This document shows positions 1 to 64,000 of a DNA stretch of 64,000 nt, piece after piece. The stretch lies in contig CAKVCX010000001.1 of the NCBI GenBank assembly GCA_934725985.1, forward strand, positions 365,910 to 429,909. The letters run 5' to 3'. The stretch comes from an uncultured Bacilli bacterium (GTDB lineage Bacteria > Bacillota_I > Bacilli_A > RFN20 > CAG-826). The translations under genes were made by a program, and so were the position numbers. Numbering within the stretch: position 1 is the first letter of the stretch; each line of letters opens with the position of its first letter. The notes beneath the pieces are model-generated. The model saw only the letters and a list, made by a program, of their open reading frames with translations, was not told where the DNA came from and searched no databases.

Positions 1-3000
1 AACTAGCTAATCCCAAATATAAACCTAAATCAGCGTTTATTGTTTTATATTGCATTACATAAGTATTGTTTCCTTTAGGGGCAAAGAAGCCAAAGAGCCC
101 TCCATCGAGTTTATAAGTTTGGCAATTTGTATAACTTCCATCTTCTAATTTGGCTTTTACGCTCCACCCTTTGTCAAATCCAAGCTGAGTTACCACAATT
201 TGGTCTTCATTATAGTTAGATGAAAACGAATAAGAATTAACGCTCTTTTTTACATTAAGCAAAGAGCCGTTTTTAAGCATGGATATTTTATTTTGCATAA
301 GCGAATAATCTTCGACAACAAAATTAATTGTTGATAAAGCCGCTTTATGTCTGTGAGTCAAACTATTCCCATATTTAGGCCAATATAGAACGATATTTTT
401 GACTTTGCCACCCTTTGCATAAAGGCCAATTGTAGAATTAGACCAACTGTTTTTCTTAATACCCGCAATATTCTTCATTCCTACATAGTCATAACAAAGC
501 AGTTGATTTTGAATTATGTTTCCGTTCTCATCTTTCTTGTCGCCGAAAACCATCACCTGCGGCATGAAATTATAAGAACTTGAATCAAGAGAACTATAAG
601 CAGAATTATAGTATTTAAATTCAATATATCCACCATCATAGCTAGAAGTAAAGTAACTATTATCAAGCTTTGAGATTACCACGTGGTCTTTTCCGGCAAC
701 AATTTCTTCATTTGAATACATGCGTTCCATTCCATTGTTATTGTTAAAAAAGTAATTAACGCCATTATTAGAATAACTTGATGATTTATTCGGAAGCAAA
801 GAATCACCCTCGTTACCAATATATCTATCAATTCGGACACTTCCATTATTAAACACATCTACTCCATAAGTAGAAGAAAGAACTGAAGAAGATGAAATCC
901 ATTTATACTCTTTTTCATTAAATCCAGTTGGCAAAACTGCATCTTCTTCAAAAATTGCGCCCATTTGTTCAATTTGAGAAATATCATACTGGTGGATGAA
1001 AGACTCACGACTTGAAATAGATGATCCATAAAAATTAGTCTTTTGATATTGCTTCTCTACTTTAAAGCGATAAATCTTGTCTTTATTAATGCTATGCCCA
1101 AGGCTAGGAAGATAGTCTTCGCTTACCCTATATACTCTATACATATTCCTGTTTTTTGAATAAGAAGGCATCTCAACGGCCCCAAAAGGAACATTTTCTC
1201 CAATCCAAGGATAACCAGTCTGATTGCTAATTACATAATATCTAAAGCCTAAAGTAGAATCGACGCCCCATCTTTTATTTCTATAAGAGCCACTCCAACC
1301 TGTATCTATAAATTTTTCGCCATTATAAGTTTCTTTCTCACTCGATGCACTTTTAAATCCATTCATGATTGCAAAATCATTCACTTCAAAATTAAGAAGA
1401 GAATGAAATGAGCTAGATTCCGGCAGACCGACTGCATACTGATAGTTTTCACTGCCCCCGCTAGCATCAAAATAAGCCCTATAGAAAGAATCGTCATTTT
1501 CCTTAATTAAATTGGCCATTTCCCTATTGGCATTAAGAGAGACTTCTCCTCCCATATAAGTATTTTCAATTGACCACAATCCAACGTAGGCATAAGCGGT
1601 GTTCCCCATGACCACGGCCTCAATGGCAATGAAAATAAATAAAGCATGAGGCAACCATTTCTTCTTTTGTCCAAGAATAAAAAGCAATGTCTCAACAACT
1701 ATTAAAGCAAGTTGATAATACAAATACCATTGCCTAGACAAATCATTCCATAAATCTGTAGGAAGTTTGTAGTTACTTATAAAATAAGTCATGCCATTAA
1801 TTCGTTCTATTGTTTTTCCTTTAAGAAGGATAAAAATAGCCAAATAAGACAAAATCGTTCCTATAAAGGCAAGGATAGAACCACTTAAATATAATAAAGA
1901 AGGATATTCTTTTCTTTTATCAAAAGCCCTGCAACCATAATAAACAATAGGGAGAATCAAAACAAAAAACCATCGTCCATATCCATTCCCACTAAAGCCA
2001 AAGAAGAAATAATAAGCAAAAGTCGTAAACAAAAGAAAAAGACAAAAAGCAATTGCAATTATATGATCGAATCTTCTCTCTTTTATAGAAATAAGCAAAG
2101 AAGAAAAGAACAAAAATATAAAGGGCGTGTAGCAAAATATCGATGCAGTCCAAGCATCATAAGTAGAACTAGAGCCAACAATTAAAGGCAAAGTTTGGAA
2201 ACCACCAGTTGGGAAAAAGAAGGAAACTAGCCCCATTAATTCTCTACCAGGATTATCTCCGACTTCTTCAAATAAAAGCGAGAAAAAAGCAAATGAATCT
2301 TTTCCAATTAAGGATTGCTTCAGCGAATTAAAATAGGCGCTCCCAATGGAAGAGGTTCTTCCCGATAAACTGCTTTGCCTTAATGAAGGAAATAAGGCAA
2401 AGGAGCCTAATAAAATTCCTAAAGCAAAACCGCATATGCCCAAAAGAATTACTTTCGTAGAAACCAAAGCATTTCTATCTTTTATAGTTTGGAAATATCG
2501 CCATAAAGCATAAATTACCCCAAAAATGCACATGGGCACAAGTAATAGAAAGCAAGATAGTTCCAATAAAAACAAGCCAAAAACCAAATTCCCTATTTTG
2601 CATTCCCTAATAGTTTTTTCAATTCCTAACAAAATTAATGGAACATACGTTATAGCGGAAACAAAAGTAGGAAAACCTACCATAAAATTTAAATATCCGG
2701 AAAAAGCAATGGCCAAACTTCCAAACCTAGACGCCCCTTTACTTATATGCATATAGGAAAGATAACTTTTAGCAAAAAAAGCAGTTAAAGTGATCTTTAT
2801 TATTGTTGATATTGCATATAGGAAAGGAATCCAAGAAGAAGGGAAGATAGACATAACAATAACAAAAGGATCAAACAAACCATAATAGGTGTTCGAGCCA
2901 ATATTGTCTCCCCCTAAAAATAAAATTGAATCATATAAAGGGAACTCACCCGTTGCAAAAAAAGTTCTCCAAGAAGAAACATAATCATAGGCAAATGGCA

Positions 3001-3205
3001 AATATTGATGTGAATAGTCCCAATTAAAGGCGCTAGTAAAACTGTTAGCAGCAAGACCATACCCACACCAAGCAAAACCTACAACAATCAAAGCAAGGCC
3101 AAAATAAAAATCACTCCATGGGTTAAATAAAAATGTACATTTTTTCTTTAAAAGAAGTTTAAAATCAAACTTCTTCTCTCGATAGGAAGCCAAGCTATTT
3201 GACAT
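1..3205 (-). CDS. YfhO-family polytopic membrane protein (putative glycosyltransferase), 3' end beyond window
   Basis: Continuous minus-strand reading frame from ATG at 3205-3203 to the window edge (not in ORF track because no stop inside window). N-terminal ~450 aa are W/F/Y-rich multi-TM segments followed by a large hydrophilic domain, the typical YfhO architecture. Confidence 0.55.
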   Translation of the reverse strand, partial: MSNSLASYREKKFDFKLLLKKKCTFLFNPWSDFYFGLALIVVGFAWCGYGLAANSFTSAFNWDYSHQYLPFAYDYVSSWRTFFATGEFPLYDSILFLGGDNIGSNTYYGLFDPFVIVMSIFPSSWIPFLYAISTIIKITLTAFFAKSYLSYMHISKGASRFGSLAIAFSGYLNFMVGFPTFVSAITYVPLILLGIEKTIRECKIGNLVFGLFLLELSCFLLLVPMCIFGVIYALWRYFQTIKDRNALVSTKVILLGICGFALGILLGSFALFPSLRQSSLSGRTSSIGSAYFNSLKQSLIGKDSFAFFSLLFEEVGDNPGRELMGLVSFFFPTGGFQTLPLIVGSSSTYDAWTASIFCYTPFIFLFFSSLLISIKERRFDHIIAIAFCLFLLFTTFAYYFFFGFSGNGYGRWFFVLILPIVYYGCRAFDKRKEYPSLLYLSGSILAFIGTILSYLAIFILLKGKTIERINGMTYFISNYKLPTDLWNDLSRQWYLYYQLALIVVETLLFILGQKKKWLPHALFIFIAIEAVVMGNTAYAYVGLWSIENTYMGGEVSLNANREMANLIKENDDSFYRAYFDASGGSENYQYAVGLPESSSFHSLLNFEVNDFAIMNGFKSASSEKETYNGEKFIDTGWSGSYRNKRWGVDSTLGFRYYVISNQTGYPWIGENVPFGAVEMPSYSKNRNMYRVYRVSEDYLPSLGHSINKDKIYRFKVEKQYQKTNFYGSSISSRESFIHQYDISQIEQMGAIFEEDAVLPTGFNEKEYKWISSSSVLSSTYGVDVFNNGSVRIDRYIGNEGDSLLPNKSSSYSNNGVNYFFNNNNGMERMYSNEEIVAGKDHVVISKLDNSYFTSSYDGGYIEFKYYNSAYSSLDSSSYNFMPQVMVFGDKKDENGNIIQNQLLCYDYVGMKNIAGIKKNSWSNSTIGLYAKGGKVKNIVLYWPKYGNSLTHRHKAALSTINFVVEDYSLMQNKISMLKNGSLLNVKKSVNSYSFSSNYNEDQIVVTQLGFDKGWSVKAKLEDGSYTNCQTYKLDGGLFGFFAPKGNNTYVMQYKTINADLGLYLGLAS

Positions 3206-3209
3206 AAGC

Positions 3210-3539
3210 TCATTCTATTTCTTTCTTTTGCTCTTCGCCAATCCCAACAACGTCTTTTACAGGCACGGCAAAAGCAATTCCTTGCCCTTTCGTATCCATG
3301 CCAGCACCTTTGTTAACAGACAATAAAACGGCATCCCTAATTGAAGAAGGAACCAAAATCAAAACTACTTCTTTTTCAGGTGTTATAGTGACACCGAATA
3401 ATTGTTCCATATCTTTGTTACCGGTTCCTCTAGCCGTAAAAACAGTTCCGCCTCTAGCGCCTGCATCTCTAGCAGCAGTCATAACCAAATCGGTAAAGCC
3501 ATGATTAACAATGCATATAACTAATTCATAATTGTCCAT
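3210..3539 (-). CDS. P-II family (GlnB-like) signalling protein
   Basis: 109 aa; MDNYELVICIVNHGF...ARGGTVFTARGTG resembles the P-II fold consensus. Sits downstream of a DUF1538 membrane gene as in known DUF1538/P-II clusters. Confidence 0.5.
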   Translation of the reverse strand: MDNYELVICIVNHGFTDLVMTAARDAGARGGTVFTARGTGNKDMEQLFGVTITPEKEVVLILVPSSIRDAVLLSVNKGAGMDTKGQGIAFAVPVKDVVGIGEEQKKEIE

Positions 3540-3990
3540 TTTTTTCTTCCTTTTCTACTTTATTCTCATTCCTTTCCTCAATCTTGCTTTCAATTCTCTC
3601 TTTTAAAGATAGTTTTTCACTAAATTGAGTATTGGAAAGCATTTTATATATCGATACCCCCATAACCGAATCAATAGGACAAACATAGGCAATGCCTTTA
3701 GATAAAGAGGAGACGTCAAATCTTTTTTCTAAATCTTTTTTTAAAAGTGGCCACCTTTCTTCTTTAACTACAGACATTATTACGTCTTTTTTAAGTTCCC
3801 CTATGCCCATGACTTCAATAATGGCACTAGGGGCCGTCCCACGTCCGTGAAATGAGGTGCAGAAAAAAGCCTCATTGTCAAATAGAATGGCATTTATTGC
3901 ATCTCTTTGGCCGTCACGAACAACTACTGTAACAAAAAGCAGACGCTGTAATTTATGGGTTTTCTCATAAGGGGTAAATTCTTTTCCCAT
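3526..3990 (-). CDS. P-II-like/DUF190-type small regulatory protein
   Basis: 154 aa; LLFVTVVVRDGQRDAINAILFDNEAFFCTSFHGRGT is a P-II-like core; acidic/lysine-rich tail. Confidence 0.4.
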   Translation of the reverse strand: MGKEFTPYEKTHKLQRLLFVTVVVRDGQRDAINAILFDNEAFFCTSFHGRGTAPSAIIEVMGIGELKKDVIMSVVKEERWPLLKKDLEKRFDVSSLSKGIAYVCPIDSVMGVSIYKMLSNTQFSEKLSLKERIESKIEERNENKVEKEEKNGQL

Positions 3991-5567
3991 TAGGCCACCT
4001 CCTCTTCAAAATGAATAACTTGATCATCATTTTCCTCAACAAGACGTTTCCTGGTTTTGCGATATATGGCATTAGTTTTAATCTTGCTATATAAACCAAG
4101 CCCTTGGACAACTATAAGAGGCATCATGGCAACCATGGCAACCAGTCCAAATCCGTATAAATAAACATCTTCTCCCCTTGAATAGGCAAAGCCAATACAA
4201 AAAGGCAAGATAAAGGTAGAAGTCATCGGCCCAGAAGCAACTCCACCTGAATCAAAAGCCATAGCAGTATATATTTTTGGAACTAAAAAGGATAAAACAA
4301 AGGCAATGATGTATCCGGGAATTATGTAATACATAATATCAAATTGAAAATAAGCACGTATTATTTGCATGCAGACGGCGGTGCCAATGGATAAGGATAA
4401 AACAATTAACATTGTCTTCTTTTTTATCGTCCCTTCGCTTAAGTCCTGGACTTGTTGGACAAGAACATGAACAGCTGGTTCTGCCAAAACGCCAAATAAG
4501 CCAAACAAAGCCCCAAGAATCAAGGCGAATGGCAAAAAATCACTTCTATGGCCCAAGGTTTGTCCAACCTTAGAAGCAATAGGCATGAATCCAGATTCTA
4601 CCGCGGATAAAAACATTACCAAACCCACATATACAATCATCATTCCTAAAATAATTCTAACTACCGTTTTCCAAGGAAGCCTGATGAAAATAAATTCATA
4701 AATTAAAAAGAAAGCTAAAATCGGCAAAACTGATATAGCGACACTTTTTAAACAAGAAAGCAAAGAATGAGCAAAATTTGCGCCAATGTCCTCAACCAAA
4801 GAATCAAGTGGATTTTTATAATCAGCTATTGAAGGAAGCTCTTGCCCGGTTGCTTTCATTATAGAAGCAATGATAACTACAAATAAAATCGGGCCTATCG
4901 AACATAATGCAGTCAAGCCAAATGAATCTTCGGCCGACTTAGCTCCATGGCTAACCGCCATGCCTAGCCCGAAGCCCAATAAAAAAGGCACCGTAACTGG
5001 ACCAGTAGTAACTCCGCCAGAATCAAAACAAATGGGTAAAAACCTAGGGTCTATTATATATAAAAGCATGAAAATCAAGCCATAAAAGGCAATGAACATA
5101 ACATTTAAATTTAAGGAGAAGAAAACCCTGACAACTCCAATTACCAAAAAGACACCAACGCCAATCCCGATAGTCCAAATAATTATGTTTTCATCAATTC
5201 CTATCTGGCTAGATAAAACAGTTAAATCAGGTTCAGCAATAGTAACAAGTACGCCGAGCATAAAAGTCATGGCGACAACAAAAAAGAAATTCTTTTTCTT
5301 AACCAAAGAGCCGCCAATAATTTGGCCAATTTCGGTCATTGATTGCTCCGTGCCCAAATTAAACAAGCCCATGCCGACAATAATCATTAAAACGGCAATC
5401 AAGAAAGTATAGATGTCGTTATTAGTGATTAAATACTCTTCTTCTATTGTTCCAACAGGAAGAGCAAATCTTTCCACAAGGAAAAAAACTAAAATTACCA
5501 ACGCGATCGGCAAAGTGGAAATTATAGATTCCTTAAATTTCGACCACCAATAGCTTAACTTTATCAT
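3990..5567 (-). CDS. DUF1538 family membrane protein (internally duplicated, ~12 TM)
   Basis: 525 aa polytopic protein with two similar halves (…FDSGGVTTGPVTVPF… / …FDSGGVASGPMTSTF…). Stop/start abut the downstream P-II-like genes. Confidence 0.55.
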   Translation of the reverse strand: MIKLSYWWSKFKESIISTLPIALVILVFFLVERFALPVGTIEEEYLITNNDIYTFLIAVLMIIVGMGLFNLGTEQSMTEIGQIIGGSLVKKKNFFFVVAMTFMLGVLVTIAEPDLTVLSSQIGIDENIIIWTIGIGVGVFLVIGVVRVFFSLNLNVMFIAFYGLIFMLLYIIDPRFLPICFDSGGVTTGPVTVPFLLGFGLGMAVSHGAKSAEDSFGLTALCSIGPILFVVIIASIMKATGQELPSIADYKNPLDSLVEDIGANFAHSLLSCLKSVAISVLPILAFFLIYEFIFIRLPWKTVVRIILGMMIVYVGLVMFLSAVESGFMPIASKVGQTLGHRSDFLPFALILGALFGLFGVLAEPAVHVLVQQVQDLSEGTIKKKTMLIVLSLSIGTAVCMQIIRAYFQFDIMYYIIPGYIIAFVLSFLVPKIYTAMAFDSGGVASGPMTSTFILPFCIGFAYSRGEDVYLYGFGLVAMVAMMPLIVVQGLGLYSKIKTNAIYRKTRKRLVEENDDQVIHFEEEVA

Positions 5568-6592
5568 TAGCGCCCCTCCTTCCTGTGCTTTTTCTTAATT
5601 TTAACTTCAATATGCCCTTTGCGTGAATTAACTTTTTCGCTTTTTTCGACTTTCACTTGTTTTTGTCCAAAAATCAAATCCTTGAAACATTTTGGCATCT
5701 CGCTTTTTAAATCATATTCTTTCCCATTCAACGGATTAACAAAAGAGAGCTCATACGCATGCAAACCAAGTCTTTTCAAAGGGTCTTTAGGTTCACCATA
5801 TTTATCATCACCTACAACATAATGCCCAATATGCCCAAGTTGAACCCTGATTTGATTTTTCCTTCCGGAAGATAAATGAACGTCAAGTAAAGAATAATCA
5901 CCTTTTTCTTTTATAAGCCTATAATTTGTGGTTGCTAATTTGCCTCTTTTTTTATCTTTACTTACTCTTATCAATTGGAAACTATCTTGAATTAAATAGT
6001 TTTTTAAGGTCTCCTCTTCTTTTTCCATATGACCTTCTACAATTGCATAATAGGCCCTGCACTTAACTACTTCCTGCCAATTGTTTTGAAGAGCCTGCGC
6101 TACTTCATAACTCTTAGCAAAAATAAGGACACCAGAAGTATCCTCATCCAATCTATGCACAACGAATACACGTCCTTGTTTTTTTTCGCTCATATAAGAA
6201 GAAACAAGTCTATATGCTGTTTTCCCTTTTTCTTTTTCCGTGGCGGTCGTCAATAAAAATGAGGGTTTATCAATGGCTATAATATCCTCATCTTCATAAA
6301 GAATCTTTAACCCTTTTGAATCGCGTTTAGCAATCCTCATTTTTGAAACGGTAACTACATCTTCTGGATAGATTTTAAAATTATATTGAGACACCGGAAC
6401 TCCACCGACTGCAACTTGATGATGAGTTAATAGACTTTTTATTGTTTTTCTTGGGGTATTAGGCATTTTAAACATCAAAAAGTCCATTAGTTCGCTTTCT
6501 TTATAAACCTTATATTCTTTAATGGAGTTGGGATTAATTAATCCCTTCTTACTTCTATGCTCTTTTTTATCATTCTTATTCATATTTATCAC
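5567..6592 (-). CDS. RluA/RluD family 23S rRNA pseudouridine synthase with S4 domain
   Basis: HRLDEDTSGVLIFAKS catalytic-Asp motif; S4-like N-terminal region; K-rich N-terminal extension. Confidence 0.8.
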   Translation of the reverse strand: MINMNKNDKKEHRSKKGLINPNSIKEYKVYKESELMDFLMFKMPNTPRKTIKSLLTHHQVAVGGVPVSQYNFKIYPEDVVTVSKMRIAKRDSKGLKILYEDEDIIAIDKPSFLLTTATEKEKGKTAYRLVSSYMSEKKQGRVFVVHRLDEDTSGVLIFAKSYEVAQALQNNWQEVVKCRAYYAIVEGHMEKEEETLKNYLIQDSFQLIRVSKDKKRGKLATTNYRLIKEKGDYSLLDVHLSSGRKNQIRVQLGHIGHYVVGDDKYGEPKDPLKRLGLHAYELSFVNPLNGKEYDLKSEMPKCFKDLIFGQKQVKVEKSEKVNSRKGHIEVKIKKKHRKEGR

Positions 6593-7457
6593 CTAGATAT
6601 TTCTTTATTTTATTAATATTAGAAACTCCATCTTGAAAGCCTCTATCATATAAACTAAGCAATTCCTGTTTGTCCTTGCACGCTACCCCAACACTCACTT
6701 CTTTATCAGGGCGAATAACGAATACACGCCCTTCTTCTTCTAACCTGTCTAATAGATCCATATCTTTATTATAGCGTTCATGACTTTTCAAAAACGCATC
6801 TAGTAGTAAGGGATAATCCTTATATAAAGATTTAGCTATTACTTTTTGAAGATTCTTAATTTCTTTTTTTCTATACCCTTTATTTCTAGTCGCTATTACA
6901 ACGATTTTTTCTATACCTTCATCAAGCGGTTTTCTAAAAGGAACAGACATCGCTACCCCTCCATCCAAACAAAGACAGCCATCTACGCTAACGGGTTTTG
7001 ATAACAATGGCAAAGAAGAAGAGGCAGTCAAACCTTTATATGGGTCGCTAATTGATTTTTTTTCAAAATAAATGGTTTTTCCTGAATTCATATCCGTAGC
7101 AACCATATAAAAAAGAGAAGGAGAATTGAAAAACTCTTTCTCATTAAAAGGCAAAATCGATTTTGGAACTTCGTGAAATAAAAAGTCAAAATCAAATATA
7201 GTGCCTTTGAAAATTCTATTTCTTACCGAAACAAATTTTGGATCAGACATCAACTCTGTAACAACATATTTGCTTCTTCCAAAATCTTTAGATAGGTAAT
7301 TAGCCCCGCAAAGCGATCCCGCTGATGTGCCAATCACATAAGGAAAACTGATTTTATTAAGCAAAAAAGCATCTAAAACTCCTGCCGCATAGATGCCTCT
7401 AGTACCCCCTCCTTGAATTACTAATGCACTTTTTACCAGATTACCTTGTTCCATCAA
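6576..7457 (-). CDS. patatin-like phospholipase
   Basis: GGGTRG oxyanion motif, GTSAG (GxSxG) nucleophile elbow, DGG catalytic Asp motif. Confidence 0.8.
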   Translation of the reverse strand: MMEQGNLVKSALVIQGGGTRGIYAAGVLDAFLLNKISFPYVIGTSAGSLCGANYLSKDFGRSKYVVTELMSDPKFVSVRNRIFKGTIFDFDFLFHEVPKSILPFNEKEFFNSPSLFYMVATDMNSGKTIYFEKKSISDPYKGLTASSSLPLLSKPVSVDGCLCLDGGVAMSVPFRKPLDEGIEKIVVIATRNKGYRKKEIKNLQKVIAKSLYKDYPLLLDAFLKSHERYNKDMDLLDRLEEEGRVFVIRPDKEVSVGVACKDKQELLSLYDRGFQDGVSNINKIKKYLGDKYE

Positions 7458-7544
7458 TTTAAATTATAGTAAATTTAAGTAAATTTCCTTAGGAAAATCT
7501 TAAACTTCATTCGGTTTATAATATTTTATGTCATAATAGACAAC
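7458..7544. promoter_or_regulatory. divergent AT-rich intergenic promoter region (TATAAT at 7517-7522)
   Basis: Lies between divergently transcribed patatin and 5'-nucleotidase genes; -10-like hexamer upstream of the 7545 ATG. Confidence 0.3.
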
Positions 7545-9140
7545 ATGAACTTTAAAAAATTAAACGTAACACTATTGCTAGGGGTTTTATTGCTTACTTC
7601 TTGCTCGTTTGTTTCATCTATTCAAACTAAAACAAGCCAAGAAGAAATTTCTTCTTCCTTTATAGAAGAAGACTCTTCTAGCCAAAGCGAAGAAAGCAAA
7701 TCTTCTTCTGATTCTAAAGAAGAGGAAGAAACCAAGCTTTTTAATTTTTATTGCGTAAACGATTTCCATGGTTCTATTTTAGAAAAAGTGGACGCAACTT
7801 ATTATGAAGCCGGGATAAAAAAATATTTCGGAGAATTAAAACGCCTAAAAGAAAAAGATCCGGAACACACAATAATTTTATCCGCAGGAGACATGTGGCA
7901 AGGTTCTTTAGAAAGCAATTATTATTATGGCAAAAACATAACCGAAGCCATGAACGAGGTTCCTTTTGATGCAATGGCACTAGGAAACCATGAATTTGAT
8001 TATGGACAACAATATATTTTTGAAAATTTAGAGCTCGCCAATTTCCCATTTTTAGCAGGAAATATAGTTAAATGGAAAAATGGGGTAAGTGATGAAAAAT
8101 GGGATGAACGCATCCTTAGTTCAACCATAATCGAAAAAGATAAAACTAAAATAGGGTTAATCGGAATGATTGGAGATGGGCAAACTACCTCAATCGTTTC
8201 GCCCAATGTCGAAGATATAACTTTTACAAATGCCGAAAAATATGCGATTCAAGAATCAAAAATTCTAAAAAAGCAAGGATGTTCAGCCGTAATACTAATT
8301 ATTCATGCGCCAAATTCTACTATAACAGGAGATAGCAAAAATAAAGGATGGTCCATTAGGTATAAACTCAAAGATTATTTTGATGGCATTTTTACTGGAC
8401 ATACCCATCAAATTGAAGAAGAACAATATTCAAACGTGCCACTAGTTCAGGCAGGAGCTAACGGAAGCGCTTATTCTTATATCCAATTATCCATAAAAGG
8501 GGAGGAAGTAGAATGCAGCGATTATAGGGCAGTTTCTTCCTCGAAGAGTTGGGAAGAAGAAGCTAGTATCACTTCAATCTACAATAAATATATAAATGAA
8601 GAAAGCTTTGTTGCAAAGGCTAGCGAAATGGCAGGAACATTAAATGGCGGTTATTTAGATAAAAATGGTGTTGCCAGGTTAGGATGCAAAGCAATTTTCG
8701 AAGCCTATAAAGAAAAATATCCTAGTCTAGTCTTGAGCATGGAAAATTCCCAAAGATCAAATTTAAACAAAGGGAAAATAACATATTCAGACATTTATAA
8801 AGCAACCCCGTTCATGAACAATATAATAATTGCTAACGTTAAGGGCTCTGATATTTTAAATGAAGCAGCCTATGTTTCAACCTATACTGAAGATATAGAT
8901 AATTACTCTTTTTTAGAAAACAATAAATTTTACACGATTGCCGTCATTGATTACCTTTATTACCATCAAGATACGAATAAAAATTACAATTATTTTCCTA
9001 GTGCTAAAAATGAAATAATTGGAATCGAAAATACTCACCCCTATCAATTGACTTTCGATTATATTAAAAAACAAAAGGATTCAGTGATAAATTATTCCTC
9101 TTTTTCAGCTAATGCAAAAGGATTCAATTTATATAAATAA
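7545..9140 (+). CDS. 5'-nucleotidase/metallophosphoesterase family lipoprotein
   Basis: Signal peptide with lipobox LLLTSC; calcineurin-like motifs NDFHG, GDMWQG, GNHEFD; C-terminal 5'-nucleotidase-like domain. Confidence 0.75.
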   Translation: MNFKKLNVTLLLGVLLLTSCSFVSSIQTKTSQEEISSSFIEEDSSSQSEESKSSSDSKEEEETKLFNFYCVNDFHGSILEKVDATYYEAGIKKYFGELKRLKEKDPEHTIILSAGDMWQGSLESNYYYGKNITEAMNEVPFDAMALGNHEFDYGQQYIFENLELANFPFLAGNIVKWKNGVSDEKWDERILSSTIIEKDKTKIGLIGMIGDGQTTSIVSPNVEDITFTNAEKYAIQESKILKKQGCSAVILIIHAPNSTITGDSKNKGWSIRYKLKDYFDGIFTGHTHQIEEEQYSNVPLVQAGANGSAYSYIQLSIKGEEVECSDYRAVSSSKSWEEEASITSIYNKYINEESFVAKASEMAGTLNGGYLDKNGVARLGCKAIFEAYKEKYPSLVLSMENSQRSNLNKGKITYSDIYKATPFMNNIIIANVKGSDILNEAAYVSTYTEDIDNYSFLENNKFYTIAVIDYLYYHQDTNKNYNYFPSAKNEIIGIENTHPYQLTFDYIKKQKDSVINYSSFSANAKGFNLYK

Positions 9141-9166
9141 AGAACACGTGTATTTAAATTAGGCTC

Positions 9167-10027
9167 TTATTTAGAACTTAATTTTAATAAATCAGAATAT
9201 AAATCTACCCTTCTATCCCTAAACACGCCCCAATCTCGTCTTTCTTTATTTATCTTTTTAAAATCAAACTCATAAGTTAGGCAGTTTTCTTCGTCTCTAG
9301 TTAGTTCAGCAACTTTATTCCCGTACTCATCTGAAATAAAGCTAGAGCCAAAGAAAGTCATAGAAGAATTCTTAATAGATTCCTTGCCAATTCTATTGGC
9401 AGCTAAAACAGGAATTATATTTGATGCAGCATGGCCTTTCATAACGTTTTGCCAATGGTCTTTAGAGTCCTTATCTAAAACGGGCTCAGAACCAATCGCG
9501 GTTGGATAAAGCAATATTTCAGCACCTTTTAAAGCTAAAATCCTAGCTGTTTCAGGAAACCATTGATCCCAACAAATTCCCACGCCTATTTTTCCAATGG
9601 AAGTATCAAAAACCATGAACCCCGTATCGCCGGGAGTAAAATAAAATTTCTCTTCGTAACATTCGCCAGTTGGAATATGTGATTTTCTATATATTCCTAA
9701 AACATTTCCCTTCTCATTAATCATTGCTAATGAATTAAAGTAGCAATTATTATCTTTTTCAAAAAAAGAAATAGGTAAAATTACGTTATATTTTTTTGCC
9801 ATTTCTTGAAAATGGGATATGGTTTTGCTGTTACTAGCAACCTCTGCAAAATCAAAATAATCATAATCCTCTATTTGGCAAAAATAATAACGGGAAAAAA
9901 GCTCGGGAAGCAAAACTAATTTAGCTCCTTGCTTTGCTAATTTTTCGATATAATGGTCGGCTTTTGCGATGTTTTCCTCATAAATAGAAGACATTTTCAT
10001 TTGAACTAATCCTACTTTGACACTCAT
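9167..10027 (-). CDS. aguB: N-carbamoylputrescine amidase (CN-hydrolase family)
   Basis: Nitrilase-superfamily motifs (E...K...GICWDQWFPE). Start ATG at 10027 (MSVKVGLVQ) forms an ATGA overlap with the stop of the upstream gene and has a GGAGG RBS; the ORF-track start at 10060 is likely too long. Confidence 0.7.
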   Translation of the reverse strand: MSVKVGLVQMKMSSIYEENIAKADHYIEKLAKQGAKLVLLPELFSRYYFCQIEDYDYFDFAEVASNSKTISHFQEMAKKYNVILPISFFEKDNNCYFNSLAMINEKGNVLGIYRKSHIPTGECYEEKFYFTPGDTGFMVFDTSIGKIGVGICWDQWFPETARILALKGAEILLYPTAIGSEPVLDKDSKDHWQNVMKGHAASNIIPVLAANRIGKESIKNSSMTFFGSSFISDEYGNKVAELTRDEENCLTYEFDFKKINKERRDWGVFRDRRVDLYSDLLKLSSK

Positions 10028-12633
10028 TTTTTTACCTCCGGAATCTGCATGGTTATGCAATGTATGTTCCCCCCTCCTAATAAAATTTCCCTTGTATTGA
10101 TTTGATGAATTTTTTTCTTCGGGAACAAGGAAGAGAATAATTTATATGCCTCTTCGTCTTCTTCAACTCCAAAAGAGGGAAGAATAACAAAATTCTTTCC
10201 TTGATAGAAATTTACATAAGATGCAGAAAGCCTATCTGAATTATTCCTTGGCTTAGCATCAAATTTGTCTTTAGCAATTCCTTTTGCCTCTTCTGCACTC
10301 ATATATAAAGGAGGGTTTGGCAACATAGATTTATAGATCTCAAAATGTTTTCCTCTAGCGTCAGTCGCACCAAGTAAGGCTTGATATGTCAATTGGCAAT
10401 ACTCATATTGAGGATCGTTTTTATCATTTGTCCATGCCATCACTAAAACACCAGGTTTAACAAAGGCTACCATGTTATCTATATGTTCATTAGTTTCATC
10501 CATATAAATACCATGAGGAACCCAAATTATTTTCTCTAGAGATAAATATTCCTTCAATGTCTCTTCAATTTCTTCTTTTCTTAAAGTGGGGTTCCTTCCT
10601 TTTGAAAGCAAACAAGCTTCCGTGACAATGGCCGTACCTTTTCCATCAAAGGCAATTGAACCGCCTTCAAAAACAAAAGAAGGTAAACGATAATCTTGTA
10701 TTTTGTATTTTTTATCGAAAATAGAAGTTAATTTATCATCGTCATGGTAATTAGAATAAAGTCCATCGACTTCTCCTCCCCAAGCATTAAATCTAAAATC
10801 AACTCCACGAATATTCTTCCCATTTGTTAGGTAAATACCCATGTTGTCCCTAGCCCAAGAATCGTTATATCTGATTTTTAAGATTTCAACATTCCTAATA
10901 TTCTTATAAGTCGGGGCAACACTAGCATAAATAGAAGGATGGATCCCCACTATGACTTTTTCATGTTTTGCTATAGCTAAAATTACTTCTTTAAAGTTTT
11001 GTTGTGCAAAAGAAGCGTGGTTTCTCCAAGTGTCTTTTCTATACGGAATTAAAATTACAGTTGCTTTATGCTTATCGCCTTCAAAAGGCAATTTATAGCC
11101 ATCATTTGAAGGGGTGGTTTTTCTAGTCTCTTGGTATTCAATTAATCTTTTTGAATAAATTGAATATTTTTTCCATTTTTCAACGTCTACAATTTCAAAG
11201 CCATCTGGATAATTGCTTAAAATTGTTATACCCGATGATTTATAGAATTTAACCCTATCAATTAATTCTTTTGTCCAAACTTCTCCAGGGATAATCAAAG
11301 GAATGCCTGGTGGATAAATCATAACCATCTCTTTTGAAATCATCCCAAGACAATTATCTATTTTTGCTATTTTGCCATCTGCATGAAAGGCAACGCGTGG
11401 ACGAAGAAGCATAAAAGGGAATGAAGAATCAAAATGATGGTCGGTATAGATTATATTGGAATGGTAATGTTTCTTAGACAATTCTTTTAAAGCAAAGATA
11501 AGTTTATCGACATGTTCTTTTTTTGTTCCAATAGCAAAAATGCAAAGAACGGCATAAGTCTCCGCCAACTCAAGTTGTATGTCGTAATCCTTTTTGATTT
11601 CGTAATAAAGCTGAAAGCCATCTATATCTAGCTTATCTAGGCCAATTACCAATTTGGACTGATCATAATCAAATGAACCATGTTCTAAAAAATGTTTTTT
11701 ATCTTCTACTATAAATCCCGGTATTTTATCAATCTCTTCTTTTGCATATTCGGCCAATTCATAGACTCTTTCCTGAGCTTGTTTTCCTTTTGTTGCCATA
11801 AAGCTTCTTGCCCCATCTAAAGAAGCCATAAGTATCATTGAAGGAGAAGTCGTATTAATAATATTTAAAGATTTTTGAACATCATATCTAGAAAACATCT
11901 TTCCTTTTAATAGCAAAGCGGAAGTTTGGGTTAAAGAACCGGCTGTTTTATGAATAGAAACGCTAGACATATCTGCCCCGGCATCCATTGCACTAATAGG
12001 GGAATTTTTTGCATGGAAATAATAATGGGCTCCATGGGCTTCATCAACTAAAACAGCCATGTTGTGTTCATGGGCAATAGTAACAATAGATTTTAAGTCA
12101 GAAACAGACCCAAAATAAGTCGGGTTTATTACAAAAACCGCTTTAGCAGAAGGGTGCTTTAGAATCGCTTTTTTAAACTCTTCTACAGAAGGTTGATTAG
12201 CGATCTCTAAATCATTATCAATTTCAGGCATTACAAAAACAGGGATGGCGCCACTTAAAACCAACGCATTTATTATTGATTTATGGACATTACGAGGGAG
12301 TATTATTTTTTCTCCTGCTTTAACTGCAGTTAAAATCATTGCAATGATGCCAGAAGAGGTGCCGTTTATTAAAAAGAAAGCATCGTCGGCATTAGTTGCC
12401 TCTGCTAATAACTTTTCGGATTGAAGAAGCGGTCCCTTAGGCTTAGCTAAATTGTCCGTGCCTATTGGGGCGTTAATATCAAGGCGATAAAGTTTCTTTC
12501 CTAATAGGCGAGTAGCTTTATTATCTATGTTGCCCATGTGATGGCCAGGAACGTCAAAAGGAACAACATCTTTCCTTACGTATTTTTTAATGCAATCTAT
12601 GAAAGGGGTTCTTCTTTGATCTAGTTTATTCAT
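10024..12633 (-). CDS. fused arginine decarboxylase (Orn/Lys/Arg decarboxylase family, SpeA-type) / agmatine deiminase (AguA)
   Basis: N-terminal half aligns with B. subtilis SpeA (PFDVPGHH…, IILPRNVHKSIINALVLSGAIPVF, SIHKTAGSLTQTS PLP-lysine). C-terminal ~370 aa is an agmatine deiminase/PAD_porph domain ending in GGGNIHCITMQIP with a catalytic Cys. Single 869-aa ORF with no internal stop. Confidence 0.8.
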   Translation of the reverse strand: MNKLDQRRTPFIDCIKKYVRKDVVPFDVPGHHMGNIDNKATRLLGKKLYRLDINAPIGTDNLAKPKGPLLQSEKLLAEATNADDAFFLINGTSSGIIAMILTAVKAGEKIILPRNVHKSIINALVLSGAIPVFVMPEIDNDLEIANQPSVEEFKKAILKHPSAKAVFVINPTYFGSVSDLKSIVTIAHEHNMAVLVDEAHGAHYYFHAKNSPISAMDAGADMSSVSIHKTAGSLTQTSALLLKGKMFSRYDVQKSLNIINTTSPSMILMASLDGARSFMATKGKQAQERVYELAEYAKEEIDKIPGFIVEDKKHFLEHGSFDYDQSKLVIGLDKLDIDGFQLYYEIKKDYDIQLELAETYAVLCIFAIGTKKEHVDKLIFALKELSKKHYHSNIIYTDHHFDSSFPFMLLRPRVAFHADGKIAKIDNCLGMISKEMVMIYPPGIPLIIPGEVWTKELIDRVKFYKSSGITILSNYPDGFEIVDVEKWKKYSIYSKRLIEYQETRKTTPSNDGYKLPFEGDKHKATVILIPYRKDTWRNHASFAQQNFKEVILAIAKHEKVIVGIHPSIYASVAPTYKNIRNVEILKIRYNDSWARDNMGIYLTNGKNIRGVDFRFNAWGGEVDGLYSNYHDDDKLTSIFDKKYKIQDYRLPSFVFEGGSIAFDGKGTAIVTEACLLSKGRNPTLRKEEIEETLKEYLSLEKIIWVPHGIYMDETNEHIDNMVAFVKPGVLVMAWTNDKNDPQYEYCQLTYQALLGATDARGKHFEIYKSMLPNPPLYMSAEEAKGIAKDKFDAKPRNNSDRLSASYVNFYQGKNFVILPSFGVEEDEEAYKLFSSLFPKKKIHQINTREILLGGGNIHCITMQIPEVKK

Positions 12634-12690
12634 AACGACAAAAGTCTACTATTAATTATATTGATAAGTTAGATATTTTTTAATTTTGTT

Positions 12691-13475
12691 TTACCTTAAA
12701 ATTTTTAAATGCAGAAGCGCTTTTGTAATCCCGTCATTTTCCACATTGCTCGTAACATAATTAGCCACCTTTTTCACCTCTTCTTTGCCATTTCCCATGC
12801 AAACAAATATCCCAGTAGCCATAGACATAGAAATATCTTGTATGTCATCGCCAAACGATATGGATTCTTCTTTCTTTATTTTTAGGTATGAAAGAACGCT
12901 ATTTATACCGTCACCTTTATTATGTTCCCCTCCATTAATATCAATGCCATAATCTGCGAATCTAAAATGGACTAAATGCGGAAATTTTTCTTTTAGTTCC
13001 TTATCAATACTAGAGGGAGCATATATAAAAGGGTTCCTAATACCTCTTCGTTTTTAAATGGATGAATACTTTTGCATTCATCATGAAATATTTCTTGATA
13101 CAAATAATAATAATCATTCGGTTCTTTAATAAGAAAACGGTCCCACGGGGTCACTAATTGCATTGTTAGATTCTTACTTAAAGCAAAAGAAATTAAAGAA
13201 GAAACATCTTTCTTTTTCATTGTTAGTTTTCTCGTTACAATCGTTTTATTTAAGCAAGCGAAAGCGCCAGCTGAAGAAATGAAACCATCCCAATCTATCC
13301 CTAAGGAGAACACGCCGAATTCATAAAGGCTTTTTGTGTTCCTAGCCGTACAAATAAATACTTTAACGCCTTGTTCTTGTAATCTTTTAATAGACGTTAA
13401 AGACGAAGGAATAAACCTATTGGAATTATGATCAAACAAAGTCCAGTCAACATCAAAAAAAGCGGCCTTAATCAT
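12691..13475 (-). pseudogene. Cof-type HAD phosphatase, frameshifted (N-terminal part 12993-13475, C-terminal part 12691-13020 in another frame)
   Basis: N-terminal ORF has the FFDVDWTL (DxDxT) motif. The C-terminal HAD part (…KGDGINSVLSYLKIKKEESISFGDDIQD…) is open in a different frame; the shift lies near 13020-13045. Confidence 0.5.
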
Positions 13476-15174
13476 CGTTTTTAAACCTTAATTTCTGATT
13501 TAATTCGTTCATTAAACCAGGATCTACTTTAATAATGTTTCTATTAAAGCTAATAAGCCCATTAATTTCGCCTTCAACATCAGAAAGTTGAGTATAAATG
13601 GCAATACTTAGCCCATACTTTTCTTTGCATGGAATAACTTCTTTTTCATACACGTCTTTAATCTTTTTATTAAACTGCTCTTTATTTTTGCATTTTCCAT
13701 ACCCAAAGCTTCTTTTTAAAAGATTACTTACCTGGTAAGAATAACCGCCGAATTCAGTCAAAGATAACACCCTTTCATCCTTGCTTTTTATCTTTATCTT
13801 CCTAAAGTAAACATGTTTAGAATTAAAATCACCACATCCTTGATCATACCAACCAGAATTTGAATCCAAAAGTCTTCCATTTAAGTACTCTTTTGCAATT
13901 TTGCTAAGACGAATGGAGTCAAATTGGCCCCAGCCTTCATTAAAAAGAGTAAATATAGCAATGCATGTTTGGTTAGAAAAATAAGTTAAATAAGGTATTA
14001 ATTGCTTTTCAAAATATTGTCTTGATTCCTTACTTTTTCTACCAAGCAAAGAATATGTTTTAGTATCTATAAACTTATAAGGGATAAAAGGCGCGGTTTT
14101 AATAAGAAAATCTTTGTACTTATATCCACTGTTAACGAAATCTTGCATAACAATCATTCCTAATTTATCGCATAGATAATAAAAACGATTTAGCTCCACT
14201 TTAATGTGTTTTCTTAAGCAATTAAATCCTAATGATTTCAAAAAAGTAATGTCTTTTTCATAATCAAAATATGAAGAAGGCGTCAAGTCACCGCCAGGAA
14301 AATAGCCTTGGTCTAATACGCCGCTACAAAAATATGGATTATTGTTTAAAGCAAAAACATTATGTCCTTTAAAGGAAACAATAGAAAATTTCCTAAAACC
14401 AAAAGAAGAAAAAACCTCATCCTCTTTACTAAAGAATCTTAAAGTATATAAAATGGGCGATTCCGGGCTCCAAGGGTAGAAAAAAGAGGAACAATCAATA
14501 CAGGCATCCCCTTTTTTAGAAAAAGAGGAGACCGCTAAGACAATATCATCTTTAATAATTTCTACTTTAGCCTCTTCGCAATTCCCTTCATAAGAAAGAG
14601 TTACTTTTAATTTCTTTTTATCAAAGTCCTGATTTAGTTTAATACTTTTTATCATTTTATCAGGGACTGCTTCTATATAAATTGGTCCGTAAACACCACT
14701 AGTTGGAGTATACCAAATGCCTTTTGGTTTATTTGATTGTTTTCCCCGTGGAAAAATAGGAGAATCCGTGTCATCTCTACACACAAGCTCAATTTCATTT
14801 TTTCCTTCACATTTCCCTAGATCAAATTGAAAAGGCATATAACCGCCAAAATGCGAACCTATTAGCTTTTTGTTAAAATAAACAAAAGCTATCTGATCTA
14901 CTTTCTCAAAATGCAATATTAAGCGTTTACCTTCATATTCTTTTGGAACAACAAACTCTTTTCTATAATGCAAAATAGATTTTTTGTTAACATGTTTTTT
15001 TATTTTTGATAAATCTGACTCAACAGAAAAAGGGACTACTATTTTTTCATTATAGGAAGAAGGTAAATGTTTATCTTCATTTAGAATAAAATCCCAATCC
15101 CCATTTAATGAAAAATAAGACTTCCTTTCAAAATATGGATTAGGGTGTTCATTTAATGGTAATTCGTTTTGCAT
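13468..15174 (-). CDS. glycoside hydrolase family 2 protein
   Basis: N-terminal NEHPNPYFER…SLNGDWDF sugar-binding domain signature and TIM-barrel region with NEGWG acid/base-like motif. Confidence 0.6.
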   Translation of the reverse strand: MQNELPLNEHPNPYFERKSYFSLNGDWDFILNEDKHLPSSYNEKIVVPFSVESDLSKIKKHVNKKSILHYRKEFVVPKEYEGKRLILHFEKVDQIAFVYFNKKLIGSHFGGYMPFQFDLGKCEGKNEIELVCRDDTDSPIFPRGKQSNKPKGIWYTPTSGVYGPIYIEAVPDKMIKSIKLNQDFDKKKLKVTLSYEGNCEEAKVEIIKDDIVLAVSSFSKKGDACIDCSSFFYPWSPESPILYTLRFFSKEDEVFSSFGFRKFSIVSFKGHNVFALNNNPYFCSGVLDQGYFPGGDLTPSSYFDYEKDITFLKSLGFNCLRKHIKVELNRFYYLCDKLGMIVMQDFVNSGYKYKDFLIKTAPFIPYKFIDTKTYSLLGRKSKESRQYFEKQLIPYLTYFSNQTCIAIFTLFNEGWGQFDSIRLSKIAKEYLNGRLLDSNSGWYDQGCGDFNSKHVYFRKIKIKSKDERVLSLTEFGGYSYQVSNLLKRSFGYGKCKNKEQFNKKIKDVYEKEVIPCKEKYGLSIAIYTQLSDVEGEINGLISFNRNIIKVDPGLMNELNQKLRFKNDD

Positions 15175-15228
15175 GGAACTATTTTACCAAAGTATAGAAA
15201 CTATTTGAGGTGGTATAATAAATTCGTT

Positions 15229-16416
15229 ATGGAAATTAAATCAATTCAAGACAAATTAGCAAACAAAAATGTCGATGGTTATTTATTAATTGATTACGAA
15301 AGCAAAAATAAAGTCTTAGTTTCTTTGCTAGGCGAAAAAATGCTGACAAGAAAAATAATCGCTTTTATCCCAAAAGAAGGCAAAGGAACTTTAATTGCTC
15401 ATTTTATTGATACAGTATATTTAAAAGATAAAGAAACTTTAGCCCAATTTAATTTATTAATTTATAAAACTTGGCAAGAACTATTAGATTTAGAACAAAA
15501 GCTTCTTTTAAACAAATCCAAAATAATGATGGATATTTCTAACAATGGCTTATTAATGCGGATTGCCAAGGCCGATTATGGATCTGTTGAATACATTAAA
15601 TCGCTAGGAGTAGAAGTCATTTCTTCGGGTGATTTATTGCAATCATTAACATCCGTATTAAGCGATGACCAATACAAAGAAGAATTAGATGCATGCAGAA
15701 AAACCCTGCAAATCAAAAACGAAGCATTCAAATTAATAAAACTTGAAATAGAAGAATTTAAAGAGACAAACGAATATAAAATTCAATCTTTTATAGCTAA
15801 ACGTTTTCATGAAGAAGGCATGGTTTATGACGACTTACCTTTAGTTGCAAATGGGAAAAACGCCTCAAATCCACATTATTCTCCAAACCAAGGAAATTAC
15901 GGATTAATTAAAAAAGGAGACTTAGTCCTAATTGACATGTGGGCAAAAAATAACAACAAAAATGGGGTATATGCCGACATTACTTGGATGGGATATGTGG
16001 GAGTTGATGTCCCAAAGATATATAAAGATAGGTTTGCAATAATTAAAAATGCTAGAAATGAAGTTATTTCTTTTTTAAGCAAAGAACTAAAAAAAAGAAA
16101 AGTATATGCCTATGAAGCAGATGATGTAGCAAGAAAAATTATAGAGCAAGCAGGCTATGGAGATTATTTCTTACATAGAGTTGGCCATAATATTGCAGTA
16201 GATGTATCTCCTCATGGCCCGGGTGCAAATTTAGATAATTACGAAACACATGACGATAGGTCATTAATGGAAGGCACTAGTTTTTCTGATGAACCCGGTA
16301 TCTATGCACCCGATTTTGGCATGCGAACCGAAACAAACCTACACATAAAAAATAACCAGTTAATCGTTGTGGCTGGGTTGCAAGATGAAATAATACCAAT
16401 TATGAAAATTAAATAG
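15229..16416 (+). CDS. M24 family metallopeptidase (Xaa-Pro aminopeptidase/dipeptidase-like)
   Basis: HRVGHNIAVDVSPHGPG and the Asp/Glu metal ligands of the pita-bread fold. Start taken at ATG 15229 (MEIKSIQDKL…) rather than the TTG at 15169, which overlaps the divergent GH2 start. Confidence 0.75.
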   Translation: MEIKSIQDKLANKNVDGYLLIDYESKNKVLVSLLGEKMLTRKIIAFIPKEGKGTLIAHFIDTVYLKDKETLAQFNLLIYKTWQELLDLEQKLLLNKSKIMMDISNNGLLMRIAKADYGSVEYIKSLGVEVISSGDLLQSLTSVLSDDQYKEELDACRKTLQIKNEAFKLIKLEIEEFKETNEYKIQSFIAKRFHEEGMVYDDLPLVANGKNASNPHYSPNQGNYGLIKKGDLVLIDMWAKNNNKNGVYADITWMGYVGVDVPKIYKDRFAIIKNARNEVISFLSKELKKRKVYAYEADDVARKIIEQAGYGDYFLHRVGHNIAVDVSPHGPGANLDNYETHDDRSLMEGTSFSDEPGIYAPDFGMRTETNLHIKNNQLIVVAGLQDEIIPIMKIK

Positions 16417-16669
16417 TCATCCTATCGATTAATTTTTTAATTTCATCTATCTTTTCTTCTACTTCAGAAGAAGGGCATTCTCTAAAACAATTGGTTAAGT
16501 GGGCACTTAAAATTTCTGTATTTGCCTTTTTAAGCAAAGAAATAGTTGCTAGAATTTGGTTCGAAACATCTACGCAATATTCATCATTTTCAATCATTTT
16601 TAAAACGCCATCTAGTTGTCCTCTAGCGATTTGGATATAGCGCGATATTTGTTTATGATTCGCTTTCAT
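16409..16669 (-). CDS. csoR: CsoR/RcnR family metal-sensing transcriptional repressor
   Basis: 86 aa with conserved Cys (YCVD) / His / Cys (CFREC) metal-ligand pattern of copper-sensing CsoR; last gene of the cop operon. Confidence 0.7.
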   Translation of the reverse strand: MKANHKQISRYIQIARGQLDGVLKMIENDEYCVDVSNQILATISLLKKANTEILSAHLTNCFRECPSSEVEEKIDEIKKLIDRMTI

Positions 16670-16893
16670 TATTTAACTTCTTCGACTTTGTAGCCAACTT
16701 CTTCTATGGCTTTTTTAATTCTTCCTTCATTGATTCCAGATTTAGATTTTATGACGGCTTTTTTGCTTTCCAAGCTAACATGAGCGGATTTGACTCCTTC
16801 AATATTTTTTAAAGCTTCCTCGGCATGGCAAGCGCAATGTTGGCACTTCATGCCTTCAATTTTAATAATTTGTTTAACTCCACCGAATAACAT
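16669..16893 (-). CDS. copZ: copper chaperone CopZ (HMA domain)
   Basis: GMKCQHC metal-binding motif. Start taken at ATG 16893 (9 nt after GGAGAG), not at 16899. Confidence 0.85.
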   Translation of the reverse strand: MLFGGVKQIIKIEGMKCQHCACHAEEALKNIEGVKSAHVSLESKKAVIKSKSGINEGRIKKAIEEVGYKVEEVK

Positions 16894-16906
16894 ATTCATA
16901 CTCTCC

Positions 16907-19210
16907 TTACTTTTTCTTAAATAATTTTATCCTTAAAGCATTGCAAACGACCGTAATTGAAGAAAAAGACATAACCAAAGAGGCAATCATCGGAGTCAAT
17001 ACTAAGTGGTTTTGACTGCCGGTAAACCAATTCGGATCTACCTTAACCCAATATAAAAGGCCAGCGGCTAAAGGAATCAAAATAATGTTATATAAAAACG
17101 CCCATAACAAATTTTCTTTTATGGTCTTATTTACTTTTTTGCTTAAAGAAATTGCAAAAGGCACATCTTCATTTGAATCATTCATCAAAACAATATCGGA
17201 ACTGTTTTTTGCTACATCTGTCCCGGAACCAACAGAAGCCCCAACATCTGCCTTTGCTAAAGAAGGCGCATCATTAACCCCGTCGCCAACCATAAGCACT
17301 TTTCTCCCCGCTTCTTGCAGCTTTGCTATTATCTCTTCTTTTTGGTTTGGCAAAACATTTGAATACACTTCATCGATACCAATTTTTCTAGCAATACATT
17401 TTGCAGTTAAGGGGTTATCTCCAGTAAGCATAACGACTCTTTTCCCCATTTTCTTTAATGTAGAAACTGCGCTTATCGAATCCTCTTTTAAGGTATCTCC
17501 GATAGATATTAAACCAATTAAATGTTTATTTAAAGCCACATATAAAACCGTATAGCCTAGACTAGATAGCTCTTTCTCGTCCTTTTTAGCAAAACCATAG
17601 TCTATACAATTTTCATCCATTAAAGTCGCATTCCCTATTAACGCATTAGAAGAAATAACTCCTTTCCCCGAAGCATAGTTGCATTGCAAGCTAGAAGTAA
17701 ATTCAATTTTTTTGCTTTTAGCAAAAGAAACTATAGCCCTTGCCAAAGGATGCTCGGATTTACTTTCTAGTTCAGAGGCTATTTTTAAAAGCGAATCCTC
17801 TTCAACTCCAAAAGGTTTAATGTTAACAACTGTCATTTCCCCTTTTGTTAAAGTACCTGTTTTATCAAAAACGACTGTATCAACCTTGCTTAGCCTTTCG
17901 AAAGCTTCAGCTGAACGAACAAGTACTCCATATTCTGCACCTTTCCCAGTTCCCACCATTATCGATACAGGCGTAGCAAGTCCTAAAGCGCAAGGACAAG
18001 AAATTACCAGAACCGATATAGCAAGTTGGAAAGCCAAATTAACGTGATTAGAATTATCCTTAATAACACCTGAATAACCTAGAGAAATCCAAACAATAAA
18101 GGTAATCAAAGAAAGAATCATTACAGTTGGAACAAATATTAAAGAAATTTTGTCAACCAATCTTGAAATTGGCGCTTTCGATTGACTTGCCTCTTTAACT
18201 AAGTCAATTATTTGAGACATAACCATATCTTTTCCCACCGAAGTTGCTTTAAATTCAAAACTACCTTCTTTATTTAAAGTAGCTCCAACAACTTTATCGT
18301 TTTTCTCCTTTTTAATTAACTTTGATTCGCCGGTTAAGGAAGATTCATCTACGTGAGAAAAACCATTCAAGACAATTCCATCACAAGGTATTGTTTGCCC
18401 TGGCTTAACGACTACTATATCGCCATCTTTTAATTCACTAGATTGTATTTCTATTTGTTTATCATTCTTTTTTATAGTTGCTACATCTGGCAATAGTTCT
18501 ATTAAAGAAGCAATAGTAGAAGACGTCTTTAAAGTTGCTTTTTCCTCTAAATATTTTCCTAACCCCACAATCGTTGGAATCATCGCACCAGATTCAATAT
18601 ATATATTCATTGCATTACTCATAACCATCATATGGTCATGACTAACTTCCCCAAAAATAGTCATAGCAAAGGAATAAATACCATAAGCAAGTGAAACGCT
18701 AGACCCTAAAGCAACTAGCGAGTCCATATTTGGATGAAAATGAAATAAACTCTTAAACCCAGAAGCAAAATGATTAAAATTCAAAACAACGATTGGAATA
18801 ATAAAGGCAAATTGGATGGCAATATCAATAATCATTATTTTGCCGTAATTAGGATCATCCATGGTCGGATAAGAAAAAATCATTGGGCCCATCGAAAAGA
18901 CCATTAAGCAAAGTAACAAGATTAAGCTTAAAAGAACCTTATTTCTTTTTTTCTTTAAAGAGACTTTTCTTTCTTTTTCAATAGCCTTTAAAGTTTTATT
19001 GACATATAAAGAGCAGGAATACCCCGCCTTAATAACAGCATCAATTATTTGAGTTTCAGTTACTATAGAATCATCAAAATCAACGTTCATGCTTTTGCCC
19101 AGCAAAGAAACGTTAACAGCATTTACTCCAGCTAATTTAGCTACAGCTCTAGTTACATTTGCTTGGCAGGCAGAGCAAGTCATACCGATAACATCAAATC
19201 TTTTGTTCAT
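16907..19210 (-). CDS. copA: copper-translocating P1B-type ATPase
   Basis: N-terminal HMA GMTCSACQ, CPC transmembrane motif (CPCALGLATP), DKTGTLT phosphorylation site, GDGVNDAP hinge. Confidence 0.9.
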   Translation of the reverse strand: MNKRFDVIGMTCSACQANVTRAVAKLAGVNAVNVSLLGKSMNVDFDDSIVTETQIIDAVIKAGYSCSLYVNKTLKAIEKERKVSLKKKRNKVLLSLILLLCLMVFSMGPMIFSYPTMDDPNYGKIMIIDIAIQFAFIIPIVVLNFNHFASGFKSLFHFHPNMDSLVALGSSVSLAYGIYSFAMTIFGEVSHDHMMVMSNAMNIYIESGAMIPTIVGLGKYLEEKATLKTSSTIASLIELLPDVATIKKNDKQIEIQSSELKDGDIVVVKPGQTIPCDGIVLNGFSHVDESSLTGESKLIKKEKNDKVVGATLNKEGSFEFKATSVGKDMVMSQIIDLVKEASQSKAPISRLVDKISLIFVPTVMILSLITFIVWISLGYSGVIKDNSNHVNLAFQLAISVLVISCPCALGLATPVSIMVGTGKGAEYGVLVRSAEAFERLSKVDTVVFDKTGTLTKGEMTVVNIKPFGVEEDSLLKIASELESKSEHPLARAIVSFAKSKKIEFTSSLQCNYASGKGVISSNALIGNATLMDENCIDYGFAKKDEKELSSLGYTVLYVALNKHLIGLISIGDTLKEDSISAVSTLKKMGKRVVMLTGDNPLTAKCIARKIGIDEVYSNVLPNQKEEIIAKLQEAGRKVLMVGDGVNDAPSLAKADVGASVGSGTDVAKNSSDIVLMNDSNEDVPFAISLSKKVNKTIKENLLWAFLYNIILIPLAAGLLYWVKVDPNWFTGSQNHLVLTPMIASLVMSFSSITVVCNALRIKLFKKK

Positions 19211-19264
19211 ATATATACCCCCTAGGGGTATCTATAGTTTAATTAACTTTTAGCTCATATGCAA

Positions 19265-19288
19265 CAAAAAAAGAGCGGTCTCCCGCCC
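19265..19288 (-). terminator. rho-independent terminator downstream of hsp20 (minus strand)
   Basis: GGGCGG-gaga-CCGCTC hairpin followed by a U7 run when read on the minus strand. Confidence 0.45.
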
Positions 19289-19314
19289 TTTTCTAACCTT
19301 ATCAATTAAAGTCT

Positions 19315-19743
19315 TTATTGAATAGCAATTTGATGCTTTTCTTCGACTTTTTTCGTATCTTGTTTTGGCAATTCAATTGACAAGACACCATCCTTATAAG
19401 AAGCATGGATGTCTTTTTCTTCGACATCACCTACATAATAACTACGAGTAGAAGATCCGGAGAAACGTTCCCTATGAACAAATGAAGATTTCTTCTCATT
19501 CTCATTATTAATAGAACGATTGACTTTAGCCGTAACGGTTAGATAACCATCTTTCAAACTTAGAGAGATATTGTTCTTTTCAAAACCAGGAAGATCAATA
19601 TCAAGAGTATAACTATTTTCATGCTCTTTGATATCCGTCTTCATGCTTAAGGAACCAAAGTTCCCAGAATTTATATCTTCAAAGAAATTGTCGAAGAATG
19701 GATCCAAGAAGTTTCCTGAATAACGACTTACATTATGTGACAT
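19315..19743 (-). CDS. Hsp20/alpha-crystallin small heat-shock protein
   Basis: Alpha-crystallin domain (…YTLDIDLPGF…GVLSIELPK). Start placed at ATG 19743 (GGAGG RBS 9 nt upstream); the ORF-track start at 19788 would put two CIRCE operators inside coding sequence. Confidence 0.8.
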   Translation of the reverse strand: MSHNVSRYSGNFLDPFFDNFFEDINSGNFGSLSMKTDIKEHENSYTLDIDLPGFEKNNISLSLKDGYLTVTAKVNRSINNENEKKSSFVHRERFSGSSTRSYYVGDVEEKDIHASYKDGVLSIELPKQDTKKVEEKHQIAIQ

Positions 19744-19768
19744 ACTAACTAAACCTCCTAATGGTTTT

Positions 19769-19795
19769 TTAGCACTCGCTAATTTCAAGTGCTAA
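19769..19795. promoter_or_regulatory. CIRCE operator (HrcA binding site) copy 1: TTAGCACTC-N9-aAGTGCTAA
   Basis: 8/9 + 9/9 match to the CIRCE consensus TTAGCACTC-N9-GAGTGCTAA, 26 nt upstream of the hsp20 ATG. Confidence 0.6.
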
Positions 19796-19814
19796 CTATA
19801 TATTATGCGGTTTT

Positions 19815-19841
19815 TTAGCAGTGTCAAGAGTAGAGTGCTAA
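19815..19841. promoter_or_regulatory. CIRCE operator copy 2: TTAGCAgTg-N9-GAGTGCTAA
   Basis: Second near-consensus CIRCE 46 nt upstream of copy 1; overlaps the stop codon of the upstream ybaK-like gene. Confidence 0.55.
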
Positions 19842-20305
19842 TTTTTTTCTAAATCCACATATTTGCCAGAAACAAGATTAATCAAATCATTCGGATCTAG
19901 TCCCACTTGATATCCTCTTTTGCCACCAGAAACATAAATTAAGTCGAAGATTTGGGCTGTTTCGTCTATAAAAACCGGAAATTGTTTTTTTAAGCCAATA
20001 GGAGAACATCCCCCATGGATATAGCCTGTTAAAGGCAGCAATTCCTTTTGCTTTATCATAATGATAGATTTACAGCCGACTGCTTTAGCCGCTTTTTTTA
20101 AATCTAGCTCTTTATTTACTGGCACGCAAAAAACATAATGTTCTCTTTTTTCGTTTTCAGTAATCAATGTTTTAAAAACGCAATCTGGATTCTCGTTTAA
20201 GCAATTTGCAACGCTTTCTCCATCACTAACTTCTTCTGAATAAGTCTTTTCTATATATTTGATATTTTTTGTAGCAAGCAAACGCATCACATTAGTTTTG
20301 TCCAT
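19838..20305 (-). CDS. YbaK/ProX-like aminoacyl-tRNA deacylase
   Basis: 155 aa, YbaK-domain size, with GYIHGGCSPIG and conserved Lys. Confidence 0.55.
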   Translation of the reverse strand: MDKTNVMRLLATKNIKYIEKTYSEEVSDGESVANCLNENPDCVFKTLITENEKREHYVFCVPVNKELDLKKAAKAVGCKSIIMIKQKELLPLTGYIHGGCSPIGLKKQFPVFIDETAQIFDLIYVSGGKRGYQVGLDPNDLINLVSGKYVDLEKN

Positions 20306-20371
20306 GCTTTTATTATATAAAGAAAAAGCCCAGGAGCTAGCCTAGGCATAAATAATAAACGTTATTAGTAC

Positions 20372-20920
20372 TTATTTTACAAGTGCGCCGGCAAAGCCAC
20401 CTAAGCCACCAACAATCCCGAAAATACCGCCTAAGATTGCGCCAACTTCCATCTTTCCTGAAACGGCTTCTTTAGCATATTTGCTGCCGGAAGCTAATAT
20501 TTCATCTAAATTAGAAGAGATAAAATTATTTGGGGTAACAAACATAAATATGCCGGCAACAAGCAAGCATAAACCACCAACTAACGATAATAATTTAGCA
20601 AGCTTACCTTTTTTCAAATAAACAAAGACAGCACCTAAAAGCAAGGAAAGAGAGCCAGCAATCGAAAGAATAAAGCCAATTAAACCCAGGGTAGATCCAA
20701 TTAACAATTGATCGCCGCTATCTGTTTTAGTGCCAAAGAATACGTCAGTCCCTTTATAGGTTGCAATAGTACCTTCTAAAGTTTTTCCTGCGACTGTGTA
20801 AGAAAAGAAAGAAGAAGCAAAATTTGTTACCATTGGCAAAACTATGGTAAGAACTCCAAAGACGAGGGCTGCCATCATTACAAATAATGACAAAGTAGAT
20901 TTTTTAGTTTTTTTAGCCAT
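20372..20920 (-). CDS. Gly-rich small integral membrane protein (hypothetical)
   Basis: 182 aa, 4 predicted TM helices, G/A/L-rich; K-rich N-terminus. Confidence 0.4.
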   Translation of the reverse strand: MAKKTKKSTLSLFVMMAALVFGVLTIVLPMVTNFASSFFSYTVAGKTLEGTIATYKGTDVFFGTKTDSGDQLLIGSTLGLIGFILSIAGSLSLLLGAVFVYLKKGKLAKLLSLVGGLCLLVAGIFMFVTPNNFISSNLDEILASGSKYAKEAVSGKMEVGAILGGIFGIVGGLGGFAGALVK

Positions 20921-21016
20921 AAAGACTTATATACCACCTTTCAAATAATCATTTTACATAAAAATTAGCCAACAAAAAGAGAATAAATAAAATAACTTAC
21001 AAAAACTATAAATTGT

Positions 21017-22753
21017 CTATTTATCGTTTCCTTGTTCTAAAAGGGATAATTCTTTCTTTAGTTTACTTTGGCTTAAAGAAAGCTTTTCCTTCTCTTCACT
21101 AGATAAGCCTTTAATTAAATTCAGTTGGGAATTGATATCGGATATTTTATCTTTTATAGGATAATTGGGGTTAGAAATAAGGGCTCTTAATCTCTTATCG
21201 GAAGCAATAACTTCAGAAATGGGCTTCTTTTCTTTTTTCAAGGAGGAAGCTTTCTTCACTTTGGAGGGTTCTTTTTTCTTATTTATGTTATCCTTTTTTC
21301 CCTTGACCTCGCTCTTTTTTAAAGGAGCTTTTCCTCTTTTTATTTCTTTAGTAGCTAGTGTTTCGTTCCTAGTTTTAGCCTCAATCCTAGATTTTACTTT
21401 TTCTTCTGGAATCGCAACAACCAAAACAGGCGAAGCAATAGCCATTCCTAGTTTATCTTCTTGTTTGCTTGCACTTTCTTCCTTCTTAGGCATTTTGGTT
21501 TCTTTTGAAATAAAAGGAACATCCTTTTTTTTGATTTTCTTAGGCGCTTCTTTTGGCTTTAAGTTATCTCTTTTTGTCTTTTCCTTGTCCTTTATTGCTT
21601 TAGAGAAATCAAAATAAACATGAAAGCCATTATTCGCCTTTTCTGCAATTACTTCGAAAGAAGAATACATGAAAGAAGTTTTATTTTTCTTAGAAAGAAG
21701 GGAATAGATTTTTGAACTAATTTGTTCAAAATCATTTAAGGTAAGATCAACATCGCCATGCACTCCTTTAACGAAAGGAATTGAGGGGTCGCGGAACATC
21801 AAGTTATAGTGGTGTGCTACTTGGTGAAGCGCATCTTCGACTTTCCAACCACTTCCAAAATATAATTTTTCATTCGGCTTGTCGATTAATTCTTTCTTTT
21901 TTAAATCCTTTTTATCCTCTTGCTTAGAAGAATATTCCTTTAACAAGGCGTTCAATTTGGTGCTATCGTAAACCAAAGATATCTCTTTTGCTTCTTCTTT
22001 GCTTAACTTAGCAATATTTTTAAGCTGGTATTTTATATCTTCTATTCTTTTTTCTTTCGAATAAGAAGATGAAAGGAATCTTTCCTTTAATTTAGAATCC
22101 GTTTCGACTGTTTTATTAAAAACATAAGAACGTTTTGGTTCTATTTTCTCTTTTGGAGTATTTCTTTGCTTGCTTTGATTGTTTCTATTTTCGTTATTGT
22201 TTTTAAGTAAGCCACTATTCCTTTGTAAAGTCCCGCCCTTTGTAATTTTATAAACACAAACTCTATACCCTTTTTGACTGCCTAAATTATTAAGCTTAAT
22301 TAGGTCTTCTGCTAAATGATTGTCTTGGGTAATAACAGCAATTTTAGAAGTTATGCGATCATTAGATACACGAACATATATGGCATTATCGGCAAAGTTT
22401 TGATTCTTTTCTTTTTTACTAATCGTCAATAATTTTTTCCATGTAGCATGACGAAGTATTTTTAATGCTCTTTTTGCCGCGATACGTTTCGAATCATTAT
22501 TCTTATCGTGGACATGTTTTTTCAATTCATCTTCACATTTTTGAAAAACTATTATTGGTTGTCCTGCTTTGCGATATTCTTTGGCGTTTTCAATAACGTC
22601 CATCCATTCAGGGAAATTTTCATCCATAAGAGAGCAAGTATCCAATATGATATAGTCGAATGGATTCAATAATTCGGCCATCTCAGAGGATTTTCTCTCA
22701 TCAATAAACATATTTTTATATTTTCTATAAACCTCCTTTTTAGAATTATACAT
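21017..22753 (-). CDS. PIN-like domain protein with long Lys/Glu-rich low-complexity C-terminal tail
   Basis: N-terminal DYIILDTCSLMD…(PIN-type acidic residues) followed by ~350 aa of K/E/S-rich repeats (KKEKK, EKLSLSQSKLKKELSLL). Confidence 0.4.
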   Translation of the reverse strand: MYNSKKEVYRKYKNMFIDERKSSEMAELLNPFDYIILDTCSLMDENFPEWMDVIENAKEYRKAGQPIIVFQKCEDELKKHVHDKNNDSKRIAAKRALKILRHATWKKLLTISKKEKNQNFADNAIYVRVSNDRITSKIAVITQDNHLAEDLIKLNNLGSQKGYRVCVYKITKGGTLQRNSGLLKNNNENRNNQSKQRNTPKEKIEPKRSYVFNKTVETDSKLKERFLSSSYSKEKRIEDIKYQLKNIAKLSKEEAKEISLVYDSTKLNALLKEYSSKQEDKKDLKKKELIDKPNEKLYFGSGWKVEDALHQVAHHYNLMFRDPSIPFVKGVHGDVDLTLNDFEQISSKIYSLLSKKNKTSFMYSSFEVIAEKANNGFHVYFDFSKAIKDKEKTKRDNLKPKEAPKKIKKKDVPFISKETKMPKKEESASKQEDKLGMAIASPVLVVAIPEEKVKSRIEAKTRNETLATKEIKRGKAPLKKSEVKGKKDNINKKKEPSKVKKASSLKKEKKPISEVIASDKRLRALISNPNYPIKDKISDINSQLNLIKGLSSEEKEKLSLSQSKLKKELSLLEQGNDK

Positions 22754-22830
22754 TAATAAAAAGGAAACAATAATCTAAAAAGAAAGCCCTGGAGAAAACC
22801 AAGGCTTAAAGAATTTAATTTAGTCCAAAG

Positions 22831-24294
22831 TTAAATTGTTTTAGTGGTGTCGATTAATTTAGCGTTGCCAATAAAGTTTCTAACAGAAGAGGCGGCGCTG
22901 ATAGCGGATTCTTTTGAAGGATAAGTCTCACCCATGACAAGCACAGCCCCATTTTCACTATAGACACGGAATTGATATCTATTTTGTTTATCTCTAGAAA
23001 TAGACATAGAACCAGCTATAACCTTGTTTTTAATGTTCTCAATAGCTTTAGTTACTGCATTTTTCGAGGAATAGGTAGTAGTAGAAAATAAAAGCACACC
23101 ATTAGAAGCTAATAAACGTCCTTTCCATTTTTTTGTCTCTTCATCTATGTAAAGTTCAATCTTCCCATTATTGGAAGGATTTATAGGAGGAAGATCGACT
23201 TTCCATTCCCTGATTTCGTTTTCAGGAATGCCATCTAAATCTACCTCTTTATGAGCTTTATAGAATTTTGTAACAGAACTTAAAGCATTTTGGGCTGACA
23301 AAAGGGTTGGATAAATTTCTCCAGCTACCACAAGACGAGAATCATTGGATGTATAGATCCTAAATTGGGAAAAGCCATTTTTATCAGTCACTATCTTTTT
23401 AGATCCTTCTTTAACATTTTTCCTTAAGGTTGCGATTCCATTATGCGCGCCTTCTCTAGTTTTATATGAAGAGGAGACCAATAAAATTTCACCATTATTT
23501 GCTTTTAAACGATATTTATAAAAACCGGCTTCAGGGAATACTTCATATTTTCCCACTTGGCGATTGTTCTTTTGTTTAATCTCCAATTCACTAGAAGCTT
23601 CTACATTTTTTTCTTCCTTTGTAGGGGGCATTTCGTTAGCTAAAGGCTCTTTATTTTCCTGCCTTTTTTTAGTTTCAAGAGCAGGCTTAGTCACACTTTT
23701 TTCTTCTACGTTAGGAGCATTATCGGCTTCATTGTTTTCTTTATCAATAGGAGTATCTAGAGCAGACTCAAGTGGTTCTTTTATTTCTTCTACTTTTTCT
23801 TGTTTAATTTCAACCTTATTAGAAGAAGTTTTCTCACTCTTACTAGAGACAGCGAAAGCAAATCTAAACGAGGCAACAGCAAGGCAAAGCAAAACGGCAG
23901 CCAATGTAATATATAAAATAGATGCCTCGGCTAAAGTTAAAGATGCAAGAACGCCAGCGAAAGCAAACAAGGAGGCAATAAGAAATCCTAGTAATCCAAT
24001 TAGTATCTTCGCTCTTTTTCTTGCAAACATCCCAATTAAGCCAACTAAGAAACAAGCAATAAAAAGATAGCCCCAAATGCTATCAACCAAAGCCATAGCC
24101 TTAAAAAGCCCTTCTGAATAGGGAGAGTAATTAAAAGCAACTACGTTCTTAAGATGAGAAAGTAATCCATTATTCTCCGCAAAGAAAGTGTCTTTACTTA
24201 AAATAATGAAAGTCGCTTCAATAGATGATAAGACGATAATCAAGGCAAAAATCACCCATGTAATAATAGAAATTCTTTTTTCTTTTTGTTCCAT
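22831..24294 (-). CDS. membrane protein with tandem YegP/DUF1508 domains
   Basis: N-terminal 4 TM helices, then an acidic linker and two DUF1508-like repeats (YKYRLKANNGEILLVSSSYKTREGAHNGIATL / RYQFRVYSENGAVLVMGETYPSKESAISAASSV). Confidence 0.5.
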   Translation of the reverse strand: MEQKEKRISIITWVIFALIIVLSSIEATFIILSKDTFFAENNGLLSHLKNVVAFNYSPYSEGLFKAMALVDSIWGYLFIACFLVGLIGMFARKRAKILIGLLGFLIASLFAFAGVLASLTLAEASILYITLAAVLLCLAVASFRFAFAVSSKSEKTSSNKVEIKQEKVEEIKEPLESALDTPIDKENNEADNAPNVEEKSVTKPALETKKRQENKEPLANEMPPTKEEKNVEASSELEIKQKNNRQVGKYEVFPEAGFYKYRLKANNGEILLVSSSYKTREGAHNGIATLRKNVKEGSKKIVTDKNGFSQFRIYTSNDSRLVVAGEIYPTLLSAQNALSSVTKFYKAHKEVDLDGIPENEIREWKVDLPPINPSNNGKIELYIDEETKKWKGRLLASNGVLLFSTTTYSSKNAVTKAIENIKNKVIAGSMSISRDKQNRYQFRVYSENGAVLVMGETYPSKESAISAASSVRNFIGNAKLIDTTKTI

Positions 24295-24545
24295 AAAATT
24301 TTCCCTTCTTTTATGTAGACAATATTATTTTTCCCACTTTTATAAAATAAAACAATACATAAAAATTCATTATTTCTAGTCAAATGTAAAAAGCAACCAA
24401 AAATCAATACACGTGTTAACTATTTTTGAAAACGGAAAAATTATAACAATAAAAGTATCGATAAATAAATGGTTTTATACGAATCTTAGCAACTTAATAT
24501 ATACACGACTAAGCTTATTTATTTCTTTATATTAAGATATTTAAA

Positions 24546-24575
24546 AAGCCCATAAGTTTTTCTTACGGGCCAATA
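24546..24575 (-). terminator. rho-independent terminator after pmbA (minus strand)
   Basis: GCCCGTAAG-aaaaa-CTTATGGGC hairpin followed by TTTTT on the minus strand, 4 nt past the pmbA stop. Confidence 0.45.
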
Positions 24576-24578
24576 AAT

Positions 24579-25901
24579 TCATTTTCCCCCGATGGAAAGT
24601 TTCTTTATATAAGCATCTCCGACTGAAATTGAAGAAGAATCAAGCTCATTTCTATTCGAAAATCCCTTTAAATCCTTAAACAAAGTAAGCAAATTGCCTG
24701 ATATTGTAATTAGATTTAATGGTTCTTCTATTTTCCCGTTTCTAATCATATATCCTTCAGCTTGACAGGAAAAATTACCAGAATTAGCATTCATCCCTGT
24801 TCCTAAGCCGGCAATTTCTGTAATGTATACTCCTTCTTTAATTGGCGAGATTAGCTCATCAAAACTTTGTCGCCCTGGTTTAACAAAAATATTACCAAAG
24901 TCGGTTCCTATTTTTGAGCCTTCCCAAACACCATTCCCGGTAGAATTTGTCTTATCTATAAATGCGGTTTCCCTATTATAAAAATAAGATTTTAAAATAC
25001 CATTTTTAATTATGACCTTATTCATGGTAGCAACGCCTTCATCATCGAAATAAGAGAAGAAAACATTTTTGGCTAAAGGTTTCTCCTCAATTGTTAATTT
25101 AGAGGAAGCAACTTTTTCATTTAATTTTCCTTCTAGAAAAGAGGAATGGCGTTGCACTTCATCGGCGATTGCAGATTGAAGGAAATAAGTAATTAAATCA
25201 GAAACAATGGATTTATCTAAAACTGTTGGATATTTCTTAGAAGCACAAGGTTTCCCATTGAATTTTGAAATAGTCTTCTTGACTATACTTTGAGCAAATT
25301 CTTTAGGATTGAACTTTGAAATATCATTGCCAAAATAGACATCATAATAAGTCTTGGTTTCATTATTTTCCCTTGCAACCGCTCCGCCAACAATGGTAGC
25401 AAAATTATTCTTTTGACTAAGTTTTAGACCAAATGAATTATAAAATTCGGTACTTGTTTCTCTTTCGGAATAAGAAACCCCGTCGGCATCGCTAACACGT
25501 TTATCCGCTTTATATATTTCATCTTCAAATTCTTTTAATAAAGCTAACTTCTTTTCTATAGGCATAGAAGAGAGTTCCTTATTGAAGACATTTCTTTTCT
25601 TATATTTAGGCGACCCTTCAAATAGTCCTATCGCGTTTTTCTTTTCTGAATAAGTAGCAGTCAAAATTATTTGTTCGGTTAAGAATTCAAAGGCACCTTT
25701 ATCAAGTTTTTCAGTACGTCCATAACCGAATTTGCCCTCATAAATCCCACAAGCTACCAATGATTGGCTAGAAGAAACTTTATAATTATCTATTTCATGG
25801 TGAAATAGCTTTATCCCAATACTTGAACTTTTAAAGACTTGAATTTGAGATTGGGTAATGCCTTTGCTTTTGGCTAAATCAAAAAATTTTTGGCAGTTCA
25901 T
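24579..25901 (-). CDS. pmbA: TldE/PmbA metalloprotease partner subunit
   Basis: TldD/PmbA family fold without HExxxH; 4-nt overlap with the upstream tldD. Confidence 0.75.
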   Translation of the reverse strand: MNCQKFFDLAKSKGITQSQIQVFKSSSIGIKLFHHEIDNYKVSSSQSLVACGIYEGKFGYGRTEKLDKGAFEFLTEQIILTATYSEKKNAIGLFEGSPKYKKRNVFNKELSSMPIEKKLALLKEFEDEIYKADKRVSDADGVSYSERETSTEFYNSFGLKLSQKNNFATIVGGAVARENNETKTYYDVYFGNDISKFNPKEFAQSIVKKTISKFNGKPCASKKYPTVLDKSIVSDLITYFLQSAIADEVQRHSSFLEGKLNEKVASSKLTIEEKPLAKNVFFSYFDDEGVATMNKVIIKNGILKSYFYNRETAFIDKTNSTGNGVWEGSKIGTDFGNIFVKPGRQSFDELISPIKEGVYITEIAGLGTGMNANSGNFSCQAEGYMIRNGKIEEPLNLITISGNLLTLFKDLKGFSNRNELDSSSISVGDAYIKKLSIGGK

Positions 25902-27307
25902 TCTAATTTGCCTCCACGTCCACCGACTGTAATTTCTTTAATTCTAATAGTAGGTTGCCCTACATTTACTGGTACAAGCCCAGACAAAGAGCCACACATC
26001 CCTTGTCCTAAAGCAACATCATTGCCTACGCGGTCGATATTCATCAATACCTCTTTTCCAGATCCAATTAAAGTACAGCCTTTTACTGGCTCGCAAATTT
26101 TTCCATCGCGAATAATATAAGCTTCGCTTGCAGAAAAATTAAATTCCCCGGTTGAAGGTTCAACAGAACCTCCACCGAAGTCTGCAACATAAATGCCTAG
26201 CTTAGTATCTTTAATGATATCTTTGGGATCATCTTTCCCTTTTGCAATATAGGTATTAGACATTCTAGAAGTAGGAGCATATCTATAATTTTGTCTTCTA
26301 GAACAGCCATTTGGTTCCATATTGAGTCTTCTACCATTTGCCTTATCTACTAAAAAGCCAACGCAAACGCCATCCTTAATTAGTTGATTTTTTTCAGTAA
26401 CGTGTCCTTCGGAATCAATATTATTCGACCCCCATTCATTAGGTAAGGTTCCATCATCATAAGCAGAAACAATATTGGAAGCGATTTGCTCGCCTATTGA
26501 ATCAGAAAATACTGATAAATGTTTAGCGGTGGCCGTTGCTTCTAAGGAATGACCGCAAGCCTCATGGAAAATAACGCCTCCCCACCCATTTGTAATGACA
26601 ACAGGATACCTACCGGAAGGACATTCTTTTGCATTTAACATCATTACGGCTTTTTCACCAATTTCCTTTGCTTTCTTTTTATAATCGAGAATATCTGTAA
26701 AATAATGCCAGCCGTCATATCTTCCAGGTCCTGAAAAACTAGTTTCTATAGAACCGTTTTCACCACTAGCAAGAGCCATCATGGTTAAACGGCCCCTCTC
26801 TTCAAAATTCTCGAATTGTTTTGCTTCATTTGATTCGGCTATGAACAATTCAATTTTCTTTCTATAACTAGAGAAAGAATCCACAATACGAACCAATTTT
26901 GTGGAAACGCTTTTAGTAATTTCGTAACATTGTTTTAAATAAGCTATTTTTTCTTCTGGTTTTACTTGGTCTAGATGATCGCTAATTTTGTTAATTATTT
27001 TAACTTTTTCTTTCTTTATCGAATCTACTTTTATTGCTCTTTCACCCTGAAAACTTGAAGATAGCTTATTAGCTAAATCCAATAGGCTTTTTCTTGATAA
27101 ATCAGATGTATAGCCATAAACAGAAGCAAAACCTTTCAAAATCCTTATCCCTGCTCCATAAGATAAGGTACTTCCAACGCTTTCAACCTTGCCATTTTCT
27201 AATGAAAAGGCAGAAGAAAGGGTCTCTTCTAAATAAATTTCAGCATAATCGCCACCAGATGATAACGAAGCATTTAATACATCCAAGGCAACGGATTTAG
27301 ATATCAT
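25898..27307 (-). CDS. tldD: TldD metalloprotease
   Basis: HEACGHSLEA (HExxxH zinc site) and GxC motif of the TldD family. Confidence 0.8.
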   Translation of the reverse strand: MISKSVALDVLNASLSSGGDYAEIYLEETLSSAFSLENGKVESVGSTLSYGAGIRILKGFASVYGYTSDLSRKSLLDLANKLSSSFQGERAIKVDSIKKEKVKIINKISDHLDQVKPEEKIAYLKQCYEITKSVSTKLVRIVDSFSSYRKKIELFIAESNEAKQFENFEERGRLTMMALASGENGSIETSFSGPGRYDGWHYFTDILDYKKKAKEIGEKAVMMLNAKECPSGRYPVVITNGWGGVIFHEACGHSLEATATAKHLSVFSDSIGEQIASNIVSAYDDGTLPNEWGSNNIDSEGHVTEKNQLIKDGVCVGFLVDKANGRRLNMEPNGCSRRQNYRYAPTSRMSNTYIAKGKDDPKDIIKDTKLGIYVADFGGGSVEPSTGEFNFSASEAYIIRDGKICEPVKGCTLIGSGKEVLMNIDRVGNDVALGQGMCGSLSGLVPVNVGQPTIRIKEITVGGRGGKLE

Positions 27308-27590
27308 GAATTACTCCTCGTTCACTTTTAAGTGCGTTTAATAGTGTATCTTTAAAATCAATAACTACAATAAATTTATAAATGACCTTTCTTAAAATAA
27401 GGAAGTCAAATCCAAACAAAATAATTATTAGAAATAAAACGTCACATTAGTTAAACCAATTTAAATGACTTTTTATTTAACACATTTAGAACGTGGAAAA
27501 TTAATATTGAAGGAAATAGCAAATTCGTGTATCTTATCTACCGAACTCTCTGTGTGGCAGCTTGCCATACGGCGAAAGGAGTAAATGGAC

Positions 27591-27809
27591 ATGAAAAAAG
27601 AAATCCATCCGGACTATCACAAGTGCATCGTTACCTGCACTACCTGCGGTTCCACATTTGAAACCGGCTCTACCTTAGACGAAATCAAGGTTGATACCTG
27701 CTCAAATTGCCACCCATTCTATACCGGAAAGCAACGTTTTGTCGCTAACGACGGAAGAATCGATCGTTTCAACAAAAAACTTGCCAAGTCTAATCAAAAC
27801 AAGAAATAA
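27591..27809 (+). CDS. rpmE: 50S ribosomal protein L31
   Basis: [11 protein letters not shown]…CxxC…CxxCHP zinc-ribbon L31 signature. Start at 27591 (AAGGAG 9 nt upstream) rather than 27585. Confidence 0.9.
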
Positions 27810-27836
27810 ACAATATTGTTTATAAATGGTAAAATA

Positions 27837-27866
27837 ACCGCGCATAAAAACGCGGTTTTATTTTTC
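27837..27866 (+). terminator. rho-independent terminator after rpmE
   Basis: ACCGCG-cataaaaa-CGCGGT hairpin followed by a TTTTaTTTTT run. Confidence 0.7.
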
Positions 27867-27878
27867 GAGGTTAAAATT

Positions 27879-29489
27879 ATGTCAAATAAAAAGTTTTATA
27901 TTACTACCCCAATATATTATCCAAGTGCCTCCCCACATTTAGGACACGCTTATTGCACGACTATGTGCGACATCATAGCTAGAGGAAAAAGATTAAGGGG
28001 ATTTGACACTTATTTTTTAACCGGCACTGATGAACATGGCGAAAAAATAGAAAAAAACGCCAAAGCAAAAGGAGTGACCCCTCAACAATTCGTTGATGAA
28101 GTGGCAACTAAGTTTAAAGACCTATGGAAAGCCATGTATATATCTAACGATGACTTTATTAGGACAACCGATAAAAGACACGTCGAAACCGTTACAAAGA
28201 TTTTTTCTCGTTTGTTAGAACAAGACGATATCTATCTTTCATCTTATACCGGCTGGTATTGTGTCCATGAAGAAACCTACTGGACCGAAACCCAAGTCGG
28301 GGAAGAGCATTTATGCCCTGAATGCCATAGACCAGTAGAGAAAAAAGATGAACCGGCTTATTTTTATAGATGCCAAAAATATGTTGATTCTTTGCTAAAG
28401 TATTACGAAGAAAACCCAAAGTTCATAACCCCGGAAAATAGAAAAAACGAAATGATTAATACTTTCATTAAGCCAGGGCTACAGGATTTATGCGTATCTA
28501 GGACTTCCTTTACTTGGGGAATACCAGTTAAAGAAAATCCAAAACATGTCATTTATGTTTGGCTAGACGCCTTAACAAATTACATTACGGCTTTAGGGTA
28601 TCTACAAAAAGACGATTCAAAATTTAAAAAATATTGGCAAGATGAAAATTGCGAAGTAGTTCATGTCATCGGGGCCGATATAACTAGATTCCATACTATT
28701 TATTGGCCGATGTTCCTTGAATCATTGGGATTAAGAAAACCTAATAGGATTTTTGTCCACGGTTTGTTAATGATGAAAGATGGAAAAATGTCTAAATCAA
28801 AAGGCAATACCATTTCAGCTTATCCGTTGATTGAAAGATATGGAGTAGACGCAGTTAGGTATTACATGGCCCTAGAAATTCCTTTTGGCATGGATGGAGT
28901 ATTTACTCCTGAACAATTTGTCATGAGGATTAACCAAGATTTAGCCAACAATTTAGGCAATTTATTAAATAGAACCGTTTCAATGATTAATAAATATTTT
29001 AATGGCATTATTCCTTCCTTTAAATCTAACATAACCCCACTAGATAAAGAGTTAGAAGAAATGTTGAATACTACAATCGCTAAATATGAAACTCTTTCTG
29101 ATGATTTAAAGGTAACCGAAGCCTATACCGAAGTCATGAATCTAGTTAGCAGGGCCAATAAATATATAGAAGAAACAACGCCTTGGTCATTAGCAAAAGA
29201 TGAGAATAAAAAAGAACAACTAGAATCAGTTATGTCCCATCTTTCGTTCGTTTTATTTGTCGCCGGAATGTTACTAAAACCAATTCTAGTTACCAAATCA
29301 GATAAGATTTTCGACCAATTAGGGTTAAAAGAAGAAATGCGTGTATACGAAAACATACATAATCCTTCCTGTTTAAATAATCTAAAAGTTGAAAAAGGAG
29401 AGCAATTATTCCCACGTTTAGACAGCGAAAGCGAAATTCAGGCCATAACATCAATGATGAATGGGCCAAAAGAAAAGGCTGCTGCTTAA
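27879..29489 (+). CDS. metG: methionyl-tRNA synthetase (short form, no C-terminal tRNA-binding domain)
   Basis: HIGH-class motif PHLGHAY, four Cys zinc knuckle, KMSKS. Start at ATG 27879 (GAGG RBS); the ORF-track N-terminal extension crosses the rpmE terminator. Confidence 0.9.
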   Translation: MSNKKFYITTPIYYPSASPHLGHAYCTTMCDIIARGKRLRGFDTYFLTGTDEHGEKIEKNAKAKGVTPQQFVDEVATKFKDLWKAMYISNDDFIRTTDKRHVETVTKIFSRLLEQDDIYLSSYTGWYCVHEETYWTETQVGEEHLCPECHRPVEKKDEPAYFYRCQKYVDSLLKYYEENPKFITPENRKNEMINTFIKPGLQDLCVSRTSFTWGIPVKENPKHVIYVWLDALTNYITALGYLQKDDSKFKKYWQDENCEVVHVIGADITRFHTIYWPMFLESLGLRKPNRIFVHGLLMMKDGKMSKSKGNTISAYPLIERYGVDAVRYYMALEIPFGMDGVFTPEQFVMRINQDLANNLGNLLNRTVSMINKYFNGIIPSFKSNITPLDKELEEMLNTTIAKYETLSDDLKVTEAYTEVMNLVSRANKYIEETTPWSLAKDENKKEQLESVMSHLSFVLFVAGMLLKPILVTKSDKIFDQLGLKEEMRVYENIHNPSCLNNLKVEKGEQLFPRLDSESEIQAITSMMNGPKEKAAA

Positions 29490-30859
29490 TGAAACAAACA
29501 AGCCAAAAACAAATATTGACTGGAAAATGCTTTGATCTTTCCTTTGAGGGAAAGGGAGTATTTAAAGATGGCAATACCATTGTTTTTGTTGATGGTATGT
29601 TTCCTAACGAAGAAGGGGAAATTGAAATACTTTACAAAAGAAACGGAGCTTTATTTGGAAAAGTAAAAAAACTAACAAAAGTGTCACCGAATAGAATTCA
29701 GCCAAAATGTACAGTTTGTTCATCTTGTGGAGGGTGCTGTTTTCAACAATTAGAATATAAAGCCCAGTTAGAATACAAAACTAATAAAGTAAAAGAGCAA
29801 TTTAAAAAGATTGCCAAAATGGATGTTGATGTAAATCCATGTATCGGCATGGATGACCCTTATTTTTATAGAAACAAAATCCAAATGCCTTTTGGCAAAG
29901 ATAATAAAGGCAATCCTTACTGCGGATTCTATAAAGCCTCTACCCATGTAATTGTTCCAATCGATATTTGTTATATTGAAGACAAGAGATCAGAGCACAT
30001 CCTTTCATCTATAAAATCATTATTAAAATCTTTTAAAATAGAGCCATATAACGAAGATGAAAAATGGGGAATATTAAGACACGTCCTCATTAAAACCTCT
30101 TTCTATAAGAAAGAAATCATGGTTGTGTTGGTAACTGCCATTGATTCTTTTCCTAGTAGGAATAATTTTGTTAAAGCCTTAATAAAACTTTGCCCAGAAA
30201 TTACTACCGTGGTGCAAAACATTAATTCTAGATCTACTAATGTAATATTGGGAGAGAAAGAACATATCCTATATGGAAAAGGATATATTGAGGATTCTTT
30301 ATGTGGGGTTACTTTTCAAATCTCCTCCAAATCTTTTTACCAAACTAATCCCATAATGACAGAAAAGCTATATTCTTACGCGATAGAAAAGGCAAATTTA
30401 AGTAAAAATGAAGTGGCTTTCGACGCTTATTCAGGAATTGGTACAATCGGTTTGATAGCATCAAAGAGTGCAAAAGAAATAATTTCGGTTGAATTAGTTC
30501 CTCAAGCAGTTAAAGACGGAATTAAAAATGCGAAAAAAAATAATATAAATAATTTTAAGATGTATTGTGATGACGCTTCTTCTTTTATGGCTAAAATGGC
30601 CACGAATAATCAAGGCGTGGATGTATTATTTATGGATCCGCCAAGAAAAGGTTCAGATGAAAGGTTCCTAAAGGCCTTATTAAAATTAAAGCCCAAAAAA
30701 ATAGTCTATGTTTCTTGCGATCCGACCACTTTAGCAAGAGATATTTCTTATATCAACCAATCTTACAAAATAGAAGACATTCAGCCTTTTGATATGTTTC
30801 CTCAAACTTTTCATGTTGAGACTGTAGTGTTGCTTTGTCGCAAAAATGGCAAAAAATAG
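29489..30859 (+). CDS. rlmD: 23S rRNA (uracil-C5)-methyltransferase RlmD/RumA family
   Basis: TRAM domain, Fe-S Cys cluster (CTVCSSCGGCC), SAM-MTase motifs (FDAYSGIGTIGL, DPPRKG). TAATG overlap with metG. Confidence 0.85.
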   Translation: MKQTSQKQILTGKCFDLSFEGKGVFKDGNTIVFVDGMFPNEEGEIEILYKRNGALFGKVKKLTKVSPNRIQPKCTVCSSCGGCCFQQLEYKAQLEYKTNKVKEQFKKIAKMDVDVNPCIGMDDPYFYRNKIQMPFGKDNKGNPYCGFYKASTHVIVPIDICYIEDKRSEHILSSIKSLLKSFKIEPYNEDEKWGILRHVLIKTSFYKKEIMVVLVTAIDSFPSRNNFVKALIKLCPEITTVVQNINSRSTNVILGEKEHILYGKGYIEDSLCGVTFQISSKSFYQTNPIMTEKLYSYAIEKANLSKNEVAFDAYSGIGTIGLIASKSAKEIISVELVPQAVKDGIKNAKKNNINNFKMYCDDASSFMAKMATNNQGVDVLFMDPPRKGSDERFLKALLKLKPKKIVYVSCDPTTLARDISYINQSYKIEDIQPFDMFPQTFHVETVVLLCRKNGKK

Positions 30860-31230
30860 CCAAAAATCGATAAAATTTGATGGATTTCCTTCTTCCCAAA
30901 ATGAGGGAAATCCATTTTTTTGTCGAGAAAACCGCCCAAAACCCGGTAAAGCGGTAAAAATATGGCCTTTACTCGTATGGGGAAATAGGTCGACGCTAAA
31001 AATGCACGCCCATCCTACCTCATATCGGCACGAGAATAGGCGACTAGTACCTGTACACAATGGAAGGAACAGGTGAAAAAGCCCGTAATCATTGGCTTTT
31101 TCTGGGAATTCGTGATTTCTTCATTTTTTGCATTTTTCGGATACTGTGCAACCATACACCCAACCCGAAAGATCGTTTTTCGGCCTAAAAAGGGGCAAAA
31201 CAGGGGTATAGTTTGATTGGTATGAGAGTA
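30812..31230. repeat. rlmD-3'end repeat copy A (authentic rlmD end + ~370 bp downstream)
   Basis: catgttgagactgtagtgttgctttgtcgcaaaaatggcaaaaaatagccaaaaat… recurs at 32784 and 39812 with ~80-85% identity over ~400 bp. Confidence 0.7.
30882..30921 (+). terminator. rho-independent terminator of rlmD
   Basis: GGATTTCC…GGAAATCC stem followed by T7. Confidence 0.6.
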
Positions 31231-31315
31231 GGGTTCCCTTTGAACTCACAAAACTACTAAAAATAGTAAAAATGTGAGTTATGCACTATAATATTAGTAT
31301 TAAGGAGGAACATCC

Positions 31316-32560
31316 ATGATTTTTCAAAGGCATATTTCTTCAGCAGTAAGCAGAAGCATTAGCGAGTACCCAATAACCTTGATTACAGGCGCTCGTCAGG
31401 TTGGGAAAACAACGCTGGTTACCATTATTGAAAGAGAACGCGGTTATAAATATGTATCATTTGATGATACTGAGTTGCTTGCCTCTGCGAAGGCGAATCC
31501 AAAAAAGTTTATTAAGGAACATCCTGCACCAATCATTTTCGATGAAGTTCAAAAGGCGAAAGAACTATTCCCAGAAATTGAAGCGATTGTGAACGAAGTG
31601 AGGAGGGAAAGAGGCTCTCAGTCTGCAAACGGCATGTATATCTTGACGGGCTCGCAAAAATTCAATTTGATGAAAGAAATAAGCGAATCGATGTCGGGAA
31701 GGGTATCCATCATTGAAATGCCTCCCTTAAGCCAAGCTGAAATCAGAAATTGGCCTGAACCCGTTTTTTCAGTTGATAATATTAATATGCTTAGTGATTC
31801 GGAAAAACGTTCTTTGAGCGATGAGGATTTGTATCTATCTATAGTCCGTGGGTTTTATCCTGCTCGATGGGAGATTGAGGGAAAGCCAATTGAAAATTAT
31901 TTTTCAAATTACATGAAAACATATTTGGATCGAGATGTCTCTCAGCTAATCGCTTTGAAAGACAAGGTTAAGTTCGAGAATCTATTACGAGTGCTTGCTT
32001 CTTTAACAGGGCAGGAATTTATTCCGGACAACATTGCAAAAACTATAGGTGTCGATAAAAACACAGTCAACGCTTGGATAAATATTGCTATTGCCGGTGA
32101 TATCGTGACTTTGCTATCACCATATTACGAAACTTCAATTAATAAAAGAATTATAAAGCGACATAAGCTTTACTTTAATGACACCGGATTCGCATGCTAT
32201 CTTTTGGGAATCGACTCGCCAAAGGCTCTTCGCCTCTCTTCTTTTAGGGGCTCTTTAGTTGAAACCTATATTCACAATGAAATTAGAAAATCTTATTTAA
32301 ATAACGGCCTGGAAGATAAAAACATGTTTTTCTACCGAGACAATAATCAAAATGAAATAGATTTGATTTTGCTCAGGGATGGCAAGCTGGATTTCGTAGA
32401 ATGCAAATCCGGAAAAAAATTCACGCGCGAAAACGTCAAGGCGTTTTCACAATTGAAGAACACGTCATTCGAAATAGGTGGGCAGTGTATTGTTTGCACT
32501 GCGGAAGAGGCGTACCGAATTTCCTCAAACGTATATGCTTACCCTGTCCGTTGCATATAA
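31316..32560 (+). CDS. AAA-family ATPase with C-terminal DUF4143 domain
   Basis: Walker A GARQVGKTT, Walker B IIFDEVQ, C-terminal DUF4143-like region; GGAGG RBS; ~40% GC. Confidence 0.7.
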   Translation: MIFQRHISSAVSRSISEYPITLITGARQVGKTTLVTIIERERGYKYVSFDDTELLASAKANPKKFIKEHPAPIIFDEVQKAKELFPEIEAIVNEVRRERGSQSANGMYILTGSQKFNLMKEISESMSGRVSIIEMPPLSQAEIRNWPEPVFSVDNINMLSDSEKRSLSDEDLYLSIVRGFYPARWEIEGKPIENYFSNYMKTYLDRDVSQLIALKDKVKFENLLRVLASLTGQEFIPDNIAKTIGVDKNTVNAWINIAIAGDIVTLLSPYYETSINKRIIKRHKLYFNDTGFACYLLGIDSPKALRLSSFRGSLVETYIHNEIRKSYLNNGLEDKNMFFYRDNNQNEIDLILLRDGKLDFVECKSGKKFTRENVKAFSQLKNTSFEIGGQCIVCTAEEAYRISSNVYAYPVRCI

Positions 32561-32783
32561 TCTTTAGGAAGGTGATCGATAAGCTGAATCCGAATCTAAG
32601 ATCCACCGAAGAAAGCGACGGGAAAACAAGGAAATGCGAATTCTACAACCCATCTTGATCCGATGCTTATACAATCTTTGAAACCATTGCACAAATTAAC
32701 GGATTGAAACTGAATCTAGGCTTGGCCAAGCCTTTCGCACTGTGCCTCGTATTGGTGGATTAGTTCTTCGCGTCAAAACTATG

Positions 32784-33200
32784 CATGTTGAGACTGTGGT
32801 GTTGCTTTGTCGCAAAAATGGCAAAAAATAGCCAAAAATCGTGAAAATTTGATGGATTTCCTTCTTTCGAAAATGAGGGGAATCCTCTTTTTTTTGAGAA
32901 AACCGCCCAAAAACCAGGTAAAGCGGTAAAAATATGGCCTTTACTCGTATGGGGAAATAGGTCGACGCTCAAAATGAGCATCCATCCTATGTCGTATCGA
33001 CACGGGAATGGGTGACCATACCTGTACATAATGGATGGAACAGGTCAAAAAGCCCGTAATCATCCGCCTTTTCGGAAATTCATAGTTTCATCGTTTTTGA
33101 TGTTTTCGGAAAACAATGCAACCACACGCTCAACCCGGAAAGCCGATTTCCTGCCTAAAAAGGGGCAAACACGGAGGTGTAGTTTAACCAGAAGCATAAA
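32784..33200. repeat. rlmD-3'end repeat copy B
   Basis: Carries a copy of the last 16 codons of rlmD plus homologous downstream sequence; preceded by the conserved right-end motif cactgtgcctcgtattgg…ttcttcgcg. Confidence 0.7.
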
Positions 33201-33404
33201 ATATGGAATGACATTGAATACCGTGTGTAAGCAAAATAATCATAATGGCTATGCGGCTTTTTGCTTGTCGAGCCCAGCAAGCAATGGTTATCATGTCGAA
33301 TTACGCGAACTTATTGTCACTCCTATTTCCAGTGCCAATCGGTGCCAAAATAGTGCCATTTATGGCATCGGTGTGTTATATTATTGGCGAAAAGTGAAAT
33401 ATCT

Positions 33405-34796
33405 ATGTTGAAAGAACTGATTGCTGAGTGCACCGATTATGACTATAAAGTGTCTGTTGAAACCAAAAAACCAAGAAGCTGGCTAAAAACCGTGTCCGCT
33501 TTTGCTAACGGAGTGGGAGGCTCATTATTCTTTGGTATAAGCGATGAAGGAAATGTTATAGGGCTCAAAAATATAAAAGAAGATTCTGAAAGAATTTCTG
33601 AATTGATTAAGACGCGAGTTGAACCTAGGCCCATATTTGTTTTGATTCCTCATCAAATCGACTCAACGGCGATTTTAGAAATACAAATTCAACCTGGGAC
33701 ATCTACCCCATATTATTATCATTCTGACGGTGTGACCATTGCTTATATTCGTTCCGGCAATGAATCCATAGAAGCCCCCACATATATACTTAATGAATTG
33801 ATACTGAGAGGAACGGGACAGACTTTTGATGGCGTTCTCACAGGCGATTCTTTTTCGGATTATGCTTTTTCGTTTTTGAAATCCAAGTATCTCAAAAAGA
33901 CTCAAACGAGGCTTAATGACCGCGATTTTGTTTCATTTGGATTGATGAAGAACGACCATTTAACTAGAGCCGGTCTTTTGCTTGCTGACGAAAATGAATT
34001 GTTGCAAAGTAGGCTATTTTGCACTAGATGGAATGGCATTAATAAAGTAAACGAAAAAGTGGTCATAGACGATGATGAGATAAGTGGTTCTATCATAAAA
34101 CAGCTCGATGCGGCCTTCGATTTTTACAAAAGAAACACAAAAAGTGCATGGCATAAAGAAGGAGAGGGTACCGTCAATGAACCAGAGTATGACGATATCG
34201 CCATTACGGAAGCCCTTGTTAATGCGATAATCCATCGTGATTATAATATCGTCGGGGCCGAGACGTGTTTAAATATCTATGACGATCGCATTGAAGTCAC
34301 ATCGCCGGGCATGATGTTTTCCGGCAAAAAAATTCCTGAAGTGATTGATTATCCAATGGAATCCATTAGGCGCAATCCCGTTATTGCTGACGTATTCAAT
34401 AGAATGAATTTGATGAACAGAAGAGGATCTGGTCTGTCTAACATCACAAATAGAACAAACGCCCTATTTAGCGATGGCAGAAATCATGTGACCTTCGCTT
34501 CGGAAGACGGTTTTTTTACTGTAAGAATCGAAAACTCCAAATATAAAGGCAACGCGGCAGCGGCAAGTGATAACGGAGAAGCGGTTGCCGATATGAACCG
34601 ATTATTGACGCTAAACGAATATGCTGTTTATTCGAAGTTGAAAACTAACGCGAAGCTTTCTTATGACGAATTATCTAAAGAAGTGGAAATCTCTAGAAGA
34701 ACTGTAGCAAGAGCCATAGCGGCTTTAGTGGAAAAGGGCTATATCAAAAGAGCTGGTTCCGCTAATAAGGGCGGATATTGGATTATTTTAAAATAG
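33405..34796 (+). CDS. AlbA_2 (divergent AAA/Schlafen-like) + HATPase_c-like + wHTH putative DNA-binding regulator
   Basis: N-terminal AlbA_2-type domain (VSAFANGVGGSLFFGI), central ATP-binding-like region (ITEALVNAIIHRDY), C-terminal winged HTH (LSYDELSKEVEISRRTVARAIAALVEKGYI). Confidence 0.55.
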   Translation: MLKELIAECTDYDYKVSVETKKPRSWLKTVSAFANGVGGSLFFGISDEGNVIGLKNIKEDSERISELIKTRVEPRPIFVLIPHQIDSTAILEIQIQPGTSTPYYYHSDGVTIAYIRSGNESIEAPTYILNELILRGTGQTFDGVLTGDSFSDYAFSFLKSKYLKKTQTRLNDRDFVSFGLMKNDHLTRAGLLLADENELLQSRLFCTRWNGINKVNEKVVIDDDEISGSIIKQLDAAFDFYKRNTKSAWHKEGEGTVNEPEYDDIAITEALVNAIIHRDYNIVGAETCLNIYDDRIEVTSPGMMFSGKKIPEVIDYPMESIRRNPVIADVFNRMNLMNRRGSGLSNITNRTNALFSDGRNHVTFASEDGFFTVRIENSKYKGNAAAASDNGEAVADMNRLLTLNEYAVYSKLKTNAKLSYDELSKEVEISRRTVARAIAALVEKGYIKRAGSANKGGYWIILK

Positions 34797-34845
34797 TTTT
34801 TACGGCATATCGCTTTTCTTATATTGGCTAAGCAATCTGCTTTTG

Positions 34846-35000
34846 GGCGGTTGCACAGTTGTGTTTAGACCGTGGTCGATTTATTCCCTCCACACATTAC
34901 CTCGTATTGGCAGGCCTGTTCTTTGCGCCCAATCTGTTCGTGTTGAGACGGTGGTGCAACTGGTTCGGAAATAATGCAATAAATACGGGGCTTTTGGCAA
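34846..35000. repeat. degenerate partial repeat copy (right-end motif + diverged rlmD 3' fragment)
   Basis: ggttgcacag…cctcgtattggcaggcctgttctttgcgcccaatctgttcgtgttgagacggtggtgcaactggttcg matches the motif preceding copies B and C and the first ~30 nt of the repeat. Confidence 0.5.
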
Positions 35001-35370
35001 ATTTGAGAAGAATAGAAAAATGCTAAAATTGCATAATTCTCTGAAATCTAGAAACTCTAAAAACAGCTACTAGACTCGGGAGACATATCGAATAGTGTCT
35101 GAAATACGGCACTTTTTCAATTTCGACCTAAAAGTACCTAAAAACATCGAAAAATGGCCAAAATTCCTGTAGACATGCTGAAAATTTGAAGTATCAAAGC
35201 CAATTATAAAAATAAGAAAAACGAGGCGAGGTGGCCTTGATACTACTAATGCATACAACATTAATAGGGCTAGAATCGTATCAATATGGCTTACCATCGA
35301 ATGCAATGCACTTGTCATTCCGAATATCACATACGCTGATGAAAAATCATTTGGGTATAACCTTGACGGT

Positions 35371-35640
35371 TTGGAGGATTGCGAAATACTCGCTTTTTCT
35401 GTAAAAGGCTCCATAAATGATTATCAACAGCTGACTTTGCTGAAAAAGACACTCTATATGGTCATAAACAGGTTAGCAAAGCTGCATACGATTGTGGTCT
35501 ATAGCGTTTCAATCGACAATGGAAAGGTGTTGGATCTCTTTCAATTTGCTATAGCTAAGGGAATCACAATTTTGATTCCTGACAATCTTCTCAAACTAAG
35601 AAATCTTGCATTAGGAGGCAACAAAAATGGGAAGATATAA
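35371..35640 (+). CDS. hypothetical protein; possible degenerate serine-recombinase/resolvase catalytic-domain remnant
   Basis: …HTIVVYSVSIDNGKVLDLFQFAIAKGITILIP… weakly resembles the C-terminal half of a resolvase catalytic domain. The similarity continues upstream in the same frame without an ATG, so it is probably a remnant. Confidence 0.2.
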   Translation: MEDCEILAFSVKGSINDYQQLTLLKKTLYMVINRLAKLHTIVVYSVSIDNGKVLDLFQFAIAKGITILIPDNLLKLRNLALGGNKNGKI

Positions 35641-35781
35641 GAAAACAGGCCTTTTCTTTGGTACTTCTGGATCCCACCAGTTGTCGTTTGAAAATTATGA
35701 ATATGAGGATAAAGTTAAGGAGCTCGAGAAAAAGACGGATATAACCGAAAAGAATTCGACAAAAACGAATTAAGTTATGAT

Positions 35782-36106
35782 TTGTCAAAATCAAAATTAG
35801 AAAATTATCTTCTTAATATAAATCATTCTGTTGGTGGGTCTAAGGCCAAATTTTTCATAAATGCACTGGCCTATTCGTACGATAAACCAAAACAATTTTT
35901 TGATAATGTTTCGGATGCTATTAATGGGGAAAAAACCAGTCAAAGATACAACAACAAAATATGGTAGAGTTCTCGAATTTCATGAGAGAATAAAAACAAT
36001 GTTTGGAGAATATAAGGAAGTTAATATCATAGTATCAATTCAAAAAGACCATGGAGCAAAAAAATATAGAATAATAACTATTTACCCAGGAAAGAAAGGA
36101 GAGTAA
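35782..36106 (+). pseudogene. DUF6883-like protein, frameshifted at an A-run (~35926-35932)
   Basis: Two overlapping frames together give a DUF6883-like sequence (…HSVGGSKAKFFINALAYS… / …KYGRVLEFHERIKTMFGEYKEVNIIVSIQKDHGAKKYRIITIYP). The frame switch is at gggaaaaaaacc. Confidence 0.4.
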
Positions 36107-36108
36107 TT

Positions 36109-36291
36109 ATGAAATTATATGATATAGTCCAATTAAAAGAACAATTTAATAATTATCCTAAAGGAACGACCGGCGTTATCGTTGAGATTTTCGAAAACGC
36201 CGACGCCTATCTTGAGATTGTAGATGACACCGGAAATGCTATAGATGTCATATACGATGTGCCATTATCAATTTTGGAAAAGAAAAAATAA
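36109..36291 (+). CDS. DUF4926 family small protein (putative partner of DUF6883)
   Basis: 60 aa MKLYDIVQLKEQFNNYPKGTTGVIVEIFENADAYLEIVDDTGNAIDVIYDVPLSIL matches the DUF4926 pattern; GGAG RBS. Confidence 0.55.
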   Translation: MKLYDIVQLKEQFNNYPKGTTGVIVEIFENADAYLEIVDDTGNAIDVIYDVPLSILEKKK

Positions 36292-37183
36292 TAGTAGTAC
36301 TCTAACATAGGATTCGTTGAGAAAATTGGCTCGATGTGTCTTATTATTGTGATTGCAAAGGAAAATAAAAAAGATGACTTTCACATAAATGATGAAGTAA
36401 AATGCCTTTCCATCAGTGATATAGTGTTGATTTTATTGCGATATTGACGACGGAAAGGCGTTTTAGTATGGGTTTTGCTCCGTCAAATGCTATATGATGA
36501 CATTAGAAAACCCTGCCGCAAGACTCTTGTTTCGGGGAGCTGACAGTCCCACAGATTCAAAAAATCGGTGAATAACTGGCGCACAGTTTCGTTTTAGAAT
36601 TTGGAAGAGAGATTGACGTCGTTTACGGCAATCTCACTAATGCCTAGTGCCTTCGCGGCCTCTTTGACTCCCCACAAACTCGGATTCCGCCTTTTTGACA
36701 TCTTCCCAGCTCCCGTAGTACTTTGAAGTGCTATCAATAAATAGACATAGACAGGACGTCCATAGTCACCGTATGGGGGTCAGGTCCGTTCACGTGGACA
36801 TGAGCCTGAACACGGAAGGAGAGCGCATACTTGGTGGAATACAGAACGATTGATCTGTTCCTTTACCCGCTTCCATCCGAGGCGTCCCAGCAAAGGATCA
36901 CGGATGAAATCAACAGGATGAAGGAACGTGGATGGTCTTACGTTGAATCAAAGGTCGTTGATGACTGCAACATCATGCTGATATTCAAAAGATGAATACC
37001 AGCCAAGAAGGATAAGTTCCTCCTTTTTCAATAAACGCTCCACGAAATACAAACAAAACATATTTGCAGGAGCGAACGCCGCAAAATTGATGGCATGGTT
37101 TTCTATTCATCGATTCTTTCTAGAGAATGTGCCTAGAGCATTGATAATTAATGATACATCGGTTACACTAATAAAGGAAATAG

Positions 37184-37801
37184 ATGATACGAATGAATCA
37201 AAATTACAATACGCTGATAAAGATAATTGAGTCTGGGGACGGAAGCATATCCAGGAAAGACGCCATGGCAAATGGTATTCCGCCGGCGACTTTCGCAAGG
37301 TACGTCAGCTCCAATCATCTGGTCAAAATCAGGCGCGGCGTATACGCGAAGGATGGCGCCGTGGACGACCTCTTCCAACTTCAGAGAAGGTATCCGGGGA
37401 TAGTGTATTCTGGTCTGACCGCGCTTTATCTTCTTGGCTTGACCGACAGGATTCCGGATTCGATTGAGTTCACGATCCCGAAAGGATGCCGCGTGAGGAA
37501 GAATAGCATCGGGGTCAACGCCATCTGCCACATCGAGAACAATGCCGAACTCTTTCATTTGGGAAACGTCAACACCCAAACCATGTTCGGAAATGAAGTC
37601 ATTTGTTACTCAAGAGAGAAAATGATAGTTGAGATGATACGGAAGAGGGACGATTACGATTCGGAGCTGTTCCTGAAGGCGGTGAGAACGTTCCTGAAGG
37701 GGAAGGTCAGGGACATGGGTTTCCTCTTCAGATACGCGAGAATGAGGAAAATGGAAGAGAAGGTATATCAAATTCTAGAGGCAATGGATTATGAGGATTA
37801 A
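37184..37801 (+). CDS. AbiEi-family (type IV TA antitoxin-like) DNA-binding protein
   Basis: N-terminal AbiEi_4-type motif (LIKIIESGDGSISRKDAMANGIPPATFARYVSSNHLVKIRRGVYA); ~50% GC. Confidence 0.6.
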   Translation: MIRMNQNYNTLIKIIESGDGSISRKDAMANGIPPATFARYVSSNHLVKIRRGVYAKDGAVDDLFQLQRRYPGIVYSGLTALYLLGLTDRIPDSIEFTIPKGCRVRKNSIGVNAICHIENNAELFHLGNVNTQTMFGNEVICYSREKMIVEMIRKRDDYDSELFLKAVRTFLKGKVRDMGFLFRYARMRKMEEKVYQILEAMDYED

Positions 37802-37967
37802 CAGGGATTCTCTTTCCGCTTCTCCTTATGTAGATATGTTCCTCTTCCAAGGATGAATTATTTATATTGGAGTTAACGTTGCAAATATTTTAAAAATATA
37901 AAAAATTGCCACGTTAACTATTAAATAACAATGCTATGGTATATAATAACAGCACAAGAGGCGAATT

Positions 37968-39197
37968 ATGAAACTCTATAAACGGGAAAAGTATCTGTCA
38001 AAGATGCGCGCGTTCTTCCACGATGACGATCTCATCAAAGTGATAACCGGGATACGCAGATGTGGGAAATCCAGCCTCATGCAAACCATAGCGGAGGAGC
38101 TTAAAAAAGGTGGCGTTGCAGAAAACAACATTATTTATATTGATCTCGACAAACGTGGGTATAAAAACATCCGAAGCGCCGATCAACTAGATTCGTTAAT
38201 CGAATCCGCCGCGCAAGCGAAGGGGATGAAATACCTTTTCATAGACGAGATTCAGAACGTCCAAGGCTTCGAGGAGGTAATCAACGGGTTCAGGTCCGAA
38301 GGCGGCTATTCGATTTTCATAACGGGCTCCAATTCCTATTTGCTCAGTGGAGAGCTCGTGACGAAGCTGACCGGTAGATATCTTGAATTCGAGATGTTCC
38401 CGCTGACATTCGACGAATACGAGGGCATGAAGAGGTTCTATGAGCGCGATATCGATGCCAACGCCGAAATAGAGCTGAATAACTATATTTTGGAAGGCGG
38501 ATTCCCGCGAGCCATTCAAATTGACAGCCTTTTGGACAAGCGTACCTACGTGAAGGGGATCATCAATGAGATCTTCGAAAAAGACATCAAGCGAAGGGTG
38601 AAAATCAAAGACGTTCAATCCTTTGATTTGGTCCGGAATTACATCATCAACAATTTCGGCGCGACGACGAGCATCAACAGCCTGCACGAAGCGCTTCTCA
38701 AAAACGGCATGGCCATCAGCCGCGCGACGGTGACCCGGTATATAAAAACGTTGGTTAATGCGAAGATTCTGTACGAATGCAAAAGGTTCGACATGAAATC
38801 AAAAAAAACACTCTCGGGAGAGCAAAAGTATTACGTCGCCGACCTGAGCTTTTACTACGCGATGAACACAGACAACCGAATTAATTACGGGCCGACGCTG
38901 GAGAACGTCGTGTATTTGTACGCAAGAAGCCTCGATTACGCGGTAAGCGTTGGACGCATCGGAAAGCTGGAATGCGATTTCATCCTCAGAGACGGCAACA
39001 TGGATTATTCCTATGTGCAGGTGGCTTATAAAATACTGCAAAGCAAAGACACGGAAGACAGGGAATATAGGCCGTTGGAGGGTATACGGGACAATTACAG
39101 GAAATACGTCATGACAACGGACTATATGCTGCAGAAGAGAAACGGCATCATCCATGTCAACCTGATGGATTTCATAGGCGGCGGCAAACGCTTTTAA
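37968..39197 (+). CDS. AAA-family ATPase with C-terminal DUF4143 domain
   Basis: Walker A GIRRCGKSS, Walker B LFIDEIQ, DUF4143-like C-terminus; ~52% GC; GAGG RBS. Confidence 0.7.
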   Translation: MKLYKREKYLSKMRAFFHDDDLIKVITGIRRCGKSSLMQTIAEELKKGGVAENNIIYIDLDKRGYKNIRSADQLDSLIESAAQAKGMKYLFIDEIQNVQGFEEVINGFRSEGGYSIFITGSNSYLLSGELVTKLTGRYLEFEMFPLTFDEYEGMKRFYERDIDANAEIELNNYILEGGFPRAIQIDSLLDKRTYVKGIINEIFEKDIKRRVKIKDVQSFDLVRNYIINNFGATTSINSLHEALLKNGMAISRATVTRYIKTLVNAKILYECKRFDMKSKKTLSGEQKYYVADLSFYYAMNTDNRINYGPTLENVVYLYARSLDYAVSVGRIGKLECDFILRDGNMDYSYVQVAYKILQSKDTEDREYRPLEGIRDNYRKYVMTTDYMLQKRNGIIHVNLMDFIGGGKRF

Positions 39198-39294
39198 GCA
39201 AAGTACCAACTCATTAAAATCGTATCCAATGCAGACGTCGCCGTTTAAAAGCGGAATTTGTAGAAATTACTGATGCAATGATTACATTGGACGT

Positions 39295-39681
39295 ATGTTC
39301 GCTAAAGATAATGCGGGAAAAATAGAACTAGTTAGTTTGGTAAATACCAGGACATATTTAAAAATCACTCATGCGTATTCTTTGACTTCAACATTCAACT
39401 ATAACGCTGTCGCTAATGGACTGCTTACTTCTCCTCCAGGCGACTTCTATAACTGGATTTCAATGGCTGGAAAGATGCAATACGACGTTGCCAAGTTCAA
39501 CGCTGATGCCGCAAAGTATGGCTTATACGATTATTCTACTTTCGAGCCATATGGAATTTCCTACGAAACGTTCGTGGCTTTCAACGGGCAATATTTGAAG
39601 ATACCTGTGGAAAAAGGAATATTCTCCTTTGAATATATCATCAATCTATTCAACACGTACAAAGGCTGGCTTGAGGGGTAG
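39295..39681 (+). CDS. hypothetical protein (possibly 3' fragment); last ~40 bp duplicated at 41166
   Basis: 128 aa ORF with a non-ATG start in the track; its C-terminal coding sequence and ~80 bp downstream recur at 41166-41290. Confidence 0.3.
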   Translation: MFAKDNAGKIELVSLVNTRTYLKITHAYSLTSTFNYNAVANGLLTSPPGDFYNWISMAGKMQYDVAKFNADAAKYGLYDYSTFEPYGISYETFVAFNGQYLKIPVEKGIFSFEYIINLFNTYKGWLEG

Positions 39682-39811
39682 CATCTATTTCCTGATACTA
39701 CCTTGGTGTACAGTTTTAGCCAGTTGCACAGCCATGTTTTGAATGTGGTAGATATGTTCCTTTCACACTGTGCCTCGTATCGGTAGACCTGTTCTTTGCG
39801 TCCATGTTACG

Positions 39812-40215
39812 CATGTTGAGACTGTAGTGTGCTTAGTCGCAAAAACGGCGAAAAATAGCCAAAAATAGTGAAAATCTGATGGATTTACTTCTCAAAAATG
39901 AGGGAAATCCTCTTTTTTGTTGAGAAAACCGCCCAAAACCTGGTAAAGCGTTAAAAATAGGGCCTTTACTCGTATGGGGAAATAGGTCAACGCTAAAAAT
40001 GAGCACCCAACCTACCTCGTATCGACGTGGGAACGGGTGGTCCATACCTGTACACGTTGGAAGGAACAGGCGAAAAAGCCCGTAATCATCGGTATTTTCA
40101 AAAAATCGCGATTTCTCGTTTTTTTTACATTTTCTGAGCACGTTGCAGTCACACGCCCAACCTGGAAAACTGATTTTAGCCCTAAAAAAAGGGTAAAAGC
40201 GGAGACATAACTTGA
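39812..40215. repeat. rlmD-3'end repeat copy C
   Basis: Same architecture as A and B; preceded by cacactgtgcctcgtatcggtagacctgttctttgcg. Confidence 0.7.
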
Positions 40216-40347
40216 TAGAAAATTAGAAAGAAAGCGGCAAGGTTGGTGATCTTGATGTTTTCAAACATAAATACATATATTGTAATGACACTATATTGAT
40301 ACTATACGAATTTCTATGTATATTTTATTTGGGAGGAGGTGATTTAC

Positions 40348-40620
40348 ATGGCCACAACAAATTTGAATATTCGCACCGATAAAGCAATCAAAGAACAGGC
40401 CGAAGCAATCTTCAACAAACTAGGGTTGAATATGACGACGGCCGTTAATATGTTTCTAAGAACAACCATCCGCGAAAATGGCATCCCTTTCGATTTACGA
40501 TTGGATGTGCCAAACGAAGTAACCGCTTCAGCAATCGAGGAAGGAAGAAGGCTTGTAGCAGATCCTTCTGCCCCGCGCTATTCCAGCATGGATGAATTGA
40601 AGACGGCGCTGAAAGAATGA
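40348..40620 (+). CDS. dinJ: type II antitoxin, RelB/DinJ family
   Basis: MATTNLNIRTDKAIKEQAEAIFNKLGLNMTTAVNMFL ribbon-helix-helix DinJ signature; GGAGGAGG RBS 8 nt upstream of ATG 40348. Confidence 0.8.
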   Translation: MATTNLNIRTDKAIKEQAEAIFNKLGLNMTTAVNMFLRTTIRENGIPFDLRLDVPNEVTASAIEEGRRLVADPSAPRYSSMDELKTALKE

Positions 40621-40892
40621 AGTATGATGTACAGTTTACCAATCAGTTTAAGAAAGATTTGAAGCTTGCGAAAAAACAAAATAAGAATCTGGATAAATTG
40701 TTTGAAGTTATCGATATTCTTGCAAACGGCTGTTTATTGGATGTAAGATACAAAGATCATGGTCTTACAGGCAATTATAAAGGAACGCGTGAGTGTCACA
40801 TTGAACCAGACTGGTTGCTGATTTATGAAATTCGGAATGATGTGTTGGTCTTAATGCTTTATCGACTTGGCACGCACTCCGAGCTGTTTTAA
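40617..40892 (+). CDS. yafQ: type II toxin, YafQ/RelE family mRNA interferase
   Basis: 91 aa; KDLKLAKKQNKNL…HGLTGNYKGTRECHIEPDWLLIYEI YafQ pattern; ATGA start/stop overlap with dinJ. Confidence 0.8.
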   Translation: MKYDVQFTNQFKKDLKLAKKQNKNLDKLFEVIDILANGCLLDVRYKDHGLTGNYKGTRECHIEPDWLLIYEIRNDVLVLMLYRLGTHSELF

Positions 40893-41479
40893 AGATGAAT
40901 CATAAAGCGAAACCATCTGCTAGAAATGAAAGGAACCCTAAATCCTAAGCATTAGGAGAGTGCTTTTTCTATTTCAACCCAAAAGAAGAGTTACAAGGCG
41001 TTTGTGCAATTCACAAGCCGCCACCCCCCTCTCGCGATTACGAATGGCAAATCAAAACACACAAAATATATAGCCACAATTAAGATAGGCTAATGCCTAA
41101 ATGCCTTTGCAAGGAACATGATGGGAACATGAGGAACACGATTAAAAGTGCGGTCTTCGATATATCATCAATCTATTCAACACGTACAAAGGCTGGCTTG
41201 AGGGGTAGCATCTATTCCCTGGTACTACCTTGGTGTACAGTTTTTTCTAATTGCGCAGTCACGTTTTGGATAGATGGATGATTGAATTTTGAATAATGGA
41301 GAATAGCCACGTAAACTATATCCAGTAATTAGAACACGAAAACGGAAAATATATAACGAAAGTTAAGATAGAATGATGTCTAAATGTTTTTATAAAAGAT
41401 ACAACAAGGAAAAAAGATATAAGAAAAGTAGACCATGGATCATTCAACAAGTAACAATGAAAACCTTAGTAATAAACGT

Positions 41480-43588
41480 TTAATCGAAATAAGAAGAGGG
41501 AGTTGTTAATTTATTATTTTTATTTGTAAGAGTAAATAGAACACCTTTTGTAGAAGAACCACCATAGTAATTCTTATTCTCTCCAACGGATAATTTCCAT
41601 TCGCCAGTAGGATCGACATAGAAAAGATAACCCATATTCTCGTCTTGTTCTTCCGTCAATGTCCAACCTAGCGAAACTAGAAGTTCCTTATATTTATTAA
41701 TATAGGAATCCCTTTGTTCGTTCGTTTCAAATTCATTAGTCCTAAAAGCAACGTATTTAGAATAACTAGAATCCATAGTTCCTGAAGCATCTTTCCACCT
41801 TGCCCAAGCAACAGCATAATCTTTATAACCAGTGTTGGTCGGGTAAAGATATGGAACAACATTATCTACTCCCCATTCTTTTAGGGAAGCAAGCAGGGTT
41901 TCTGGGTATTCAGTTGGCTCAGTTTGGTCTACGATAGAAGACCAATCATAATTCAAAGCAGTAGTTCCGATTTTTGAAAACTCGCCAGAAAATTCAATCG
42001 TATCGTTTAAAGAGGAGGATGTTAGTTGGCCTTTCATGCTTGCAAGATGCCCGCCACTTAAAGTAAGGCTTACCTCTCCATTTACGGAATAATAATAAGC
42101 ATATCTAGGCAAACTAAAGCAATACGAAAGAAGTGAACCCGTATGGTCTCCACGTGATTTATAAACCCCATTATTTGCCGGGCCAAATACTTCCACGGCG
42201 AAATCGAATGTCGGATAGCGATTAATAGAGTCCCAAGAAGCAACATAATTCTTGGTTTTCGTTAAAGTGCCTGTAGTATCATCGTAAGTATAAGTAAAAT
42301 AACCAGTTCCGTCTTTATGAGCCCCATCATGAGCCAGGATTTTTCCATTTGAATCCACAATTTTTTCTTCGATGGTATCATCAGTATATACCATTGTATA
42401 AGTGGTCTTTCCATCATCCCCATCAATAGAATATGTAGCAGTATAATTTTTAGAAGCGGCAATTTCTTCCCTTGCCGTTTCTAAATCATCATGATAAGTT
42501 TCATGAACATACGGCTTAATATGGTCAATTTTTGCAGTACCAATTTCAGATATTGTGCCTTCCACTACTTGACCACCCTTATTTGCAACACCATCTTTTC
42601 CAAACGGGTCAGTAACAAAATAAATACCTAAAGAATCCCCATTAACTGTTATTGCAAATTCATCAGGGGTTATATCTTGAAGAACTAAAGAACAAGCTAA
42701 ATATGTTGTAGCCCAAAGGCTATTCCCAACATAGGAATAAGTTTTTCCTCCATCAAAGCTTTCAAAATCGGTAGCAGTAACCAAAGGTTCCATATCGGTG
42801 TTTTCTTCATATTTAAATAAATTTTCATAATAAGAATTCACCCATTTATATTCATCACCATCGTCATTAAATAAAGTAGCTTTTCCAATTTGGTTATCTT
42901 TATTTAAATATTCGGTAGCTAAACGTACACCGTTACGAACATATTTTCTTTCATATGTAACTTTTTGTGTTTCATGGTCTTTGACAGTAATTTGATAAGC
43001 ATCCGTATTATGATAGCTATCCATGTCATCGACTTCTTCATAAATGGTTGTGATATCAGATTGCTCGAAAAGGGTTGGATTAAGCTCTCTATCATAGTCA
43101 TATAGAGTTTGGGTCAATTCAACTTTCATTCCACCCGTTAGTTTATCAAACACCTCGCTAGACAAAGCGGTTCCATGGGCAATATTAAATGTTTTTGAAA
43201 CAATTACATCTTCTTCGCCTTCTAAATGAGCGGAAATAGTTGCTTCACCCTCGCTTACGGCGGTTAAAAGGGCCTCATTACTTATCCCTTCCATTTTAGA
43301 AGCACGGATAACGTTTGGGTCCGAGGATTGAAAAACAACATTTCCCGTAACGCCTTCTTTAAGAATGGCGTAAATGGAACGGCTTTGATTTAAATGTAAG
43401 TCACCATTCATTGCCAAAGTAAATTTGGCATTTTCTGGGGTAACCTCTTTAGTAGAACTAGATGAGGTTACTTCTTCTGAGGTTTTTTCTGTCGTGGAAT
43501 CTGCCGATTCGCTTGCATTTCCTCCGCTAGAAGCGCAAGAGCCAAGCAACAACGCGGCTGTTAGTATTAATATTTTCCTTTGTTTCAT
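41480..43588 (-). CDS. large surface lipoprotein (Ig-like/BIG domain-containing)
   Basis: Lipobox LLLGSCASS, S/T-rich linker, then ~650 aa Y/G/T/D-rich beta-rich extracellular region. Confidence 0.5.
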   Translation of the reverse strand: MKQRKILILTAALLLGSCASSGGNASESADSTTEKTSEEVTSSSSTKEVTPENAKFTLAMNGDLHLNQSRSIYAILKEGVTGNVVFQSSDPNVIRASKMEGISNEALLTAVSEGEATISAHLEGEEDVIVSKTFNIAHGTALSSEVFDKLTGGMKVELTQTLYDYDRELNPTLFEQSDITTIYEEVDDMDSYHNTDAYQITVKDHETQKVTYERKYVRNGVRLATEYLNKDNQIGKATLFNDDGDEYKWVNSYYENLFKYEENTDMEPLVTATDFESFDGGKTYSYVGNSLWATTYLACSLVLQDITPDEFAITVNGDSLGIYFVTDPFGKDGVANKGGQVVEGTISEIGTAKIDHIKPYVHETYHDDLETAREEIAASKNYTATYSIDGDDGKTTYTMVYTDDTIEEKIVDSNGKILAHDGAHKDGTGYFTYTYDDTTGTLTKTKNYVASWDSINRYPTFDFAVEVFGPANNGVYKSRGDHTGSLLSYCFSLPRYAYYYSVNGEVSLTLSGGHLASMKGQLTSSSLNDTIEFSGEFSKIGTTALNYDWSSIVDQTEPTEYPETLLASLKEWGVDNVVPYLYPTNTGYKDYAVAWARWKDASGTMDSSYSKYVAFRTNEFETNEQRDSYINKYKELLVSLGWTLTEEQDENMGYLFYVDPTGEWKLSVGENKNYYGGSSTKGVLFTLTNKNNKLTTPSSYFD

Positions 43589-44016
43589 TGCATTTCCCTT
43601 CCTTAAATATGCGTTAATTTAAAAGGGGGCGAAAAATTTTCAACTGTTTTTCTACTAATTTACTTTTTTGTTTGTTATTTGAAAAAAGATTGGCCGATAT
43701 TCTTATTTCATTCATTTATCTATCAATAACAAAAAATGGTTTCTTCTTTTAACATTTTGTAATTTTTCTAATTTCATTAATCAGCAAAGCCAAGTAATAC
43801 AAATTCATTTTTATGATGAAAGAAAAAAACAAAATAAAGTAACATTGGGGTTTTTAAACAAAAAATCATTAAAAAATTGCTAATTTTAAAATCTAATTGT
43901 TTAATTCTTTTTTTAATTAGAAAAGGGGAGGATTTTATTTATTTATTGATGCGATTTTGTTAGGATTATATGGATTTTAACTAGGATATAAATATCCAAG
44001 GAAAGGACTTTCGTTC

Positions 44017-44784
44017 ATGAATAACGAAAAAGAGCCACATATTATTGCCGTCTCAGGCAAGGGAGGGGTAGGCAAGACTTCAATCGCCGCGACGATTGTA
44101 AAGCTTTTGGTTCAAAATTACCCCGATAAAAAAATACTTGCGATAGATGCCGATCCAGCGGTTGGCCTATCCACCGCTTTAGGGATAGAGGCAAATAAAA
44201 CAATCGATGACGTTAGAAAAGAAGCCATAAAAGCTTCAGAAGATGGAAAAAATGCCGTTGTTGAAGTCTTAGGCAATGCCGAATACTCAATAGAGGAAGC
44301 CATAGTTAGCAAAAACGGTTTCTCCTTTATGGCCATTGGACGTCCGGAAGCAAGTGGCTGTTATTGCAAAATAAATACCTACCTAAAGGAAGTAATTTCC
44401 TCTATTTCTTCTTATTATGATTATGTCGTAATAGATGGAGAAGCCGGCATTGAGCAAATCAATCGCCGCGTCATGGAAAAAGTAACAGATCTTTTGCTAA
44501 TAACCGACCAAAGCCAAAAAGGAAGACAAGTTGTCAAAACAATAAAAGGAGTTGCCGACAATCTAGTTATGTATAAACAAATAGGTATCATAGCTAACCG
44601 CCTTTCTCCCTTAGCAATGAAAGAAAATTTAAACGTAGATAACATACCCGTATTAGCAAAAATCCCAATGGATGAAGAATTAGCTAATTATGATATGAAT
44701 GGAGATAACGTTTTCTTCTTATCCAATGATGCGCCCATTGTAAAAGGCGTAAATGAAGCCTTAAAAAAGATTCATATATTATAA
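44017..44784 (+). CDS. CooC/AcsF-type MinD-family P-loop ATPase (metal-cluster maturation factor-like)
   Basis: Deviant Walker A AVSGKGGVGKTS and a CxC motif (SGCYCK), characteristic of the CooC nickel-insertion ATPase family. Confidence 0.6.
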   Translation: MNNEKEPHIIAVSGKGGVGKTSIAATIVKLLVQNYPDKKILAIDADPAVGLSTALGIEANKTIDDVRKEAIKASEDGKNAVVEVLGNAEYSIEEAIVSKNGFSFMAIGRPEASGCYCKINTYLKEVISSISSYYDYVVIDGEAGIEQINRRVMEKVTDLLLITDQSQKGRQVVKTIKGVADNLVMYKQIGIIANRLSPLAMKENLNVDNIPVLAKIPMDEELANYDMNGDNVFFLSNDAPIVKGVNEALKKIHIL

Positions 44785-44797
44785 AAAGGATGGCTAT

Positions 44798-45994
44798 ATG
44801 AGAGATTTAAAGCATTTATATTATTTTGAAAAATTACTTGAAAACTCCTATAACGATTTAATCGGTGAAGCTCAAAGCGAAGGAAGAAAAGCCATAGGCC
44901 ACGTTTGTTATCAAATCCCTGAACCATTGCTAAATCTTCCAGGCATATTCTCAGTCCGTTTAAGGGCCCCACGAACAGGTAGTATGGAAATGGGCAGCTA
45001 TTACCTTTCGCCAATCTTTTGCGAAGCTTGTAGAGCCATTCTAGAAAGGGCTTTAGAAGGAGGGTTCAATTATCTAGATGCCATAATAGCACCAGAAGCC
45101 TGTGCCATGATGAATAGATGCGTAGAAAACATCGAACATTTAAATTGCTGCACGAAGCCTCATTTCTTTGCCTCTTATGTCGATGTCCCGATGAAAAGCG
45201 ATGAATCAACCCTAAAGCATTATGTTCTTCAAATGAAAGAACATGTCTTAAAGCCATTACACGAAAATTTAGGGATAGATGTCTCCGATCAAGCCATAAG
45301 AAAGGCAGTAGAAGAACAAAACAAGATTTCCAAACTCATTACCGAAATAGGCGATTTTAGAAAAGAAGAAAGACCCCGTATCACCGGTTATGAATTTGCC
45401 GTTTTAACTCTAGCCACCTATTGTTGCCCAAAAGATAAGCTAATAACAAAGCTAGAAGAAACCTTAGAAGAAATAAAAAATAGGGTTCCAGAAGAAAAAG
45501 GAGCATATCGTTGTAGAGTTGCAATGGTTGGCTCAGAAATTGATGACCCCCAACTAATTAAACTAGCTGAAGAATGCGGCCTTATAGTTGTTGCCGATCG
45601 TTATTGCTTTGGCTCTTTACCAGGTAGGCAAGTAATCGAATTAAACGAAAACGAAGATGCCTTGACTCAAGTTTGCTCCTATTATATGCGTTCAGGCCAA
45701 TGCCCACGTTTCTTAACTACAGAAAAAGTAAACGAAAGGCATGCCTATATCGATAAAATAGGAAAAGAGTACCATGTAGATAGCCTAATAATAGAACAAA
45801 TAAAATTCTGCGATTACTGGGGCTATGGCCGGGCTTTTATGAATGCAGTCATGCAAAACCAATACGGATATAAAACCCTTTCTATCGATCGTCCATATAA
45901 TGTAGGACAATCCGGTCAATTAAGAACCCGTATCCAAGCTTTTATTGAAGCGGTCGAAATCAAAAAGATTCAAGAAGAAAAGGAGGCAAAATAA
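44798..45994 (+). CDS. 2-hydroxyacyl-CoA dehydratase/benzoyl-CoA reductase BcrC-BadD-HgdB family subunit
   Basis: HgdB-like fold with conserved Cys (CEACR, CAMMNRC, YCCP, RYCFGS); 13-nt gap to the upstream CooC-like gene. Confidence 0.65.
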   Translation: MRDLKHLYYFEKLLENSYNDLIGEAQSEGRKAIGHVCYQIPEPLLNLPGIFSVRLRAPRTGSMEMGSYYLSPIFCEACRAILERALEGGFNYLDAIIAPEACAMMNRCVENIEHLNCCTKPHFFASYVDVPMKSDESTLKHYVLQMKEHVLKPLHENLGIDVSDQAIRKAVEEQNKISKLITEIGDFRKEERPRITGYEFAVLTLATYCCPKDKLITKLEETLEEIKNRVPEEKGAYRCRVAMVGSEIDDPQLIKLAEECGLIVVADRYCFGSLPGRQVIELNENEDALTQVCSYYMRSGQCPRFLTTEKVNERHAYIDKIGKEYHVDSLIIEQIKFCDYWGYGRAFMNAVMQNQYGYKTLSIDRPYNVGQSGQLRTRIQAFIEAVEIKKIQEEKEAK

Positions 45995-47547
45995 TGGCAA
46001 ACCATATTGGAAACGAAAAACTTGGCAAATTCTATAAGCCAGGAAAGAAGACTGCAACCCGTCGTGAATGGAGAGGGTTTAAAGATACCATGTACGACTT
46101 TTCTCGCTGGTTGCATAACCTTTTTGTCATGGCAAAATTCATAATGAAGCCAACAACCTTAAAAGCCATGTTCACTTATCGTTGGTTTGGCAACTATCTA
46201 GCCGCCTTTGACTATATAGACCGTCATATGGAAGGGGTACGTGGCAAGCAGCTCCGCATAGGACATATTGAATATGATTCAATAGTCGAACACCTTACCC
46301 AAACCATGGATACCTTGTTTAAATGTGACAAGCGTATCGGCAATAAGCATGGTAAATATGACGAATTAAACAAAAAACTAGTCATAATGGACGAGAACGG
46401 AATGATGGTTATAGCTACAGGCTTCCCGAATTTAAAGTTTCTATCAAAGGAAGTCCCGGCCATTTATACGGGTTCTACAATTGCCCAAGATGGCGTCCTT
46501 CACTACATAGAAACGGCTGAAGAATTCCAAATCCCTGGCGATGTCTGCCCTATGCCTTGCGCCGAATTAGGATGCGCAATAGATGAAGATTATCCTATTT
46601 GCGGGGTATGCGCTATCCATTGCAACACTACTTGCGACGGTTCGTTAATGGGAAACCAAATTGAGGATAGACACGATGATTTACCTTCCTTTACAATGGC
46701 CGCCCCCATGCGTCACCAACAAAAATCAGTCTTGGCTTATTCACGTGATCAAATCGTAGAAGCCATTCATTTCATTGAAAAACACACAGGTGAAAAATGG
46801 GATTGGGACGCCTTTGCTAGAAACATGAAAACCTATAATGCCCAAAACGCCTTGTTTGAAGAATGGATGGAAATAAACAAAACAGATTATCCCCAAGTCG
46901 TCAACAATAACGTCATGCTTTATCGCGATGCCGAATACATGGTTATCTCTGGGCGTGATCCCTCTTTCTTAAAGTTCGATAAAAAGATTACCGAACTAGC
47001 CAAAGAAGGGTATAAAGAAAAGAATTTGCCTTGCAAAGAAATAAGACATAGGGCATTAGTATGGGGCGTGCACGCCCAATACTATACCGCTTTCAATCAA
47101 TGGCTTTCCAATTGCTGGGGAATTGTTTGCCTATGCGACATGCTATCGTTTACCTTAACAAAGCCAATAAATTATGAAGACCATGAACAAGCTTTATTGG
47201 ATTTAGGTGAATACAATATGAACATGATTATGCGTAACCATTCAAACGGAGGTTATGAAGTCGGCGTTGAACAGCTTTGGCAGTATTGCGAAGAATATCA
47301 TGCCGACATGGTCATAATGTATGAACATATAGGTTGTAAATCCATGGCAGGATATCATGGCTTATTAGAAGAGGAAGGAAGGAAAAGAGGCATACATATA
47401 GTTTGGGTCTACCATGCCTTAATGAATCCTACAAAGGCTACTAGAAAAGACATGAGAGAAGATGTTAACCGTTACATGAAAACAGTCTTAAGGGAAGAAC
47501 CTCTAGACCCTACATTAGTTAATTTTGACGATGCCCAGCGTTGGTAA
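45994..47547 (+). CDS. 2-hydroxyacyl-CoA dehydratase HgdA-like / double-cubane-cluster-protein-like subunit
   Basis: 517 aa HgdA/DCCP-like with Cys-rich stretch CPMPCAELGCAID…CGVCAIHCNTTCDG; TAATG overlap with the preceding gene. Confidence 0.65.
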   Translation: MANHIGNEKLGKFYKPGKKTATRREWRGFKDTMYDFSRWLHNLFVMAKFIMKPTTLKAMFTYRWFGNYLAAFDYIDRHMEGVRGKQLRIGHIEYDSIVEHLTQTMDTLFKCDKRIGNKHGKYDELNKKLVIMDENGMMVIATGFPNLKFLSKEVPAIYTGSTIAQDGVLHYIETAEEFQIPGDVCPMPCAELGCAIDEDYPICGVCAIHCNTTCDGSLMGNQIEDRHDDLPSFTMAAPMRHQQKSVLAYSRDQIVEAIHFIEKHTGEKWDWDAFARNMKTYNAQNALFEEWMEINKTDYPQVVNNNVMLYRDAEYMVISGRDPSFLKFDKKITELAKEGYKEKNLPCKEIRHRALVWGVHAQYYTAFNQWLSNCWGIVCLCDMLSFTLTKPINYEDHEQALLDLGEYNMNMIMRNHSNGGYEVGVEQLWQYCEEYHADMVIMYEHIGCKSMAGYHGLLEEEGRKRGIHIVWVYHALMNPTKATRKDMREDVNRYMKTVLREEPLDPTLVNFDDAQRW

Positions 47548-47565
47548 AAAGAAAGGAAAAAGAAT

Positions 47566-48369
47566 ATGAAATACTTTGGTGGATGTGATGCCGGATCGAC
47601 ATATACAAAATGTGTCATCCTTGACGAAAATGGAAAAATGGTCGCTAATGTGACATTAAAATCGAAAATAAATGCAGTCGAAAGCGCTCGGCTTGCCTTA
47701 GAAGAAGCCATAAAACAAGTAGAAGGCCTTAACGAAACAAAAGACTTGGCCTATCTAATCGGCACAGGTTATGGAAGAAACAAAGTGCCTTTTGCCGATG
47801 AAAACATTTCTGAAATTTCTTGCCATGCGATGGGGGTCCATCTAGCCGATCCTAGCATTACTTCCATTATCGATATCGGTGGGCAGGATATTAAAGGCAT
47901 TGCCATCGATCCAAAAGATGGAACCGTGCAAAATTTTGCCATGAATGATAAATGCTCCGCCGGAACCGGACGTTTCTTTGAGGCCATGGCACGCAGTTTT
48001 GAAATGGATTTGGATGATTTTTGTTCTCTTTCTTTAAAAGCTAATAACATCATTCCCATTACTTCTCAATGCACTGTCTTTGCCGAATCCGAAGTCATCT
48101 CCTTAGTTGGCGAAGGAAAGCCAATGGAAGATATAGCAGCAGGAATAATGACCTCAGTTGCTAAAAGATGCTTCGTCATGGCTAAAAAAGCCGGGGCCAC
48201 AGATTCGATTACTTTAACAGGTGGATGTGCTAAAAACCTTGGTTTAAAACAAGCCATTGAAAAAGTACTTCACTTAAAAGTAAAAGACTTGCCTATCGAC
48301 CCTCAATTAATGGGAGCTTTAGGCGCGGCAGAATACGCTAGAAGAAAAGGAATGAAAGAAGGAAGATAA
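47566..48369 (+). CDS. BadF/BadG/BcrA/BcrD-type ATPase, acyl-CoA dehydratase activase (HgdC-like)
   Basis: N-terminal GGCDAGSTYTKCVILDENG (ASKHA fold), two conserved Cys for the bridging [4Fe-4S], ~260 aa size. Confidence 0.8.
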   Translation: MKYFGGCDAGSTYTKCVILDENGKMVANVTLKSKINAVESARLALEEAIKQVEGLNETKDLAYLIGTGYGRNKVPFADENISEISCHAMGVHLADPSITSIIDIGGQDIKGIAIDPKDGTVQNFAMNDKCSAGTGRFFEAMARSFEMDLDDFCSLSLKANNIIPITSQCTVFAESEVISLVGEGKPMEDIAAGIMTSVAKRCFVMAKKAGATDSITLTGGCAKNLGLKQAIEKVLHLKVKDLPIDPQLMGALGAAEYARRKGMKEGR

Positions 48370-48370
48370 T

Positions 48371-48550
48371 ATGGAATGGTGGATAATATTATTAATCGTT
48401 CTTGGTTCAATCCTAGCTTTCATCCTATTTCTATTCATTGTTTTATTTACAGTTTATTTCTTTAATCTTGACTCCAAACTTCTAGCCCATATCCAAAAAT
48501 GGATAAATAAAAAATACGATAAAAGAAAGAGAAACCGTCATTTAGAATAA
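48371..48550 (+). CDS. small single-pass membrane protein (59 aa)
   Basis: MEWWIILLIVLGSILAFILFLFIVLF… hydrophobic helix plus basic tail; starts 2 nt after the hgdC-like stop (just under the 60-aa ORF-track threshold). Confidence 0.35.
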   Translation: MEWWIILLIVLGSILAFILFLFIVLFTVYFFNLDSKLLAHIQKWINKKYDKRKRNRHLE

Positions 48551-48551
48551 T

Positions 48552-49253
48552 ATGAATCTATATGATTCCATCATTAAAAAAGCATTAACTCTTTTTAATG
48601 AGAAAGAGTTAATTTCATTTCCTTTGGAAAGCAAGTTCCCCATGGAAAAAAAGAAAGGATTTATCTTTTCTGATGATACCAAAGTCGAACTTGGTTCAAA
48701 TGATAAATCCGCTTATTTTATGGGTTATACTACAAATGAAAAACTAATAAACAAGGACGAAATTCTTTTACTTGGAAAAGATTTAAACTTGCTTGATAAA
48801 CAATCTTGTTTTGCCCACCTTTCATTCTTCTTGCTTGAAGACAAGAGAAAAGAAGACCAGCAAACGTATAGATTGCTAAGAGACTTAGAATATTCTCGTT
48901 ACAACGTATTCCCAAATGGATATATGTTAAGGATAAATACAAATTCTTTAAAAGAAGGGGCACGTGTATCAAAAAAAGCCATAGAAAGTGGCATTTCATT
49001 TAAAGATATAGGGATGGCATTTTTAAATTCCTATAAGAAAGAAAAATCATTAAGATACGTAAAACAAGTATTCGTTACTGACCCAACCTTTGATTTTTCA
49101 TCATTGCTAGAGTTGCAAAAAGAAGTCGAGGCCATAACAATTGCTTTTGACCATATATTGAAAAATTTAAAAATGGATTGTAAAACATGTTCCTTTAAAG
49201 AAATCTGCGATACGGTAGAAGGAATGAAAGATTTACATAAAAACAAAAATTAG
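48552..49253 (+). CDS. hypothetical protein (233 aa) with C-terminal CxxC…C cluster
   Basis: Co-oriented and abutting the small TM ORF; no recognisable motif except MDCKTCSFKEIC. Confidence 0.35.
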   Translation: MNLYDSIIKKALTLFNEKELISFPLESKFPMEKKKGFIFSDDTKVELGSNDKSAYFMGYTTNEKLINKDEILLLGKDLNLLDKQSCFAHLSFFLLEDKRKEDQQTYRLLRDLEYSRYNVFPNGYMLRINTNSLKEGARVSKKAIESGISFKDIGMAFLNSYKKEKSLRYVKQVFVTDPTFDFSSLLELQKEVEAITIAFDHILKNLKMDCKTCSFKEICDTVEGMKDLHKNKN

Positions 49254-49341
49254 AATTATTCATACTTCTATTTTTATTAAAAAAATAACGCTTAGCTCAT
49301 ATGGGTGTTACAATAAAGAAGAAAAAATAGAGGTGTACAAA

Positions 49342-50811
49342 ATGGAATATGCAATTTTATCTTTATCCATATTAATGGTTTTATTTTCGTTCATTATTTT
49401 ATTATTCGTTATAAAAAATAGAAAAAAGGGTGATTTAAGCCTAGGGGAAAACGAAATAAAGAAAATAAAAGAAAGCGTAGCTGAGTCCATCAACACATTA
49501 AGCGTCTCTATAAGCTCTTTAGTTGCAGAGAAAAACTCTACCCTAATGGATAATTTAGATAAAAAGGTTGATGAATCTATCACAATAGAAAAAGACTTAG
49601 TCAAAGAATTAAATGCATTTAAGGAGCAAACAACTAACCTCCTTAACCAAGGCAATGAGAAAACAAATAAAATTCTTTCCGATTTCGCAAAGCAACATAC
49701 CTTAGAAGCAAATAAAGAAAAAGAAGAGATAATGAATAAGCTCTCTTTGGAAATGAAAGAATTTAACGAAACAGTAAAGAAAACAGTAAATGAATTCAAT
49801 GGATCCATAAAAGAAAAATTAGAAGACTTTAAAAAGAATACCAATGAATCGATAAAAATATTAAGCGAGGCCGTTTTAAGAAACTTATCCGAAATAAGGG
49901 AAGACAATAACAAAAAATTAGAGCAAATAAACCAATCGGTAAACGAAAAGCTTCAAAAGACTTTGGAAGAAAAATTAAAAGATTCCTTTAAAAGCGTTGT
50001 CGAAGGCATAGGCGATGTTAACAAAGCAGTCGGCGAAATCAAAGGCCTTGCCACAGATGTCGGTTCTTTAAAAAATGTCTTAACCAATGTCAAAACAAAA
50101 GGCATCATGGGTGAAGTAATCCTAGGCAACATCATAAGAGAATTCTTAACTACGGGGCAATATGAAGAAAACGTTGTCACAAAAAAGAATTCAAACGAAC
50201 GAGTAGAGTTTGCAATCAAATTGCCCGGAAATAAGGATGAGACAATACTCTTGCCCGTAGATTCAAAATTCCCATACGAAGCCTATTCAAAAATCCATGA
50301 ATCTTCGAACATGGATGAAATAAACGAAGCAAAAAAGCTTTTAAGAAGCAATTTATTAAAATACGCAAAAGACGTAAGCGAGAAATATATAGATGTCCCC
50401 AACACAACAAATTTTGCCGTCATATTCTTGCCATTAGAAGGCTTATATCTAGAAGCCCTTAACATGGGATTATTTGAAGAAATACAAGAAAAATATAACG
50501 TTAATTTAACCGGCCCAACCACTTTTACCGCATTCATCAATTCGCTTAACATGGGATTTAAGTCGTTAATGATTCAAAAGAAAAGCGCGGATGTCTTTAA
50601 GCTACTAGGGGCGGTAAAAACAGAATTTGGAAAATTTGCCGAAGCCTTAGAAAAAACGCAGAAGAAAGTCAATGCAGCAGCAGACGAATTAGATACTTTA
50701 GTAGGCACAAGAACCAAAATGATGAATTCGAAATTAAAGAATATAGACGCATTAGACGAAGCTAGCACAAAGTTATTGTTAGAAGGAAAGGAAAAACAAA
50801 ACGAGAATTAA
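49342..50811 (+). CDS. rmuC: DNA recombination protein RmuC
   Basis: N-terminal TM helix, long coiled-coil, C-terminal RmuC nuclease-like domain (VEFAIKLPGNKDETILLPVDSKFPYEAY). Start at ATG 49342 (GAGGTG RBS). Confidence 0.75.
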   Translation: MEYAILSLSILMVLFSFIILLFVIKNRKKGDLSLGENEIKKIKESVAESINTLSVSISSLVAEKNSTLMDNLDKKVDESITIEKDLVKELNAFKEQTTNLLNQGNEKTNKILSDFAKQHTLEANKEKEEIMNKLSLEMKEFNETVKKTVNEFNGSIKEKLEDFKKNTNESIKILSEAVLRNLSEIREDNNKKLEQINQSVNEKLQKTLEEKLKDSFKSVVEGIGDVNKAVGEIKGLATDVGSLKNVLTNVKTKGIMGEVILGNIIREFLTTGQYEENVVTKKNSNERVEFAIKLPGNKDETILLPVDSKFPYEAYSKIHESSNMDEINEAKKLLRSNLLKYAKDVSEKYIDVPNTTNFAVIFLPLEGLYLEALNMGLFEEIQEKYNVNLTGPTTFTAFINSLNMGFKSLMIQKKSADVFKLLGAVKTEFGKFAEALEKTQKKVNAAADELDTLVGTRTKMMNSKLKNIDALDEASTKLLLEGKEKQNEN

Positions 50812-50870
50812 ACATTTGCTAACGTATCGTTTCTTTTGCAGTCCAAAGCTTAAAAAGTTTTACCAAGACT

Positions 50871-53861
50871 TTAGCTTTCTAATCCAAATCCAAACCAGTC
50901 AAAACTGTTTCTATACTGTCTACGGACTTCCACATCTTTTAAATCTAGTTTGCTTCCTAGCGATTCATTAACAAAAAATTCATGGATATAGTTATTTAAA
51001 ACATCTTCCTGAAAAACTTTATACTTGTTTAAAATCTGGAAATCCTTCTTAGTAATGCCCACCGCTTCCAAAAACACATCAGGATCCGCGTTATTAAATA
51101 TTTCCATAAATGTAGTCTCGCGATATACGCTTATGTAGAGAAATTCAAACAGTCGAGCGAGCAAATGCTTCAAAACGTTATCCGCATCCTCAATTGTTTC
51201 TCCGTTTTTAGGGTCAACAGCAGGAATCAGGTTTGTTTTAACAGCTCTTCTAAACGAATCACGATACCATCTTCTATAAAGCATACCTCTATACTTAATA
51301 GGTATATTCTGCTGTGCATTCAGATATGTCTTAACAAAATTCTCAATAGCAACTTTGGTCCTATTTGTATACTTAATGTCTTCCCCAAAATTCTTTTTTA
51401 TTTCATCAATAAATTTAACTCCATCCGTATAGCCGCATTGTTCTTTCTTAATAGGGGCATTCACTCCGGATTGATACCCTTTTTTAAAACCATTTGTATA
51501 CCAAGTCTGTTCGGCTGGCTCTAATCCTTTTGGGCAAAATTCCTTAATATAATCAGATAGGGCTGTCTCGAATTCAATCTGTACTTGATTATCGTCATAA
51601 TCGACATATTTTTTGTAATCTAGTTGCCCTAATTCGTAACCTTTGTCTCTACCTTCTTTTGCAATCTTAGTATCGAAACCACTTTCAGGTTTTGCAGGAA
51701 CTGTTGCAGTCTTAGTCTTTCCAAATTTAGCGTGAGCAAAAACCCTTTTAATAATGTCGCTAACCTCTTTATCGTTTAACATTTCCGCCATCGTTTCTTC
51801 ATCAAGCATTCTGGTTGTTTTAGTTGTGTCTACAATTTTTTTAGACAAAGGAATTCCGCTTGAATCGCCGTATTGAGCAAGTTCATAGAAAACTTGTTCT
51901 GATATTGGATCAGACATATCGCCATTTATGAAAATGGGCATATATTTAACAATTAATTTTGCGATTTCCAATTTGGTCGTTTGCTCATTCTCTGATTGTT
52001 CAGCGTATTTTAAAAGCAAAGCGCTAGCCCTATCTATATTAAAATCATATACGTACCCATCTTTTTTCTTAATTTTGCCATTTTCAACATATGGGGTTTG
52101 AATCCTAAAAATAGCTTGAAAATATTGTTCTGGGCTAGCTAAATCCTTAAGAACGAATACGCTGGACCATTTCTTAACAGTAACGCCAATAGTAAGTTTG
52201 TTGACTGTTATCGCAATAGACCCAAGCTTATTGGTGTTCTCAGATTCGGTGATACCATTCATTAAATACTCGAAAGCGCAATTTCCTGCCCCGACACCAT
52301 CTTTGGAAAGATTAATGATTTGGTATCTAGAAAAATAAGAATCCAACTTCAAAAGGTTTTCCATTGCCTTACACGACTTAACCGTTGGCATAAGCCACAA
52401 TGTATGGATGTTATTTTGAAGCATTTGGGGATTAGAATAAGGGAAGTTATCGCCAAAAGTAGAACGACCCTTTATAATTTCAAGCCATTTCTTTATTTCA
52501 CCCTCGTAAATGAACGTGCAGGGTTCATTCGGATTGTTCTCTTGCCTTGTCTCGAAGAATTTGTTCAAAGAGAAATATTTTTTTGTTAGCAATCTGTCCT
52601 CAGAAAAGACCGAGGCGGTAAGGTTGCCGAAAAGCCTGGACATGTTGTATCCGAATATCTTCATGTCTGGGAAAGAGGCGTAGCTTGGATTCACGACCGA
52701 GAAATCGCCCTTGTCGCTATTGGGGTATTTGTTCCTTTGCTCATCAAAATAAGAGTATGTAAATGAGGACTGGTCCGTGAATTCGCCTCTAGCCAATGCT
52801 TTAAATGGAGTTCCTGACAAGCAAATTGTTTGCTTAGTCTTTATATTAAATTTTTTAATAACGTCGCCAGCTTTTTTCAATTGATCCTGATAATTACTAT
52901 CAAGATCTTCACTTTTTTCTTCCTTTACTTTTAAAGTACCTTGGGTTCTTTGATTCCACGCGCCAAAATGGTATTCATCAAGTATTACCACGTCCCAATC
53001 TATGTCTTGCAATTGTTGGATTTTACTTTTAACATCTGTGTCCTTTTCTTTGCCTAAATAATTCTGTAAGGATAAGAAAAGAACATAAGGGTCATTAATA
53101 GAAGTCAGCTTAAAATTTTTTCTTCTTAAATTATCATCAGTGAAATATCTATAATTTTTCTTTATGTGTCTTAGATCCTCGCGCCAAGAAGATTCAACAG
53201 CGGGAATAAAAGTAAGAATCAATATTCTTTCTAAATTATGGTCTTCGCAATATTTGTATGTCGTGAAAGATTTTCCAAATCTCATTTTGCAGTTCAAAAG
53301 AAATCTTCCTCTAGGATTCCTAGAAAAATAATAGTTCATGGCGTCAATACAACCCTGTTGTTCTTTTCTAGGGATATAGATTTCCTTGTTTTCATCCGTA
53401 TGCCTCAAGGAATTGAAGATTTGGATGAGTTCATCCGTTGGGACGTTTGTGAACCATTCCTGTTCTTTTTCAACTATCCCCGCATTTGACTTTTTAATTT
53501 CATTATGAACGGAATAGTCCTTGAAGGAGTCGTTTTTTGCATCTAGGCAAATTCCCCAATAAGTGACTTCCCTTTCTAATCCGTATTTTTGATATTGTTC
53601 ATCGGTAAGAGCTAATTCATGTCGCTGATCGTGAATTCTAGATTTGATTGCATGCCAAAAAGTCTCACCAATTTTGCATTTTGTCATCCCCACTTTGATC
53701 CCGTGCGTTTGAAACCAGGGCAGCAAATACATATAGATGAGAATCAGTGAACCATCGGTATTGTTCTTATCATCCAAACTAAAAATAGTTTTATTTTCTT
53801 GGTATTGAATGGCATCCGTTTTATTAATGTCAGGCGATTTAGTAACTAAGATATCTTCCAT
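50871..53861 (-). CDS. GIY-YIG/T5orf172-like nuclease domain fused to SNF2-like SF2 helicase (996 aa), third gene of MTase operon
   Basis: N-terminal ~100 aa LILIYMYLLPWFQTHGIKVGMTKCKIGETFWHAIKSRIHDQRHE (GIY…YIG-like, Arg, Glu); Walker A KMRFGKSFT; motif II ILDEYHFGAW (DExH); motif III CLSGTPF (SNF2-like TGTP); motif VI-like QAIFRIQTP; ~350 aa C-terminal domain of unknown function. Confidence 0.55.
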   Translation of the reverse strand: MEDILVTKSPDINKTDAIQYQENKTIFSLDDKNNTDGSLILIYMYLLPWFQTHGIKVGMTKCKIGETFWHAIKSRIHDQRHELALTDEQYQKYGLEREVTYWGICLDAKNDSFKDYSVHNEIKKSNAGIVEKEQEWFTNVPTDELIQIFNSLRHTDENKEIYIPRKEQQGCIDAMNYYFSRNPRGRFLLNCKMRFGKSFTTYKYCEDHNLERILILTFIPAVESSWREDLRHIKKNYRYFTDDNLRRKNFKLTSINDPYVLFLSLQNYLGKEKDTDVKSKIQQLQDIDWDVVILDEYHFGAWNQRTQGTLKVKEEKSEDLDSNYQDQLKKAGDVIKKFNIKTKQTICLSGTPFKALARGEFTDQSSFTYSYFDEQRNKYPNSDKGDFSVVNPSYASFPDMKIFGYNMSRLFGNLTASVFSEDRLLTKKYFSLNKFFETRQENNPNEPCTFIYEGEIKKWLEIIKGRSTFGDNFPYSNPQMLQNNIHTLWLMPTVKSCKAMENLLKLDSYFSRYQIINLSKDGVGAGNCAFEYLMNGITESENTNKLGSIAITVNKLTIGVTVKKWSSVFVLKDLASPEQYFQAIFRIQTPYVENGKIKKKDGYVYDFNIDRASALLLKYAEQSENEQTTKLEIAKLIVKYMPIFINGDMSDPISEQVFYELAQYGDSSGIPLSKKIVDTTKTTRMLDEETMAEMLNDKEVSDIIKRVFAHAKFGKTKTATVPAKPESGFDTKIAKEGRDKGYELGQLDYKKYVDYDDNQVQIEFETALSDYIKEFCPKGLEPAEQTWYTNGFKKGYQSGVNAPIKKEQCGYTDGVKFIDEIKKNFGEDIKYTNRTKVAIENFVKTYLNAQQNIPIKYRGMLYRRWYRDSFRRAVKTNLIPAVDPKNGETIEDADNVLKHLLARLFEFLYISVYRETTFMEIFNNADPDVFLEAVGITKKDFQILNKYKVFQEDVLNNYIHEFFVNESLGSKLDLKDVEVRRQYRNSFDWFGFGLES

Positions 53862-53862
53862 G

Positions 53863-55596
53863 TTACTTCATCTCCTTGACATTACTTTCTATGAATTCAC
53901 GCTCTTCTGGCGAAAAGCCAAACAAATCAAAGAGTTCCTTATCTGTCCATTTTTTATCAAAATTGAGCAAAGGTATATAACCATAAACGCTTTGTGATGC
54001 GTTTTGATCTAATTTTCGAATTCCTAAAATTGCCCTAAAGAATTTAGTTTTAGCGTATTCCCAGCAATTTTTTGCTTCTTTTTCAGTCTTAAAAGGTCCA
54101 AATACAACATAGGTTTCGGTACATAATTCATTGGGGCCGCCTAATATCGGGTCGGATAACGTTTCTCCAAAAATTCCGCTCCCTTGATTTCTAGCAACGA
54201 AAAGTTTATAGCCCGGCAACAAATCTCTTTTGGGGAGAGGATAGTTTGATGGGATATATCTTATAACTCGTTTTAAATGCTCATCTAAACCATGAACAAT
54301 AAGGCCTTGGTTAACTTTTCCTTTGCTCATTTGGGGAAGGGCGTACTTACCAGGGTCTTTGAAGATGTCGCCGCGTAAGCCATATGGCTTAAGCGGCGAC
54401 ACGATTTTCGAAAATGAGCCACCTTTGTATGCTGTTACCTTTTTATAAATACTTACTAATCTACTATCCCTAATAAACACGTCAGTGTTGCCTTCTTTAA
54501 GGAATCTTTCAGATTCTATTTCTTTGTCAACGTTGTGCTGAATTATTTTACATTTTCCTTCTTCATCACGATTCCAAAGGAAAAAGCAGACACCGCCCTT
54601 TATATCGTTATTTGAAAAACACATTTTCCCATCAGGAAAATCATTCAAGGAACGAATGTGTTTATCCGAAATCATTAAGCTTCTAAATTCATCAAGCCCC
54701 TTTCCGCCGGTCATCCATCTTGAAGGCATAATCATGCTTATATATTTAGGTTTTAAGGAAATTGCCTGTTGAACGAATAGCTGATAAATAGGCCTTGCGC
54801 TCGCTTGAGCGCCACCATCACTCAATTGATAAGGTGGATTGCCAATTATGATATCGAATTTCATTTCCCTATTGCCTCCAAAGAATCTATCTTGCAAATG
54901 CCTTAGCAATTCATCGCTCTTAAAATGGATGAATTCATAAGCATATGTTTCACGTTGATTAACATCGTTATAAATTGATGCGCCGTTAATCCCACAATAC
55001 TTGCACTTATATTTTTTCTTTTCTTCATCGGAGCAAGAATTGGGCATCAATCTTCCTTTTTCATCTACAAACGTATGATTGATATTGGGGGTTTTGATGT
55101 TACCCTCTTCATCCTCGAACCAACTTCCATTGCCAATAGCATAACCGTTAATATAATGCCCATCGTTAGCTTTGATTCCATCGCATTTTCTATTTGCTTG
55201 GGAACAATAATAAACCGTTCTTCTAGCAACATTGGAAGTAAATCTGGTCTGACCAATCGAATAAATCATGTTTCGCAGAATGTGTTTCCTTCTTTGTTCG
55301 GTGTTGGGAATGATTTCTTTAAGACCATCATCCAATCTTATTGCAATCTCCCTTTCGAAGATTCCATTTTTTGTAGCTGGATTCAGCCATTTGTAATTAG
55401 GATTGTGCCAGACTTCCTCAGGAAGAGAATCCAAAATTATGTCGCATGTTTTTCTTGGAGTAAAAACCTCATCGTTGCCTACGTTTGTAATCGTTTCAAG
55501 AATATCAAAATTTTCTATATATTCATTCGCGGATTCCACTGCAGTTTTGTATTTATCTTCAGCTTCTAAAGCATCATTTTTCATCATCATAACCAC
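53863..55596 (-). CDS. gamma-class N6-adenine DNA methyltransferase (Eco57I/TaqI-like)
   Basis: Motif X GNDEVFTPRK, motif I LNPATKNG, motif IV FDIIIGNPPYQ in gamma-class order; 577 aa. Confidence 0.8.
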   Translation of the reverse strand: MVMMMKNDALEAEDKYKTAVESANEYIENFDILETITNVGNDEVFTPRKTCDIILDSLPEEVWHNPNYKWLNPATKNGIFEREIAIRLDDGLKEIIPNTEQRRKHILRNMIYSIGQTRFTSNVARRTVYYCSQANRKCDGIKANDGHYINGYAIGNGSWFEDEEGNIKTPNINHTFVDEKGRLMPNSCSDEEKKKYKCKYCGINGASIYNDVNQRETYAYEFIHFKSDELLRHLQDRFFGGNREMKFDIIIGNPPYQLSDGGAQASARPIYQLFVQQAISLKPKYISMIMPSRWMTGGKGLDEFRSLMISDKHIRSLNDFPDGKMCFSNNDIKGGVCFFLWNRDEEGKCKIIQHNVDKEIESERFLKEGNTDVFIRDSRLVSIYKKVTAYKGGSFSKIVSPLKPYGLRGDIFKDPGKYALPQMSKGKVNQGLIVHGLDEHLKRVIRYIPSNYPLPKRDLLPGYKLFVARNQGSGIFGETLSDPILGGPNELCTETYVVFGPFKTEKEAKNCWEYAKTKFFRAILGIRKLDQNASQSVYGYIPLLNFDKKWTDKELFDLFGFSPEEREFIESNVKEMK

Positions 55597-56569
55597 TATT
55601 CCCCCACATTAATGATACAAACTTGATTTCCTGATCCTTCTCCCAATCCATAATGACACATCTCTTTCCGTTATGCTTTTTGGGATCATTATTTTTACAG
55701 CCCGGACAAATATCAAACTTAGGCTCTTCTAATTCACCAAACAAGCTCAGCTGAACTGCTTTTTTTACTTCGTTATGGCATGAAAAAGGGACTACGTATT
55801 TTAATCCGTCCATTTGCCAAATATTCCAACTAATAATTGTTGCTACATTAATCAGCAATTCTTTATCCGGCAATTTATCAAATCTATCAAGATAATAATC
55901 GATAAAATCAAAAAATATGTTCTCGCGTGCTATTAAAAGATTATCCCCCTGGAATTCGTAACCATAAATTGACTTTAAGGCCTTCATTGCATATTCAAGC
56001 CATTCGTCATCACTAGAAGCGTTCTCCTTTATAACCCTAAATTTCCTATCTAAAAGACCAACTCTATTTTTAATTTCTATTATTTGGCCGTTTACTGCAT
56101 CATATCTTGATACTAAATATGGAGCCTCCCCACAGCAAACCTCTAAGCGGATATCGTTTACATAATCAATCCAAGTTTTACCACAATCAAAAATTACTTT
56201 TTCAGTTGGCGTCCAAGTATTATCTAAATTCTCTATATTAAACTTTCCTTTATTGCCAAACCATGCATCATCGACTAAATTATTTTGCTTATTCACAAGC
56301 CAAGATGGAGTAAAAACCTCAGCGTTATCTTTGCTTCTTTTTACTTGTTCAGCCTTGCTCTTTTCTATTCTTGGCCTGATAGCACGTATTCCGCTAAGCA
56401 CGTGCATTGGTTTGATTTCATTAGTAGGCGAATAACCTTTGCCTTTATTTTTGTAATGATCTGTAGCCCAGATAATGTTTTTGTTCGTCGTTCTATCTAA
56501 TAGAAGAGCGGAAAGGATTTCAGGGAAAGAAGAATACACTTCATTTAAATTTATTTCACTTTCAGCCAT
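55574..56569 (-). CDS. methyltransferase-like N-terminal fragment-type protein with C-terminal zinc ribbon (first gene of operon)
   Basis: AEVFTPSWLV (motif X-like) and a possible degenerate motif I (LEVCCGEAPY) but no NPPY; C-terminal CHNEV…CPGCKNND CxxC-type ribbon; 23-nt overlap with the MTase gene. Confidence 0.4.
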   Translation of the reverse strand: MAESEINLNEVYSSFPEILSALLLDRTTNKNIIWATDHYKNKGKGYSPTNEIKPMHVLSGIRAIRPRIEKSKAEQVKRSKDNAEVFTPSWLVNKQNNLVDDAWFGNKGKFNIENLDNTWTPTEKVIFDCGKTWIDYVNDIRLEVCCGEAPYLVSRYDAVNGQIIEIKNRVGLLDRKFRVIKENASSDDEWLEYAMKALKSIYGYEFQGDNLLIARENIFFDFIDYYLDRFDKLPDKELLINVATIISWNIWQMDGLKYVVPFSCHNEVKKAVQLSLFGELEEPKFDICPGCKNNDPKKHNGKRCVIMDWEKDQEIKFVSLMWGNSGYDDEK

Positions 56570-56782
56570 CGCTTTTCCATCCGTTTCATTATATTTAGAT
56601 ATTAATGTAGCATTTTTAAGAATAAAGCACTACAAACTTAGCGAACCATTTTTAGAAAATGTTAAAAATAAAAAATACTATAAACAAAAAAATAAAAGAA
56701 TAACCAAAAAACCATCCGCTGAGGATTTCTAAAATTTAATTTTATTTAAAAATTCTAATTATTCAAAAACGCTTTTTGATAA

Positions 56783-58888
56783 TCAAATATGGAAAAGAAT
56801 ATCTCCATACGTAGGAACTGGCCATAAAGACTTAGGGACCAATAATTCAGCCTCGTCTATAGGAGCACGTAATTCTTTCATGGCTTTTTTAAGTTTTGTG
56901 CTAGCAAAGAACGCCTTTTCTTCCTCACCATTTATTTGACTATCTTCCTCAATTAAAGAATCTAGTTTTTCTAACGCAAGGAAGGAACGGTTTAAGACGT
57001 CTATTAATTTTTCTTTTGTCTTGAAAACGGGAAGGCAAGAAGAACCAATTCCTTTTTCTTCTTCTAAAATATTATTTAAGGCATTATGAATGCAAGGAAG
57101 GAATAGCTTATGTGCCATTCTAGACATGGTTTTGGCCTCGATTATGGCTTTGTTATGATAATCTTGATATTTAATATTTACTCTAGATAGAATTTCTTTT
57201 TCTTTAAATACACCACTGCCAATCAACATTTCGAAATTTTCTTTTCTAGTATAGGCTTTAATGGCCTCAGGAGTCGTCCTTAGATTCATTAAGCCTCTTT
57301 TAGCAGCTTCCTTTTCCCATTCCTTGCTATAACCATCCCCGTTAAAGACAATACGTTTATGTTCTTTTATTGTCTTTTTAATCCATTCTAAAGATGTTTG
57401 CTCTTTATCAACACTTTTTTCTAACATAGCAGAGAGTTCATTTAACCCTTCGGATAAAACAACGTTTAAAAAAGTATTAGGTTCGGCAATATTTTGCTCA
57501 CTACCAACCATTCTAAATTCAAACCTATTGCCCGTAAAGGCAAAAGGAGAAGTTCTATTCCTGTCCATATCGTCCTTAGGAAAAGAAGGTAACGTCTTGC
57601 TTCCATTTATAAAACTTTTAATATTTTCGCTAGTTTTTAAATCATTATTAAGAACTTCTTCTATAAGACTTGTTAAGGCTTCGCCTAAATAAATACTTAA
57701 TATAGCCGGAGGGGCTTCGTTCGCGCCTAGCCTAAAGTCATTGCCATAACTAGCAACCGATTCTCTTAGTAAATCAGAATGCAAATCAACGCCCCGCAAA
57801 ATAGAAGAAAGGAAAATAAGGAATCTTAGATTGCTTTTTTTATCTTTGCCTGGTGAAAATAAGTTAATCCCAGTGTCTGTTCCGACTGACCAATTGTTAT
57901 GCTTACCCGAACCATTTATTCCTTCAAATGGTTTTTCAGCAAGTAGGCAAATCATGCCATGGTGCTTAGCAATACGTTTTAATAAACGCATGACCAATTG
58001 ATTTTGATCGCAAGATAAACTAGAAGGGGCATAAATACAAGCCAGTTCATGTTGGCTTGGTGCAACTTCGTTATGCTCGGTCTTAGCTGGGATCCCAAGT
58101 TTCCATAAAGCATCATTAACCTCTTGCATAAAAGAAGAAATTTTTTCTCTTATTGGTCCAAAATAATGATCATCCAATTCTTGTCCTTTTGGAGATGACG
58201 CCCCAAAAAGAGTACGACCCGTGTATACAATATCTTTTCTTTTTAAGTAATCTTGGCTTTCGATTAAAAAATATTCCTGTTCAGCTCCGGCATAACTATA
58301 TACGTGTTTAACATCGTTATATCCTAATAAATGTAAAAGTCTTATTACTGACTCATTTAAATAATCTTCGCTCCTTAGCAATGGAGTTTTATCATCTAAA
58401 GCCTCGCCATTATACGAACAAAAAGCCGTCGGTATATATAAAATTGCACCATATTCATCATCTAAAACAAAAGCAGGGCTTGTTGCATCCCAAACCGTAT
58501 ATCCTCTTGCTTCAAAAGTTGCACGTAATCCACCAGAAGGAAAACTAGAAGCATCCGGTTCCCCCTTTATTAATTCTTTGCCGCTAAAATCAAAGGAAAT
58601 CTTCCCGTCTTCATTAGGTTTGCCGATAAAGGCATCATGTTTTTCGGCAGTCAAGCCATTAAGAGGCTGAAACCAATGGGTATAATGGGTCGCCCCTTTA
58701 TCAAGCGCCCAATTTAATAAACCCTTGGCTACTTCATCGGCAAAAGAAGGATCGAGTTCTTTTCTTTCCTTTGTAGCCTCATTTAAGGCATTATAGGCTT
58801 CTATGCTTAAATACTTTCTTTTTTCTTCATCATTAAAAACGTTAATTCCAAAATTGTTTTGGAAATAGTTAGTTTCTTTTTTGCCCAT
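56783..58888 (-). CDS. glnN: glutamine synthetase type III
   Basis: 701 aa, GSIII-size; N-terminal GSIII-specific region and GS catalytic-domain motifs (e.g. NGSGKHNNWS). Confidence 0.8.
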   Translation of the reverse strand: MGKKETNYFQNNFGINVFNDEEKRKYLSIEAYNALNEATKERKELDPSFADEVAKGLLNWALDKGATHYTHWFQPLNGLTAEKHDAFIGKPNEDGKISFDFSGKELIKGEPDASSFPSGGLRATFEARGYTVWDATSPAFVLDDEYGAILYIPTAFCSYNGEALDDKTPLLRSEDYLNESVIRLLHLLGYNDVKHVYSYAGAEQEYFLIESQDYLKRKDIVYTGRTLFGASSPKGQELDDHYFGPIREKISSFMQEVNDALWKLGIPAKTEHNEVAPSQHELACIYAPSSLSCDQNQLVMRLLKRIAKHHGMICLLAEKPFEGINGSGKHNNWSVGTDTGINLFSPGKDKKSNLRFLIFLSSILRGVDLHSDLLRESVASYGNDFRLGANEAPPAILSIYLGEALTSLIEEVLNNDLKTSENIKSFINGSKTLPSFPKDDMDRNRTSPFAFTGNRFEFRMVGSEQNIAEPNTFLNVVLSEGLNELSAMLEKSVDKEQTSLEWIKKTIKEHKRIVFNGDGYSKEWEKEAAKRGLMNLRTTPEAIKAYTRKENFEMLIGSGVFKEKEILSRVNIKYQDYHNKAIIEAKTMSRMAHKLFLPCIHNALNNILEEEKGIGSSCLPVFKTKEKLIDVLNRSFLALEKLDSLIEEDSQINGEEEKAFFASTKLKKAMKELRAPIDEAELLVPKSLWPVPTYGDILFHI

Positions 58889-59116
58889 AGTTTTCTCCCT
58901 TGATGGTTTTAAAGCTATTTATTAGGAAGATAAATTCCTATGGTTCTTTATTCTTGCACGTGTAGAAAAAATATAAACAATAAAAGCGCTTTCTTGATAA
59001 AAAAATTAAAAAGACCTCTTAAACTAAAATGATGTTTTTTAGTTTTAAAACTATGGTTTTTGCTATTTTCTTTTGTTTTTCTTTTAATTATGTAGTTTTT
59101 AAACTATACTTTTTAC

Positions 59117-59773
59117 ATGAAAAACAAAATGATTCTCTACCATGGGTCAAATCAAATAATAAAGACGCCAACCTATGGTTTTGGCAATAAAAATAATGAT
59201 TATGGCGTTGGATTTTATTTAACGCAGGATAAAGCCATGGCCAATGTTTGGGCCAGCAAAAATTTAAATGATGGATATGTTAATGAATACGCTTTAAATT
59301 TAAGTGGCCTTTCTATACTTAATTTAACAACCAATACAGAAAAAGATATATTGATTTGGATCACTATTTTAATCTCACACAGGTTTTCTTTTTCCGAAAA
59401 AGAAGAAAAGAAAGAAATAATAGACTGGCTAATTAGGCACTTTGGTGTTTCAACCGATGACTACGACATATTAATAGGCTATAGAGCCGATGACAGCTAC
59501 TTTGCTTATTCATATGATTTCGTTAATGATCAATTGCCGTTAGAACTGCTTTTAGAAGCAATGAAATTAGGGAAATTAGGGAAACAAGTAGCGCTCATTT
59601 CGAAAAAAGCATTTAATAACCTAGAATTTATCGATTACGAAAAAATAGAGAAGAGTTCATCTTACGATTCAATTCGAAGACAAGCGTCTATCGAATATGA
59701 AATACTAAAAAGAAAAAGAAGTATTAATATGACATATATGAGGGACGTCATTAGAAAATATGAAAGAAATTAA
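59117..59773 (+). CDS. DUF3990 domain protein
   Basis: ILYHGSNQIIKTPTYGFGNKNNDYGVGFYLT…WA matches the DUF3990 N-terminal signature. Confidence 0.5.
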   Translation: MKNKMILYHGSNQIIKTPTYGFGNKNNDYGVGFYLTQDKAMANVWASKNLNDGYVNEYALNLSGLSILNLTTNTEKDILIWITILISHRFSFSEKEEKKEIIDWLIRHFGVSTDDYDILIGYRADDSYFAYSYDFVNDQLPLELLLEAMKLGKLGKQVALISKKAFNNLEFIDYEKIEKSSSYDSIRRQASIEYEILKRKRSINMTYMRDVIRKYERN

Positions 59774-60644
59774 TAATGTAGATGTATGGGCTTTGAAAAA
59801 TAAATTGGGAGGATTATTAAACCATTTGTATTTTGATGCCGGAATATCAAAGGAAATGATCCAATACAAAATGATTTTTTCCTCAGTTTTGGACTGTTTT
59901 GAAAACAACGATGTGGACTCTTTTTTAGGCACTTCCGACCAAGAAATCATTCAATCTTTATTCGAAGGAGAGACTCAAATTGACTATTCGAAAATAAACC
60001 CTGTATTCCTATGGGCGGGGTACAGCTATATAGATTTATCAATAAAGCTGTCAATACCTATAAAAACGGTTTTTCTTTTATTGCCATTAGATGAAATGCT
60101 TTCGTTATTTGAGCCTTATCATGAAATGTCTTTTTCTCATTTGAAGGACTATTACCTTAAAAACTGTAACACTAGAAGTATTTTTGAAAGCATTAGGTCA
60201 TATAGTTCATATTCTAGAAAAGAGGTATGCATATTAGCAGGCATAAAAGAAAAAACATTACCAAATTATATTTATAACAATAAAGCTTTGTTTAACTCTT
60301 CATTTAAAACGATTATAAAATTATCTAAATTATTTTCTTGCCAATTGGATTTGTTTAAGGAAGAGTCTTCTTTTATACCGTTTAGTTTTTCTTTTATGGA
60401 AAAGGAAGAATTTGTTAATAAACTATTAGATTCATTATTTTTGTTTTATCCAAAATTTAAAAACGAAAAAGTTCACTTTATTCTTGACCAAAATAAAACA
60501 CATTCCACCAGCAACGAAAAAGATGCCGTTTCTTTCGATTTTATCAATTTATGTTTTATAGAAGGTAAAGTAAAAACATACATAAAAGAAGAGATATTCA
60601 ACTACGCGTTAGGTGAAGCCTGCCGTGATTTTTATAAAATTTAA
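59760..60644 (+). CDS. hypothetical protein with XRE-type HTH (possible DUF3791-like partner of DUF3990)
   Basis: Central HTH-like segment RKEVCILAGIKEKTLPNYIYNN…IIKLSKLFSCQLDLF; 14-nt overlap with the DUF3990 gene. Confidence 0.35.
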   Translation: MKEINNVDVWALKNKLGGLLNHLYFDAGISKEMIQYKMIFSSVLDCFENNDVDSFLGTSDQEIIQSLFEGETQIDYSKINPVFLWAGYSYIDLSIKLSIPIKTVFLLLPLDEMLSLFEPYHEMSFSHLKDYYLKNCNTRSIFESIRSYSSYSRKEVCILAGIKEKTLPNYIYNNKALFNSSFKTIIKLSKLFSCQLDLFKEESSFIPFSFSFMEKEEFVNKLLDSLFLFYPKFKNEKVHFILDQNKTHSTSNEKDAVSFDFINLCFIEGKVKTYIKEEIFNYALGEACRDFYKI

Positions 60645-60648
60645 GATT

Positions 60649-62673
60649 TTATTTTCTTTTTAAAACTATTGATAAGTAATTCTTAAAACGACCAGAAACA
60701 ACTCCGTTTTTAATATTTATCTTTTTATCCTTTAATAATTCTTTTGCTTCAAAATTTGAATGAGGAAGGACTATTTTATATGTTCTACTAATATCGTCAT
60801 TAGCAAAATTTAAATCAAACAAATTGATTATGTAGCCTTCATCGTTTTCAAAGATTAAAACTTCAGCATATTTGCTTGTTTCAATATTAAATAATGAAGC
60901 AATATTACCTTTAATTATTTTAGACAAAATATCCTTATAGTTATATCTATCATCGCCTTCTATAGGCAAGCAAGAATAAATCACTTTCCCTTTGCCAAAT
61001 GTATTTTCAACAATGGCAGAATATTTGCTAACTTTTCCAGGAGGATTCGAATGAATGGATGCAAATTCGTTGTAATTATCTGGATCAGTATAAGGAAGAA
61101 CTATTTTCGCACACACGTCCCCTTTATTTGCTTTTAAAATCGGAAGTTTAAAAGTGGCTGGAAGCGGATATTTTTTATTAAACATCCCAAAATATTTTTT
61201 ATAGTCATCTCTAGTTGGACATACATAGGCTTTAACTTCATCATATCCTCTATAAATGGGCTTATAAGGACTATCTTGGTTTGTTTCTCCCTCGATTTTT
61301 CCTTCAAAAAATAAATTCAATAAAGAAGAATTTGAATCCCCACTTAAATAAAGCAGTCCACCATCATTTACATAATTCTTTATTTCTTTTATTTCATCTA
61401 CGTCTAAATGAACTAGGCCAGGTATAAATAGCATTTTAAATCTATTTAATTCATTAACTTTGCCATGTCCAATAATCGTATATGGAATATGGTTTTCGAT
61501 TAAAGTTTTGCTTAATTGAATGCAAAGGTGCTTATTATCTTGCCTATTATGATATTTAAACTGGGACGAACTATCAAAAAGAACTCCTACTTCTTCAATA
61601 GGTTTGCCAAATGGCAAATATTTTTCATATTTTATTTCATTTTCAAATACACGCCCCAACCGTTTTGCTACCCTGTGGTCTAAAGTTCCATCTGGATTAA
61701 TCGCATCGATTATTAAGGAAGCCCCACCATGAAGAGTAGTTAACATTATTTCAGCAAGCAAAGTTTCCTCGCTTTTATTTATCGTGTGTTCCCTTAAAGT
61801 CTTATTACACCTACAAGTCATATACTCAAAAGGTTTGTTCTTGCTGATGCTTCTATAATATTTAGCAGTAAAAGAATGATTATATAAATCTCCATATAGA
61901 TCCCCGCCCGTGAATTCGCATTGTTCGTTTATTCCTTCTGTAGAACCAGCTAAATAATCGCACCCTATAACGGCCGCAAAATTAAATTCCACGGTAAGGC
62001 TAGGCATTATTCTATTTGTTTCTTTTTTTACAAAAGAGGCAAACTCAGCCATCCATTCTTGTCTAGATTTAATAAATTCATTCCAAGTTTCATCATCCCA
62101 ATCCAAGTCGTTTGGGATTTCTTTGCCTTTTTCTAGGGAAAACCTCTCCTTGCAAGAAGAGCAATGACATAAAACCTCCCAATAAGGCATATCAAAAAAC
62201 AAAGCGTCTAAATTAGGGAATTCTTTTGAAATTTCTTCGATTTGCTTAGTAACAAATTCTCTATATTCCTTATTATTTGGACAAGCTAGCCCATAACGTT
62301 GCCCATGGTCTCTCCAAGTTAGACCATCTTTATCAACCATTTCCCAAGAAGGATGATCATTTACGGCTTGATTGTTAAAAATAAGAGAATAATAGCCAAC
62401 AACCTTCATCCCGTTTTCTTTGCATAAATTGATAAGCTTTTTTATTTCGTTTGGATGATTAATAAAGAAATTATGCGTTTTACTTACTTCCGTTTTAAAA
62501 TTGCATAAGCCCGTGTGGGACTGCAAATAAATCATGGGGCTAGAAATCTTGGCTTCTTTTAAATAATTAAAATAATCATCGGCATTAAACTTTGATAAAT
62601 ATATCTTCTTATCATCGTTAATATGCATGTCGACTAAGTTTCTTCTATAAATATTGCTATACCATTTATCCAT
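60649..62673 (-). CDS. putative glycoside hydrolase, GH42-like fold (TIM barrel + trimerisation/GATase-like domain)
   Basis: Pattern DxxNYLKEAKI…, …CKENGMKVVGYYS…, and a later class-I GATase-like segment (FIPGLVHLDVDEIKEIKNYVNDGGLLYLSG) resemble GH42 beta-galactosidase organisation; no signal peptide. Confidence 0.35.
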   Translation of the reverse strand: MDKWYSNIYRRNLVDMHINDDKKIYLSKFNADDYFNYLKEAKISSPMIYLQSHTGLCNFKTEVSKTHNFFINHPNEIKKLINLCKENGMKVVGYYSLIFNNQAVNDHPSWEMVDKDGLTWRDHGQRYGLACPNNKEYREFVTKQIEEISKEFPNLDALFFDMPYWEVLCHCSSCKERFSLEKGKEIPNDLDWDDETWNEFIKSRQEWMAEFASFVKKETNRIMPSLTVEFNFAAVIGCDYLAGSTEGINEQCEFTGGDLYGDLYNHSFTAKYYRSISKNKPFEYMTCRCNKTLREHTINKSEETLLAEIMLTTLHGGASLIIDAINPDGTLDHRVAKRLGRVFENEIKYEKYLPFGKPIEEVGVLFDSSSQFKYHNRQDNKHLCIQLSKTLIENHIPYTIIGHGKVNELNRFKMLFIPGLVHLDVDEIKEIKNYVNDGGLLYLSGDSNSSLLNLFFEGKIEGETNQDSPYKPIYRGYDEVKAYVCPTRDDYKKYFGMFNKKYPLPATFKLPILKANKGDVCAKIVLPYTDPDNYNEFASIHSNPPGKVSKYSAIVENTFGKGKVIYSCLPIEGDDRYNYKDILSKIIKGNIASLFNIETSKYAEVLIFENDEGYIINLFDLNFANDDISRTYKIVLPHSNFEAKELLKDKKINIKNGVVSGRFKNYLSIVLKRK

Positions 62674-62992
62674 AATTTGCCTCTAGTTAAAGGTAATAGA
62701 TGGGAAGACAAATTGCTATAGTTTCTACAAAAAAGAGAAGAAAACGAAAAAATTTCGCAGTTGAAAGAGAATAATTTATGGTTTTATTTCGACTAATAAG
62801 TATGAAAATAAAAGAATAAATAAGCAAAACCAATAAGGGAGATCAAAAATCCTTATTTATAAATGATACTCAATTGAAAAGCCAATAATATAGACGGGCA
62901 TTACTAGTTATGCGCACATCAATGAGAGCAAACGAGTAAGTACAGTTTTTATAAACCAAACAAAATTGTTCTCTTAACAATCTATTAAAGGC

Positions 62993-63715
62993 CTAATTTC
63001 TTACTTTTAATATTTCTTCGTCAATAAGACAATCTTCGTCTACAGGGGATTCCATCAACTTTCCTGCTAAATCCATTTCCTTATAAAAAGAAGTAAATTC
63101 AAAGCCTAAACTATTAACGACTGTTAGATAGTCTTCATAATTAAAAATCCCTTTTTGAAATTTAAAGAACGCGTCAATGATAATTTGTTCTTCTTTTATA
63201 GATTTATTTTTGCCATCTTTAATAAATAAGCAAGGGTCTAAATGTTCTTTTTTAGAAGACGTTTCTACATAAGGAAGACCATTTTCTGCCATCATGGGGG
63301 TTTGGTTTAAAATCGATAAATGAGAGAATTCAAATTGTTTACACTTCCTAAAAGGGGAATTGCCATTCCATAAATAACAAGCAGGATAATCCGGTTCGAC
63401 CACAAAAAGCTTAGTAAAAGTCTTGTTGATTATAAAATATATATCCCAAAGGGGAATCGGGGCAATTTCTAAAAAGGATGATGCCCTAGCTTTATCTTTA
63501 TCAATGCCTTCACTAGGATTCATTTTGAATTTAAAAGCAATTTGGTGTCTTCTTTCTATTTCCTCATAAGAAGAGGCAAACTCCCAAGGGGCATGATCTA
63601 GATAAAAATCAAACCGTATTTTCATTAATAAAGGGTAAACCTCATTAACAAATTCGTCTCTATTTGCCCCAACAAAGAAATAACCATTATATGGATCGCA
63701 AGATAATACTTTCAT
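62993..63715 (-). CDS. hypothetical protein (240 aa)
   Basis: Clean ORF with good codon usage, no recognisable motif. Confidence 0.3.
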   Translation of the reverse strand: MKVLSCDPYNGYFFVGANRDEFVNEVYPLLMKIRFDFYLDHAPWEFASSYEEIERRHQIAFKFKMNPSEGIDKDKARASSFLEIAPIPLWDIYFIINKTFTKLFVVEPDYPACYLWNGNSPFRKCKQFEFSHLSILNQTPMMAENGLPYVETSSKKEHLDPCLFIKDGKNKSIKEEQIIIDAFFKFQKGIFNYEDYLTVVNSLGFEFTSFYKEMDLAGKLMESPVDEDCLIDEEILKVRN

Positions 63716-63730
63716 TTTCTATACCCTTCC

Positions 63731-64000
63731 TTATTTCTCTATGGGGAATAAACCGTTTTCCTTCCCAAATTTCCTTTGAAGCTCTTTTGAAAACCAGAAG
63801 ACATCTTCTCGCTCATCAAGGAGAAGAAATTCAATCCACGTCCTATCTATTTCATTAAAAGGAGTAAGCCCATAACCAAAAAAGAAAAAGCACTTAATTG
63901 CCTCTTCATAACTCATATCCAAAAGCAAGATTATTCTCATTAAAGCCACTTTAGAAGGTTTTGGATAATACACGTCTTTGTCATTTTTGGCATTCTTTTT
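63731..64000 (-). CDS. hypothetical protein, 5' end probably beyond window
   Basis: Minus-strand frame stays open to the right window edge; the GTG-start ORF in the track (63731-63973) is likely an internal segment. Confidence 0.2.
   Translation of the reverse strand, partial: KKNAKNDKDVYYPKPSKVALMRIILLLDMSYEEAIKCFFFFGYGLTPFNEIDRTWIEFLLLDEREDVFWFSKELQRKFGKENGLFPIEK

Follow-up and report, generated by a model that had tools for sequence, protein, structure and literature searches.

A predicted arginine decarboxylase fused to agmatine deiminase and followed by an overlapping N-carbamoylputrescine amidase gene in uncultured Bacillota

The operon of Streptococcus pneumoniae and the mitis group (arginine decarboxylase (ADC) SP_0916, speE, CASDH, CASDC, aguA and aguB) combines an ancestral AAT-fold ADC with the agmatine deiminase AguA and an NCPAH-type AguB, and the ADC activity of SP_0916 has been shown biochemically (PMC7531197). 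The genes of this operon are separate, with ADC and aguA about 3.3 kb apart and the spermidine/carboxyspermidine genes between them. The locus described here has the same three types of enzyme, and the mitis-group ADC, AguA and AguB are 41%, 45% and 52% identical to its proteins, respectively. However, a single polypeptide contains its ADC and AguA, and spermidine genes are absent from the vicinity. The first-pass annotation had regarded B. subtilis-type speA followed by speB as the usual arrangement; this applies to several Clostridia and Acholeplasma loci but is not general, with the mitis-group streptococci differing.

In the window, i.e. the whole 64-kb stretch of DNA that was analysed, the locus and its parts are laid out as follows.

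12655..12683, minus strand: promoter-like site TTAAAA-17 nt-TATAAT, within the 56-nt gap that precedes the fusion gene
10024..12633, minus strand: fusion gene (decarboxylase plus agmatine deiminase), a single ORF of 869 aa
11188..12633, minus strand: decarboxylase half, aa 1-482 (Pfam, NCBIfam, match to 2x3l)
11098..11187, minus strand: connector, aa 483-512, DVEKWKKYSIYSKRLIEYQETRKTTPSNDG (AF2 helices, alignment of homologues)
10024..11097, minus strand: agmatine deiminase half, comprising aa 513-869 and the TGA stop at 10026-10024 (TIGR03380, AIH match, model)
10035..10039, minus strand: Shine-Dalgarno GGAGG of aguB, 7 nt upstream of the aguB ATG and still within the 3' end of the fusion gene
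9167..10027, minus strand: aguB, N-carbamoylputrescine amidase, 286 aa (TIGR03381, motifs, NCPAH match)

The neighbouring genes encode a 5'-nucleotidase-like protein, a patatin, a HAD hydrolase, a GH2 protein and similar. At a G+C content of 34%, an ORF of 869 codons with the HMM E-values obtained for the fusion is far beyond chance.

The 869-aa ORF had been read as a complete B. subtilis-type decarboxylase joined to a complete AguA with the catalytic Cys of GGGNIHC, and the profile searches bear out both parts of this description. In the N-terminal half, the Pfam domains OKR_DC_1 (aa 9-303, E=3e-65, 221 bits vs a cut-off of 27) and OKR_DC_1_C (aa 408-465, 34.9 bits vs a cut-off of 24.2) both score above their gathering cut-offs, and 2x3l is matched with E=1.7e-33. 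This half is a short, ancestral-form AAT-fold Orn/Lys/Arg decarboxylase in which the N-terminal REC wing is absent, and the alignment of extended E. coli-type enzymes to it begins only at their residues ~105-150. Lys229 in S-I-H-K (codon 11947-11949), which from general knowledge of the fold we take to be the PLP-binding residue, and Asp197 in V-D-E-A-H, which presumably binds the cofactor, are unchanged, together with H228 and H200, in all 65 aligned fused homologues (the window protein plus 64 other fusions). By the published size criterion, the short ancestral form has about 480-490 aa (PMC8503589). YaaO, the EF-P modification paralogue of SpeA, was considered and rejected as the identity of this half; by the criterion of the same study its marker is tmk downstream (PMC8503589), and this marker is absent, the downstream gene being aguB. 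For substrate preference among ancestral AAT-fold decarboxylases no sequence rule is known, and ornithine and lysine decarboxylases occur among close homologues; for instance, the C. botulinum homologue is an aODC although the genome encodes AIH and NCPAH (PMC8503589). Here, we predict an arginine decarboxylase (ADC, EC 4.1.1.19) because of the fusion and synteny with aguA/aguB, the position of sister genes beside aguA or a speB-like agmatinase, and phylogeny.

The C-terminal half is matched by PAD_porph (Pfam; aa 515-865, E=3.5e-98) and by TIGR03380 (aguA), which scores 407.1 bits vs an equivalog cut-off of 381.8 with model positions 1-356 of 357 covered. It contains the motifs NDSWARD (590-596), EGGSI (656), EHIDN (716-720) and GGGNIHC, the last with Cys859 (codon 10057-10059), and C859, H858, H717, D719, D591 and D596 are invariant among the 65 homologues. 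The A. thaliana AIH (1vkp/3h7c) is matched with E=9e-86 and with the catalytic motifs in register. An AF2 model of the whole 869-aa protein has a pLDDT of 90.7 and a pTM of 0.86, and its deiminase half superimposes in Foldseek on 3h7c, 3h7k and 1vkp with TMt values of 0.95-0.96 and an rmsd of 1.3-1.4 A.

The two halves are joined by a conserved connector of 30 residues, for which AF2 predicts helices at 488-492 and 494-503 with a pLDDT of about 85-90. D483, W487, Y500 and D511 in the connector are invariant among the 65 homologues, and the segment 478-515 is 38 aa long in 63 of these 65 sequences. Averaged over columns, the frequency of the commonest residue is 0.64 in this segment vs 0.73-0.75 in the domains. 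The C-terminal tails of two unfused decarboxylases, those of loci L015 and L018, are homologous to the connector, which thus has its origin in such a tail. The window sequence contains neither a stop nor a frameshift at the domain junction; the continuous reading frame anticipated in the first-pass annotation is thus present, and the junction is conserved in length and sequence across the homologues.

The start of an AguB-like CN-hydrolase in an ATGA overlap, also proposed earlier, agrees with both the coordinates and the TIGR03381 score. The aguB ATG lies at 10027-10025 and the fusion-gene TGA at 10026-10024 (overlap sequence ...ccGGAGGtaaaaaaATGAgtg); the ORF listing gives this second ORF as 9167..10060 on the minus strand, and the real ATG is at 10027. 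L003 and L012 likewise have GGAGG in this position within the fusion gene, and we infer that translation of aguB is coupled to that of the fusion. AguB scores 419.8 bits with TIGR03381 (aguB) vs an equivalog cut-off of 410.25, has the triad Glu42-Lys115-Cys152 in the motifs PELF, YRKSH and ICWDQ, and matches Medicago NCPAH (5h8i) with E=1.9e-91 and with the motifs aligned. The decarboxylase, the deiminase and AguB thus each retain a full set of catalytic motifs, and the corresponding activities are predicted. Upstream, there is no obvious Shine-Dalgarno sequence before the fusion-gene ATG (12633), and the leader may therefore be short. The promoter-like site has 10/12 consensus matches but is a weak candidate because such sites are as frequent in the region as in shuffled sequence; in the scan for promoters and terminators, the counts were no higher than the shuffle expectation. 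An Rfam scan of the window for riboswitches and leader RNAs gave zero matches.

The fusion is real and marks a whole clade of uncultured relatives rather than only the source genome. The identical 869-aa protein is found on at least seven contigs, some over 1 Mb, from several sources, and the full-length fusion occurs in more than 120 protein clusters with 59-97% identity. It is also present in 14 species-representative MAGs, where aguB always lies at -11 to +4 nt. The labels of the MAGs suggest rumen and gut habitats. In one relative, P0122/L082, the deiminase domain has decayed and all deiminase motifs are lost; no aguB is present within the 237 bp of contig left downstream.

In our trees, all of them neighbour-joining, the fused proteins form one clade (bootstrap 98/100), and the sister group comprises L016, L015 and L017. 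The L016 and L015 clusters of uncultured Mollicutes/Anaeroplasma MAGs, which form this sister lineage with L017 (100/100), have the same order of overlapping ADC, aguA and aguB genes, and their products are 54-55% (ADC), 49-50% (AguA) and 61% (AguB) identical to those in the window. They differ in that ADC and aguA are separated by a stop codon and lie in different frames: in L016, separate ADC and aguA genes overlap by 4 nt and are followed by aguB, and in L015, the genes are separate and aguA begins about 26 nt ahead of the ADC stop codon, again followed by aguB. The C-terminal tail that corresponds to the connector of the fusion is missing from the L016 decarboxylase. A possible alternative for L015 is a fusion that a 1-nt indel has interrupted; we treated it as unfused because it groups with the unfused L016 (99/100). 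On the next branch outward, Acholeplasma ADC genes are overlapped by a speB-like agmatinase gene. Because the sister genomes hold the three genes unfused but overlapping, the data point to a fusion that arose once from adjacent genes. In this scenario, ADC, aguA and aguB would have been adjacent and overlapping beforehand, the ADC stop codon would have been lost, and the decarboxylase's own C-terminal tail would have become the rigid helical connector. The separate, overlapping, fused and decayed forms together provide a clean example of adjacent coupled genes becoming one.

Based on these data, we consider it very probable that the locus is a two-gene putrescine-biosynthesis operon, in which a fused ADC-AguA of single origin acts with AguB to convert arginine to putrescine. 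In this model, the N-terminal PLP-dependent domain would convert L-arginine to agmatine and CO2, the C-terminal deiminase would convert agmatine to N-carbamoylputrescine and NH3 via a thiouronium intermediate on Cys859, and AguB, a Glu-Lys-Cys CN-hydrolase, would convert N-carbamoylputrescine to putrescine, CO2 and NH3. Both of the first two activities probably reside in one polypeptide. Spermidine-synthesis genes and polyamine transporters were not found in the 64-kb window (tblastn with SpeB, SpeE, CASDH and CASDC; Pfam searches of the remaining large ORFs). In the energy-yielding, catabolic AgDI system, AguA acts with a putrescine carbamoyltransferase, a carbamate kinase and an agmatine/putrescine antiporter. 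This system was rejected as an identity for the locus; the carbamoyltransferase, the kinase and the antiporter are absent from the neighbourhood and from the window, and the third enzyme is a CN-hydrolase.

Among the alternatives to the biosynthetic operon, a mainly catabolic or protective role, in arginine-dependent acid resistance or gut ammonia production, fits the same enzymology and competes on physiological role only. Per arginine, one proton would be consumed and two NH3 and two CO2 released, which together with the rumen or gut labels and the lack of spermidine genes nearby speaks for such a role. By contrast, the partner genes of the AgDI system are missing, the third enzyme is an NCPAH of the biosynthetic type, and neither an amino-acid nor a polyamine antiporter was found in the window; overall, we regard this role as improbable. 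Still less likely is that the decarboxylase half is an ODC, LDC or YaaO-like protein and that AguA uses imported agmatine, such that the two steps are not consecutive. The ancestral AAT-fold set includes ODC, LDC, bifunctional O/LDC and YaaO, which identity alone cannot separate, and the best unfused matches of the decarboxylase domain (41-51% identity) include Clostridium proteins, with the C. botulinum ODC as a precedent beside AIH and NCPAH (PMC8503589). However, every member has the decarboxylase fused to AguA, with AguB coupled to it, the Fusobacterium aODC clade stands apart in the tree, and the Bacilli tested so far gave ADC activity only (PMC8503589). Moreover, the nearest unfused relatives have aguA/aguB or a speB-like agmatinase gene immediately downstream, which is hard to explain unless the decarboxylase produces agmatine.

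The remaining alternatives to an active ADC-AguA protein concern its integrity. One half could have lost its activity and persist as a pseudo-enzyme domain, for which the Fusobacterium aODC::arginase-like fusion is a precedent (PMC8503589), and P0122 illustrates a relative without any deiminase motif; we consider this highly unlikely for the window protein, given that the catalytic motifs of both halves are invariant in it and the 64 other fusions, and that the AguA half exceeds the equivalog cut-off and its model fits AIH closely. The first-pass annotation had also asked that an assembly artefact be considered. A single-base error could imitate a fusion where, as in the sister genomes, two neighbouring genes are separate and overlap, but the recurrence of the identical protein on at least seven contigs and of a frame-continuous, fixed-length junction in all the clusters and species representatives makes an assembly or sequencing origin exceedingly improbable.

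The fusion joins known textbook polyamine enzymes and implies no new chemistry. The protein is widespread in uncultured Bacillota of the gut and rumen, and public records list it solely as "agmatine deiminase" or "arginine/lysine decarboxylase". It probably catalyses both steps, with consequences for metabolic reconstructions of how microbes produce putrescine. As a Rosetta-stone link, the fusion would also point one clade of an otherwise unpredictable decarboxylase family to arginine specificity. A kinetic benefit may come from co-stoichiometry, proximity or agmatine channelling, and substrate channelling between the domains is only a possibility. More specifically, we speculate, with considerable doubt, that the connector fixes the geometry of the PLP and deiminase sites in an oligomer and keeps agmatine from the cytoplasm, making the protein a channelling "N-carbamoylputrescine synthase", and that a second, AR-fold::AguA fusion reflects the same agmatine-sequestering selection in gut Bacillota. 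The rigid connector and this convergent fusion make agmatine channelling a directly testable hypothesis.

Fused polyamine enzymes are known from other systems, in part through citations in PMC6356823. Bacterial and diatom AdoMetDC::aminopropyltransferase fusions were reportedly described by Green et al. in 2011, a plant "putrescine synthase" is said to have been described by Srivenugopal and Adiga in 1981, and the Plasmodium AdoMetDC/ODC is likewise a fusion. In all of these, consecutive or linked polyamine steps are present on one polypeptide, but the enzymes and steps differ from those in the window; to our knowledge, none joins ADC to agmatine deiminase. In the literature searched, which covered neither Burrell et al. 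(JBC, 2010) nor Green et al. (Mol Microbiol, 2011), we found no description of an ADC::AguA fusion. The Fusobacterium nucleatum aODC::arginase/agmatinase-like fusion (P0145 type) is similar in size (782-783 aa) and consists of an ODC and an arginase-fold domain that is probably inactive because the Mn ligands are missing (PMC8503589). By contrast, the fusion partner in the window protein is a PAD_porph guanidino-modifying deiminase with intact catalytic residues, and P0145 and L063 form a separate decarboxylase clade (100/100) with the window protein outside. The AR-fold decarboxylase::AguA proteins (P0214 family, about 1050 aa) also have an N-terminal decarboxylase and an intact AguA (GGGNIHC, NDSWARD) and come from Bacillota-type MAGs. 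However, this family is rare (6 clusters), its decarboxylase fold is non-homologous (PF02784/PF00278), its AguA forms a separate clade (100/100), and the downstream gene encodes a GNAT acetyltransferase rather than AguB. Thus, a non-homologous decarboxylase has been independently fused to an intact AguA, which supports the functional logic of linking a decarboxylase to AguA.

In the ORF scan of the window, the fusion gene and the gene behind it are laid out as follows, with the domains of the 869-aa protein inserted:

10024..12633 (-): fusion gene, a single unbroken ORF of 869 codons
aa 9-303 of 869: OKR_DC_1 (Pfam, E=3e-65)
aa 408-465 of 869: OKR_DC_1_C (Pfam)
aa 515-865 of 869: PAD_porph (Pfam, E=3.5e-98)
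9167..10060 (-): ORF directly after the fusion gene; the sensible start codon is the ATG at 10027

The unbroken ORF and the three Pfam domains bear out the first-pass annotation of one decarboxylase::AguA polypeptide. Its C-terminal half scores 407.1 bits against TIGR03380 (NCBIfam, agmatine deiminase; equivalog cut-off 381.8) and, as claimed, carries GGGNIHC in the motif alignment. The 286-aa downstream protein scores 419.8 bits against TIGR03381 (N-carbamoylputrescine amidase; cut-off 410.25), and its gene starts in an ATGA stop/start overlap at 10027-10024, seen in ...ccGGAGGtaaaaaaATGAgtg, with a Shine-Dalgarno sequence 7 nt upstream of the overlap, in agreement with the proposed AguB-like CN-hydrolase. 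Thus, all factual elements of that annotation are correct.

The catalytic residues are invariant across 65 fused homologues. In the decarboxylase half, Lys229 lies in S-I-H-K and Asp197 in V-D-E-A-H. The deiminase half matches A. thaliana agmatine iminohydrolase (1vkp/3h7c, E=9e-86) from one end to the other, and NDSWxRD, EGGSI, HIDN and GGGNIHC are all kept. For AguB, the match is Medicago NCPAH (5h8i, E=1.9e-91), and the catalytic Glu, Lys and Cys sit in PELF, YRKSH and ICWDQ. An AlphaFold2 model of the fusion, built on the 65-homologue alignment, has a mean pLDDT of 90.7 and a pTM of 0.86; its C-terminal half matches solved agmatine deiminases (TMt 0.95-0.96, rmsd 1.3-1.4 A); a structure search with the model found no solved chain spanning both halves.

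[quoted passage not shown] The decarboxylase half would convert arginine to agmatine by PLP decarboxylation, the AguA half would convert agmatine to N-carbamoylputrescine by Cys-dependent deimination, and AguB would convert this product to putrescine. The decarboxylase family concerned includes ADC, ODC, LDC and the non-polyamine YaaO, and genome context can mislead on substrate, as for the C. botulinum ODC (Li et al., PMC8503589). The context here is much tighter than mere co-occurrence in one genome: the decarboxylase shares one polypeptide with AguA, AguB is coupled to this fusion, sister decarboxylase genes adjoin aguA or an agmatinase, and the fusion's decarboxylase clade lies apart from the Fusobacterium aODC clade in the neighbour-joining tree. 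No tmk, the marker of YaaO, was found downstream of the fusion locus. From sequence and context, we infer that the decarboxylase half is arginine-specific. A catabolic AgDI system was rejected, as no putrescine carbamoyltransferase, carbamate kinase or antiporter was found in the window; the operon may also help, secondarily, to balance pH or ammonia.

The fusion is not an assembly artefact, the concern raised at first pass. The identical 869-aa sequence is present on at least seven contigs, some >1 Mb (NCBI, ENA and Logan assemblies). Surveying homologues, as had been proposed, returned the same fusion in at least 120 clusters: the best 120 matches among 5.8 billion proteins are clusters with both halves at 59-97% identity, with a full length of 858-899 aa except for two partial entries, and a scan of GTDB species representatives found the frame-continuous fusion in 14 further MAGs. 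The junction (aa 478-515) has constant length in 63 of 65 sequences, D483, W487, Y500 and D511 are invariant in the connector, and AlphaFold2 predicts two short helices there, which together rule out both a loosely structured linker and accidental read-through. Judged by alignment and model, the connector is a structured element under selection; that it rigidly enforces agmatine channelling is unlikely. Clustering at 50% identity reduces the fusion to essentially two representatives, and it thus belongs to a single, rather compact clade of uncultured Bacillota, with MAG labels including Bacilli, Erysipelotrichaceae, Bacillales UBA1624 and rumen RUG187.

In neighbour-joining trees (100 bootstraps), the decarboxylase domains of the fusions group in a single clade (98/100) with the loci L015, L016 and L017 as sister group (100/100) and Acholeplasma genes branching next (85/100); the AguA halves are also monophyletic (95/100). 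In all fused loci, aguB starts -11 to +4 nt from the end of the fusion gene, with an ATGA overlap in six, the window included. The unfused relatives are arranged as follows:

L015, uncultured Anaeroplasma MAG: ADC of 509 aa; aguA separate, +1 frame
L016, uncultured Mollicutes MAG: ADC of 483 aa, its TGA overlapping the TTG start of a separate aguA (368 aa, another frame); then aguB
L018, Acholeplasma MAG: speB-like agmatinase gene overlapping the ADC gene

The L015 ADC tail, DFDTWDLYEKHKKDLEEYYESIKLTK, is homologous to the fusion's connector. In this MAG, aguA starts ~26 nt before the ADC stop in an A-rich stretch (L015 4150-4260), which could be either a true overlap or a 1-nt indel within a really fused gene. 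Based on these sequences, a single fusion event from already overlapping genes would be the simplest history: in an ancestral ADC-aguA-aguB operon, the stop/frame boundary between overlapping ADC and aguA would have been lost once, and the decarboxylase's own C-terminal tail would then have turned into the connector.

Two further kinds of fusion serve as natural controls. P0122 (863 aa, L082 6001-8592), one of the 50%-level representatives, keeps its decarboxylase half intact (57% identity) and has a deiminase half without any catalytic motif (GGGNIHC replaced by MKSNLSE; PAD_porph match only 28.8 bits), which is probably a pseudo-enzyme domain; no aguB start lies within the 237 bp to the end of its only contig. 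In a rare family, P0214 and five relatives (only 6 clusters, ~1050 aa), a non-homologous AR-fold decarboxylase (PF02784/PF00278) is joined to an intact AguA. Their AguA domains cluster apart from those of the main fusion (100/100), and this fusion thus arose independently. In one member, P0271 (L083 5001-8156), the next gene encodes a GNAT acetyltransferase, not aguB; some relatives not joined to AguA (P0283, P0293 and P0295) are decarboxylase::GNAT fusions. The representative search also returned P0134, P0242, P0184 and P0250, with three other unusual architectures: NNMT/PNMT-type methyltransferase::OKR_DC_1 (~735 aa), 5-formyltetrahydrofolate cyclo-ligase::AguA (556 aa) and Sm_multidrug_ex::OKR_DC_1 (686 aa).

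Immediately upstream of the fusion gene, a Cof-type HAD hydrolase gene (12690-13475 (-)) is split by a frameshift into an N-terminal ORF (13475..12993, 160 aa) and a C-terminal part in another frame ending near 12690 (Hydrolase_3 profile positions 156-255, E=5.5e-23). The truncated 160-aa call recurs on Logan contig L001, whose fusion protein is identical, so the split reflects either a pseudogene or an error common to both. No Shine-Dalgarno sequence is recognisable before the fusion gene ATG in 12634-12689 (-), and a -10-like TATAAT ends only ~21 nt upstream of this ATG, implying a very short leader. Elsewhere, G+C rises to 0.40-0.44 at 31300-39200 (~0.33 in the rest of the window), where two AAA_14/DUF4143 ATPases, a Schlafen AlbA_2/HATPase_c_4 protein and an AbiEi-like antitoxin are encoded; together with an Eco57I-type methylase (53863-55596) adjoining a 996-aa ORF without Pfam match (50871-53861), these genes probably mark a defence or mobile island. 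The cluster at 44017-48369 (+) combines a ParA/CbiA-like ATPase with two HGD-D (2-hydroxyacyl-CoA dehydratase) subunits and a BcrAD/BadFG-type activator. There are two sign changes in GC skew, one near 28 kb, at the cumulative minimum, and the other near 50 kb; each falls at a coding-strand switch, and no replication genes were identified near ~28000 or ~50000. Pfam at E<=1e-5 gives no match for three large (-) ORFs, 21017-22753 (578 aa), 41480-43588 (702 aa) and 55574-56569 (331 aa).

Neither the enzymes nor the pathway is new, and enzymes for successive steps of a pathway are often fused; a full-text literature search found no published description of an ADC::AguA fusion. At NCBI, the cluster of the window protein is entered as "agmatine deiminase [Bacillota bacterium]", and at JGI relatives go under "arginine decarboxylase" or "lysine decarboxylase". 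The decayed deiminase half of P0122 parallels the Fusobacterium aODC fusion with its inactive arginase domain. Among characterised systems, the S. pneumoniae/mitis-group operon comes closest: it has the same enzyme types, namely ADC (SP_0916 in S. pneumoniae; PMC7531197), aguA and aguB, which are 41%, 45% and 52% identical to their counterparts in the window; unlike in the window, all three are encoded there by separate genes.

Follow-up and report, generated by a model that had tools for sequence, protein, structure and literature searches.

Integrative elements at the rumA (rlmD) gene

The rumA gene is a known site for ICEs and IMEs with serine integrases (PMC5357655). [quoted passage not shown] CIMEs, in turn, keep their att-flanked ends and have lost the integration and transfer genes (PMC5704250). 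We describe here an island of four small tandem cassettes (30812-41271) downstream of rlmD in an uncultured gut bacterium. The window, that is, the whole stretch of DNA analysed, is 64 kb of a metagenome-assembled genome scaffold, and all data are from metagenome assemblies. We consider it likely that 30812-41271 is a tandem array of four LSR-type integrative cassettes that target rlmD/rumA and are now non-autonomous. The array matches the known rumA/rlmD serine-recombinase ICEs and IMEs, tandem accretion and CIME-like reduction.

Like the published rumA elements (vanG, ICE-r, ICESp2905 and IME_SpnAP200_rumA), the window shows insertion at the HVET codons, a dozen from the stop (PMC4120198, PMC5357655). 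Both families use this target across hosts with highly divergent rumA, a GA crossover being reported for the published ones, and in both the left ends are conserved despite different cargo and the insertions occur in tandem; related arrays share with them an LSR whose ORF can cross the att site. The published elements are found in Firmicutes, whereas the hosts here are uncultured small-genome gut Bacilli, relatives of 'Candidatus Enteromonas'. The window units are 1.5-5 kb, with one operon each and without recombinase or transfer genes. Their left end restores a short RlmD-like C-terminus and a terminator, whereas in the published elements rumA gains 115 foreign codons by fusion or is described as disrupted. 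The cargo of the window units is defence or toxin-antitoxin (TA) rather than antibiotic resistance.

Other systems share parts of this organization. CIMEs and tandem accretions of the ICESt1/ICESt3 family and of streptococcal IMEs also stand several in tandem at one target gene; classical CIMEs, however, derive from tyrosine-integrase elements with short direct repeats, whereas the window points to LSR-based units with very long conserved ends. In staphylococci, SCC and SCCmec elements insert through an LSR at the 3' end of an rRNA methyltransferase gene, rlmH (orfX), and leave it intact; their composite islands are in tandem, separated by repeats with the 3' end of the gene, and include recombinase-less pseudo-elements with accessory or defence cargo. 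The window resembles these islands and the Enterococcus cassette chromosome in its 3'-end target, intact gene, tandem islands and recombinase-less units, but the SCC target is rlmH with repeats of ~15-20 bp and that of the window rlmD with repeats of 420 bp. Finally, sedentary chromosomal integrons and CALINs likewise hold compact, mostly co-oriented defence/TA cassettes that lack their own recombinase and vary in order between genomes. Unlike them, the window has no IntI, attI or attC hairpins; its sites are double-stranded, LSR-type and located in a housekeeping gene, and each window-type cassette carries a standard 420-bp module.

The rlmD target and the breakpoint

The target, the core and the conserved left-end module (EL, alpha family) are as follows.

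29489-30859, + strand: rlmD, 23S rRNA U5-methyltransferase gene of the rumA family (ORF; Pfam tRNA_U5-meth_tr, E=7e-24)
30812-30822, + strand: core CATGTTGAGAC at junction J0, between rlmD and cassette 1 (11-mer; boundary sharp in 40 copies)
30812-31235, + strand: EL alpha copy A, with replacement RlmD C-terminus, stop codon, terminator and ~330 nt of conserved non-coding DNA
30881-30922, + strand: hairpin and T-run, the rlmD terminator carried by EL (sequence; terminator scan)
32784-33205, + strand: EL alpha copy B, core 32784-32794 (self-comparison, core pattern)
39812-40225, + strand: EL alpha copy C, core 39812-39822, with a 1-nt deletion in the arm just past the core (self-comparison, core pattern)

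Self-comparison gives direct repeats at 30804-31214, 32776-33185 (85% identical to the first) and 39812-40198 (81%), and no further copies in the 64-kb window. The sequence-only reading, which had placed a triple repeat of ~80-85% identity at 30812, 32784 and 39812, was thus accurate (81-85%). Each repeat of ~420 bp holds the last 48 nt of rlmD, the hairpin and T-run and ~330 nt more, and starts at CATGTTGAGAC, the His-Val-Glu-Thr codons of RlmD. The pattern CAYGTNGARAC has five occurrences in the window, where 0.19 would be expected, and three of them mark repeat starts; the core shared by the cassettes is CAYGTNGAGAC. The final 16 codons of rlmD (from 30812) are element-supplied; identity to the rlmD of other hosts ends at 30811.

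The break in similarity falls within the 11-bp core both among distant hosts and within species. Pairs from one species share 99.75-100% identity in rlmD over the 799 nt that lead up to the core, whereas identity in EL is 83-95% and their cargo is unrelated. Differences begin at core position 12, and the breakpoint lies between -1 and +12 of the core in six such pairs. This sharp break, together with polymorphic cassettes, supports the earlier proposal of serial site-specific integration at the rlmD 3' end. Left-end and right-arm families that are unrelated in sequence share this core. Around it, the two halves of an inverted repeat, TTTGCG-N38-CGCAAA, lie symmetrically about the core's GAGA, and a motif containing TGTTC begins 21 nt before the core in rlmD and 26 nt before it in the internal junctions. 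This offset agrees with the 5-bp shift of zinc-ribbon-domain motifs between attB and attP of serine integrases (PMC3783163).

The left-end module

We collected 40 EL copies from 28 metagenome stretches and two genomes. All 40 begin at CATGTNGAGAC, preceded either by a very divergent rlmD or by a right-end module. EL DNA is 73-88% identical, against 40-83% for the adjacent RlmD proteins, and the closest RlmD relatives (L005-L007, 81-83%) lack EL. Judged from these comparisons, EL is the conserved left end of a mobile-element family, standing in place of the host rlmD 3' end and containing no duplicated host DNA. The repeats had been described as exceeding a usual att core, which they do; the idea that they are att-derived duplications of host DNA does not hold, and the att core is only about 11 bp.

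Codon periodicity is confined to nt 1-48 of EL, and no coding signal was found beyond them. The non-coding part contains short direct repeats, three GGAATAGGT-like and two CGGTAAA. LSR sites need ~50 bp, which the conserved ends of 420 bp and 130 bp far exceed; our preferred guess is that the non-coding part of EL serves as binding sites for accessory factors and in insulation or expression of the cargo.

Cassettes, right ends and cargo

The remaining features of the island, including its right-end modules (Y1), are listed in order.

31316-32560, + strand: cargo 1, AAA_14/DUF4143 ATPase (Pfam; PADLOC PDC-S01)
32731-32783, + strand: Y1 of cassette 1, 5'-truncated (repeat family D4; alignment)
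33031-34796, + strand: cargo 2, a doubtful 126-aa ORF beginning inside EL and a Schlafen/AlbA_2-HATPase_c_4-wHTH protein (33384-34796)
34841-34938, + strand: Y1-like right end of cassette 2 (repeat families D4, D6; matches Y1 of L023, L025, L030 and L039)
34939-35175, + strand: left end of cassette 3, beta family, core at 34939 mutated to CGTGTTGAGAC (L057 match)
35861-36291, + strand: two small ORFs in cassette 3, of 81 aa and of 60 aa with DUF4926
within 36779-36991, + strand: LSR C-terminal remnant, a pseudogene (tblastn; nucleotide identity; translations)
37184-37801, + strand: cargo 3a, AbiEi-family protein (Pfam AbiEi_4; PADLOC AbiEi, E=1e-49)
37968-39197, + strand: cargo 3b, AAA_14/DUF4143 ATPase (Pfam; PADLOC PDC-S01)
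39295-39681, + strand: C-terminal fragment of a gene that is 546 aa in L030 (cluster F33; 89.5% nucleotide identity to L030)
39682-39811, + strand: Y1 of cassette 3, full length, with two GTAGAYNTGTTC motifs
40339-40892, + strand: cargo 4, RelB antitoxin (40339-40620) and YafQ toxin (40617-40892) (Pfam)
41160-41271, + strand: truncated array end, the 3' end of the L030-like 546-aa gene and the first half of Y1 (91% to 39633-39744)

GC content rises from 31-35% in the host flank to 36-50% in the island, in line with the jump noted before. The cargo is defence- or TA-like across the island by Pfam and PADLOC (two PDC-S01 ATPases, Schlafen/AlbA_2, AbiEi and RelB/YafQ), as had also been suggested; it begins about 80-200 nt past the repeat end, which corrects the ~250 nt given earlier. 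The shared motif described ahead of copies B and C and the copy at 34.9 kb is present as well, over ~70-115 nt (families D4 and D6). That last copy had been taken for a degenerate fourth repeat at ~34925. A repeat-like left end with a mutated core is indeed there, but we reject its reading as a decayed alpha repeat: over 237 nt it matches, at 75% identity, a left end of another family, that which follows the LSR gene in L057. By eye, the 546-aa gene of L030 was judged a Hint-like candidate.

Whole cassettes recur in distant hosts. The window and L022 share 89.5% identity along 2 kb, a stretch that starts 116 nt before the core, ends at 32675 and covers EL copy A and cargo 1, while their RlmD proteins share only 43%. 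The AbiEi and ATPase module recurs at 84-86% nucleotide identity in L025, L030, L032, L042 and L045. The cassettes are mosaic, with modules common to arrays in different combinations. Comparison of these sequences shows horizontal spread and within-species polymorphism of the cassettes; the polymorphic content anticipated for relatives is found both between arrays and in same-species pairs.

At the distal end, neither a core nor an rlmD 3' remnant follows the 41160-41271 sequence, and there is no attR. Part of the array may be fossil because of this missing distal attR, the CGTG core of junction 2 and the 1-nt deletion at junction 3.

Recombinase and relaxase genes

Domain searches covering 38 of the 40 window ORFs of at least 150 aa gave no tyrosine or serine recombinase, and the 64-kb window encodes no LSR or relaxase gene. 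The sequence-only reading, in which no recombinase gene remained, is right as to these domains; a short LSR C-terminal remnant nevertheless survives within 36779-36991. By tblastn against LSR tails, this region gives 75% identity over 24 aa to L030 and E=6e-5 to L028, and its nucleotide identity to L030 is 81%. About 25 residues are clearly recognisable, and the rest matches the post-remnant sequence of other arrays.

In L043, an LSR (Resolvase, Recombinase and Zn_ribbon_recom) lies 190 nt upstream of an EL, and in L025 the LSR gene reads into the core. LSR homologues are also encoded, along with a MobL relaxase, by IMEs that directly follow rlmD; the L31-MetRS-RlmD gene order there is that of the window. 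These loci hold further core copies with a conserved arm before each. The LSR-bearing IMEs recovered have left-end and right-arm sequences other than those of the window, and no complete element combining alpha EL, a Y1 right end and an intact LSR was found; in a database of 5.8 billion proteins, the cassette-linked LSR lineage is represented only by fragments of 103-280 aa. These data point to the large serine class of recombinase rather than to a tyrosine integrase, which fits the published rumA-targeting elements (PMC4120198, PMC5357655); a cognate tyrosine integrase had been expected, and related arrays carry LSR genes instead. Read at the sequence level, these comparisons show the anatomy of the array, its sharp 11-bp breakpoint and its association with LSR and MobL genes.

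Alternative explanations

Cassettes could also be exchanged by homologous recombination, with EL (~420 bp) and Y1 plus the preceding gene remnant (~250 bp) as homology arms. Cargo would then be replaced or added through DNA acquired from relatives, and the nearby LSR genes would belong to unrelated elements sharing the hotspot. The conserved ends are indeed much longer than any serine-recombinase site, the window is without a recombinase, no intact LSR is linked to an alpha EL and Y1 unit, and the mosaic cassettes have modules in common in varying combinations. However, the six same-species breakpoints all lie at -1 to +12 of the core, where scatter would be expected, and EL copies are only 73-88% identical within and between arrays, making them poor substrates. 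Use of one 11-bp core by unrelated left-end and right-arm families, and agreement of the site with the published LSR target in rumA, also speak against this exchange and its view of the LSR genes, both of which we regard as unlikely. We find it less probable still that each defence operon needs the 400-nt repeat as a functional RNA, either a gene or a cis-regulatory leader, be it a structured ncRNA, a riboswitch-like element or an sRNA. EL is non-coding, conserved in blocks and upstream of every cargo operon, and, folded as a single sequence, it is somewhat more stable than its shuffled versions (z = -3.2). Yet it has no Rfam match, even at E<=1, and RNAalifold on 29 copies gives -27 kcal/mol over 450 columns with a covariation term of -1.1, the part outside the terminator contributing about -10 kcal/mol on either strand. 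Clearly compensatory change is seen in the terminator hairpin only (one pair, CG to AU in 3 of 29 copies), and EL always starts exactly at the core inside the rlmD coding sequence. A conserved structured RNA with an invariant arrangement in relatives had been named as what would speak against integration; since the repeats lack such structure and the cassettes are polymorphic, that objection falls away.

Co-oriented, mostly single-operon cassettes without a recombinase, with defence/TA cargo as in sedentary chromosomal integrons, might suggest an integron-type or other tyrosine-recombinase system (CALIN-like) with the repeats as attC-like sites. The ORFs searched in the window contain no Phage_integrase domain, however, and neither inverted repeats at a setting of at least 40 nt nor an apparent attC-like hairpin was detected; the repeated units, ~420 bp long and in direct orientation, have their start within a gene, and related arrays carry serine, not tyrosine, recombinases. 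We give this explanation almost no weight, and equally little to a metagenome assembly artefact in which reads of different strains were chained through the shared repeat. The window does come from a metagenome-assembled scaffold, and many related contigs break just after rlmD or the LSR gene; but the three copies differ by 15-19%, which makes them easy to resolve in assembly, multi-copy arrays recur in independent samples, and of eight contigs with identical RlmD six are represented by a window-like place with mostly the same neighbouring genes.

Proposed accretion and reduction of the array

Each cassette consists of the core, the ~420-bp EL, one defence or TA operon and a ~130-bp Y1 that abuts the next core. 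As EL brings an RlmD C-terminus, a stop codon and a terminator, rlmD stays intact. The attP of a new element would recombine with the rlmD-proximal junction, with the crossover presumably at GA, and older cassettes would shift downstream, so that the newest would stand beside rlmD. To our knowledge, the standard model does not make attL a target for serine integrases; repeated insertion beside rlmD thus needs relaxed specificity or an unproven property of the site. Autonomous relatives carry the LSR and the MobL relaxase together, which makes them integrative mobilizable elements. The four window cassettes appear to have lost both and kept an LSR-tail stub, leaving them CIME-like and non-autonomous, and any further movement would require an LSR in trans or transfer of the whole array. 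Many different short cassettes nevertheless keep both ends, which suggests that their reduction is more than random decay.

Anatomy of the array

Self-comparison of 29-43 kb recovers the three long direct repeats described in the sequence-only reading (30804-31214; 32776-33185, 85% identical to the first; 39812-40198, 81% identical), with no additional copy elsewhere within the 64-kb window. All three begin within the final 48 nt of the rlmD frame and run on through a hairpin and T-run into a further ~330 nt. The accompanying observations of that reading also stand on self-comparison, Pfam and PADLOC: a motif is common to the 5' side of copies B and C (starting at 32784 and 39812) and of a weaker copy at ~34.9 kb (families D4 and D6), GC is 31-35% in the flank and climbs to 36-50% within the island, the cargo is defence/TA-like, and no recombinase domain is found in the ORFs scanned. 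The conserved left-end module, EL, starts in 40 of 40 copies with the core CATGTNGAGAC, an 11-mer of the form CATGT(T/G/C)GAGAC that encodes His-Val-Glu-Thr (HVET) of RlmD. In the window, the core lies 15 codons before the rlmD stop, with the Glu codon 13th from the end; EL extends the rlmD reading frame by 13-15 codons, shows codon periodicity in its first 48 nt, and forms a conserved left end that is in frame with the 5' portion of rumA/rlmD. Cores are found at 30812, 32784, 34939 (mutated) and 39812, with left-end and right-end modules at each, and the array is laid out as follows.

Features of the rlmD array (window coordinates)
29489-30859: rlmD ORF (Pfam tRNA_U5-meth_tr)
30812-31235: cassette 1, EL-A
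31316-32560: cassette 1, ATPase
32731-32783: cassette 1, shortened right end
32784-33205: cassette 2, EL-B
ending at 34796: cassette 2, Schlafen-type gene
34841-34938: cassette 2, right end
34939-35175: cassette 3, left end of the beta family, followed by small ORFs
within 36779-36991: cassette 3, stub of a large serine recombinase (LSR) gene tail, ~25 residues recognisable
37184-37801: cassette 3, AbiEi
37968-39197: cassette 3, ATPase
39295-39681: cassette 3, gene fragment (full gene 546 aa in the related locus L030)
39682-39811: cassette 3, full right end
39812-40225: cassette 4, EL-C
40339-40892: cassette 4, RelB/YafQ
41160-41271: distal end of the array, shortened copy of the L030-like gene fragment and half a right end

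The cargo comprises two AAA_14/DUF4143 ATPases (PADLOC candidate system PDC-S01), a Schlafen/AlbA_2-HATPase_c_4-wHTH protein, AbiEi and RelB/YafQ. Beyond 41271 there is neither a core nor a native rlmD 3' remnant, and the distal att site is thus gone. The second internal junction has a mutated core (CGTG) and the third a 1-nt deletion; these mutations show that part of the array is decaying, and the damage fits a picture in which older cassettes lie farther from rlmD. Deletions are also indicated by the LSR-tail remnant and the fragments of the L030-like 546-aa gene. Many short cassettes elsewhere retain both ends, and their presence in many genomes could reflect selection for mobilisable mini-elements. 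The left end at 34939, where the core is mutated to CGTG, had been taken for a degenerate fourth copy of the same repeat; it shares 75% identity with the left end found after the LSR in the related locus L057 and, on this alignment, is a second left-end family and not a decayed EL.

Two observations concern the array and its surroundings. Cassette 3 holds overlapping small ORFs of 81 aa and 60 aa (35861-36291; weak DUF4926), which may be a small TA-like pair and have no counterpart in the other loci examined. Directly past the array, a 702-aa protein (41480-43588, minus strand; weak DUF7028 only, no homologue in the other loci) may be host flank or the last cargo.

The left end across hosts and strains

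With a 25-nt conserved stretch of the repeat as query, we retrieved 28 public-metagenome stretches, which together with two genome loci gave 40 EL copies. What lies upstream of the core depends on the position of the copy: rlmD that is barely alignable between hosts, or, for internal copies, a right-end module. EL is 73-88% identical to the window copies, while the adjacent RlmD proteins are 40-83% identical. For the host, an uncultured Bacilli bacterium of the gut, the closest species genomes, labelled Bacillales, Mollicutes or 'Candidatus Enteromonas' MAGs, have RlmD 81-83% identical, and EL is absent from the host's three closest relatives. As EL identity does not follow RlmD identity and the closest relatives are without EL, vertically inherited native rlmD-downstream DNA is rejected as its origin. 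Horizontal spread extends to the cargo: cassette 1 matches L022 at 89.5% over 2 kb, though the RlmD of L022 is only 43% identical, and five other arrays carry the AbiEi-ATPase module at 84-86% identity. Arrays of two or three copies occur in L023, L025, L026, L030, L039 and L045.

The most telling comparisons are within species. Across the 799 nt that precede the core, rlmD is 99.75-99.9% identical among four contigs (L026, L033, L035 and L039), and for a further pair (L022/L024) it is 100% identical over the same 799 nt; the ELs of such same-species contigs are nevertheless 83-95% identical, and the cargo beyond is unrelated. The polymorphic cassette content expected between related genomes is thus seen even within species. 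First differences appear at core-region position 12, and the breakpoints lie between -1 and +12 of the 11-bp core. The converse is provided by the pair L004/L046, where ELs 95% identical over 200 nt adjoin rlmD in one locus (L004) and occupy an internal junction in the other (L046). The within-species breakpoints at the core, together with cassettes that cross hosts, show site-specific insertion with ongoing turnover; the repeats are not duplicated host sequence.

The 11-mer class CACGTCGAAAC (HVET) is also found inside metG, just upstream of rlmD (28179-28189 in the window; near 8671 in L005-L007). No element is inserted at this 11-mer, and the match looks coincidental; since it is uninterrupted, the core alone does not define the target. 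In L030 (oriented), 6231-11165 holds two identical 2467-bp tandem cassettes (EL, AAA_14/DUF4143 and Y1, the ~130-bp right-end module), which reflect a genuine duplication made by the recombination system or else a repeat created in assembly. An apparently 'empty' EL+Y1 cassette in L025 proved to be a deletion derivative in which a cargo-gene remnant is still present. A recurrent two-gene cassette in L024, L026, L034 and L045 pairs the gene of a ThsB-like TIR protein (128 aa) with that of a caspase-like peptidase C14 (326 aa), and looks like a compact defence pair travelling with EL.

Nature of the left-end module

Alignment of 29 EL copies reveals near-invariant blocks, and EL contains short direct repeats, three GGAATAGGT-like and two CGGTAAA, with CTCGTAT common to EL and the right end. 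The conserved left and right ends measure ~420 bp and ~130 bp, compared with the ~50 bp needed by an LSR site. A conserved structured RNA would have offered a different account of the repeats, but EL has no Rfam match at gathering score or at E<=1 and a tRNA/tmRNA scan finds none. RNAalifold on the 29 copies gives only -27 kcal/mol for the 450 columns, of which covariation contributes -1.1; once the terminator is left out, the consensus fold reaches only about -10 kcal/mol on either strand (alifold against column shuffles), and the sole change that is clearly compensatory (three copies, CG to AU) lies in the terminator hairpin. Beyond the terminator, structured RNA is thus unsupported. Coding potential fares no better: column variability by codon position is 0.10, 0.08 and 0.17 in nt 1-48 and 0.14, 0.16 and 0.15 thereafter, and EL indels are single bases. 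Minus-strand ORFs of 90-150 aa in some EL copies (protein clusters F5, F20 and F21) and a 43-codon plus-strand ORF from ATGGAAGG are both rejected on the lack of periodicity past nt 48 and the 1-nt indels. Without a codon pattern, with single-base indels and with a weak alifold signal, EL past the RlmD C-terminus is therefore non-coding DNA with no convincing RNA fold.

Other identities were also set aside. A phage or plasmid origin is unsupported, EL having no match in phage collections, plasmid collections or viral contigs. A sigma-70 promoter at the EL 3' end scores no better than chance, and the TATAGT box has no properly spaced -35 element. The array does not correspond to an integron or CALIN (IntI, attI, attC hairpins): the window ORFs scanned hold no Phage_integrase domain, no inverted repeats appear at a setting of at least 40 nt, and the sole supported hairpin is the terminator. 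We favour accessory-factor binding, combined with rlmD termination and insulation, as the role of the non-coding part of EL; less probably, it may serve as an oriT or promoter.

Recombinases and related elements

In a Pfam search of 38 of the 40 window ORFs of at least 150 aa, neither tyrosine nor serine recombinase domains turn up; the four window cassettes are without an LSR of their own, and they contain no relaxase and no conjugation or mobilisation genes. The sequence-only reading suggested a search for a cognate tyrosine integrase, but the related arrays carry an LSR instead: clustering the proteins of all loci yields a recurrent Resolvase + Recombinase + Zn_ribbon_recom family, which is a large serine recombinase, present in L043, L025 and L049-L057. 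In L043, a full-length LSR of 592 aa ends 190 nt before EL, and in L025 a frameshifted LSR reads through the core and stops within EL. LSR homologues reside in compact integrative mobilizable elements (IMEs), and a MobL relaxase accompanies them in the LSR-bearing relatives at rlmD. Proteins of 73-77 aa and ~152 aa encoded upstream of the LSR are candidate directionality factors. The order in L049, whose chromosomal synteny is that of the window, is L31 - MetRS - RlmD, core, restriction-modification cargo, MobL relaxase, two small genes, LSR, further genes, a conserved arm, core and an AAA_14/DUF4143 cassette; L053-L057 share this backbone with other cargo. These IMEs share the core with the window and differ in left-end and right-arm sequences, and the Schlafen cargo they carry is no close match to the window's. 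In a 5.8-billion-protein database, the LSR lineage that accompanies the cassettes occurs only as fragments of 103-280 aa, with no intact cognate enzyme.

Many LSR homologues at ~50% identity (P0023-P0118) vary widely in length (582-1001 aa) and have unrelated Pfam domains fused C-terminally; such variable C-termini are expected if an ORF without a stop codon reads across the att site into the host gene. In arms located after LSR genes (L057 ~5365-5378; L043, oriented, ~2108-2120; L053 ~14383-14395), the palindrome GTCGATATATCGAC, perfect or near-perfect, precedes the core by 47-60 nt. Left ends and the Y1 right end contain related motifs (AGACATATC/GATATGTTCC); these may be accessory-protein binding sites. 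Tandem ~11-bp repeats (TGAAC + 6 nt) just upstream of Schlafen/AlbA_2 genes in LSR-MobL elements (L053 1-150; L054 1090-1190; L056 760-860) look like operator or iteron arrays.

Mechanism of insertion and exchange

We can compare this site with those of characterized elements. Srinivasan et al. described vanG and ICE-r elements whose insertion point is a GA dinucleotide of rumA, in the 11th codon counted back from its end, in hosts with RumA 36-74% identical, with tandem insertions, a right-end serine recombinase gene lacking its own stop codon, and conserved left ends of 115 codons fused to rumA (PMC4120198); rumA also figures among the common sites of serine-integrase ICEs and IMEs listed by Coluzzi et al. 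(PMC5357655). The same GA is present in the Glu codon of the window core, and the insertion point, ~11-13 codons from the stop with GA in the HVET Glu codon, is that of rumA/rlmD-targeting LSR elements; crossover probably takes place at this dinucleotide. In the alignment, an inverted repeat TTTGCG-N38-CGCAAA at internal junctions is centred on the GAGA of the core, and in rlmD a TGTTC-containing motif begins 21 nt before the core, whereas in right-end modules it begins 26 nt before it. Rutherford et al. reported that zinc-ribbon-domain motifs sit 5 bp further inward in attB than in attP (PMC3783163), and the TGTTC spacing would match this shift; both the spacing and the inverted repeat would fit an LSR site architecture. 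A native B' arm with the 5-bp-shifted motif on the right side fits in L005 and in no other genome, and was discarded.

We thus think it probable that the array arose by tandem accretion of LSR-type, rlmD-targeting elements, since reduced to non-autonomous cis-mobilizable (CIME) cassettes comparable to SCC composite islands. New elements would insert at the rlmD-proximal junction, and cassettes would be mobilised in trans. The main rival is that homologous recombination through the long conserved ends drives the exchange; it is disfavoured, as breakpoints are restricted to the core and the same core is used by unrelated end families. A bolder proposal, which we regard as unlikely though worth stating, is that the arrays form a working serine-recombinase counterpart of integrons, in which LSRs of co-resident IMEs capture recombinase-less, single-operon defence cassettes, each with the standard left and right modules, at rlmD and excise and reshuffle them in trans; GGAATAGGT, CGGTAAA and CTCGTAT would then bind an accessory factor that licenses junctions an ordinary serine integrase would not use.

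Relation to known systems and implications

In the sense of PMC5704250, the window cassettes are CIMEs, being att-flanked and without integration and transfer genes; known rumA-targeting LSR elements, on the other hand, encode an LSR and transfer genes. The comparison with SCC is instructive in another way. SCC elements integrate at the 3' end of rlmH (orfX) by means of Ccr recombinases. The target differs, as here it is a rlmD/rumA-family gene (Pfam tRNA_U5-meth_tr); the window array nonetheless shares with SCC its tandem elements, some of them recombinase-less, between direct repeats that hold the target 3' end, with the target left intact. Already known, then, are rumA-targeting serine-recombinase elements, accretion, CIMEs and SCC-like islands. 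What is new is a cassette pared down to a single operon without a recombinase, whose long standard left module restores the target gene, its defence cargo, its spread among uncultured gut Bacilli and its clear within-species turnover; a targeted full-text literature search found no published description of the EL cassette family.

If the accretion model is correct, rlmD is a dedicated docking site for small standardised defence/TA cassettes in abundant uncultured human-gut Bacilli, and these cassettes turn over within species and cross hosts with RlmD only ~40% identical. The SCC and rumA-ICE paradigm, of a serine recombinase, an rRNA methyltransferase gene and tandem islands, would then extend to gut-microbiome defence-gene traffic. 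The 11-bp core and conserved left end provide a sequence handle to harvest candidate defence systems from metagenomes, and the att sites and recombinases, with a target conserved over very divergent hosts, may be useful as serine-integrase tools. The long non-coding end raises the question of what a serine-recombinase element needs beyond a 50-bp site.

A three-gene system at 50875-56565 (minus strand; 331 aa, an Eco57I-like methyltransferase of 577 aa, and 996 aa) lies 10 kb from the array without EL or core. Its DNA is 79-81% identical to EL-cassette cargo at rlmD in L028, L033, L027, L010 and L048, so that a defence module borne on cassettes in other genomes is here resident elsewhere.

Follow-up and report, generated by a model that had tools for sequence, protein, structure and literature searches.

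The window, as we call the whole 64-kb stretch of DNA analysed here, lies on a 1.05-Mb contig and carries on its forward strand rlmD (29489-30859), a rumA-type 23S rRNA m5U methyltransferase gene that we take as the integration target. The gene was assigned from its open reading frame and from source-named RlmD homologues, and Pfam tRNA_U5-meth_tr matched on the rlmD of L060, which is identical to the window gene. Downstream of rlmD lies a 53-nt core, GGTAAAGCGGTAAAAATATGGCCTTTACTCGTATGGGGAAATAGGTCGACGCT, which is found exactly at 30945-30997 (copy A, no strand assigned) and 32917-32969 (copy B), and with 3 mismatches at 39942-39994 (copy C). The 53-mer had 0 matches in 100 shuffles. An earlier note on this DNA had reported the identity of copies A and B and the near-identity of copy C. 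Both hold, but the positions are corrected by 11 nt for copy B (placed at 32928-32980) and by 7-9 nt for copy C (placed at 39935-39985, with 4 substitutions).

The core sits within a direct repeat of ~410 nt, hereafter the block, present on the forward strand at 30812-31225 (A), 32784-33190 (B) and 39812-40220 (C). BLAST identity was 85% between A and B and 81% between A and C. Among the three copies 121 of 409 columns (30%) are variable, and the 53-column stretch of lowest variability is the core itself, with 3 variable columns, a value reached in 0.06% of column permutations (p = 0.0006). The second-least variable stretch is the rlmD tail at 30812-30864, with 5 variable columns.

Block A is made up of an rlmD tail, a terminator, the core region and a distal segment. 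It starts at CATGTTGAGAC inside rlmD (codons HVETVV, 30812), 133 nt upstream of the core, and brings with it the final 16 codons of the gene (HVETVVLLCRKNGKK), the stop codon and an intrinsic terminator at 30880-30922 (+). The terminator hairpin, ATGGATTTCCTTC / GAGGGAAATCCAT followed by a T-run, was recovered by the terminator scan and as inverted-repeat pair I7, and its stem pairing is maintained across copies by changes on both sides. All junctions examined begin at the same sequence as block A, and in rlmD-type, element-arm-type and recombinase-type junctions alike the shared homology begins in the 30812-30829 region (CATGTTGAGACTGTAGTG, HVETVV; +). This homology start, the 5′ edge of all repeat copies, marks the junction or crossover region. 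The distal block end (AAAAAGGGGCAAAACAGGGGTATAGTTTGATT, window 31180-31222) is found on its own in L006 (6704-6745) too, where a RelB-like cassette follows after ~90 nt; conceivably it is a module in its own right, with a possible role in cargo expression.

Cassettes, cargo and decayed junctions downstream of rlmD

A right arm of ~50-110 nt precedes copies B and C, whereas copy A is preceded instead by genuine rlmD coding sequence. Cassette 1 comprises block A, a gene for an AAA_14/DUF4143 ATPase (31316-32560, +) and a partial right (P) arm at 32731-32783 (+; repeat family D4). The block and the 414-aa ATPase gene recur as one unit in the window, L004 and L009, which indicates that cassettes travel as units. 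Block B is followed by a gene for a Schlafen AlbA_2 / HATPase_c_4 / HTH protein (33384-34796, +) and then by junction D (34841-34956, +; families D4 and D6), where the P arm and CGTGTTGAGACGGTGGTG (RVETVV) lead into a different, unrelated right arm. This right-arm type is also present in L013, and in both places (34841-35060 in the window) the sequence to the right of junction D begins GTGCAACTGGTTCGGAAATAATGC. At least three types of right-hand arm occur: the block, one that diverges after ~59 nt (L050, L010, L058) and the junction-D type.

Further downstream, small neighbouring ORFs at 35782-36291 match DUF6883 and DUF4926, families often described as a toxin-antitoxin pair. A 3′-end relic of a large serine recombinase (LSR) gene at 36770-36991 (+) was detected by tblastn (E = 3e-5 and 7e-7) with C-terminal LSR remnants from L022 and L027 as queries. 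It lies in an ORF-free gap upstream of an AbiEi gene (37184-37801), which has no adjacent AbiEii partner; the same relic-then-AbiEi order is found in L027. A 128-aa ORF (39295-39681) is a C-terminal remainder of a secreted protein of ~1,081 aa that is intact in L058 and has a Big_2 domain and a weak Hint-like region. The P arm preceding block C (39700-39811, +; family D5) has two direct half-site motifs located by position weight matrix (PWM), and block C is followed by a RelB antitoxin and YafQ toxin pair (40339-40892, +). Besides junction D, the right arm is found at one more junction, E (41160-41271, +; family D5), a truncated P-arm remnant 91% identical to 39633-39744 that forms the degraded right edge of the island. 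The 3′ end of the 128-aa ORF and the start of the right arm are duplicated there.

The genes between the junctions are those for two AAA_14/DUF4143 ATPases, the Schlafen AlbA_2 regulator, the DUF6883/DUF4926 pair, AbiEi and RelB/YafQ. No intact recombinase gene was found in the 64-kb window, only the 3′ relic at 36770-36991. We conclude that the window holds at least three tandem recombinase-less cassettes with toxin-antitoxin and defence cargo, together with decayed junctions and an LSR relic. Judged from sequence, the internal junctions are the right arm of one cassette joined to the left arm of the next. The same island is carried by 6 of the 8 contigs that encode an identical RlmD, and the other two, of ~2 kb, end inside block A, so the island is stable in this lineage.

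The surroundings of rlmD differ between the window and relatives without an island. In L066 and L071, rlmD is followed directly, on its own strand, by genes for DUF1508, a 578-648-aa protein, tRNA_edit and HSP20. The window has this same set at 19838-24294, upstream of rlmD and on the opposite strand. This arrangement indicates a probable inversion or rearrangement beside the rlmD hotspot.

An element-borne arm at the rlmD 3′ end

A 23-nt probe from the core matched in 7 species genomes, all of them MAGs of uncultured gut "Bacillales/Bacilli bacterium" or Clostridium sp. CAG:568, and a degenerate 25-mer matched 52 human-gut metagenome loci. The block is thereby placed in ~60 loci of uncultured human-gut Bacilli (7 genome and 52 metagenome loci), and BLAST recovered 67 sufficiently complete copies, 61 of them unique, commonly two or three per locus. 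Its presence at rlmD-island junctions of other genomes, a check suggested in the earlier note, was seen at many of them. The block had no match by blastn in 72,556 plasmids and 50,697 phages, and the core probe had none in viral contigs. Contigs often stop at or just after the rlmD stop codon (L061, L062, L065, L069), and for many RlmD clusters the longest contig is only ~2 kb. Because the block is repeated, short-read assemblies evidently break at the rlmD end, and the islands of these organisms are hence under-assembled and hidden in metagenomes.

Clustering of ORFs from all loci revealed one protein family adjoining blocks in 21 loci. Its full-length members (580 and 592 aa) contain Resolvase, Recombinase and Zn_ribbon_recom domains and are therefore LSRs. 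By domain search, intact LSR genes lie directly upstream of a block in L019 and L052, an adjacency not found in the window; L018 has a frameshifted LSR gene at this position, assigned by sequence similarity only. In L019 the LSR ORF reads through the junction into the block. In L048 an LSR C-terminal ORF, recognised by similarity only, crosses the junction in the rlmD frame and ends with TVETVALLSRKNSEK before its stop codon. In ~14 loci, 216-aa C-terminal LSR remnants follow a truncated block (positions 1-330). Streptococcal rumA elements have a single serine integrase, 2-21-bp direct repeats and an attR inside the integrase gene, and rumA and the integrase exchange 3′ ends (PMC4701971); the junction-crossing ORFs of L019 and L048 match this published arrangement. 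In Erysipelothrix, rlmD is the reported site of a prophage and an island (PMC12785378).

Comparison of loci with related rlmD genes bears on the origin of the block. L014, L017, L024, L050 and L059 share the same rlmD 5′ flank and have different arms and cargo to the right of the junction. L063 and L064 encode an identical RlmD protein but differ in block variant and cargo, one carrying a ThsB-type TIR protein, a caspase-like peptidase and a restriction-modification pair and the other an Eco57I-type enzyme and a ThsA-type protein. In the relatives L066 and L071/L072 (69-73% RlmD identity) rlmD ends with HVETVAALSLR, or similarly, before the stop codon. At the no-island loci L066 and L071 the block is absent, and rlmD is followed by an unrelated spacer and then the core chromosomal gene DUF1508. 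The differing arms and cargo, together with the block-free relatives, identify copy A as an rlmD/left-arm junction and not as the ancestral downstream region. Since LSRs abut the block start, strains with the same rlmD differ and no-island relatives lack the block, we consider the block to be element-borne; by these sequence relationships it is a left (P′) arm, block A being that of cassette 1.

In L070, another recombinase-like gene (5401-6729, -; Recombinase and zinc ribbon, 442 aa) lies 20 nt after rlmD in opposite orientation, and the rlmD tail differs (HVETISVIRLKDEENKKKQ before the stop codon). This suggests that another element family may use the same rlmD site. The right arm may itself be a relic of a recombinase gene 3′ end, although in-frame stops lie just upstream and tblastn matches are weak (E of at least 0.003). 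Read in the HVETVV frame, the right arm gives a recurrent peptide, CSFHTVPRIGRPV..HVETVV, that is loosely like the L048 recombinase tail.

Coding, RNA and half-site readings of the core

Across the 61 unique copies, high conservation extends over ~30812-31080, a zone wider than the core, with dips at 30922-30942 and 31032-31050. As the cross-genome loci were collected with a 23-25-nt probe from the core itself, the invariance of the core across genomes is partly a sampling effect. L064, a less biased locus reached via the RlmD protein, has a core variant, CTTTACTAGTATGGGGAAACAAATCCAC, and the second block copy of L018, which lies outside the probe match, has a similar one. The suggestion that the core is an attachment core stands in so far as it is part of an rlmD-island attachment arm and has a half-site-like motif; it fails for the crossover itself, since homology starts 133 nt upstream. 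Only one copy, the truncated block of L043, is broken directly after the core. There is therefore no sign of recombination at the core, and we rejected it as a truncation or joining site of copies.

The conservation was said to act at nucleotide level without codon structure, and this was borne out: there is no 3-nt periodicity, all six frames are interrupted and variation is not codon-phased, so that a protein-coding core was rejected. A real small protein encoded by the minus-strand ORFs through the core (30731-31060, 32760-33029 and 39833-40141) is extremely improbable. These three ORFs, of 89-109 aa, do have the peptide SVDLFPHTSKG in common. However, they lie antisense across the rlmD tail and terminator, and in most copies of other genomes a TAG within TACTAG breaks the frame. 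Even in the best frame, the interval 30930-31090 is free of stops in only 20 of 54 copies, and the three codon phases vary to the same extent (0.105, 0.101, 0.099). The minus-strand frame around the core stays open for 24-82 aa (median 53). With the frame closed by TAG in many copies, the peptides are indeed alike only through DNA identity, as had been proposed.

We consider a small or cis-regulatory RNA, located between the rlmD terminator and a weak hairpin at 31070-31100, to be very unlikely. Such an RNA would fit a ~150-nt segment between two hairpins with purine-rich GGA-type repeats, one compensatory pair in a hairpin within the core, and a minus strand that folds slightly better than shuffles. 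The single-sequence folding scores (z = -0.97, and -1.95 for the minus strand) are, however, not significant, the lone compensatory change would be just as likely in a palindromic protein site, and helices predicted from the window copy are disrupted in other copies. A search of the whole window against Rfam gave no hits at the gathering threshold and only chance-level hits at a permissive one (E of at least 0.45; eukaryotic and archaeal small RNAs). RNAalifold on 54 sequences returned weak consensus folds, -7.4 kcal/mol on the plus strand and -13.3 kcal/mol on the minus strand, with a covariation term of -0.44 for the former and near zero for the latter. With 11 as with 54 sequences, on both strands, the terminator hairpin alone was supported. 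The promoter/terminator scan found no sigma-70-like promoter inside the block. These results speak against the small RNA that had been put forward as the other reading of the core.

A 14-nt motif, G..GAY.TGTTY, was found at fixed distances from the junctions. In 14 rlmD-type junctions its start lies exactly 24 nt upstream, and in 24 element-type (right-arm) junctions it starts 29 and 64 nt upstream. In the window the left, attB-type half-site is TTTGATATGTTTCC (30788-30801, +; PWM score 14.5), 24 nt before CATG, and the P arm before block C has the motifs GTAGATATGTTCCT (39748-39761, PWM 20.8) and GTAGACCTGTTCTT (39783-39796, PWM 18.5). The direct motif copies of the right arm, GGTAGATATGTTCCTT and GGTAGACCTGTTCTTT (window 39748-39796), are 35 nt apart and both resemble the rlmD codons VDMFP. 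In LSR structures, attP half-sites differ from attB half-sites in that one binding motif is shifted outward by 5 bp. The spacing of 24 versus 29 nt thus supports a crossover region at HVETVV, with the proximal right arm serving as element-side half-site.

The left-side half-site motifs were compiled into a weight matrix, which was scanned over the blocks. It gave no forward-strand matches within them; on the reverse strand, matches recurred at two set positions, in the core 3′ half and at a site 84 nt downstream. The core 3′ half, GGAAATAGGTCGAC, is an inverted copy of the 14-nt motif. In block A the inverted half-site-like motifs are m1 (GTCGACCTATTTCC, 30981-30994, -; PWM 12.3) and, 84 nt from it, m4 (TTTCACCTGTTCCT, 31065-31078, -; PWM 12.5). 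They lie at 32953-32966 and 33036-33049 in block B, and at 39978-39991 and 40062-40075 in block C. Across the three window copies m1 scores 12.3-12.7, and m4 scores 12.5 (A), 13.2 (B) and 8.4 (C). Scores of at least 12 have a background of 0.054 per kb per strand, and two such hits on one strand within 400 nt an approximate chance of 2e-4. Any single hit is only suggestive, because random 530-nt windows reach similar scores (95th percentile 10.1, 99th percentile 14.8).

Scores are modest in many copies of other genomes: of 54 copies, 21 score 5-9.6 at the core site, and most score 3.7-7.2 at the second. The variant cores, with four or five bases changed, are shifted towards the motif consensus: on the minus strand that of L064 reads GTGGATTTGTTTCC and scores 13.9, and that of the second L018 copy reads GTCGATTTGTTTCC and scores 12.7. 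Since variants with changed bases fit the motif as well or better, selection appears to act on the motif and not on the exact sequence. In its left half, the core matches a forward-oriented partner half-site at 6 of 14 positions as judged by eye, which is not significant. It counts against an accessory site that the motif explains the 3′ half of the core only, the 5′ half being GGTAAAGCGGTAAAAATATGGCC.

The conservation might also reflect no dedicated function, arising from recent spread of cassettes and from homologous recombination or gene conversion between copies; the 53-nt identity of A and B would then be a conversion tract, or be kept because long identical runs favour RecA-mediated exchange. 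The blocks are indeed strongly mosaic, with seven diagnostic segments giving 18 group-1/group-2 patterns and many breakpoints in 54 copies. Homologous exchange between copies must thus be frequent and could alone yield identical tracts such as the A-B run. Between species the block is 75-88% identical to copy A, as against 67-78% identity of the adjacent rlmD coding DNA to the window's rlmD, which is likewise in keeping with recent spread. Conservation is nevertheless uneven in a reproducible way: the linker at 30922-30942 varies, the distal third is poorly conserved and the core is kept across species. The variant cores have moved towards a defined motif. Moreover, copy A is closer to the L004 copy (88.5%) than to copy B (85%), which argues against simple within-genome homogenisation. 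We regard an origin of the conservation without function as possible but doubtful.

Some other function of the DNA in cis is unlikely, whether as an oriT of an oriT-only hitcher, a packaging or replication signal, or a cargo operator. It would explain why non-autonomous derivatives retain ~0.5 kb of conserved non-coding DNA, far above the canonical LSR site. The core has an 8-bp inverted repeat (GGTAAAGC...GCCTTTAC) in which one G-C pair is exchanged for C-G, and degenerate direct repeats, TTACnCGTATGG..GGAAATAGGTs, occur in the region. This three-fold internal direct repeat reaches p = 0.025-0.05 in some copies but is not significant in those of the window. In favour of an oriT we also counted that oriT-only islands without relaxase, with defence genes nearby, have been described as common (bioRxiv 10.64898/2026.01.13.699239). 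On the other hand, relaxase, type IV secretion, replication and phage packaging genes are absent from all fetched loci, a sample that does not include helper elements of these uncultured hosts. The lack of matches in plasmids, phages and viral contigs, and of a promoter in the block, counts against these functions as well. Among further candidates, an integron attC site was rejected, no locus having a tyrosine recombinase and the ~0.5-kb module having no overall dyad symmetry. In a by-eye comparison, none of cre, parS, DnaA-box, Spo0A-box, dif and rolling-circle nick sites fitted the core.

Taken together, these results identify the core as the best-conserved part of a ~410-nt non-coding left arm, and not as a crossover or gene, nor, most probably, as a small RNA. 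The explanation that we favour starts from integrative elements whose LSR would target the 3′ end of rlmD (rumA), with the recombinase-less cassettes derived from them. Recombination would join rlmD to the arm at the HVETVV codons (30812), and the arm provides a replacement rlmD tail and terminator. By repeating this, a serine recombinase could stack small defence-gene cassettes successively at the rlmD end. The core, through its 3′ half, and the second motif site, 84 nt further on, would then be candidate accessory recombinase-binding sites of an unusually long attachment module. Recombinase-less cassettes would keep the core because it is needed in cis: such derivatives usually keep cis-needed DNA only, yet all of them keep ~0.5 kb, from which we infer an accessory recombinase-binding site. 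Counting against this, the window encodes no recombinase beyond the 3′ relic, and canonical LSRs need only ~50-bp sites, no accessory sites being known for these enzymes. For the combined reading, with the block as left arm and the core as an accessory recombinase-binding site acting as DNA, we estimate a probability of roughly 0.55, its functional part being predicted from sequence.

Comparison with known systems

Serine-recombinase integration into rumA/rlmD and tandem accretion of elements are already known. What is less usual is the wide spread, in uncultured gut Bacilli, of tiny recombinase-less cassettes with defence or toxin-antitoxin genes, each keeping ~0.5 kb of non-coding end. Should the additional half-site motifs, the core among them, prove to be genuine accessory sites, LSRs would use multi-subsite attachment sites, which would bear on defence-gene shuffling in gut Bacilli and on the design of recombinase landing pads.

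The closest relatives are the ICEs, IMEs and prophages with serine integrases at rumA/rlmD (Streptococcus ICE_*_rumA, C. difficile CTn5, Erysipelothrix phiEr670), which have the same 3′ target. They likewise have a single LSR at the element end beside the junction, and integrase and RumA swap C-termini (PMC4701971; PMC12785378). In contrast, most units described here are cassettes of 2-7 kb without recombinase, conjugation or phage genes, and their hosts, uncultured gut Bacilli, differ from those of rumA elements. Whereas rumA elements have 2-21-bp repeats, the cassettes have a ~410-nt non-coding left arm and a ~110-nt right arm, and an RlmD-like tail is restored in frame.

CIME/ICE composites of the ICESt1 type and the staphylococcal SCC islands at rlmH (orfX) are also tandem stacks at the 3′ end of a housekeeping gene. 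Their elements are separated by repeated att sites, and many have no recombinase of their own, this being presumably supplied in trans. The SCC target is also an rRNA methyltransferase gene, and the SCC recombinases are also of the large serine type. Mobilisation in trans may be presumed for the rlmD cassettes by analogy. The repeats of these composites measure tens of bases, compared with a ~0.5-kb module with internal half-site-like motifs here.

Small serine recombinases of the Tn3/gamma-delta, Sin and beta types act at res sites that have extra recombinase-binding motifs within 100-250 bp of the crossover. The rlmD cassettes would resemble them in having further motif copies near the crossover and sites in direct repeat, so that recombination would delete the intervening DNA. 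The res enzymes differ from the LSRs of the rlmD cassettes in being small resolvases with a defined subsite geometry.

Finally, the arrays resemble those of integrons. They are ordered, promoter-poor series of mostly same-strand cassettes of one or a few genes, rich in toxin-antitoxin and defence functions, each with a conserved recombination module. They differ in having no tyrosine integron integrase, attI or attC-type single-stranded palindrome, and in having a serine enzyme as the associated recombinase and a gene 3′ end as platform. We put forward, as a tentative proposal to which we give little weight, that the rlmD 3′ end is an integron-like serine-recombinase platform, with the ~50-bp core as a true accessory site or as a regenerated landing site. 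Its composite ~0.5-kb module would consist of two right-arm half-site motifs, the crossover and two or three inverted left-arm motifs. On such a platform cassettes could be added one after another, excised and reshuffled, a way of working that has not been described for LSRs.

Follow-up and report, generated by a model that had tools for sequence, protein, structure and literature searches.

The 'archerases', which comprise benzoyl-CoA reductase (BCR), HAD and DCCP, catalyse reactions that rank among the most reducing in biology, and their known forms need only an A/B subunit pair and an activase. Class I BCR of the Bzd/Mbd type (BzdNOPQ and MbdONQP; PDB 8s02 and 9g87) is built on a heterodimeric HGD-D core, with a six-cysteine [8Fe-9S] beta subunit and a three-cysteine [4Fe-4S] alpha subunit, and is driven by ASKHA-type ATPases encoded by two activase genes; in BzdN, the [8Fe-9S] double cubane acts as an electron store and relay. 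The DCCP of C. hydrogenoformans, which is paired with the reductase DCCP-R (CHY_0487/0488; PDB 6eno and 7yyl), is a homodimer in which each chain carries the seven-cysteine motif CX19CX18-19CX29CX166-170CX32-34CX32C. Proteins of the CooC family are nickel insertases for Ni-Fe-S clusters, and CooC1 also binds zinc. In the literature searched, we found no description of a six-gene cluster such as the one presented here, nor of a BCR-type enzyme combined with a part of acetyl-CoA synthase (ACS).

The analyzed DNA, a stretch of 64,000 nt from an uncultured RF39-type Bacilli bacterium (hereafter the window), contains six tightly packed genes on the + strand at positions 44017-49253. The first (44017..44784) encodes a 255-aa CooC/AcsF-type ATPase with a CbiA/MinD-type P-loop (Pfam/NCBIfam), and is followed by genes for a beta-type HGD-D subunit resembling BzdN and DCCP (B; 44798..45994; 398 aa; PF06050, E 1e-79), an alpha-type, substrate-side HGD-D subunit (A; 45994..47547; 517 aa; PF06050 from residue 170, E 5e-38), an ATP-dependent activase ('archerase') of the HgdC/BcrAD type (47566..48369; 267 aa; PF01869, E 3e-55), a 59-aa single-pass membrane peptide (48371..48550) and a 233-aa homologue of the ACS middle (A2) domain that stands alone (48552..49253). 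From the first gene to the sixth, the spacing is 13 nt, a 1-nt overlap, 18 nt, 1 nt and 1 nt, and the junction of the B and A genes is a TAATG overlap preceded by AAGGAGG. A sequence-only reading of this DNA had described a MinD-family ATPase with a CxC motif 13 nt upstream of a B-like gene, and a TAATG-coupled A-like gene followed by an activase and a 59-aa membrane peptide; all these open reading frames were recovered at the same positions on the + strand, and both the match to CooC1 and the alignment of the CxC agree with the description. Likewise, that reading's remark that no CoA-transferase or acyl-CoA dehydrogenase gene lies nearby holds for the whole 64-kb window, including the genes that flank the operon. 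These flanking genes encode toxin-antitoxin, restriction-modification, RmuC and lipoprotein functions. Upstream of the operon lies an AT-rich intergenic leader of 428 nt (43589..44016, + strand), in which a consensus scan revealed no convincing + strand promoter; promoter and terminator matches in 43400-49500 were fewer than in shuffled sequences, and Rfam gave no match in the whole window at the gathering score, nor in 43500-44100 at E<=1. No nickel transporter gene, NiCo riboswitch or NikR site was found within the window.

The two HGD-D subunits resemble the core of the Bzd/Mbd-type BCR. A PDB search with B returned BzdN (8s02_B) as the best match and DCCP (6eno) as the next one, and residues C37, C75, C102, C270, C302 and C338 of B align with Cys36, 73, 100, 263, 293 and 327 of BzdN. 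These six cysteines are 97-100% conserved in 77 orthologues and are also present in a distant locus (L086); given this complete six-cysteine site, B is predicted to carry an [8Fe-9S] double cubane. In A, residues C185, C214 and C448 (Cys95, 128 and 380 of BzdO) fall on the [4Fe-4S] ligands of MbdO, BzdO, DCCP and HadB in a profile alignment, remain invariant in distant variants down to 18-28% identity, and are predicted to form a three-cysteine [4Fe-4S] site with open coordination, which is the site of chemistry in BzdO and HadB. The best solved relative of A is MbdO, while its AF2 model (pLDDT 77.5) is closest to HadB, BzdO and MbdO; A additionally possesses a helical N-terminal extension of ~170 aa. 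The likeness to Bzd/Mbd BCR extends to the use of an ASKHA-type ATPase and to distant relatives of the operon that encode two ATPase subunits and have CoA-ligase and acyl-CoA-dehydrogenase genes as neighbours. Unlike BCR, however, the window contains a single activase gene (presumably for a homodimer) and no CoA-ester genes, the catalytic His131 of BzdO, located three residues after the second cluster cysteine, is replaced in A by an invariant Ser217, and the operon has three further components, namely the CooC-type ATPase, the ACS-A2-like protein and the membrane peptide, which we found neither in PMC11971306 nor in the other literature searched. With DCCP the locus shares the six coordinating cysteines in B, the TTCDG ligand motif in A (TTCDGS) and a single-gene activase as electron donor, but B lacks the equivalent of Cys94 and thus has six of the seven cysteines of the DCCP motif, and A, unlike the chains of the DCCP homodimer, has only three of these positions. 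Both subunits score below every NCBIfam equivalog cut-off, far below in the case of the BCR models (TIGR03190, 81 against 454; TIGR03191, 16 against 449), the HadB model (28.6 against 750) and the HadC model (84.5 against 700), and the top model is NF040772 'double_cubane' (128 and 46 for the two subunits against 350), which bears out the earlier view that the pair is not a classical dehydratase of amino-acid fermentation. In public annotation, the two subunits appear as '2-hydroxyacyl-CoA dehydratase family protein'.

The activase belongs to the BcrAD_BadFG family (TIGR00241, 224 bits against a cut-off of 125) and retains 75-90% protein identity across all lineages; its C130 and C169, which are fully conserved in 63 sequences, would hold the dimer-bridging [4Fe-4S] cluster. 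The 59-aa peptide carries a conserved VYFFxLD motif and ends, at its C-terminus, in a basic tail, and the distant cluster L086 also encodes a membrane peptide with this motif.

For the ATPase, the best match in the PDB is CooC1 of C. hydrogenoformans (3kje, 60.8 bits; best MinD, 35.3 bits), with an identity of only ~26% in the alignment. The deviant Walker A motif (G-K-G-G-V-G-K-T, residues 13-21) and the GCYC motif (G-C115-Y-C117-K), which aligns with the CxC of CooC1, are both invariant across CooC1 and the distant variants, and C115 and C117 are kept in all 69 distinct orthologues, so the CxC is indeed conserved beyond this genome. The subfamily additionally has strongly conserved motifs of its own, RPExxGCYCKIN and IDGEAGIEQINRRVMEKV. 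Since the CxC is invariant even in distant variants, the comparison supports a CooC-type protein rather than an ordinary MinD/ParA, with a role in nickel insertion predicted by analogy, although the CxC could also act on a different metal or cluster. NCBIfam offers no model specific to CooC, and CooC1 itself matches MinD-type models only, hence no curated cut-off is applicable to this assignment. The window's ATPase is thus similar to CooC1 and AcsF in having the MinD-class deviant Walker A and a CxC at the equivalent position, and, as in the case of AcsF and ACS, its gene shares an operon with, or adjoins, a gene for an ACS-derived protein. It differs from both in that the genes linked to it are of the HGD-D and A2-like kinds, with neither a CODH nor a complete ACS among them.

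The last gene of the operon, whose 233-aa product had been described as a Cys-containing unknown, turned out to encode a homologue of the A2 domain of acetyl-CoA synthase, and the product has the A2 fold. It ends in an invariant C210-x2-C213-x5-C219, terminates 14 residues past the third cysteine, and has no other conserved cysteine. It has neither an A1 nor an A3 domain, and lacks both a fourth [4Fe-4S] cysteine and a Cys-Gly-Cys nickel site; a complete Ni-[4Fe-4S] site would need more than three cysteines. A PDB search with just the C-terminal 63 aa gave no match, and because this part taken by itself has no sequence similarity to ACS, the correspondence of its CxxC with Cys506/509 of ACS is positional only. 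In contrast to ACS (AcsB/CdhC), the A2-like protein is a stand-alone polypeptide of ~235 aa, and it is always linked to HGD-D enzymes, not to CODH or a corrinoid protein. In ACS, A2 is the acetyl-CoA-binding domain (bioRxiv 10.1101/2024.08.05.606187). The tryptophan that stacks on adenine in ACS aligns with a REW motif in distant A2-like variants, and distant members that lie in clusters with CoA-ligase and acyl-CoA-dehydrogenase genes retain it, whereas the window's subfamily has lost it and has Gly136 instead. Because this subfamily is devoid of the CoA-stacking tryptophan and no CoA genes lie nearby, the window's enzyme may act on a non-CoA substrate or a small molecule.

The six-gene order recurs in ~90% of 78 testable loci, distributed among RF39 Bacilli, Lachnospiraceae, Oscillospiraceae and spirochaetes. 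A CooC-like gene adjoins the B-like gene in 70 of the 78 loci with room upstream, so this adjacency, far from being unique to one genome, is found in several phyla; ~10% of the loci have no adjacent CooC-like gene. Downstream, the activase and the membrane peptide are each present at the same position in 59 of 60 loci (BLAST) and the 233-aa protein in 58 of 60. Genes for the alpha subunit occur in at least 552 species genomes; several of the hosts are gut isolates in culture, including Faecalicatena faecalis, Dorea ammoniilytica and Laedolimicola intestinihominis. In distant clusters (L087, L088/L089, L093 and a JGI contig), the A2-like and CooC-like genes are immediate, often overlapping neighbours, and in L093 they are found inside a BCR-like cluster for CoA-ester catabolism with CoA-ligase and acyl-CoA-dehydrogenase genes; from this direct adjacency we therefore regard the two as a conserved pair. 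In 25 of 42 non-RF39 loci, a gene for an IsrA-like Fe-S flavoprotein (~950 aa) lies 3' of the six genes together with HypA and often HypB, while other lineages have AFOR and polyferredoxin genes, or CoA-ester genes, in its place. IsrA is a putative isoprene reductase of Acetobacterium wieringae, encoded in an operon with HypA/HypB and proposed, though unproven, to be a Ni-Fe-S enzyme (PMC10134865); the published analysis of its neighbourhood does not report HGD-D or CooC partners. The IsrA-like unit is separate from the six-gene operon; none of the 10 RF39-type loci has it, nor does the window. We considered HypA/HypB as evidence for nickel in the operon and rejected them, as they travel with the IsrA-like gene and do not occur in the window.

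We propose, with moderate and evenly balanced confidence, that the six genes encode one ATP-driven Fe-S oxidoreductase of very low potential, belonging to the BCR-I/HAD/DCCP superfamily, together with an accessory pair of CODH/ACS ancestry; from the synteny we infer that the six products associate physically. Electrons would flow from reduced ferredoxin or flavodoxin to the activase and, with ATP, to the double cubane on B, from there to the active-site cluster on A, and finally to the substrate; in other lineages, electrons may come from the IsrA-like NAD(P)H Fe-S flavoprotein encoded nearby, or else from AFOR with polyferredoxin. By analogy to CooC/CODH and AcsF/ACS, the ATPase dimer may spend ATP on loading or rebuilding a metal centre at, or with, the three-cysteine tail of the A2-like protein; this centre would most plausibly be either nickel or an Fe-S cluster that is labile and site-differentiated. 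The A2-like protein would then work for the A/B core as an additional subunit that binds a ligand or takes part in redox chemistry, and the complex is probably anchored in the membrane by the 59-aa peptide. Because the extra cysteines of A (see below) are specific to one subfamily, and because the A2-like protein is derived from ACS and is paired with a CooC-like gene in distant clusters, we consider it likelier than the A/B pair to be the client or partner of the ATPase. The more specific idea that the ATPase and the A2-like protein build and carry a new, A-cluster-derived Ni-Fe-S centre working with a BCR/DCCP-type electron pump is tentative, and we would sooner expect it to fail than to hold.

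Alternatively, the ATPase could insert a heterometal such as nickel straight into a non-standard A/B cluster, for example at the extra cysteines of A, with the 233-aa protein being incidental; we regard this as unlikely, though worth weighing. The CooC-like gene is located immediately 5' of the B gene, the known function of the CooC family fits such a role, and counting the cysteines after alignment gives, besides the six ligands in B, three canonical ligands and four additional, subfamily-specific cysteines in A: within the window's subfamily C206, C210, C374 and C432 are invariant or nearly so, and A also has six invariant histidines besides the three canonical ligands. However, these four cysteines are lost in the distant A subunits of L086 and L087, whose clusters retain the CooC-like gene, and we therefore see no specific support for a heterometal site in A/B and rejected the extra cysteines as the general explanation; C206 and C210, moreover, lie in a beta-strand of the model, and no feature of A/B tracks the CooC-like gene nearly as tightly as the A2-like protein does. 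Nor is a double cubane alone a reason for CooC, because DCCP was produced in its holo form in E. coli without a CooC-like or A2-like partner (PMC7317905). Hence, of that reading's non-standard A/B cluster, the DCCP-like part stands on the six [8Fe-9S] ligands of B, whereas the heterometal part finds no specific support in the distant A subunits; its observation is confirmed and its interpretation is partly supported.

It is also conceivable, but in our opinion clearly improbable, that the CooC-like/A2-like pair is a working redox or energy-coupling module and not a maturation system, in which the A2-like protein would be an Fe-S carrier or a substrate/CoA-binding subunit and the CxC ATPase a NifH-like gate to A/B, possibly with a cluster at its dimer interface. 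Several observations fit such a module: the A2-like protein of L088/L089 carries a fused ferredoxin domain of the 2x[4Fe-4S] type, polyferredoxin genes are found near the relatives of the operon in L086 and the JGI contig, the ATPase shows weak similarity to Fer4_NifH, BchL and CfbC, and A2 binds CoA in ACS. Because of the fusion in L088, we argue that the A2-like protein has a redox-active metal site, and we count this in favour of our preferred reading of an accessory pair as well. Against a gating ATPase, the activase already is the dedicated ATP-driven electron injector of the cluster, and the characterised CxC members of the family, CooC and AcsF, act in metal insertion rather than electron transfer (PMC10134865, ref 87).

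The ATPase might instead mature a conventional CODH/ACS encoded elsewhere, its position in the operon being historical, and its close relatives are named 'CO dehydrogenase maturation factor' in other databases; this is nevertheless very hard to credit, given that the ATPase gene is linked to HGD-D and A2-like genes across phyla, that neither the 64-kb window nor the 9-kb flanking sequences at 85 related loci contain a cooS/acsB-type gene, and that RF39-type genomes are small (CP091723.1, ~1.65 Mb) and, to our knowledge, devoid of the Wood-Ljungdahl pathway. Similarly, an ordinary amino-acid-fermentation 2-hydroxyacyl-CoA dehydratase with a hypothetical gene and an unrelated MinD/ParA ATPase as chance neighbours, as the public label would imply, is effectively refuted by the equivalog scores (HadB and HadC included), by the gene order conserved across phyla and by the invariant CxC with CooC1 as the best structural relative, and it also sits poorly with the six-cysteine double-cubane site of B, which differs from the [4Fe-5S]-type site of HadC, and with the absence of CoA-transferase and acyl-CoA dehydrogenase genes nearby.

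Our findings correct the generic label '2-hydroxyacyl-CoA dehydratase family protein / AAA family ATPase / hypothetical protein' under which these genes are filed. On a conservative reading, the operon is an uncharacterised enzyme system that gut bacteria with reduced genomes (RF39) have retained, and the cultured hosts named above are available for experiments. A large conserved clade carries two extra parts of CODH/ACS ancestry, which may mark an unrecognised metalloenzyme. If these parts install nickel or another special centre, they would define a new type of metalloenzyme and a new job for CooC/AcsF proteins, and would provide an evolutionary link between the worlds of acetyl-CoA synthase and benzoyl-CoA reductase. 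Should the Ni-Fe-S reading be true, this would be a new class of nickel enzymes, widespread among the Firmicutes of the human gut, the RF39 Bacilli and the spirochaetes, and found also in environmental anaerobes that degrade CoA esters.

The window carries six co-directional ORFs at 44017-49253 (+), exactly as described in the sequence-only reading, and their short or overlapping spacers give them an operon-like arrangement: 13 nt, a TAATG overlap with AAGGAGG ahead of it, 18 nt, and twice 1 nt. Searches against Pfam and NCBIfam assigned gene 1 to the MinD/CbiA-class P-loop ATPases, genes 2 (B, beta-type) and 3 (A, alpha-type) to the PF06050 HGD-D subunits (Pfam E 1e-79 and 5e-38) and gene 4 to the BcrAD/BadFG activases (TIGR00241, 224 bits vs. 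a cut-off of 125); gene 5, encoding a small membrane peptide, matched no family in either collection, and gene 6 weakly matched PF03598 CdhC, the beta subunit of CO dehydrogenase/acetyl-CoA synthase (ACS).

The window flanks comprise toxin-antitoxin genes, AAA_14/DUF4143 ATPases, a lipoprotein, RmuC and a restriction-modification system; CoA-transferase and acyl-CoA dehydrogenase genes were sought there and not found, bearing out their previously noted absence. The 702-aa predicted lipoprotein (41480-43588, -; signal LLGSCASS; only a weak DUF7028 match) lies divergently upstream of the operon, and in eight related loci a protein family with a median length of ~517 aa is encoded upstream of the operon, its longest member, without a Pfam match, reaching 700 aa (locus L016, 4012-6114). 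Downstream, the overlapping or abutting coding sequences of a restriction-modification-like block (50871-56569, -) encode a 996-aa ResIII-type helicase, a 577-aa Eco57I-family methylase and a 331-aa protein without a Pfam match, and a type III glutamine synthetase (GSIII_N, Gln-synt_C; 56783-58888, -) is found ~7.5 kb from the operon. The G+C content is 0.38-0.44 at ~32-40 kb and 0.385-0.41 over the operon vs. 0.30-0.35 elsewhere in the window; the ~32-40 kb genes encode AAA_14/DUF4143 ATPases, a Schlafen/AlbA_2 protein and an AbiEi antitoxin, followed by a RelB/YafQ pair at 40.3-40.9 kb, and this high-GC stretch beside the operon resembles a mobile or defence island. The GC skew switches sign near 28 kb.

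The six-gene order was identical around two homologous ATPases looked up in Lachnospiraceae and Treponemataceae. A genome scan with the alpha subunit revealed at least 552 relatives in species-representative genomes, from which 80 loci were retained, and synteny was counted over 82 non-redundant loci (loci in other genomes are numbered with the prefix L). The CooC-like gene adjoins the B gene in 70 of the 78 loci with room upstream, so this adjacency is not unique to the window's genome; where there was room downstream (60 loci), the activase and the membrane peptide were each present in 59 loci and the sixth gene in 58. Exceptions were confined to a few Lachnospiraceae lineages (L036, L040/41, L055, L061/66/74) and to the Treponemataceae MAG L033, in which a 66-aa ORF (697-897), resembling the CooC-like N-terminus over its first ~20 residues, stands in place of the full gene and may be a truncated gene or pseudogene. 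The window's closest relatives (alpha subunit 86-94% identical) are uncultured 'Bacillales/Christensenella UBA' and Candidatus Enteromonas MAGs, taken to be RF39-type Bacilli with small genomes. Carriers of the operon also include Faecalicatena faecalis AGMB00832 (L032) and the complete genome CP091723.1 (1.65 Mb). Four loci filed as Bacteroidota (L007, L011, L012 and L031; Prevotellaceae, Bacteroidales, Alistipes onderdonkii and Paludibacteraceae) have an RF39-like alpha subunit that shares 90-94% identity with that of the window, and in L065, labelled Alistipes communis, the copy is Lachnospiraceae-like (51% identity); these labels most likely reflect bin contamination rather than true hosts. 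Of the six proteins, the activase (47566-48369) is far better conserved than any other, keeping 75-90% identity across lineages where the alpha subunit shows ~50% and the sixth protein ~35%. The contigs of about a dozen related MAGs (L016, L018, L019, L021-L029) terminate at or within the beginning of its gene, as if the assembly had broken at a sequence that several genomes share or that recurs within a genome.

The best solved relative of the ATPase in the PDB search was CooC1 of Carboxydothermus hydrogenoformans (3kje, 60.8 bits, E 1.5e-15), the best MinD score being 35.3 bits. Its SGCYCK motif aligned to SQCYCR of CooC1, C115 and C117 were 100% conserved in 69 distinct orthologues from related loci, and GCYC was invariant both in variants of only 42-49% identity and in CooC1. 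Close homologues abound, the best 120 clusters all having at least 62% identity, and the named ones are labelled 'CO dehydrogenase maturation factor'. Thus, the ATPase is, judged by its sequence, CooC-type as originally proposed, and not an ordinary MinD/ParA protein with an unconserved CxC.

Our analysis of the sixth gene gave an identity to what had been described as a 233-aa Cys-containing unknown: the Cys residues are there, and the protein is, by profile similarity, a homologue of the ACS A2 domain. Its family profile matches residues 298-472 of Moorella ACS, i.e., the middle domain, and the 15 best matches are all ACS or CdhC chains; a distant member, searched singly, gives E 1e-5 against ACS and E 1e-8 to 1e-10 against the CdhC models of NCBIfam. 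Exhaustive profile searching recovered 656 representatives at 50% identity, nearly all stand-alone proteins of 230-250 aa. In ACS, A2 is the acetyl-CoA-binding domain (bioRxiv 10.1101/2024.08.05.606187). The A2-like protein shares the RVSK motif with ACS; at the position aligned with the adenine-stacking Trp, distant variants likewise have Trp (REWSR), whereas the window's subfamily has Gly. Unlike ACS, the A2-like protein has neither the A3 domain nor its Cys-Gly-Cys nickel site. A C-terminal C210-x2-C213-x5-C219 motif is invariant in 59 orthologues and all distant variants and lies ~30 residues past the A2 end, roughly where ACS has its first A-cluster ligands, an equivalence that is only positional; the C-terminal 63 aa gave no match in the PDB.

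The B subunit is most similar to BzdN of benzoyl-CoA reductase (BCR; 8s02_B, 80.5 bits), followed by the double-cubane cluster protein (DCCP) and HadC. Its C37, C75, C102, C270, C302 and C338 align one-to-one with Cys36/73/100/263/293/327, the [8Fe-9S] ligands of BzdN (PMC11971306), match six of the seven Cys in the DCCP motif (PMC7317905), are 97-100% conserved in orthologues and are kept in a distant variant; B thus has the full six-Cys set. The A subunit carries a helical N-terminal extension of ~170 aa, and its predicted fold (pLDDT 77.5) best matches HadB, BzdO and MbdO, then DCCP, then beta-type subunits. In profile alignments C185, C214 and C448 fall on the three [4Fe-4S] ligands of BzdO (Cys95/128/380), MbdO, HadB and DCCP, and the position of the BzdO catalytic His131 is an invariant Ser within TTCDGS, a motif resembling DCCP. 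Further Cys residues are restricted to the window's subfamily (C206, C210 and C374 invariant, C432 at 96%), which also shows six invariant His, and C206-C210 form a beta-strand in the model. Only C185, C214 and C448 remain in clusters whose A is 18-28% identical and which keep the CooC-like gene; therefore, the extra Cys are not the general reason for that gene. Hence, the suggestion of a non-standard cluster on A/B holds for the DCCP-like [8Fe-9S] set on B and does not extend to the extra Cys of A as an explanation of the ATPase. Direct insertion of a heterometal into A/B, one of the two main rival readings, is favoured by these subfamily-specific Cys and disfavoured by their loss at a distance, and appears unlikely to us. 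Both subunits score best against NCBIfam 'double_cubane', far below every equivalog cut-off, and we therefore take A/B, on alignment evidence, to be a clade of its own within the BCR-I/HAD/DCCP superfamily, dividing the work between the subunits as BCR does, with a double cubane predicted on beta and an open [4Fe-4S] cluster on alpha.

The A2-like and CooC-like genes also stay together in distant clusters. L086 has CooC-B-A-activase-52-aa peptide-A2-like between TetR and polyferredoxin-AFOR genes; L087, in a Gram-negative context, reads B-A-activase-activase-A2-like-CooC (4-nt overlap)-GntR/FCD; and a JGI contig reads activase-activase-A2-like-CooC-HGD-D-polyferredoxin-HGD-D-activase. In L093 a sigma-54 regulator accompanies unknown-B-A-activase-activase-A2-like-CooC-SDR-CoA ligase-acyl-CoA dehydrogenase-AtuA-GMC oxidoreductase-CoA ligase (3314-18542; the protein just upstream of B has 499 aa and no Pfam match), which has the appearance of an undescribed anaerobic pathway for degrading CoA esters; some BCR-like enzymes of this clade clearly act on CoA esters. 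The small membrane peptide, including its VYFFxLD motif, is kept at a distance as well. In L088 and L089 the A2-like protein is fused to a 2x[4Fe-4S] ferredoxin domain and directly followed by CooC (natural fusion of 308 aa, ferredoxin domain C-terminal; 235-1161 and 216-1142, respectively), and we read this fusion as an argument for a redox-active centre on the three-Cys tail. The arrangement of the pair resembles that of ACS and the maturase AcsF. The other main rival, in which the pair itself has a working redox or energy-coupling role, seems slightly less probable than direct heterometal insertion into A/B, and trivial explanations are essentially excluded.

Among the 42 non-RF39 loci, 25 (mainly Lachnospiraceae) have a ~950-aa Fer4/Fer4_20/Pyr_redox_2 Fe-S flavoprotein after the six genes (median 66 nt), followed by HypA in 23 loci and a HypB-type GTPase in 15 (examples: L001 13423-16777; L046 12354-15458; L082 15296-15727; L064 1872-2648); a GntR/FCD regulator is present in 13, and neighbour clustering placed it upstream on the opposite strand. 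By domain composition, size and HypA/HypB context alone, the flavoprotein resembles the putative isoprene reductase IsrA, proposed as a nickel enzyme (PMC10134865), and loci with HypA/HypB hold two candidate metal-chaperone systems side by side. None of these four genes occurs in the window or in the ten RF39-type loci. We regard them as additions specific to certain lineages, probably partners in electron donation or in the pathway; since HypA/HypB go with the IsrA-like gene and are missing from the window, we rejected them as evidence for nickel in the core system.

Building on the demonstrated family memberships, ligand sets and synteny, we propose that an electron donor would reduce the activase, and that ATP hydrolysis would push the electron onto B's double cubane and from there to A's open [4Fe-4S] cluster, where the substrate would be reduced or activated as a radical. 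By analogy with CooC and AcsF, a dimer of the CooC-type ATPase may load or rebuild a metal centre that is carried by the A2-like Cys tail or assembled together with it, nickel or a labile Fe-S unit being the candidates; the A2-like protein would serve as an additional ligand-binding or redox subunit, and the peptide may anchor the complex to the membrane. We give this mechanism as a whole roughly even chances of being correct. A literature search for the CooC-like/HGD-D/activase combination found nothing, and all homologues bear generic database names. The core enzyme is a member of a known superfamily, and there is only a modest chance that the system hides a new type of nickel-iron-sulfur enzyme. 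The new features are the membrane peptide and the CooC-like/ACS-A2-like pair, which, given its recurrence across distant clusters, constantly accompanies BCR-like enzymes throughout a broad clade.
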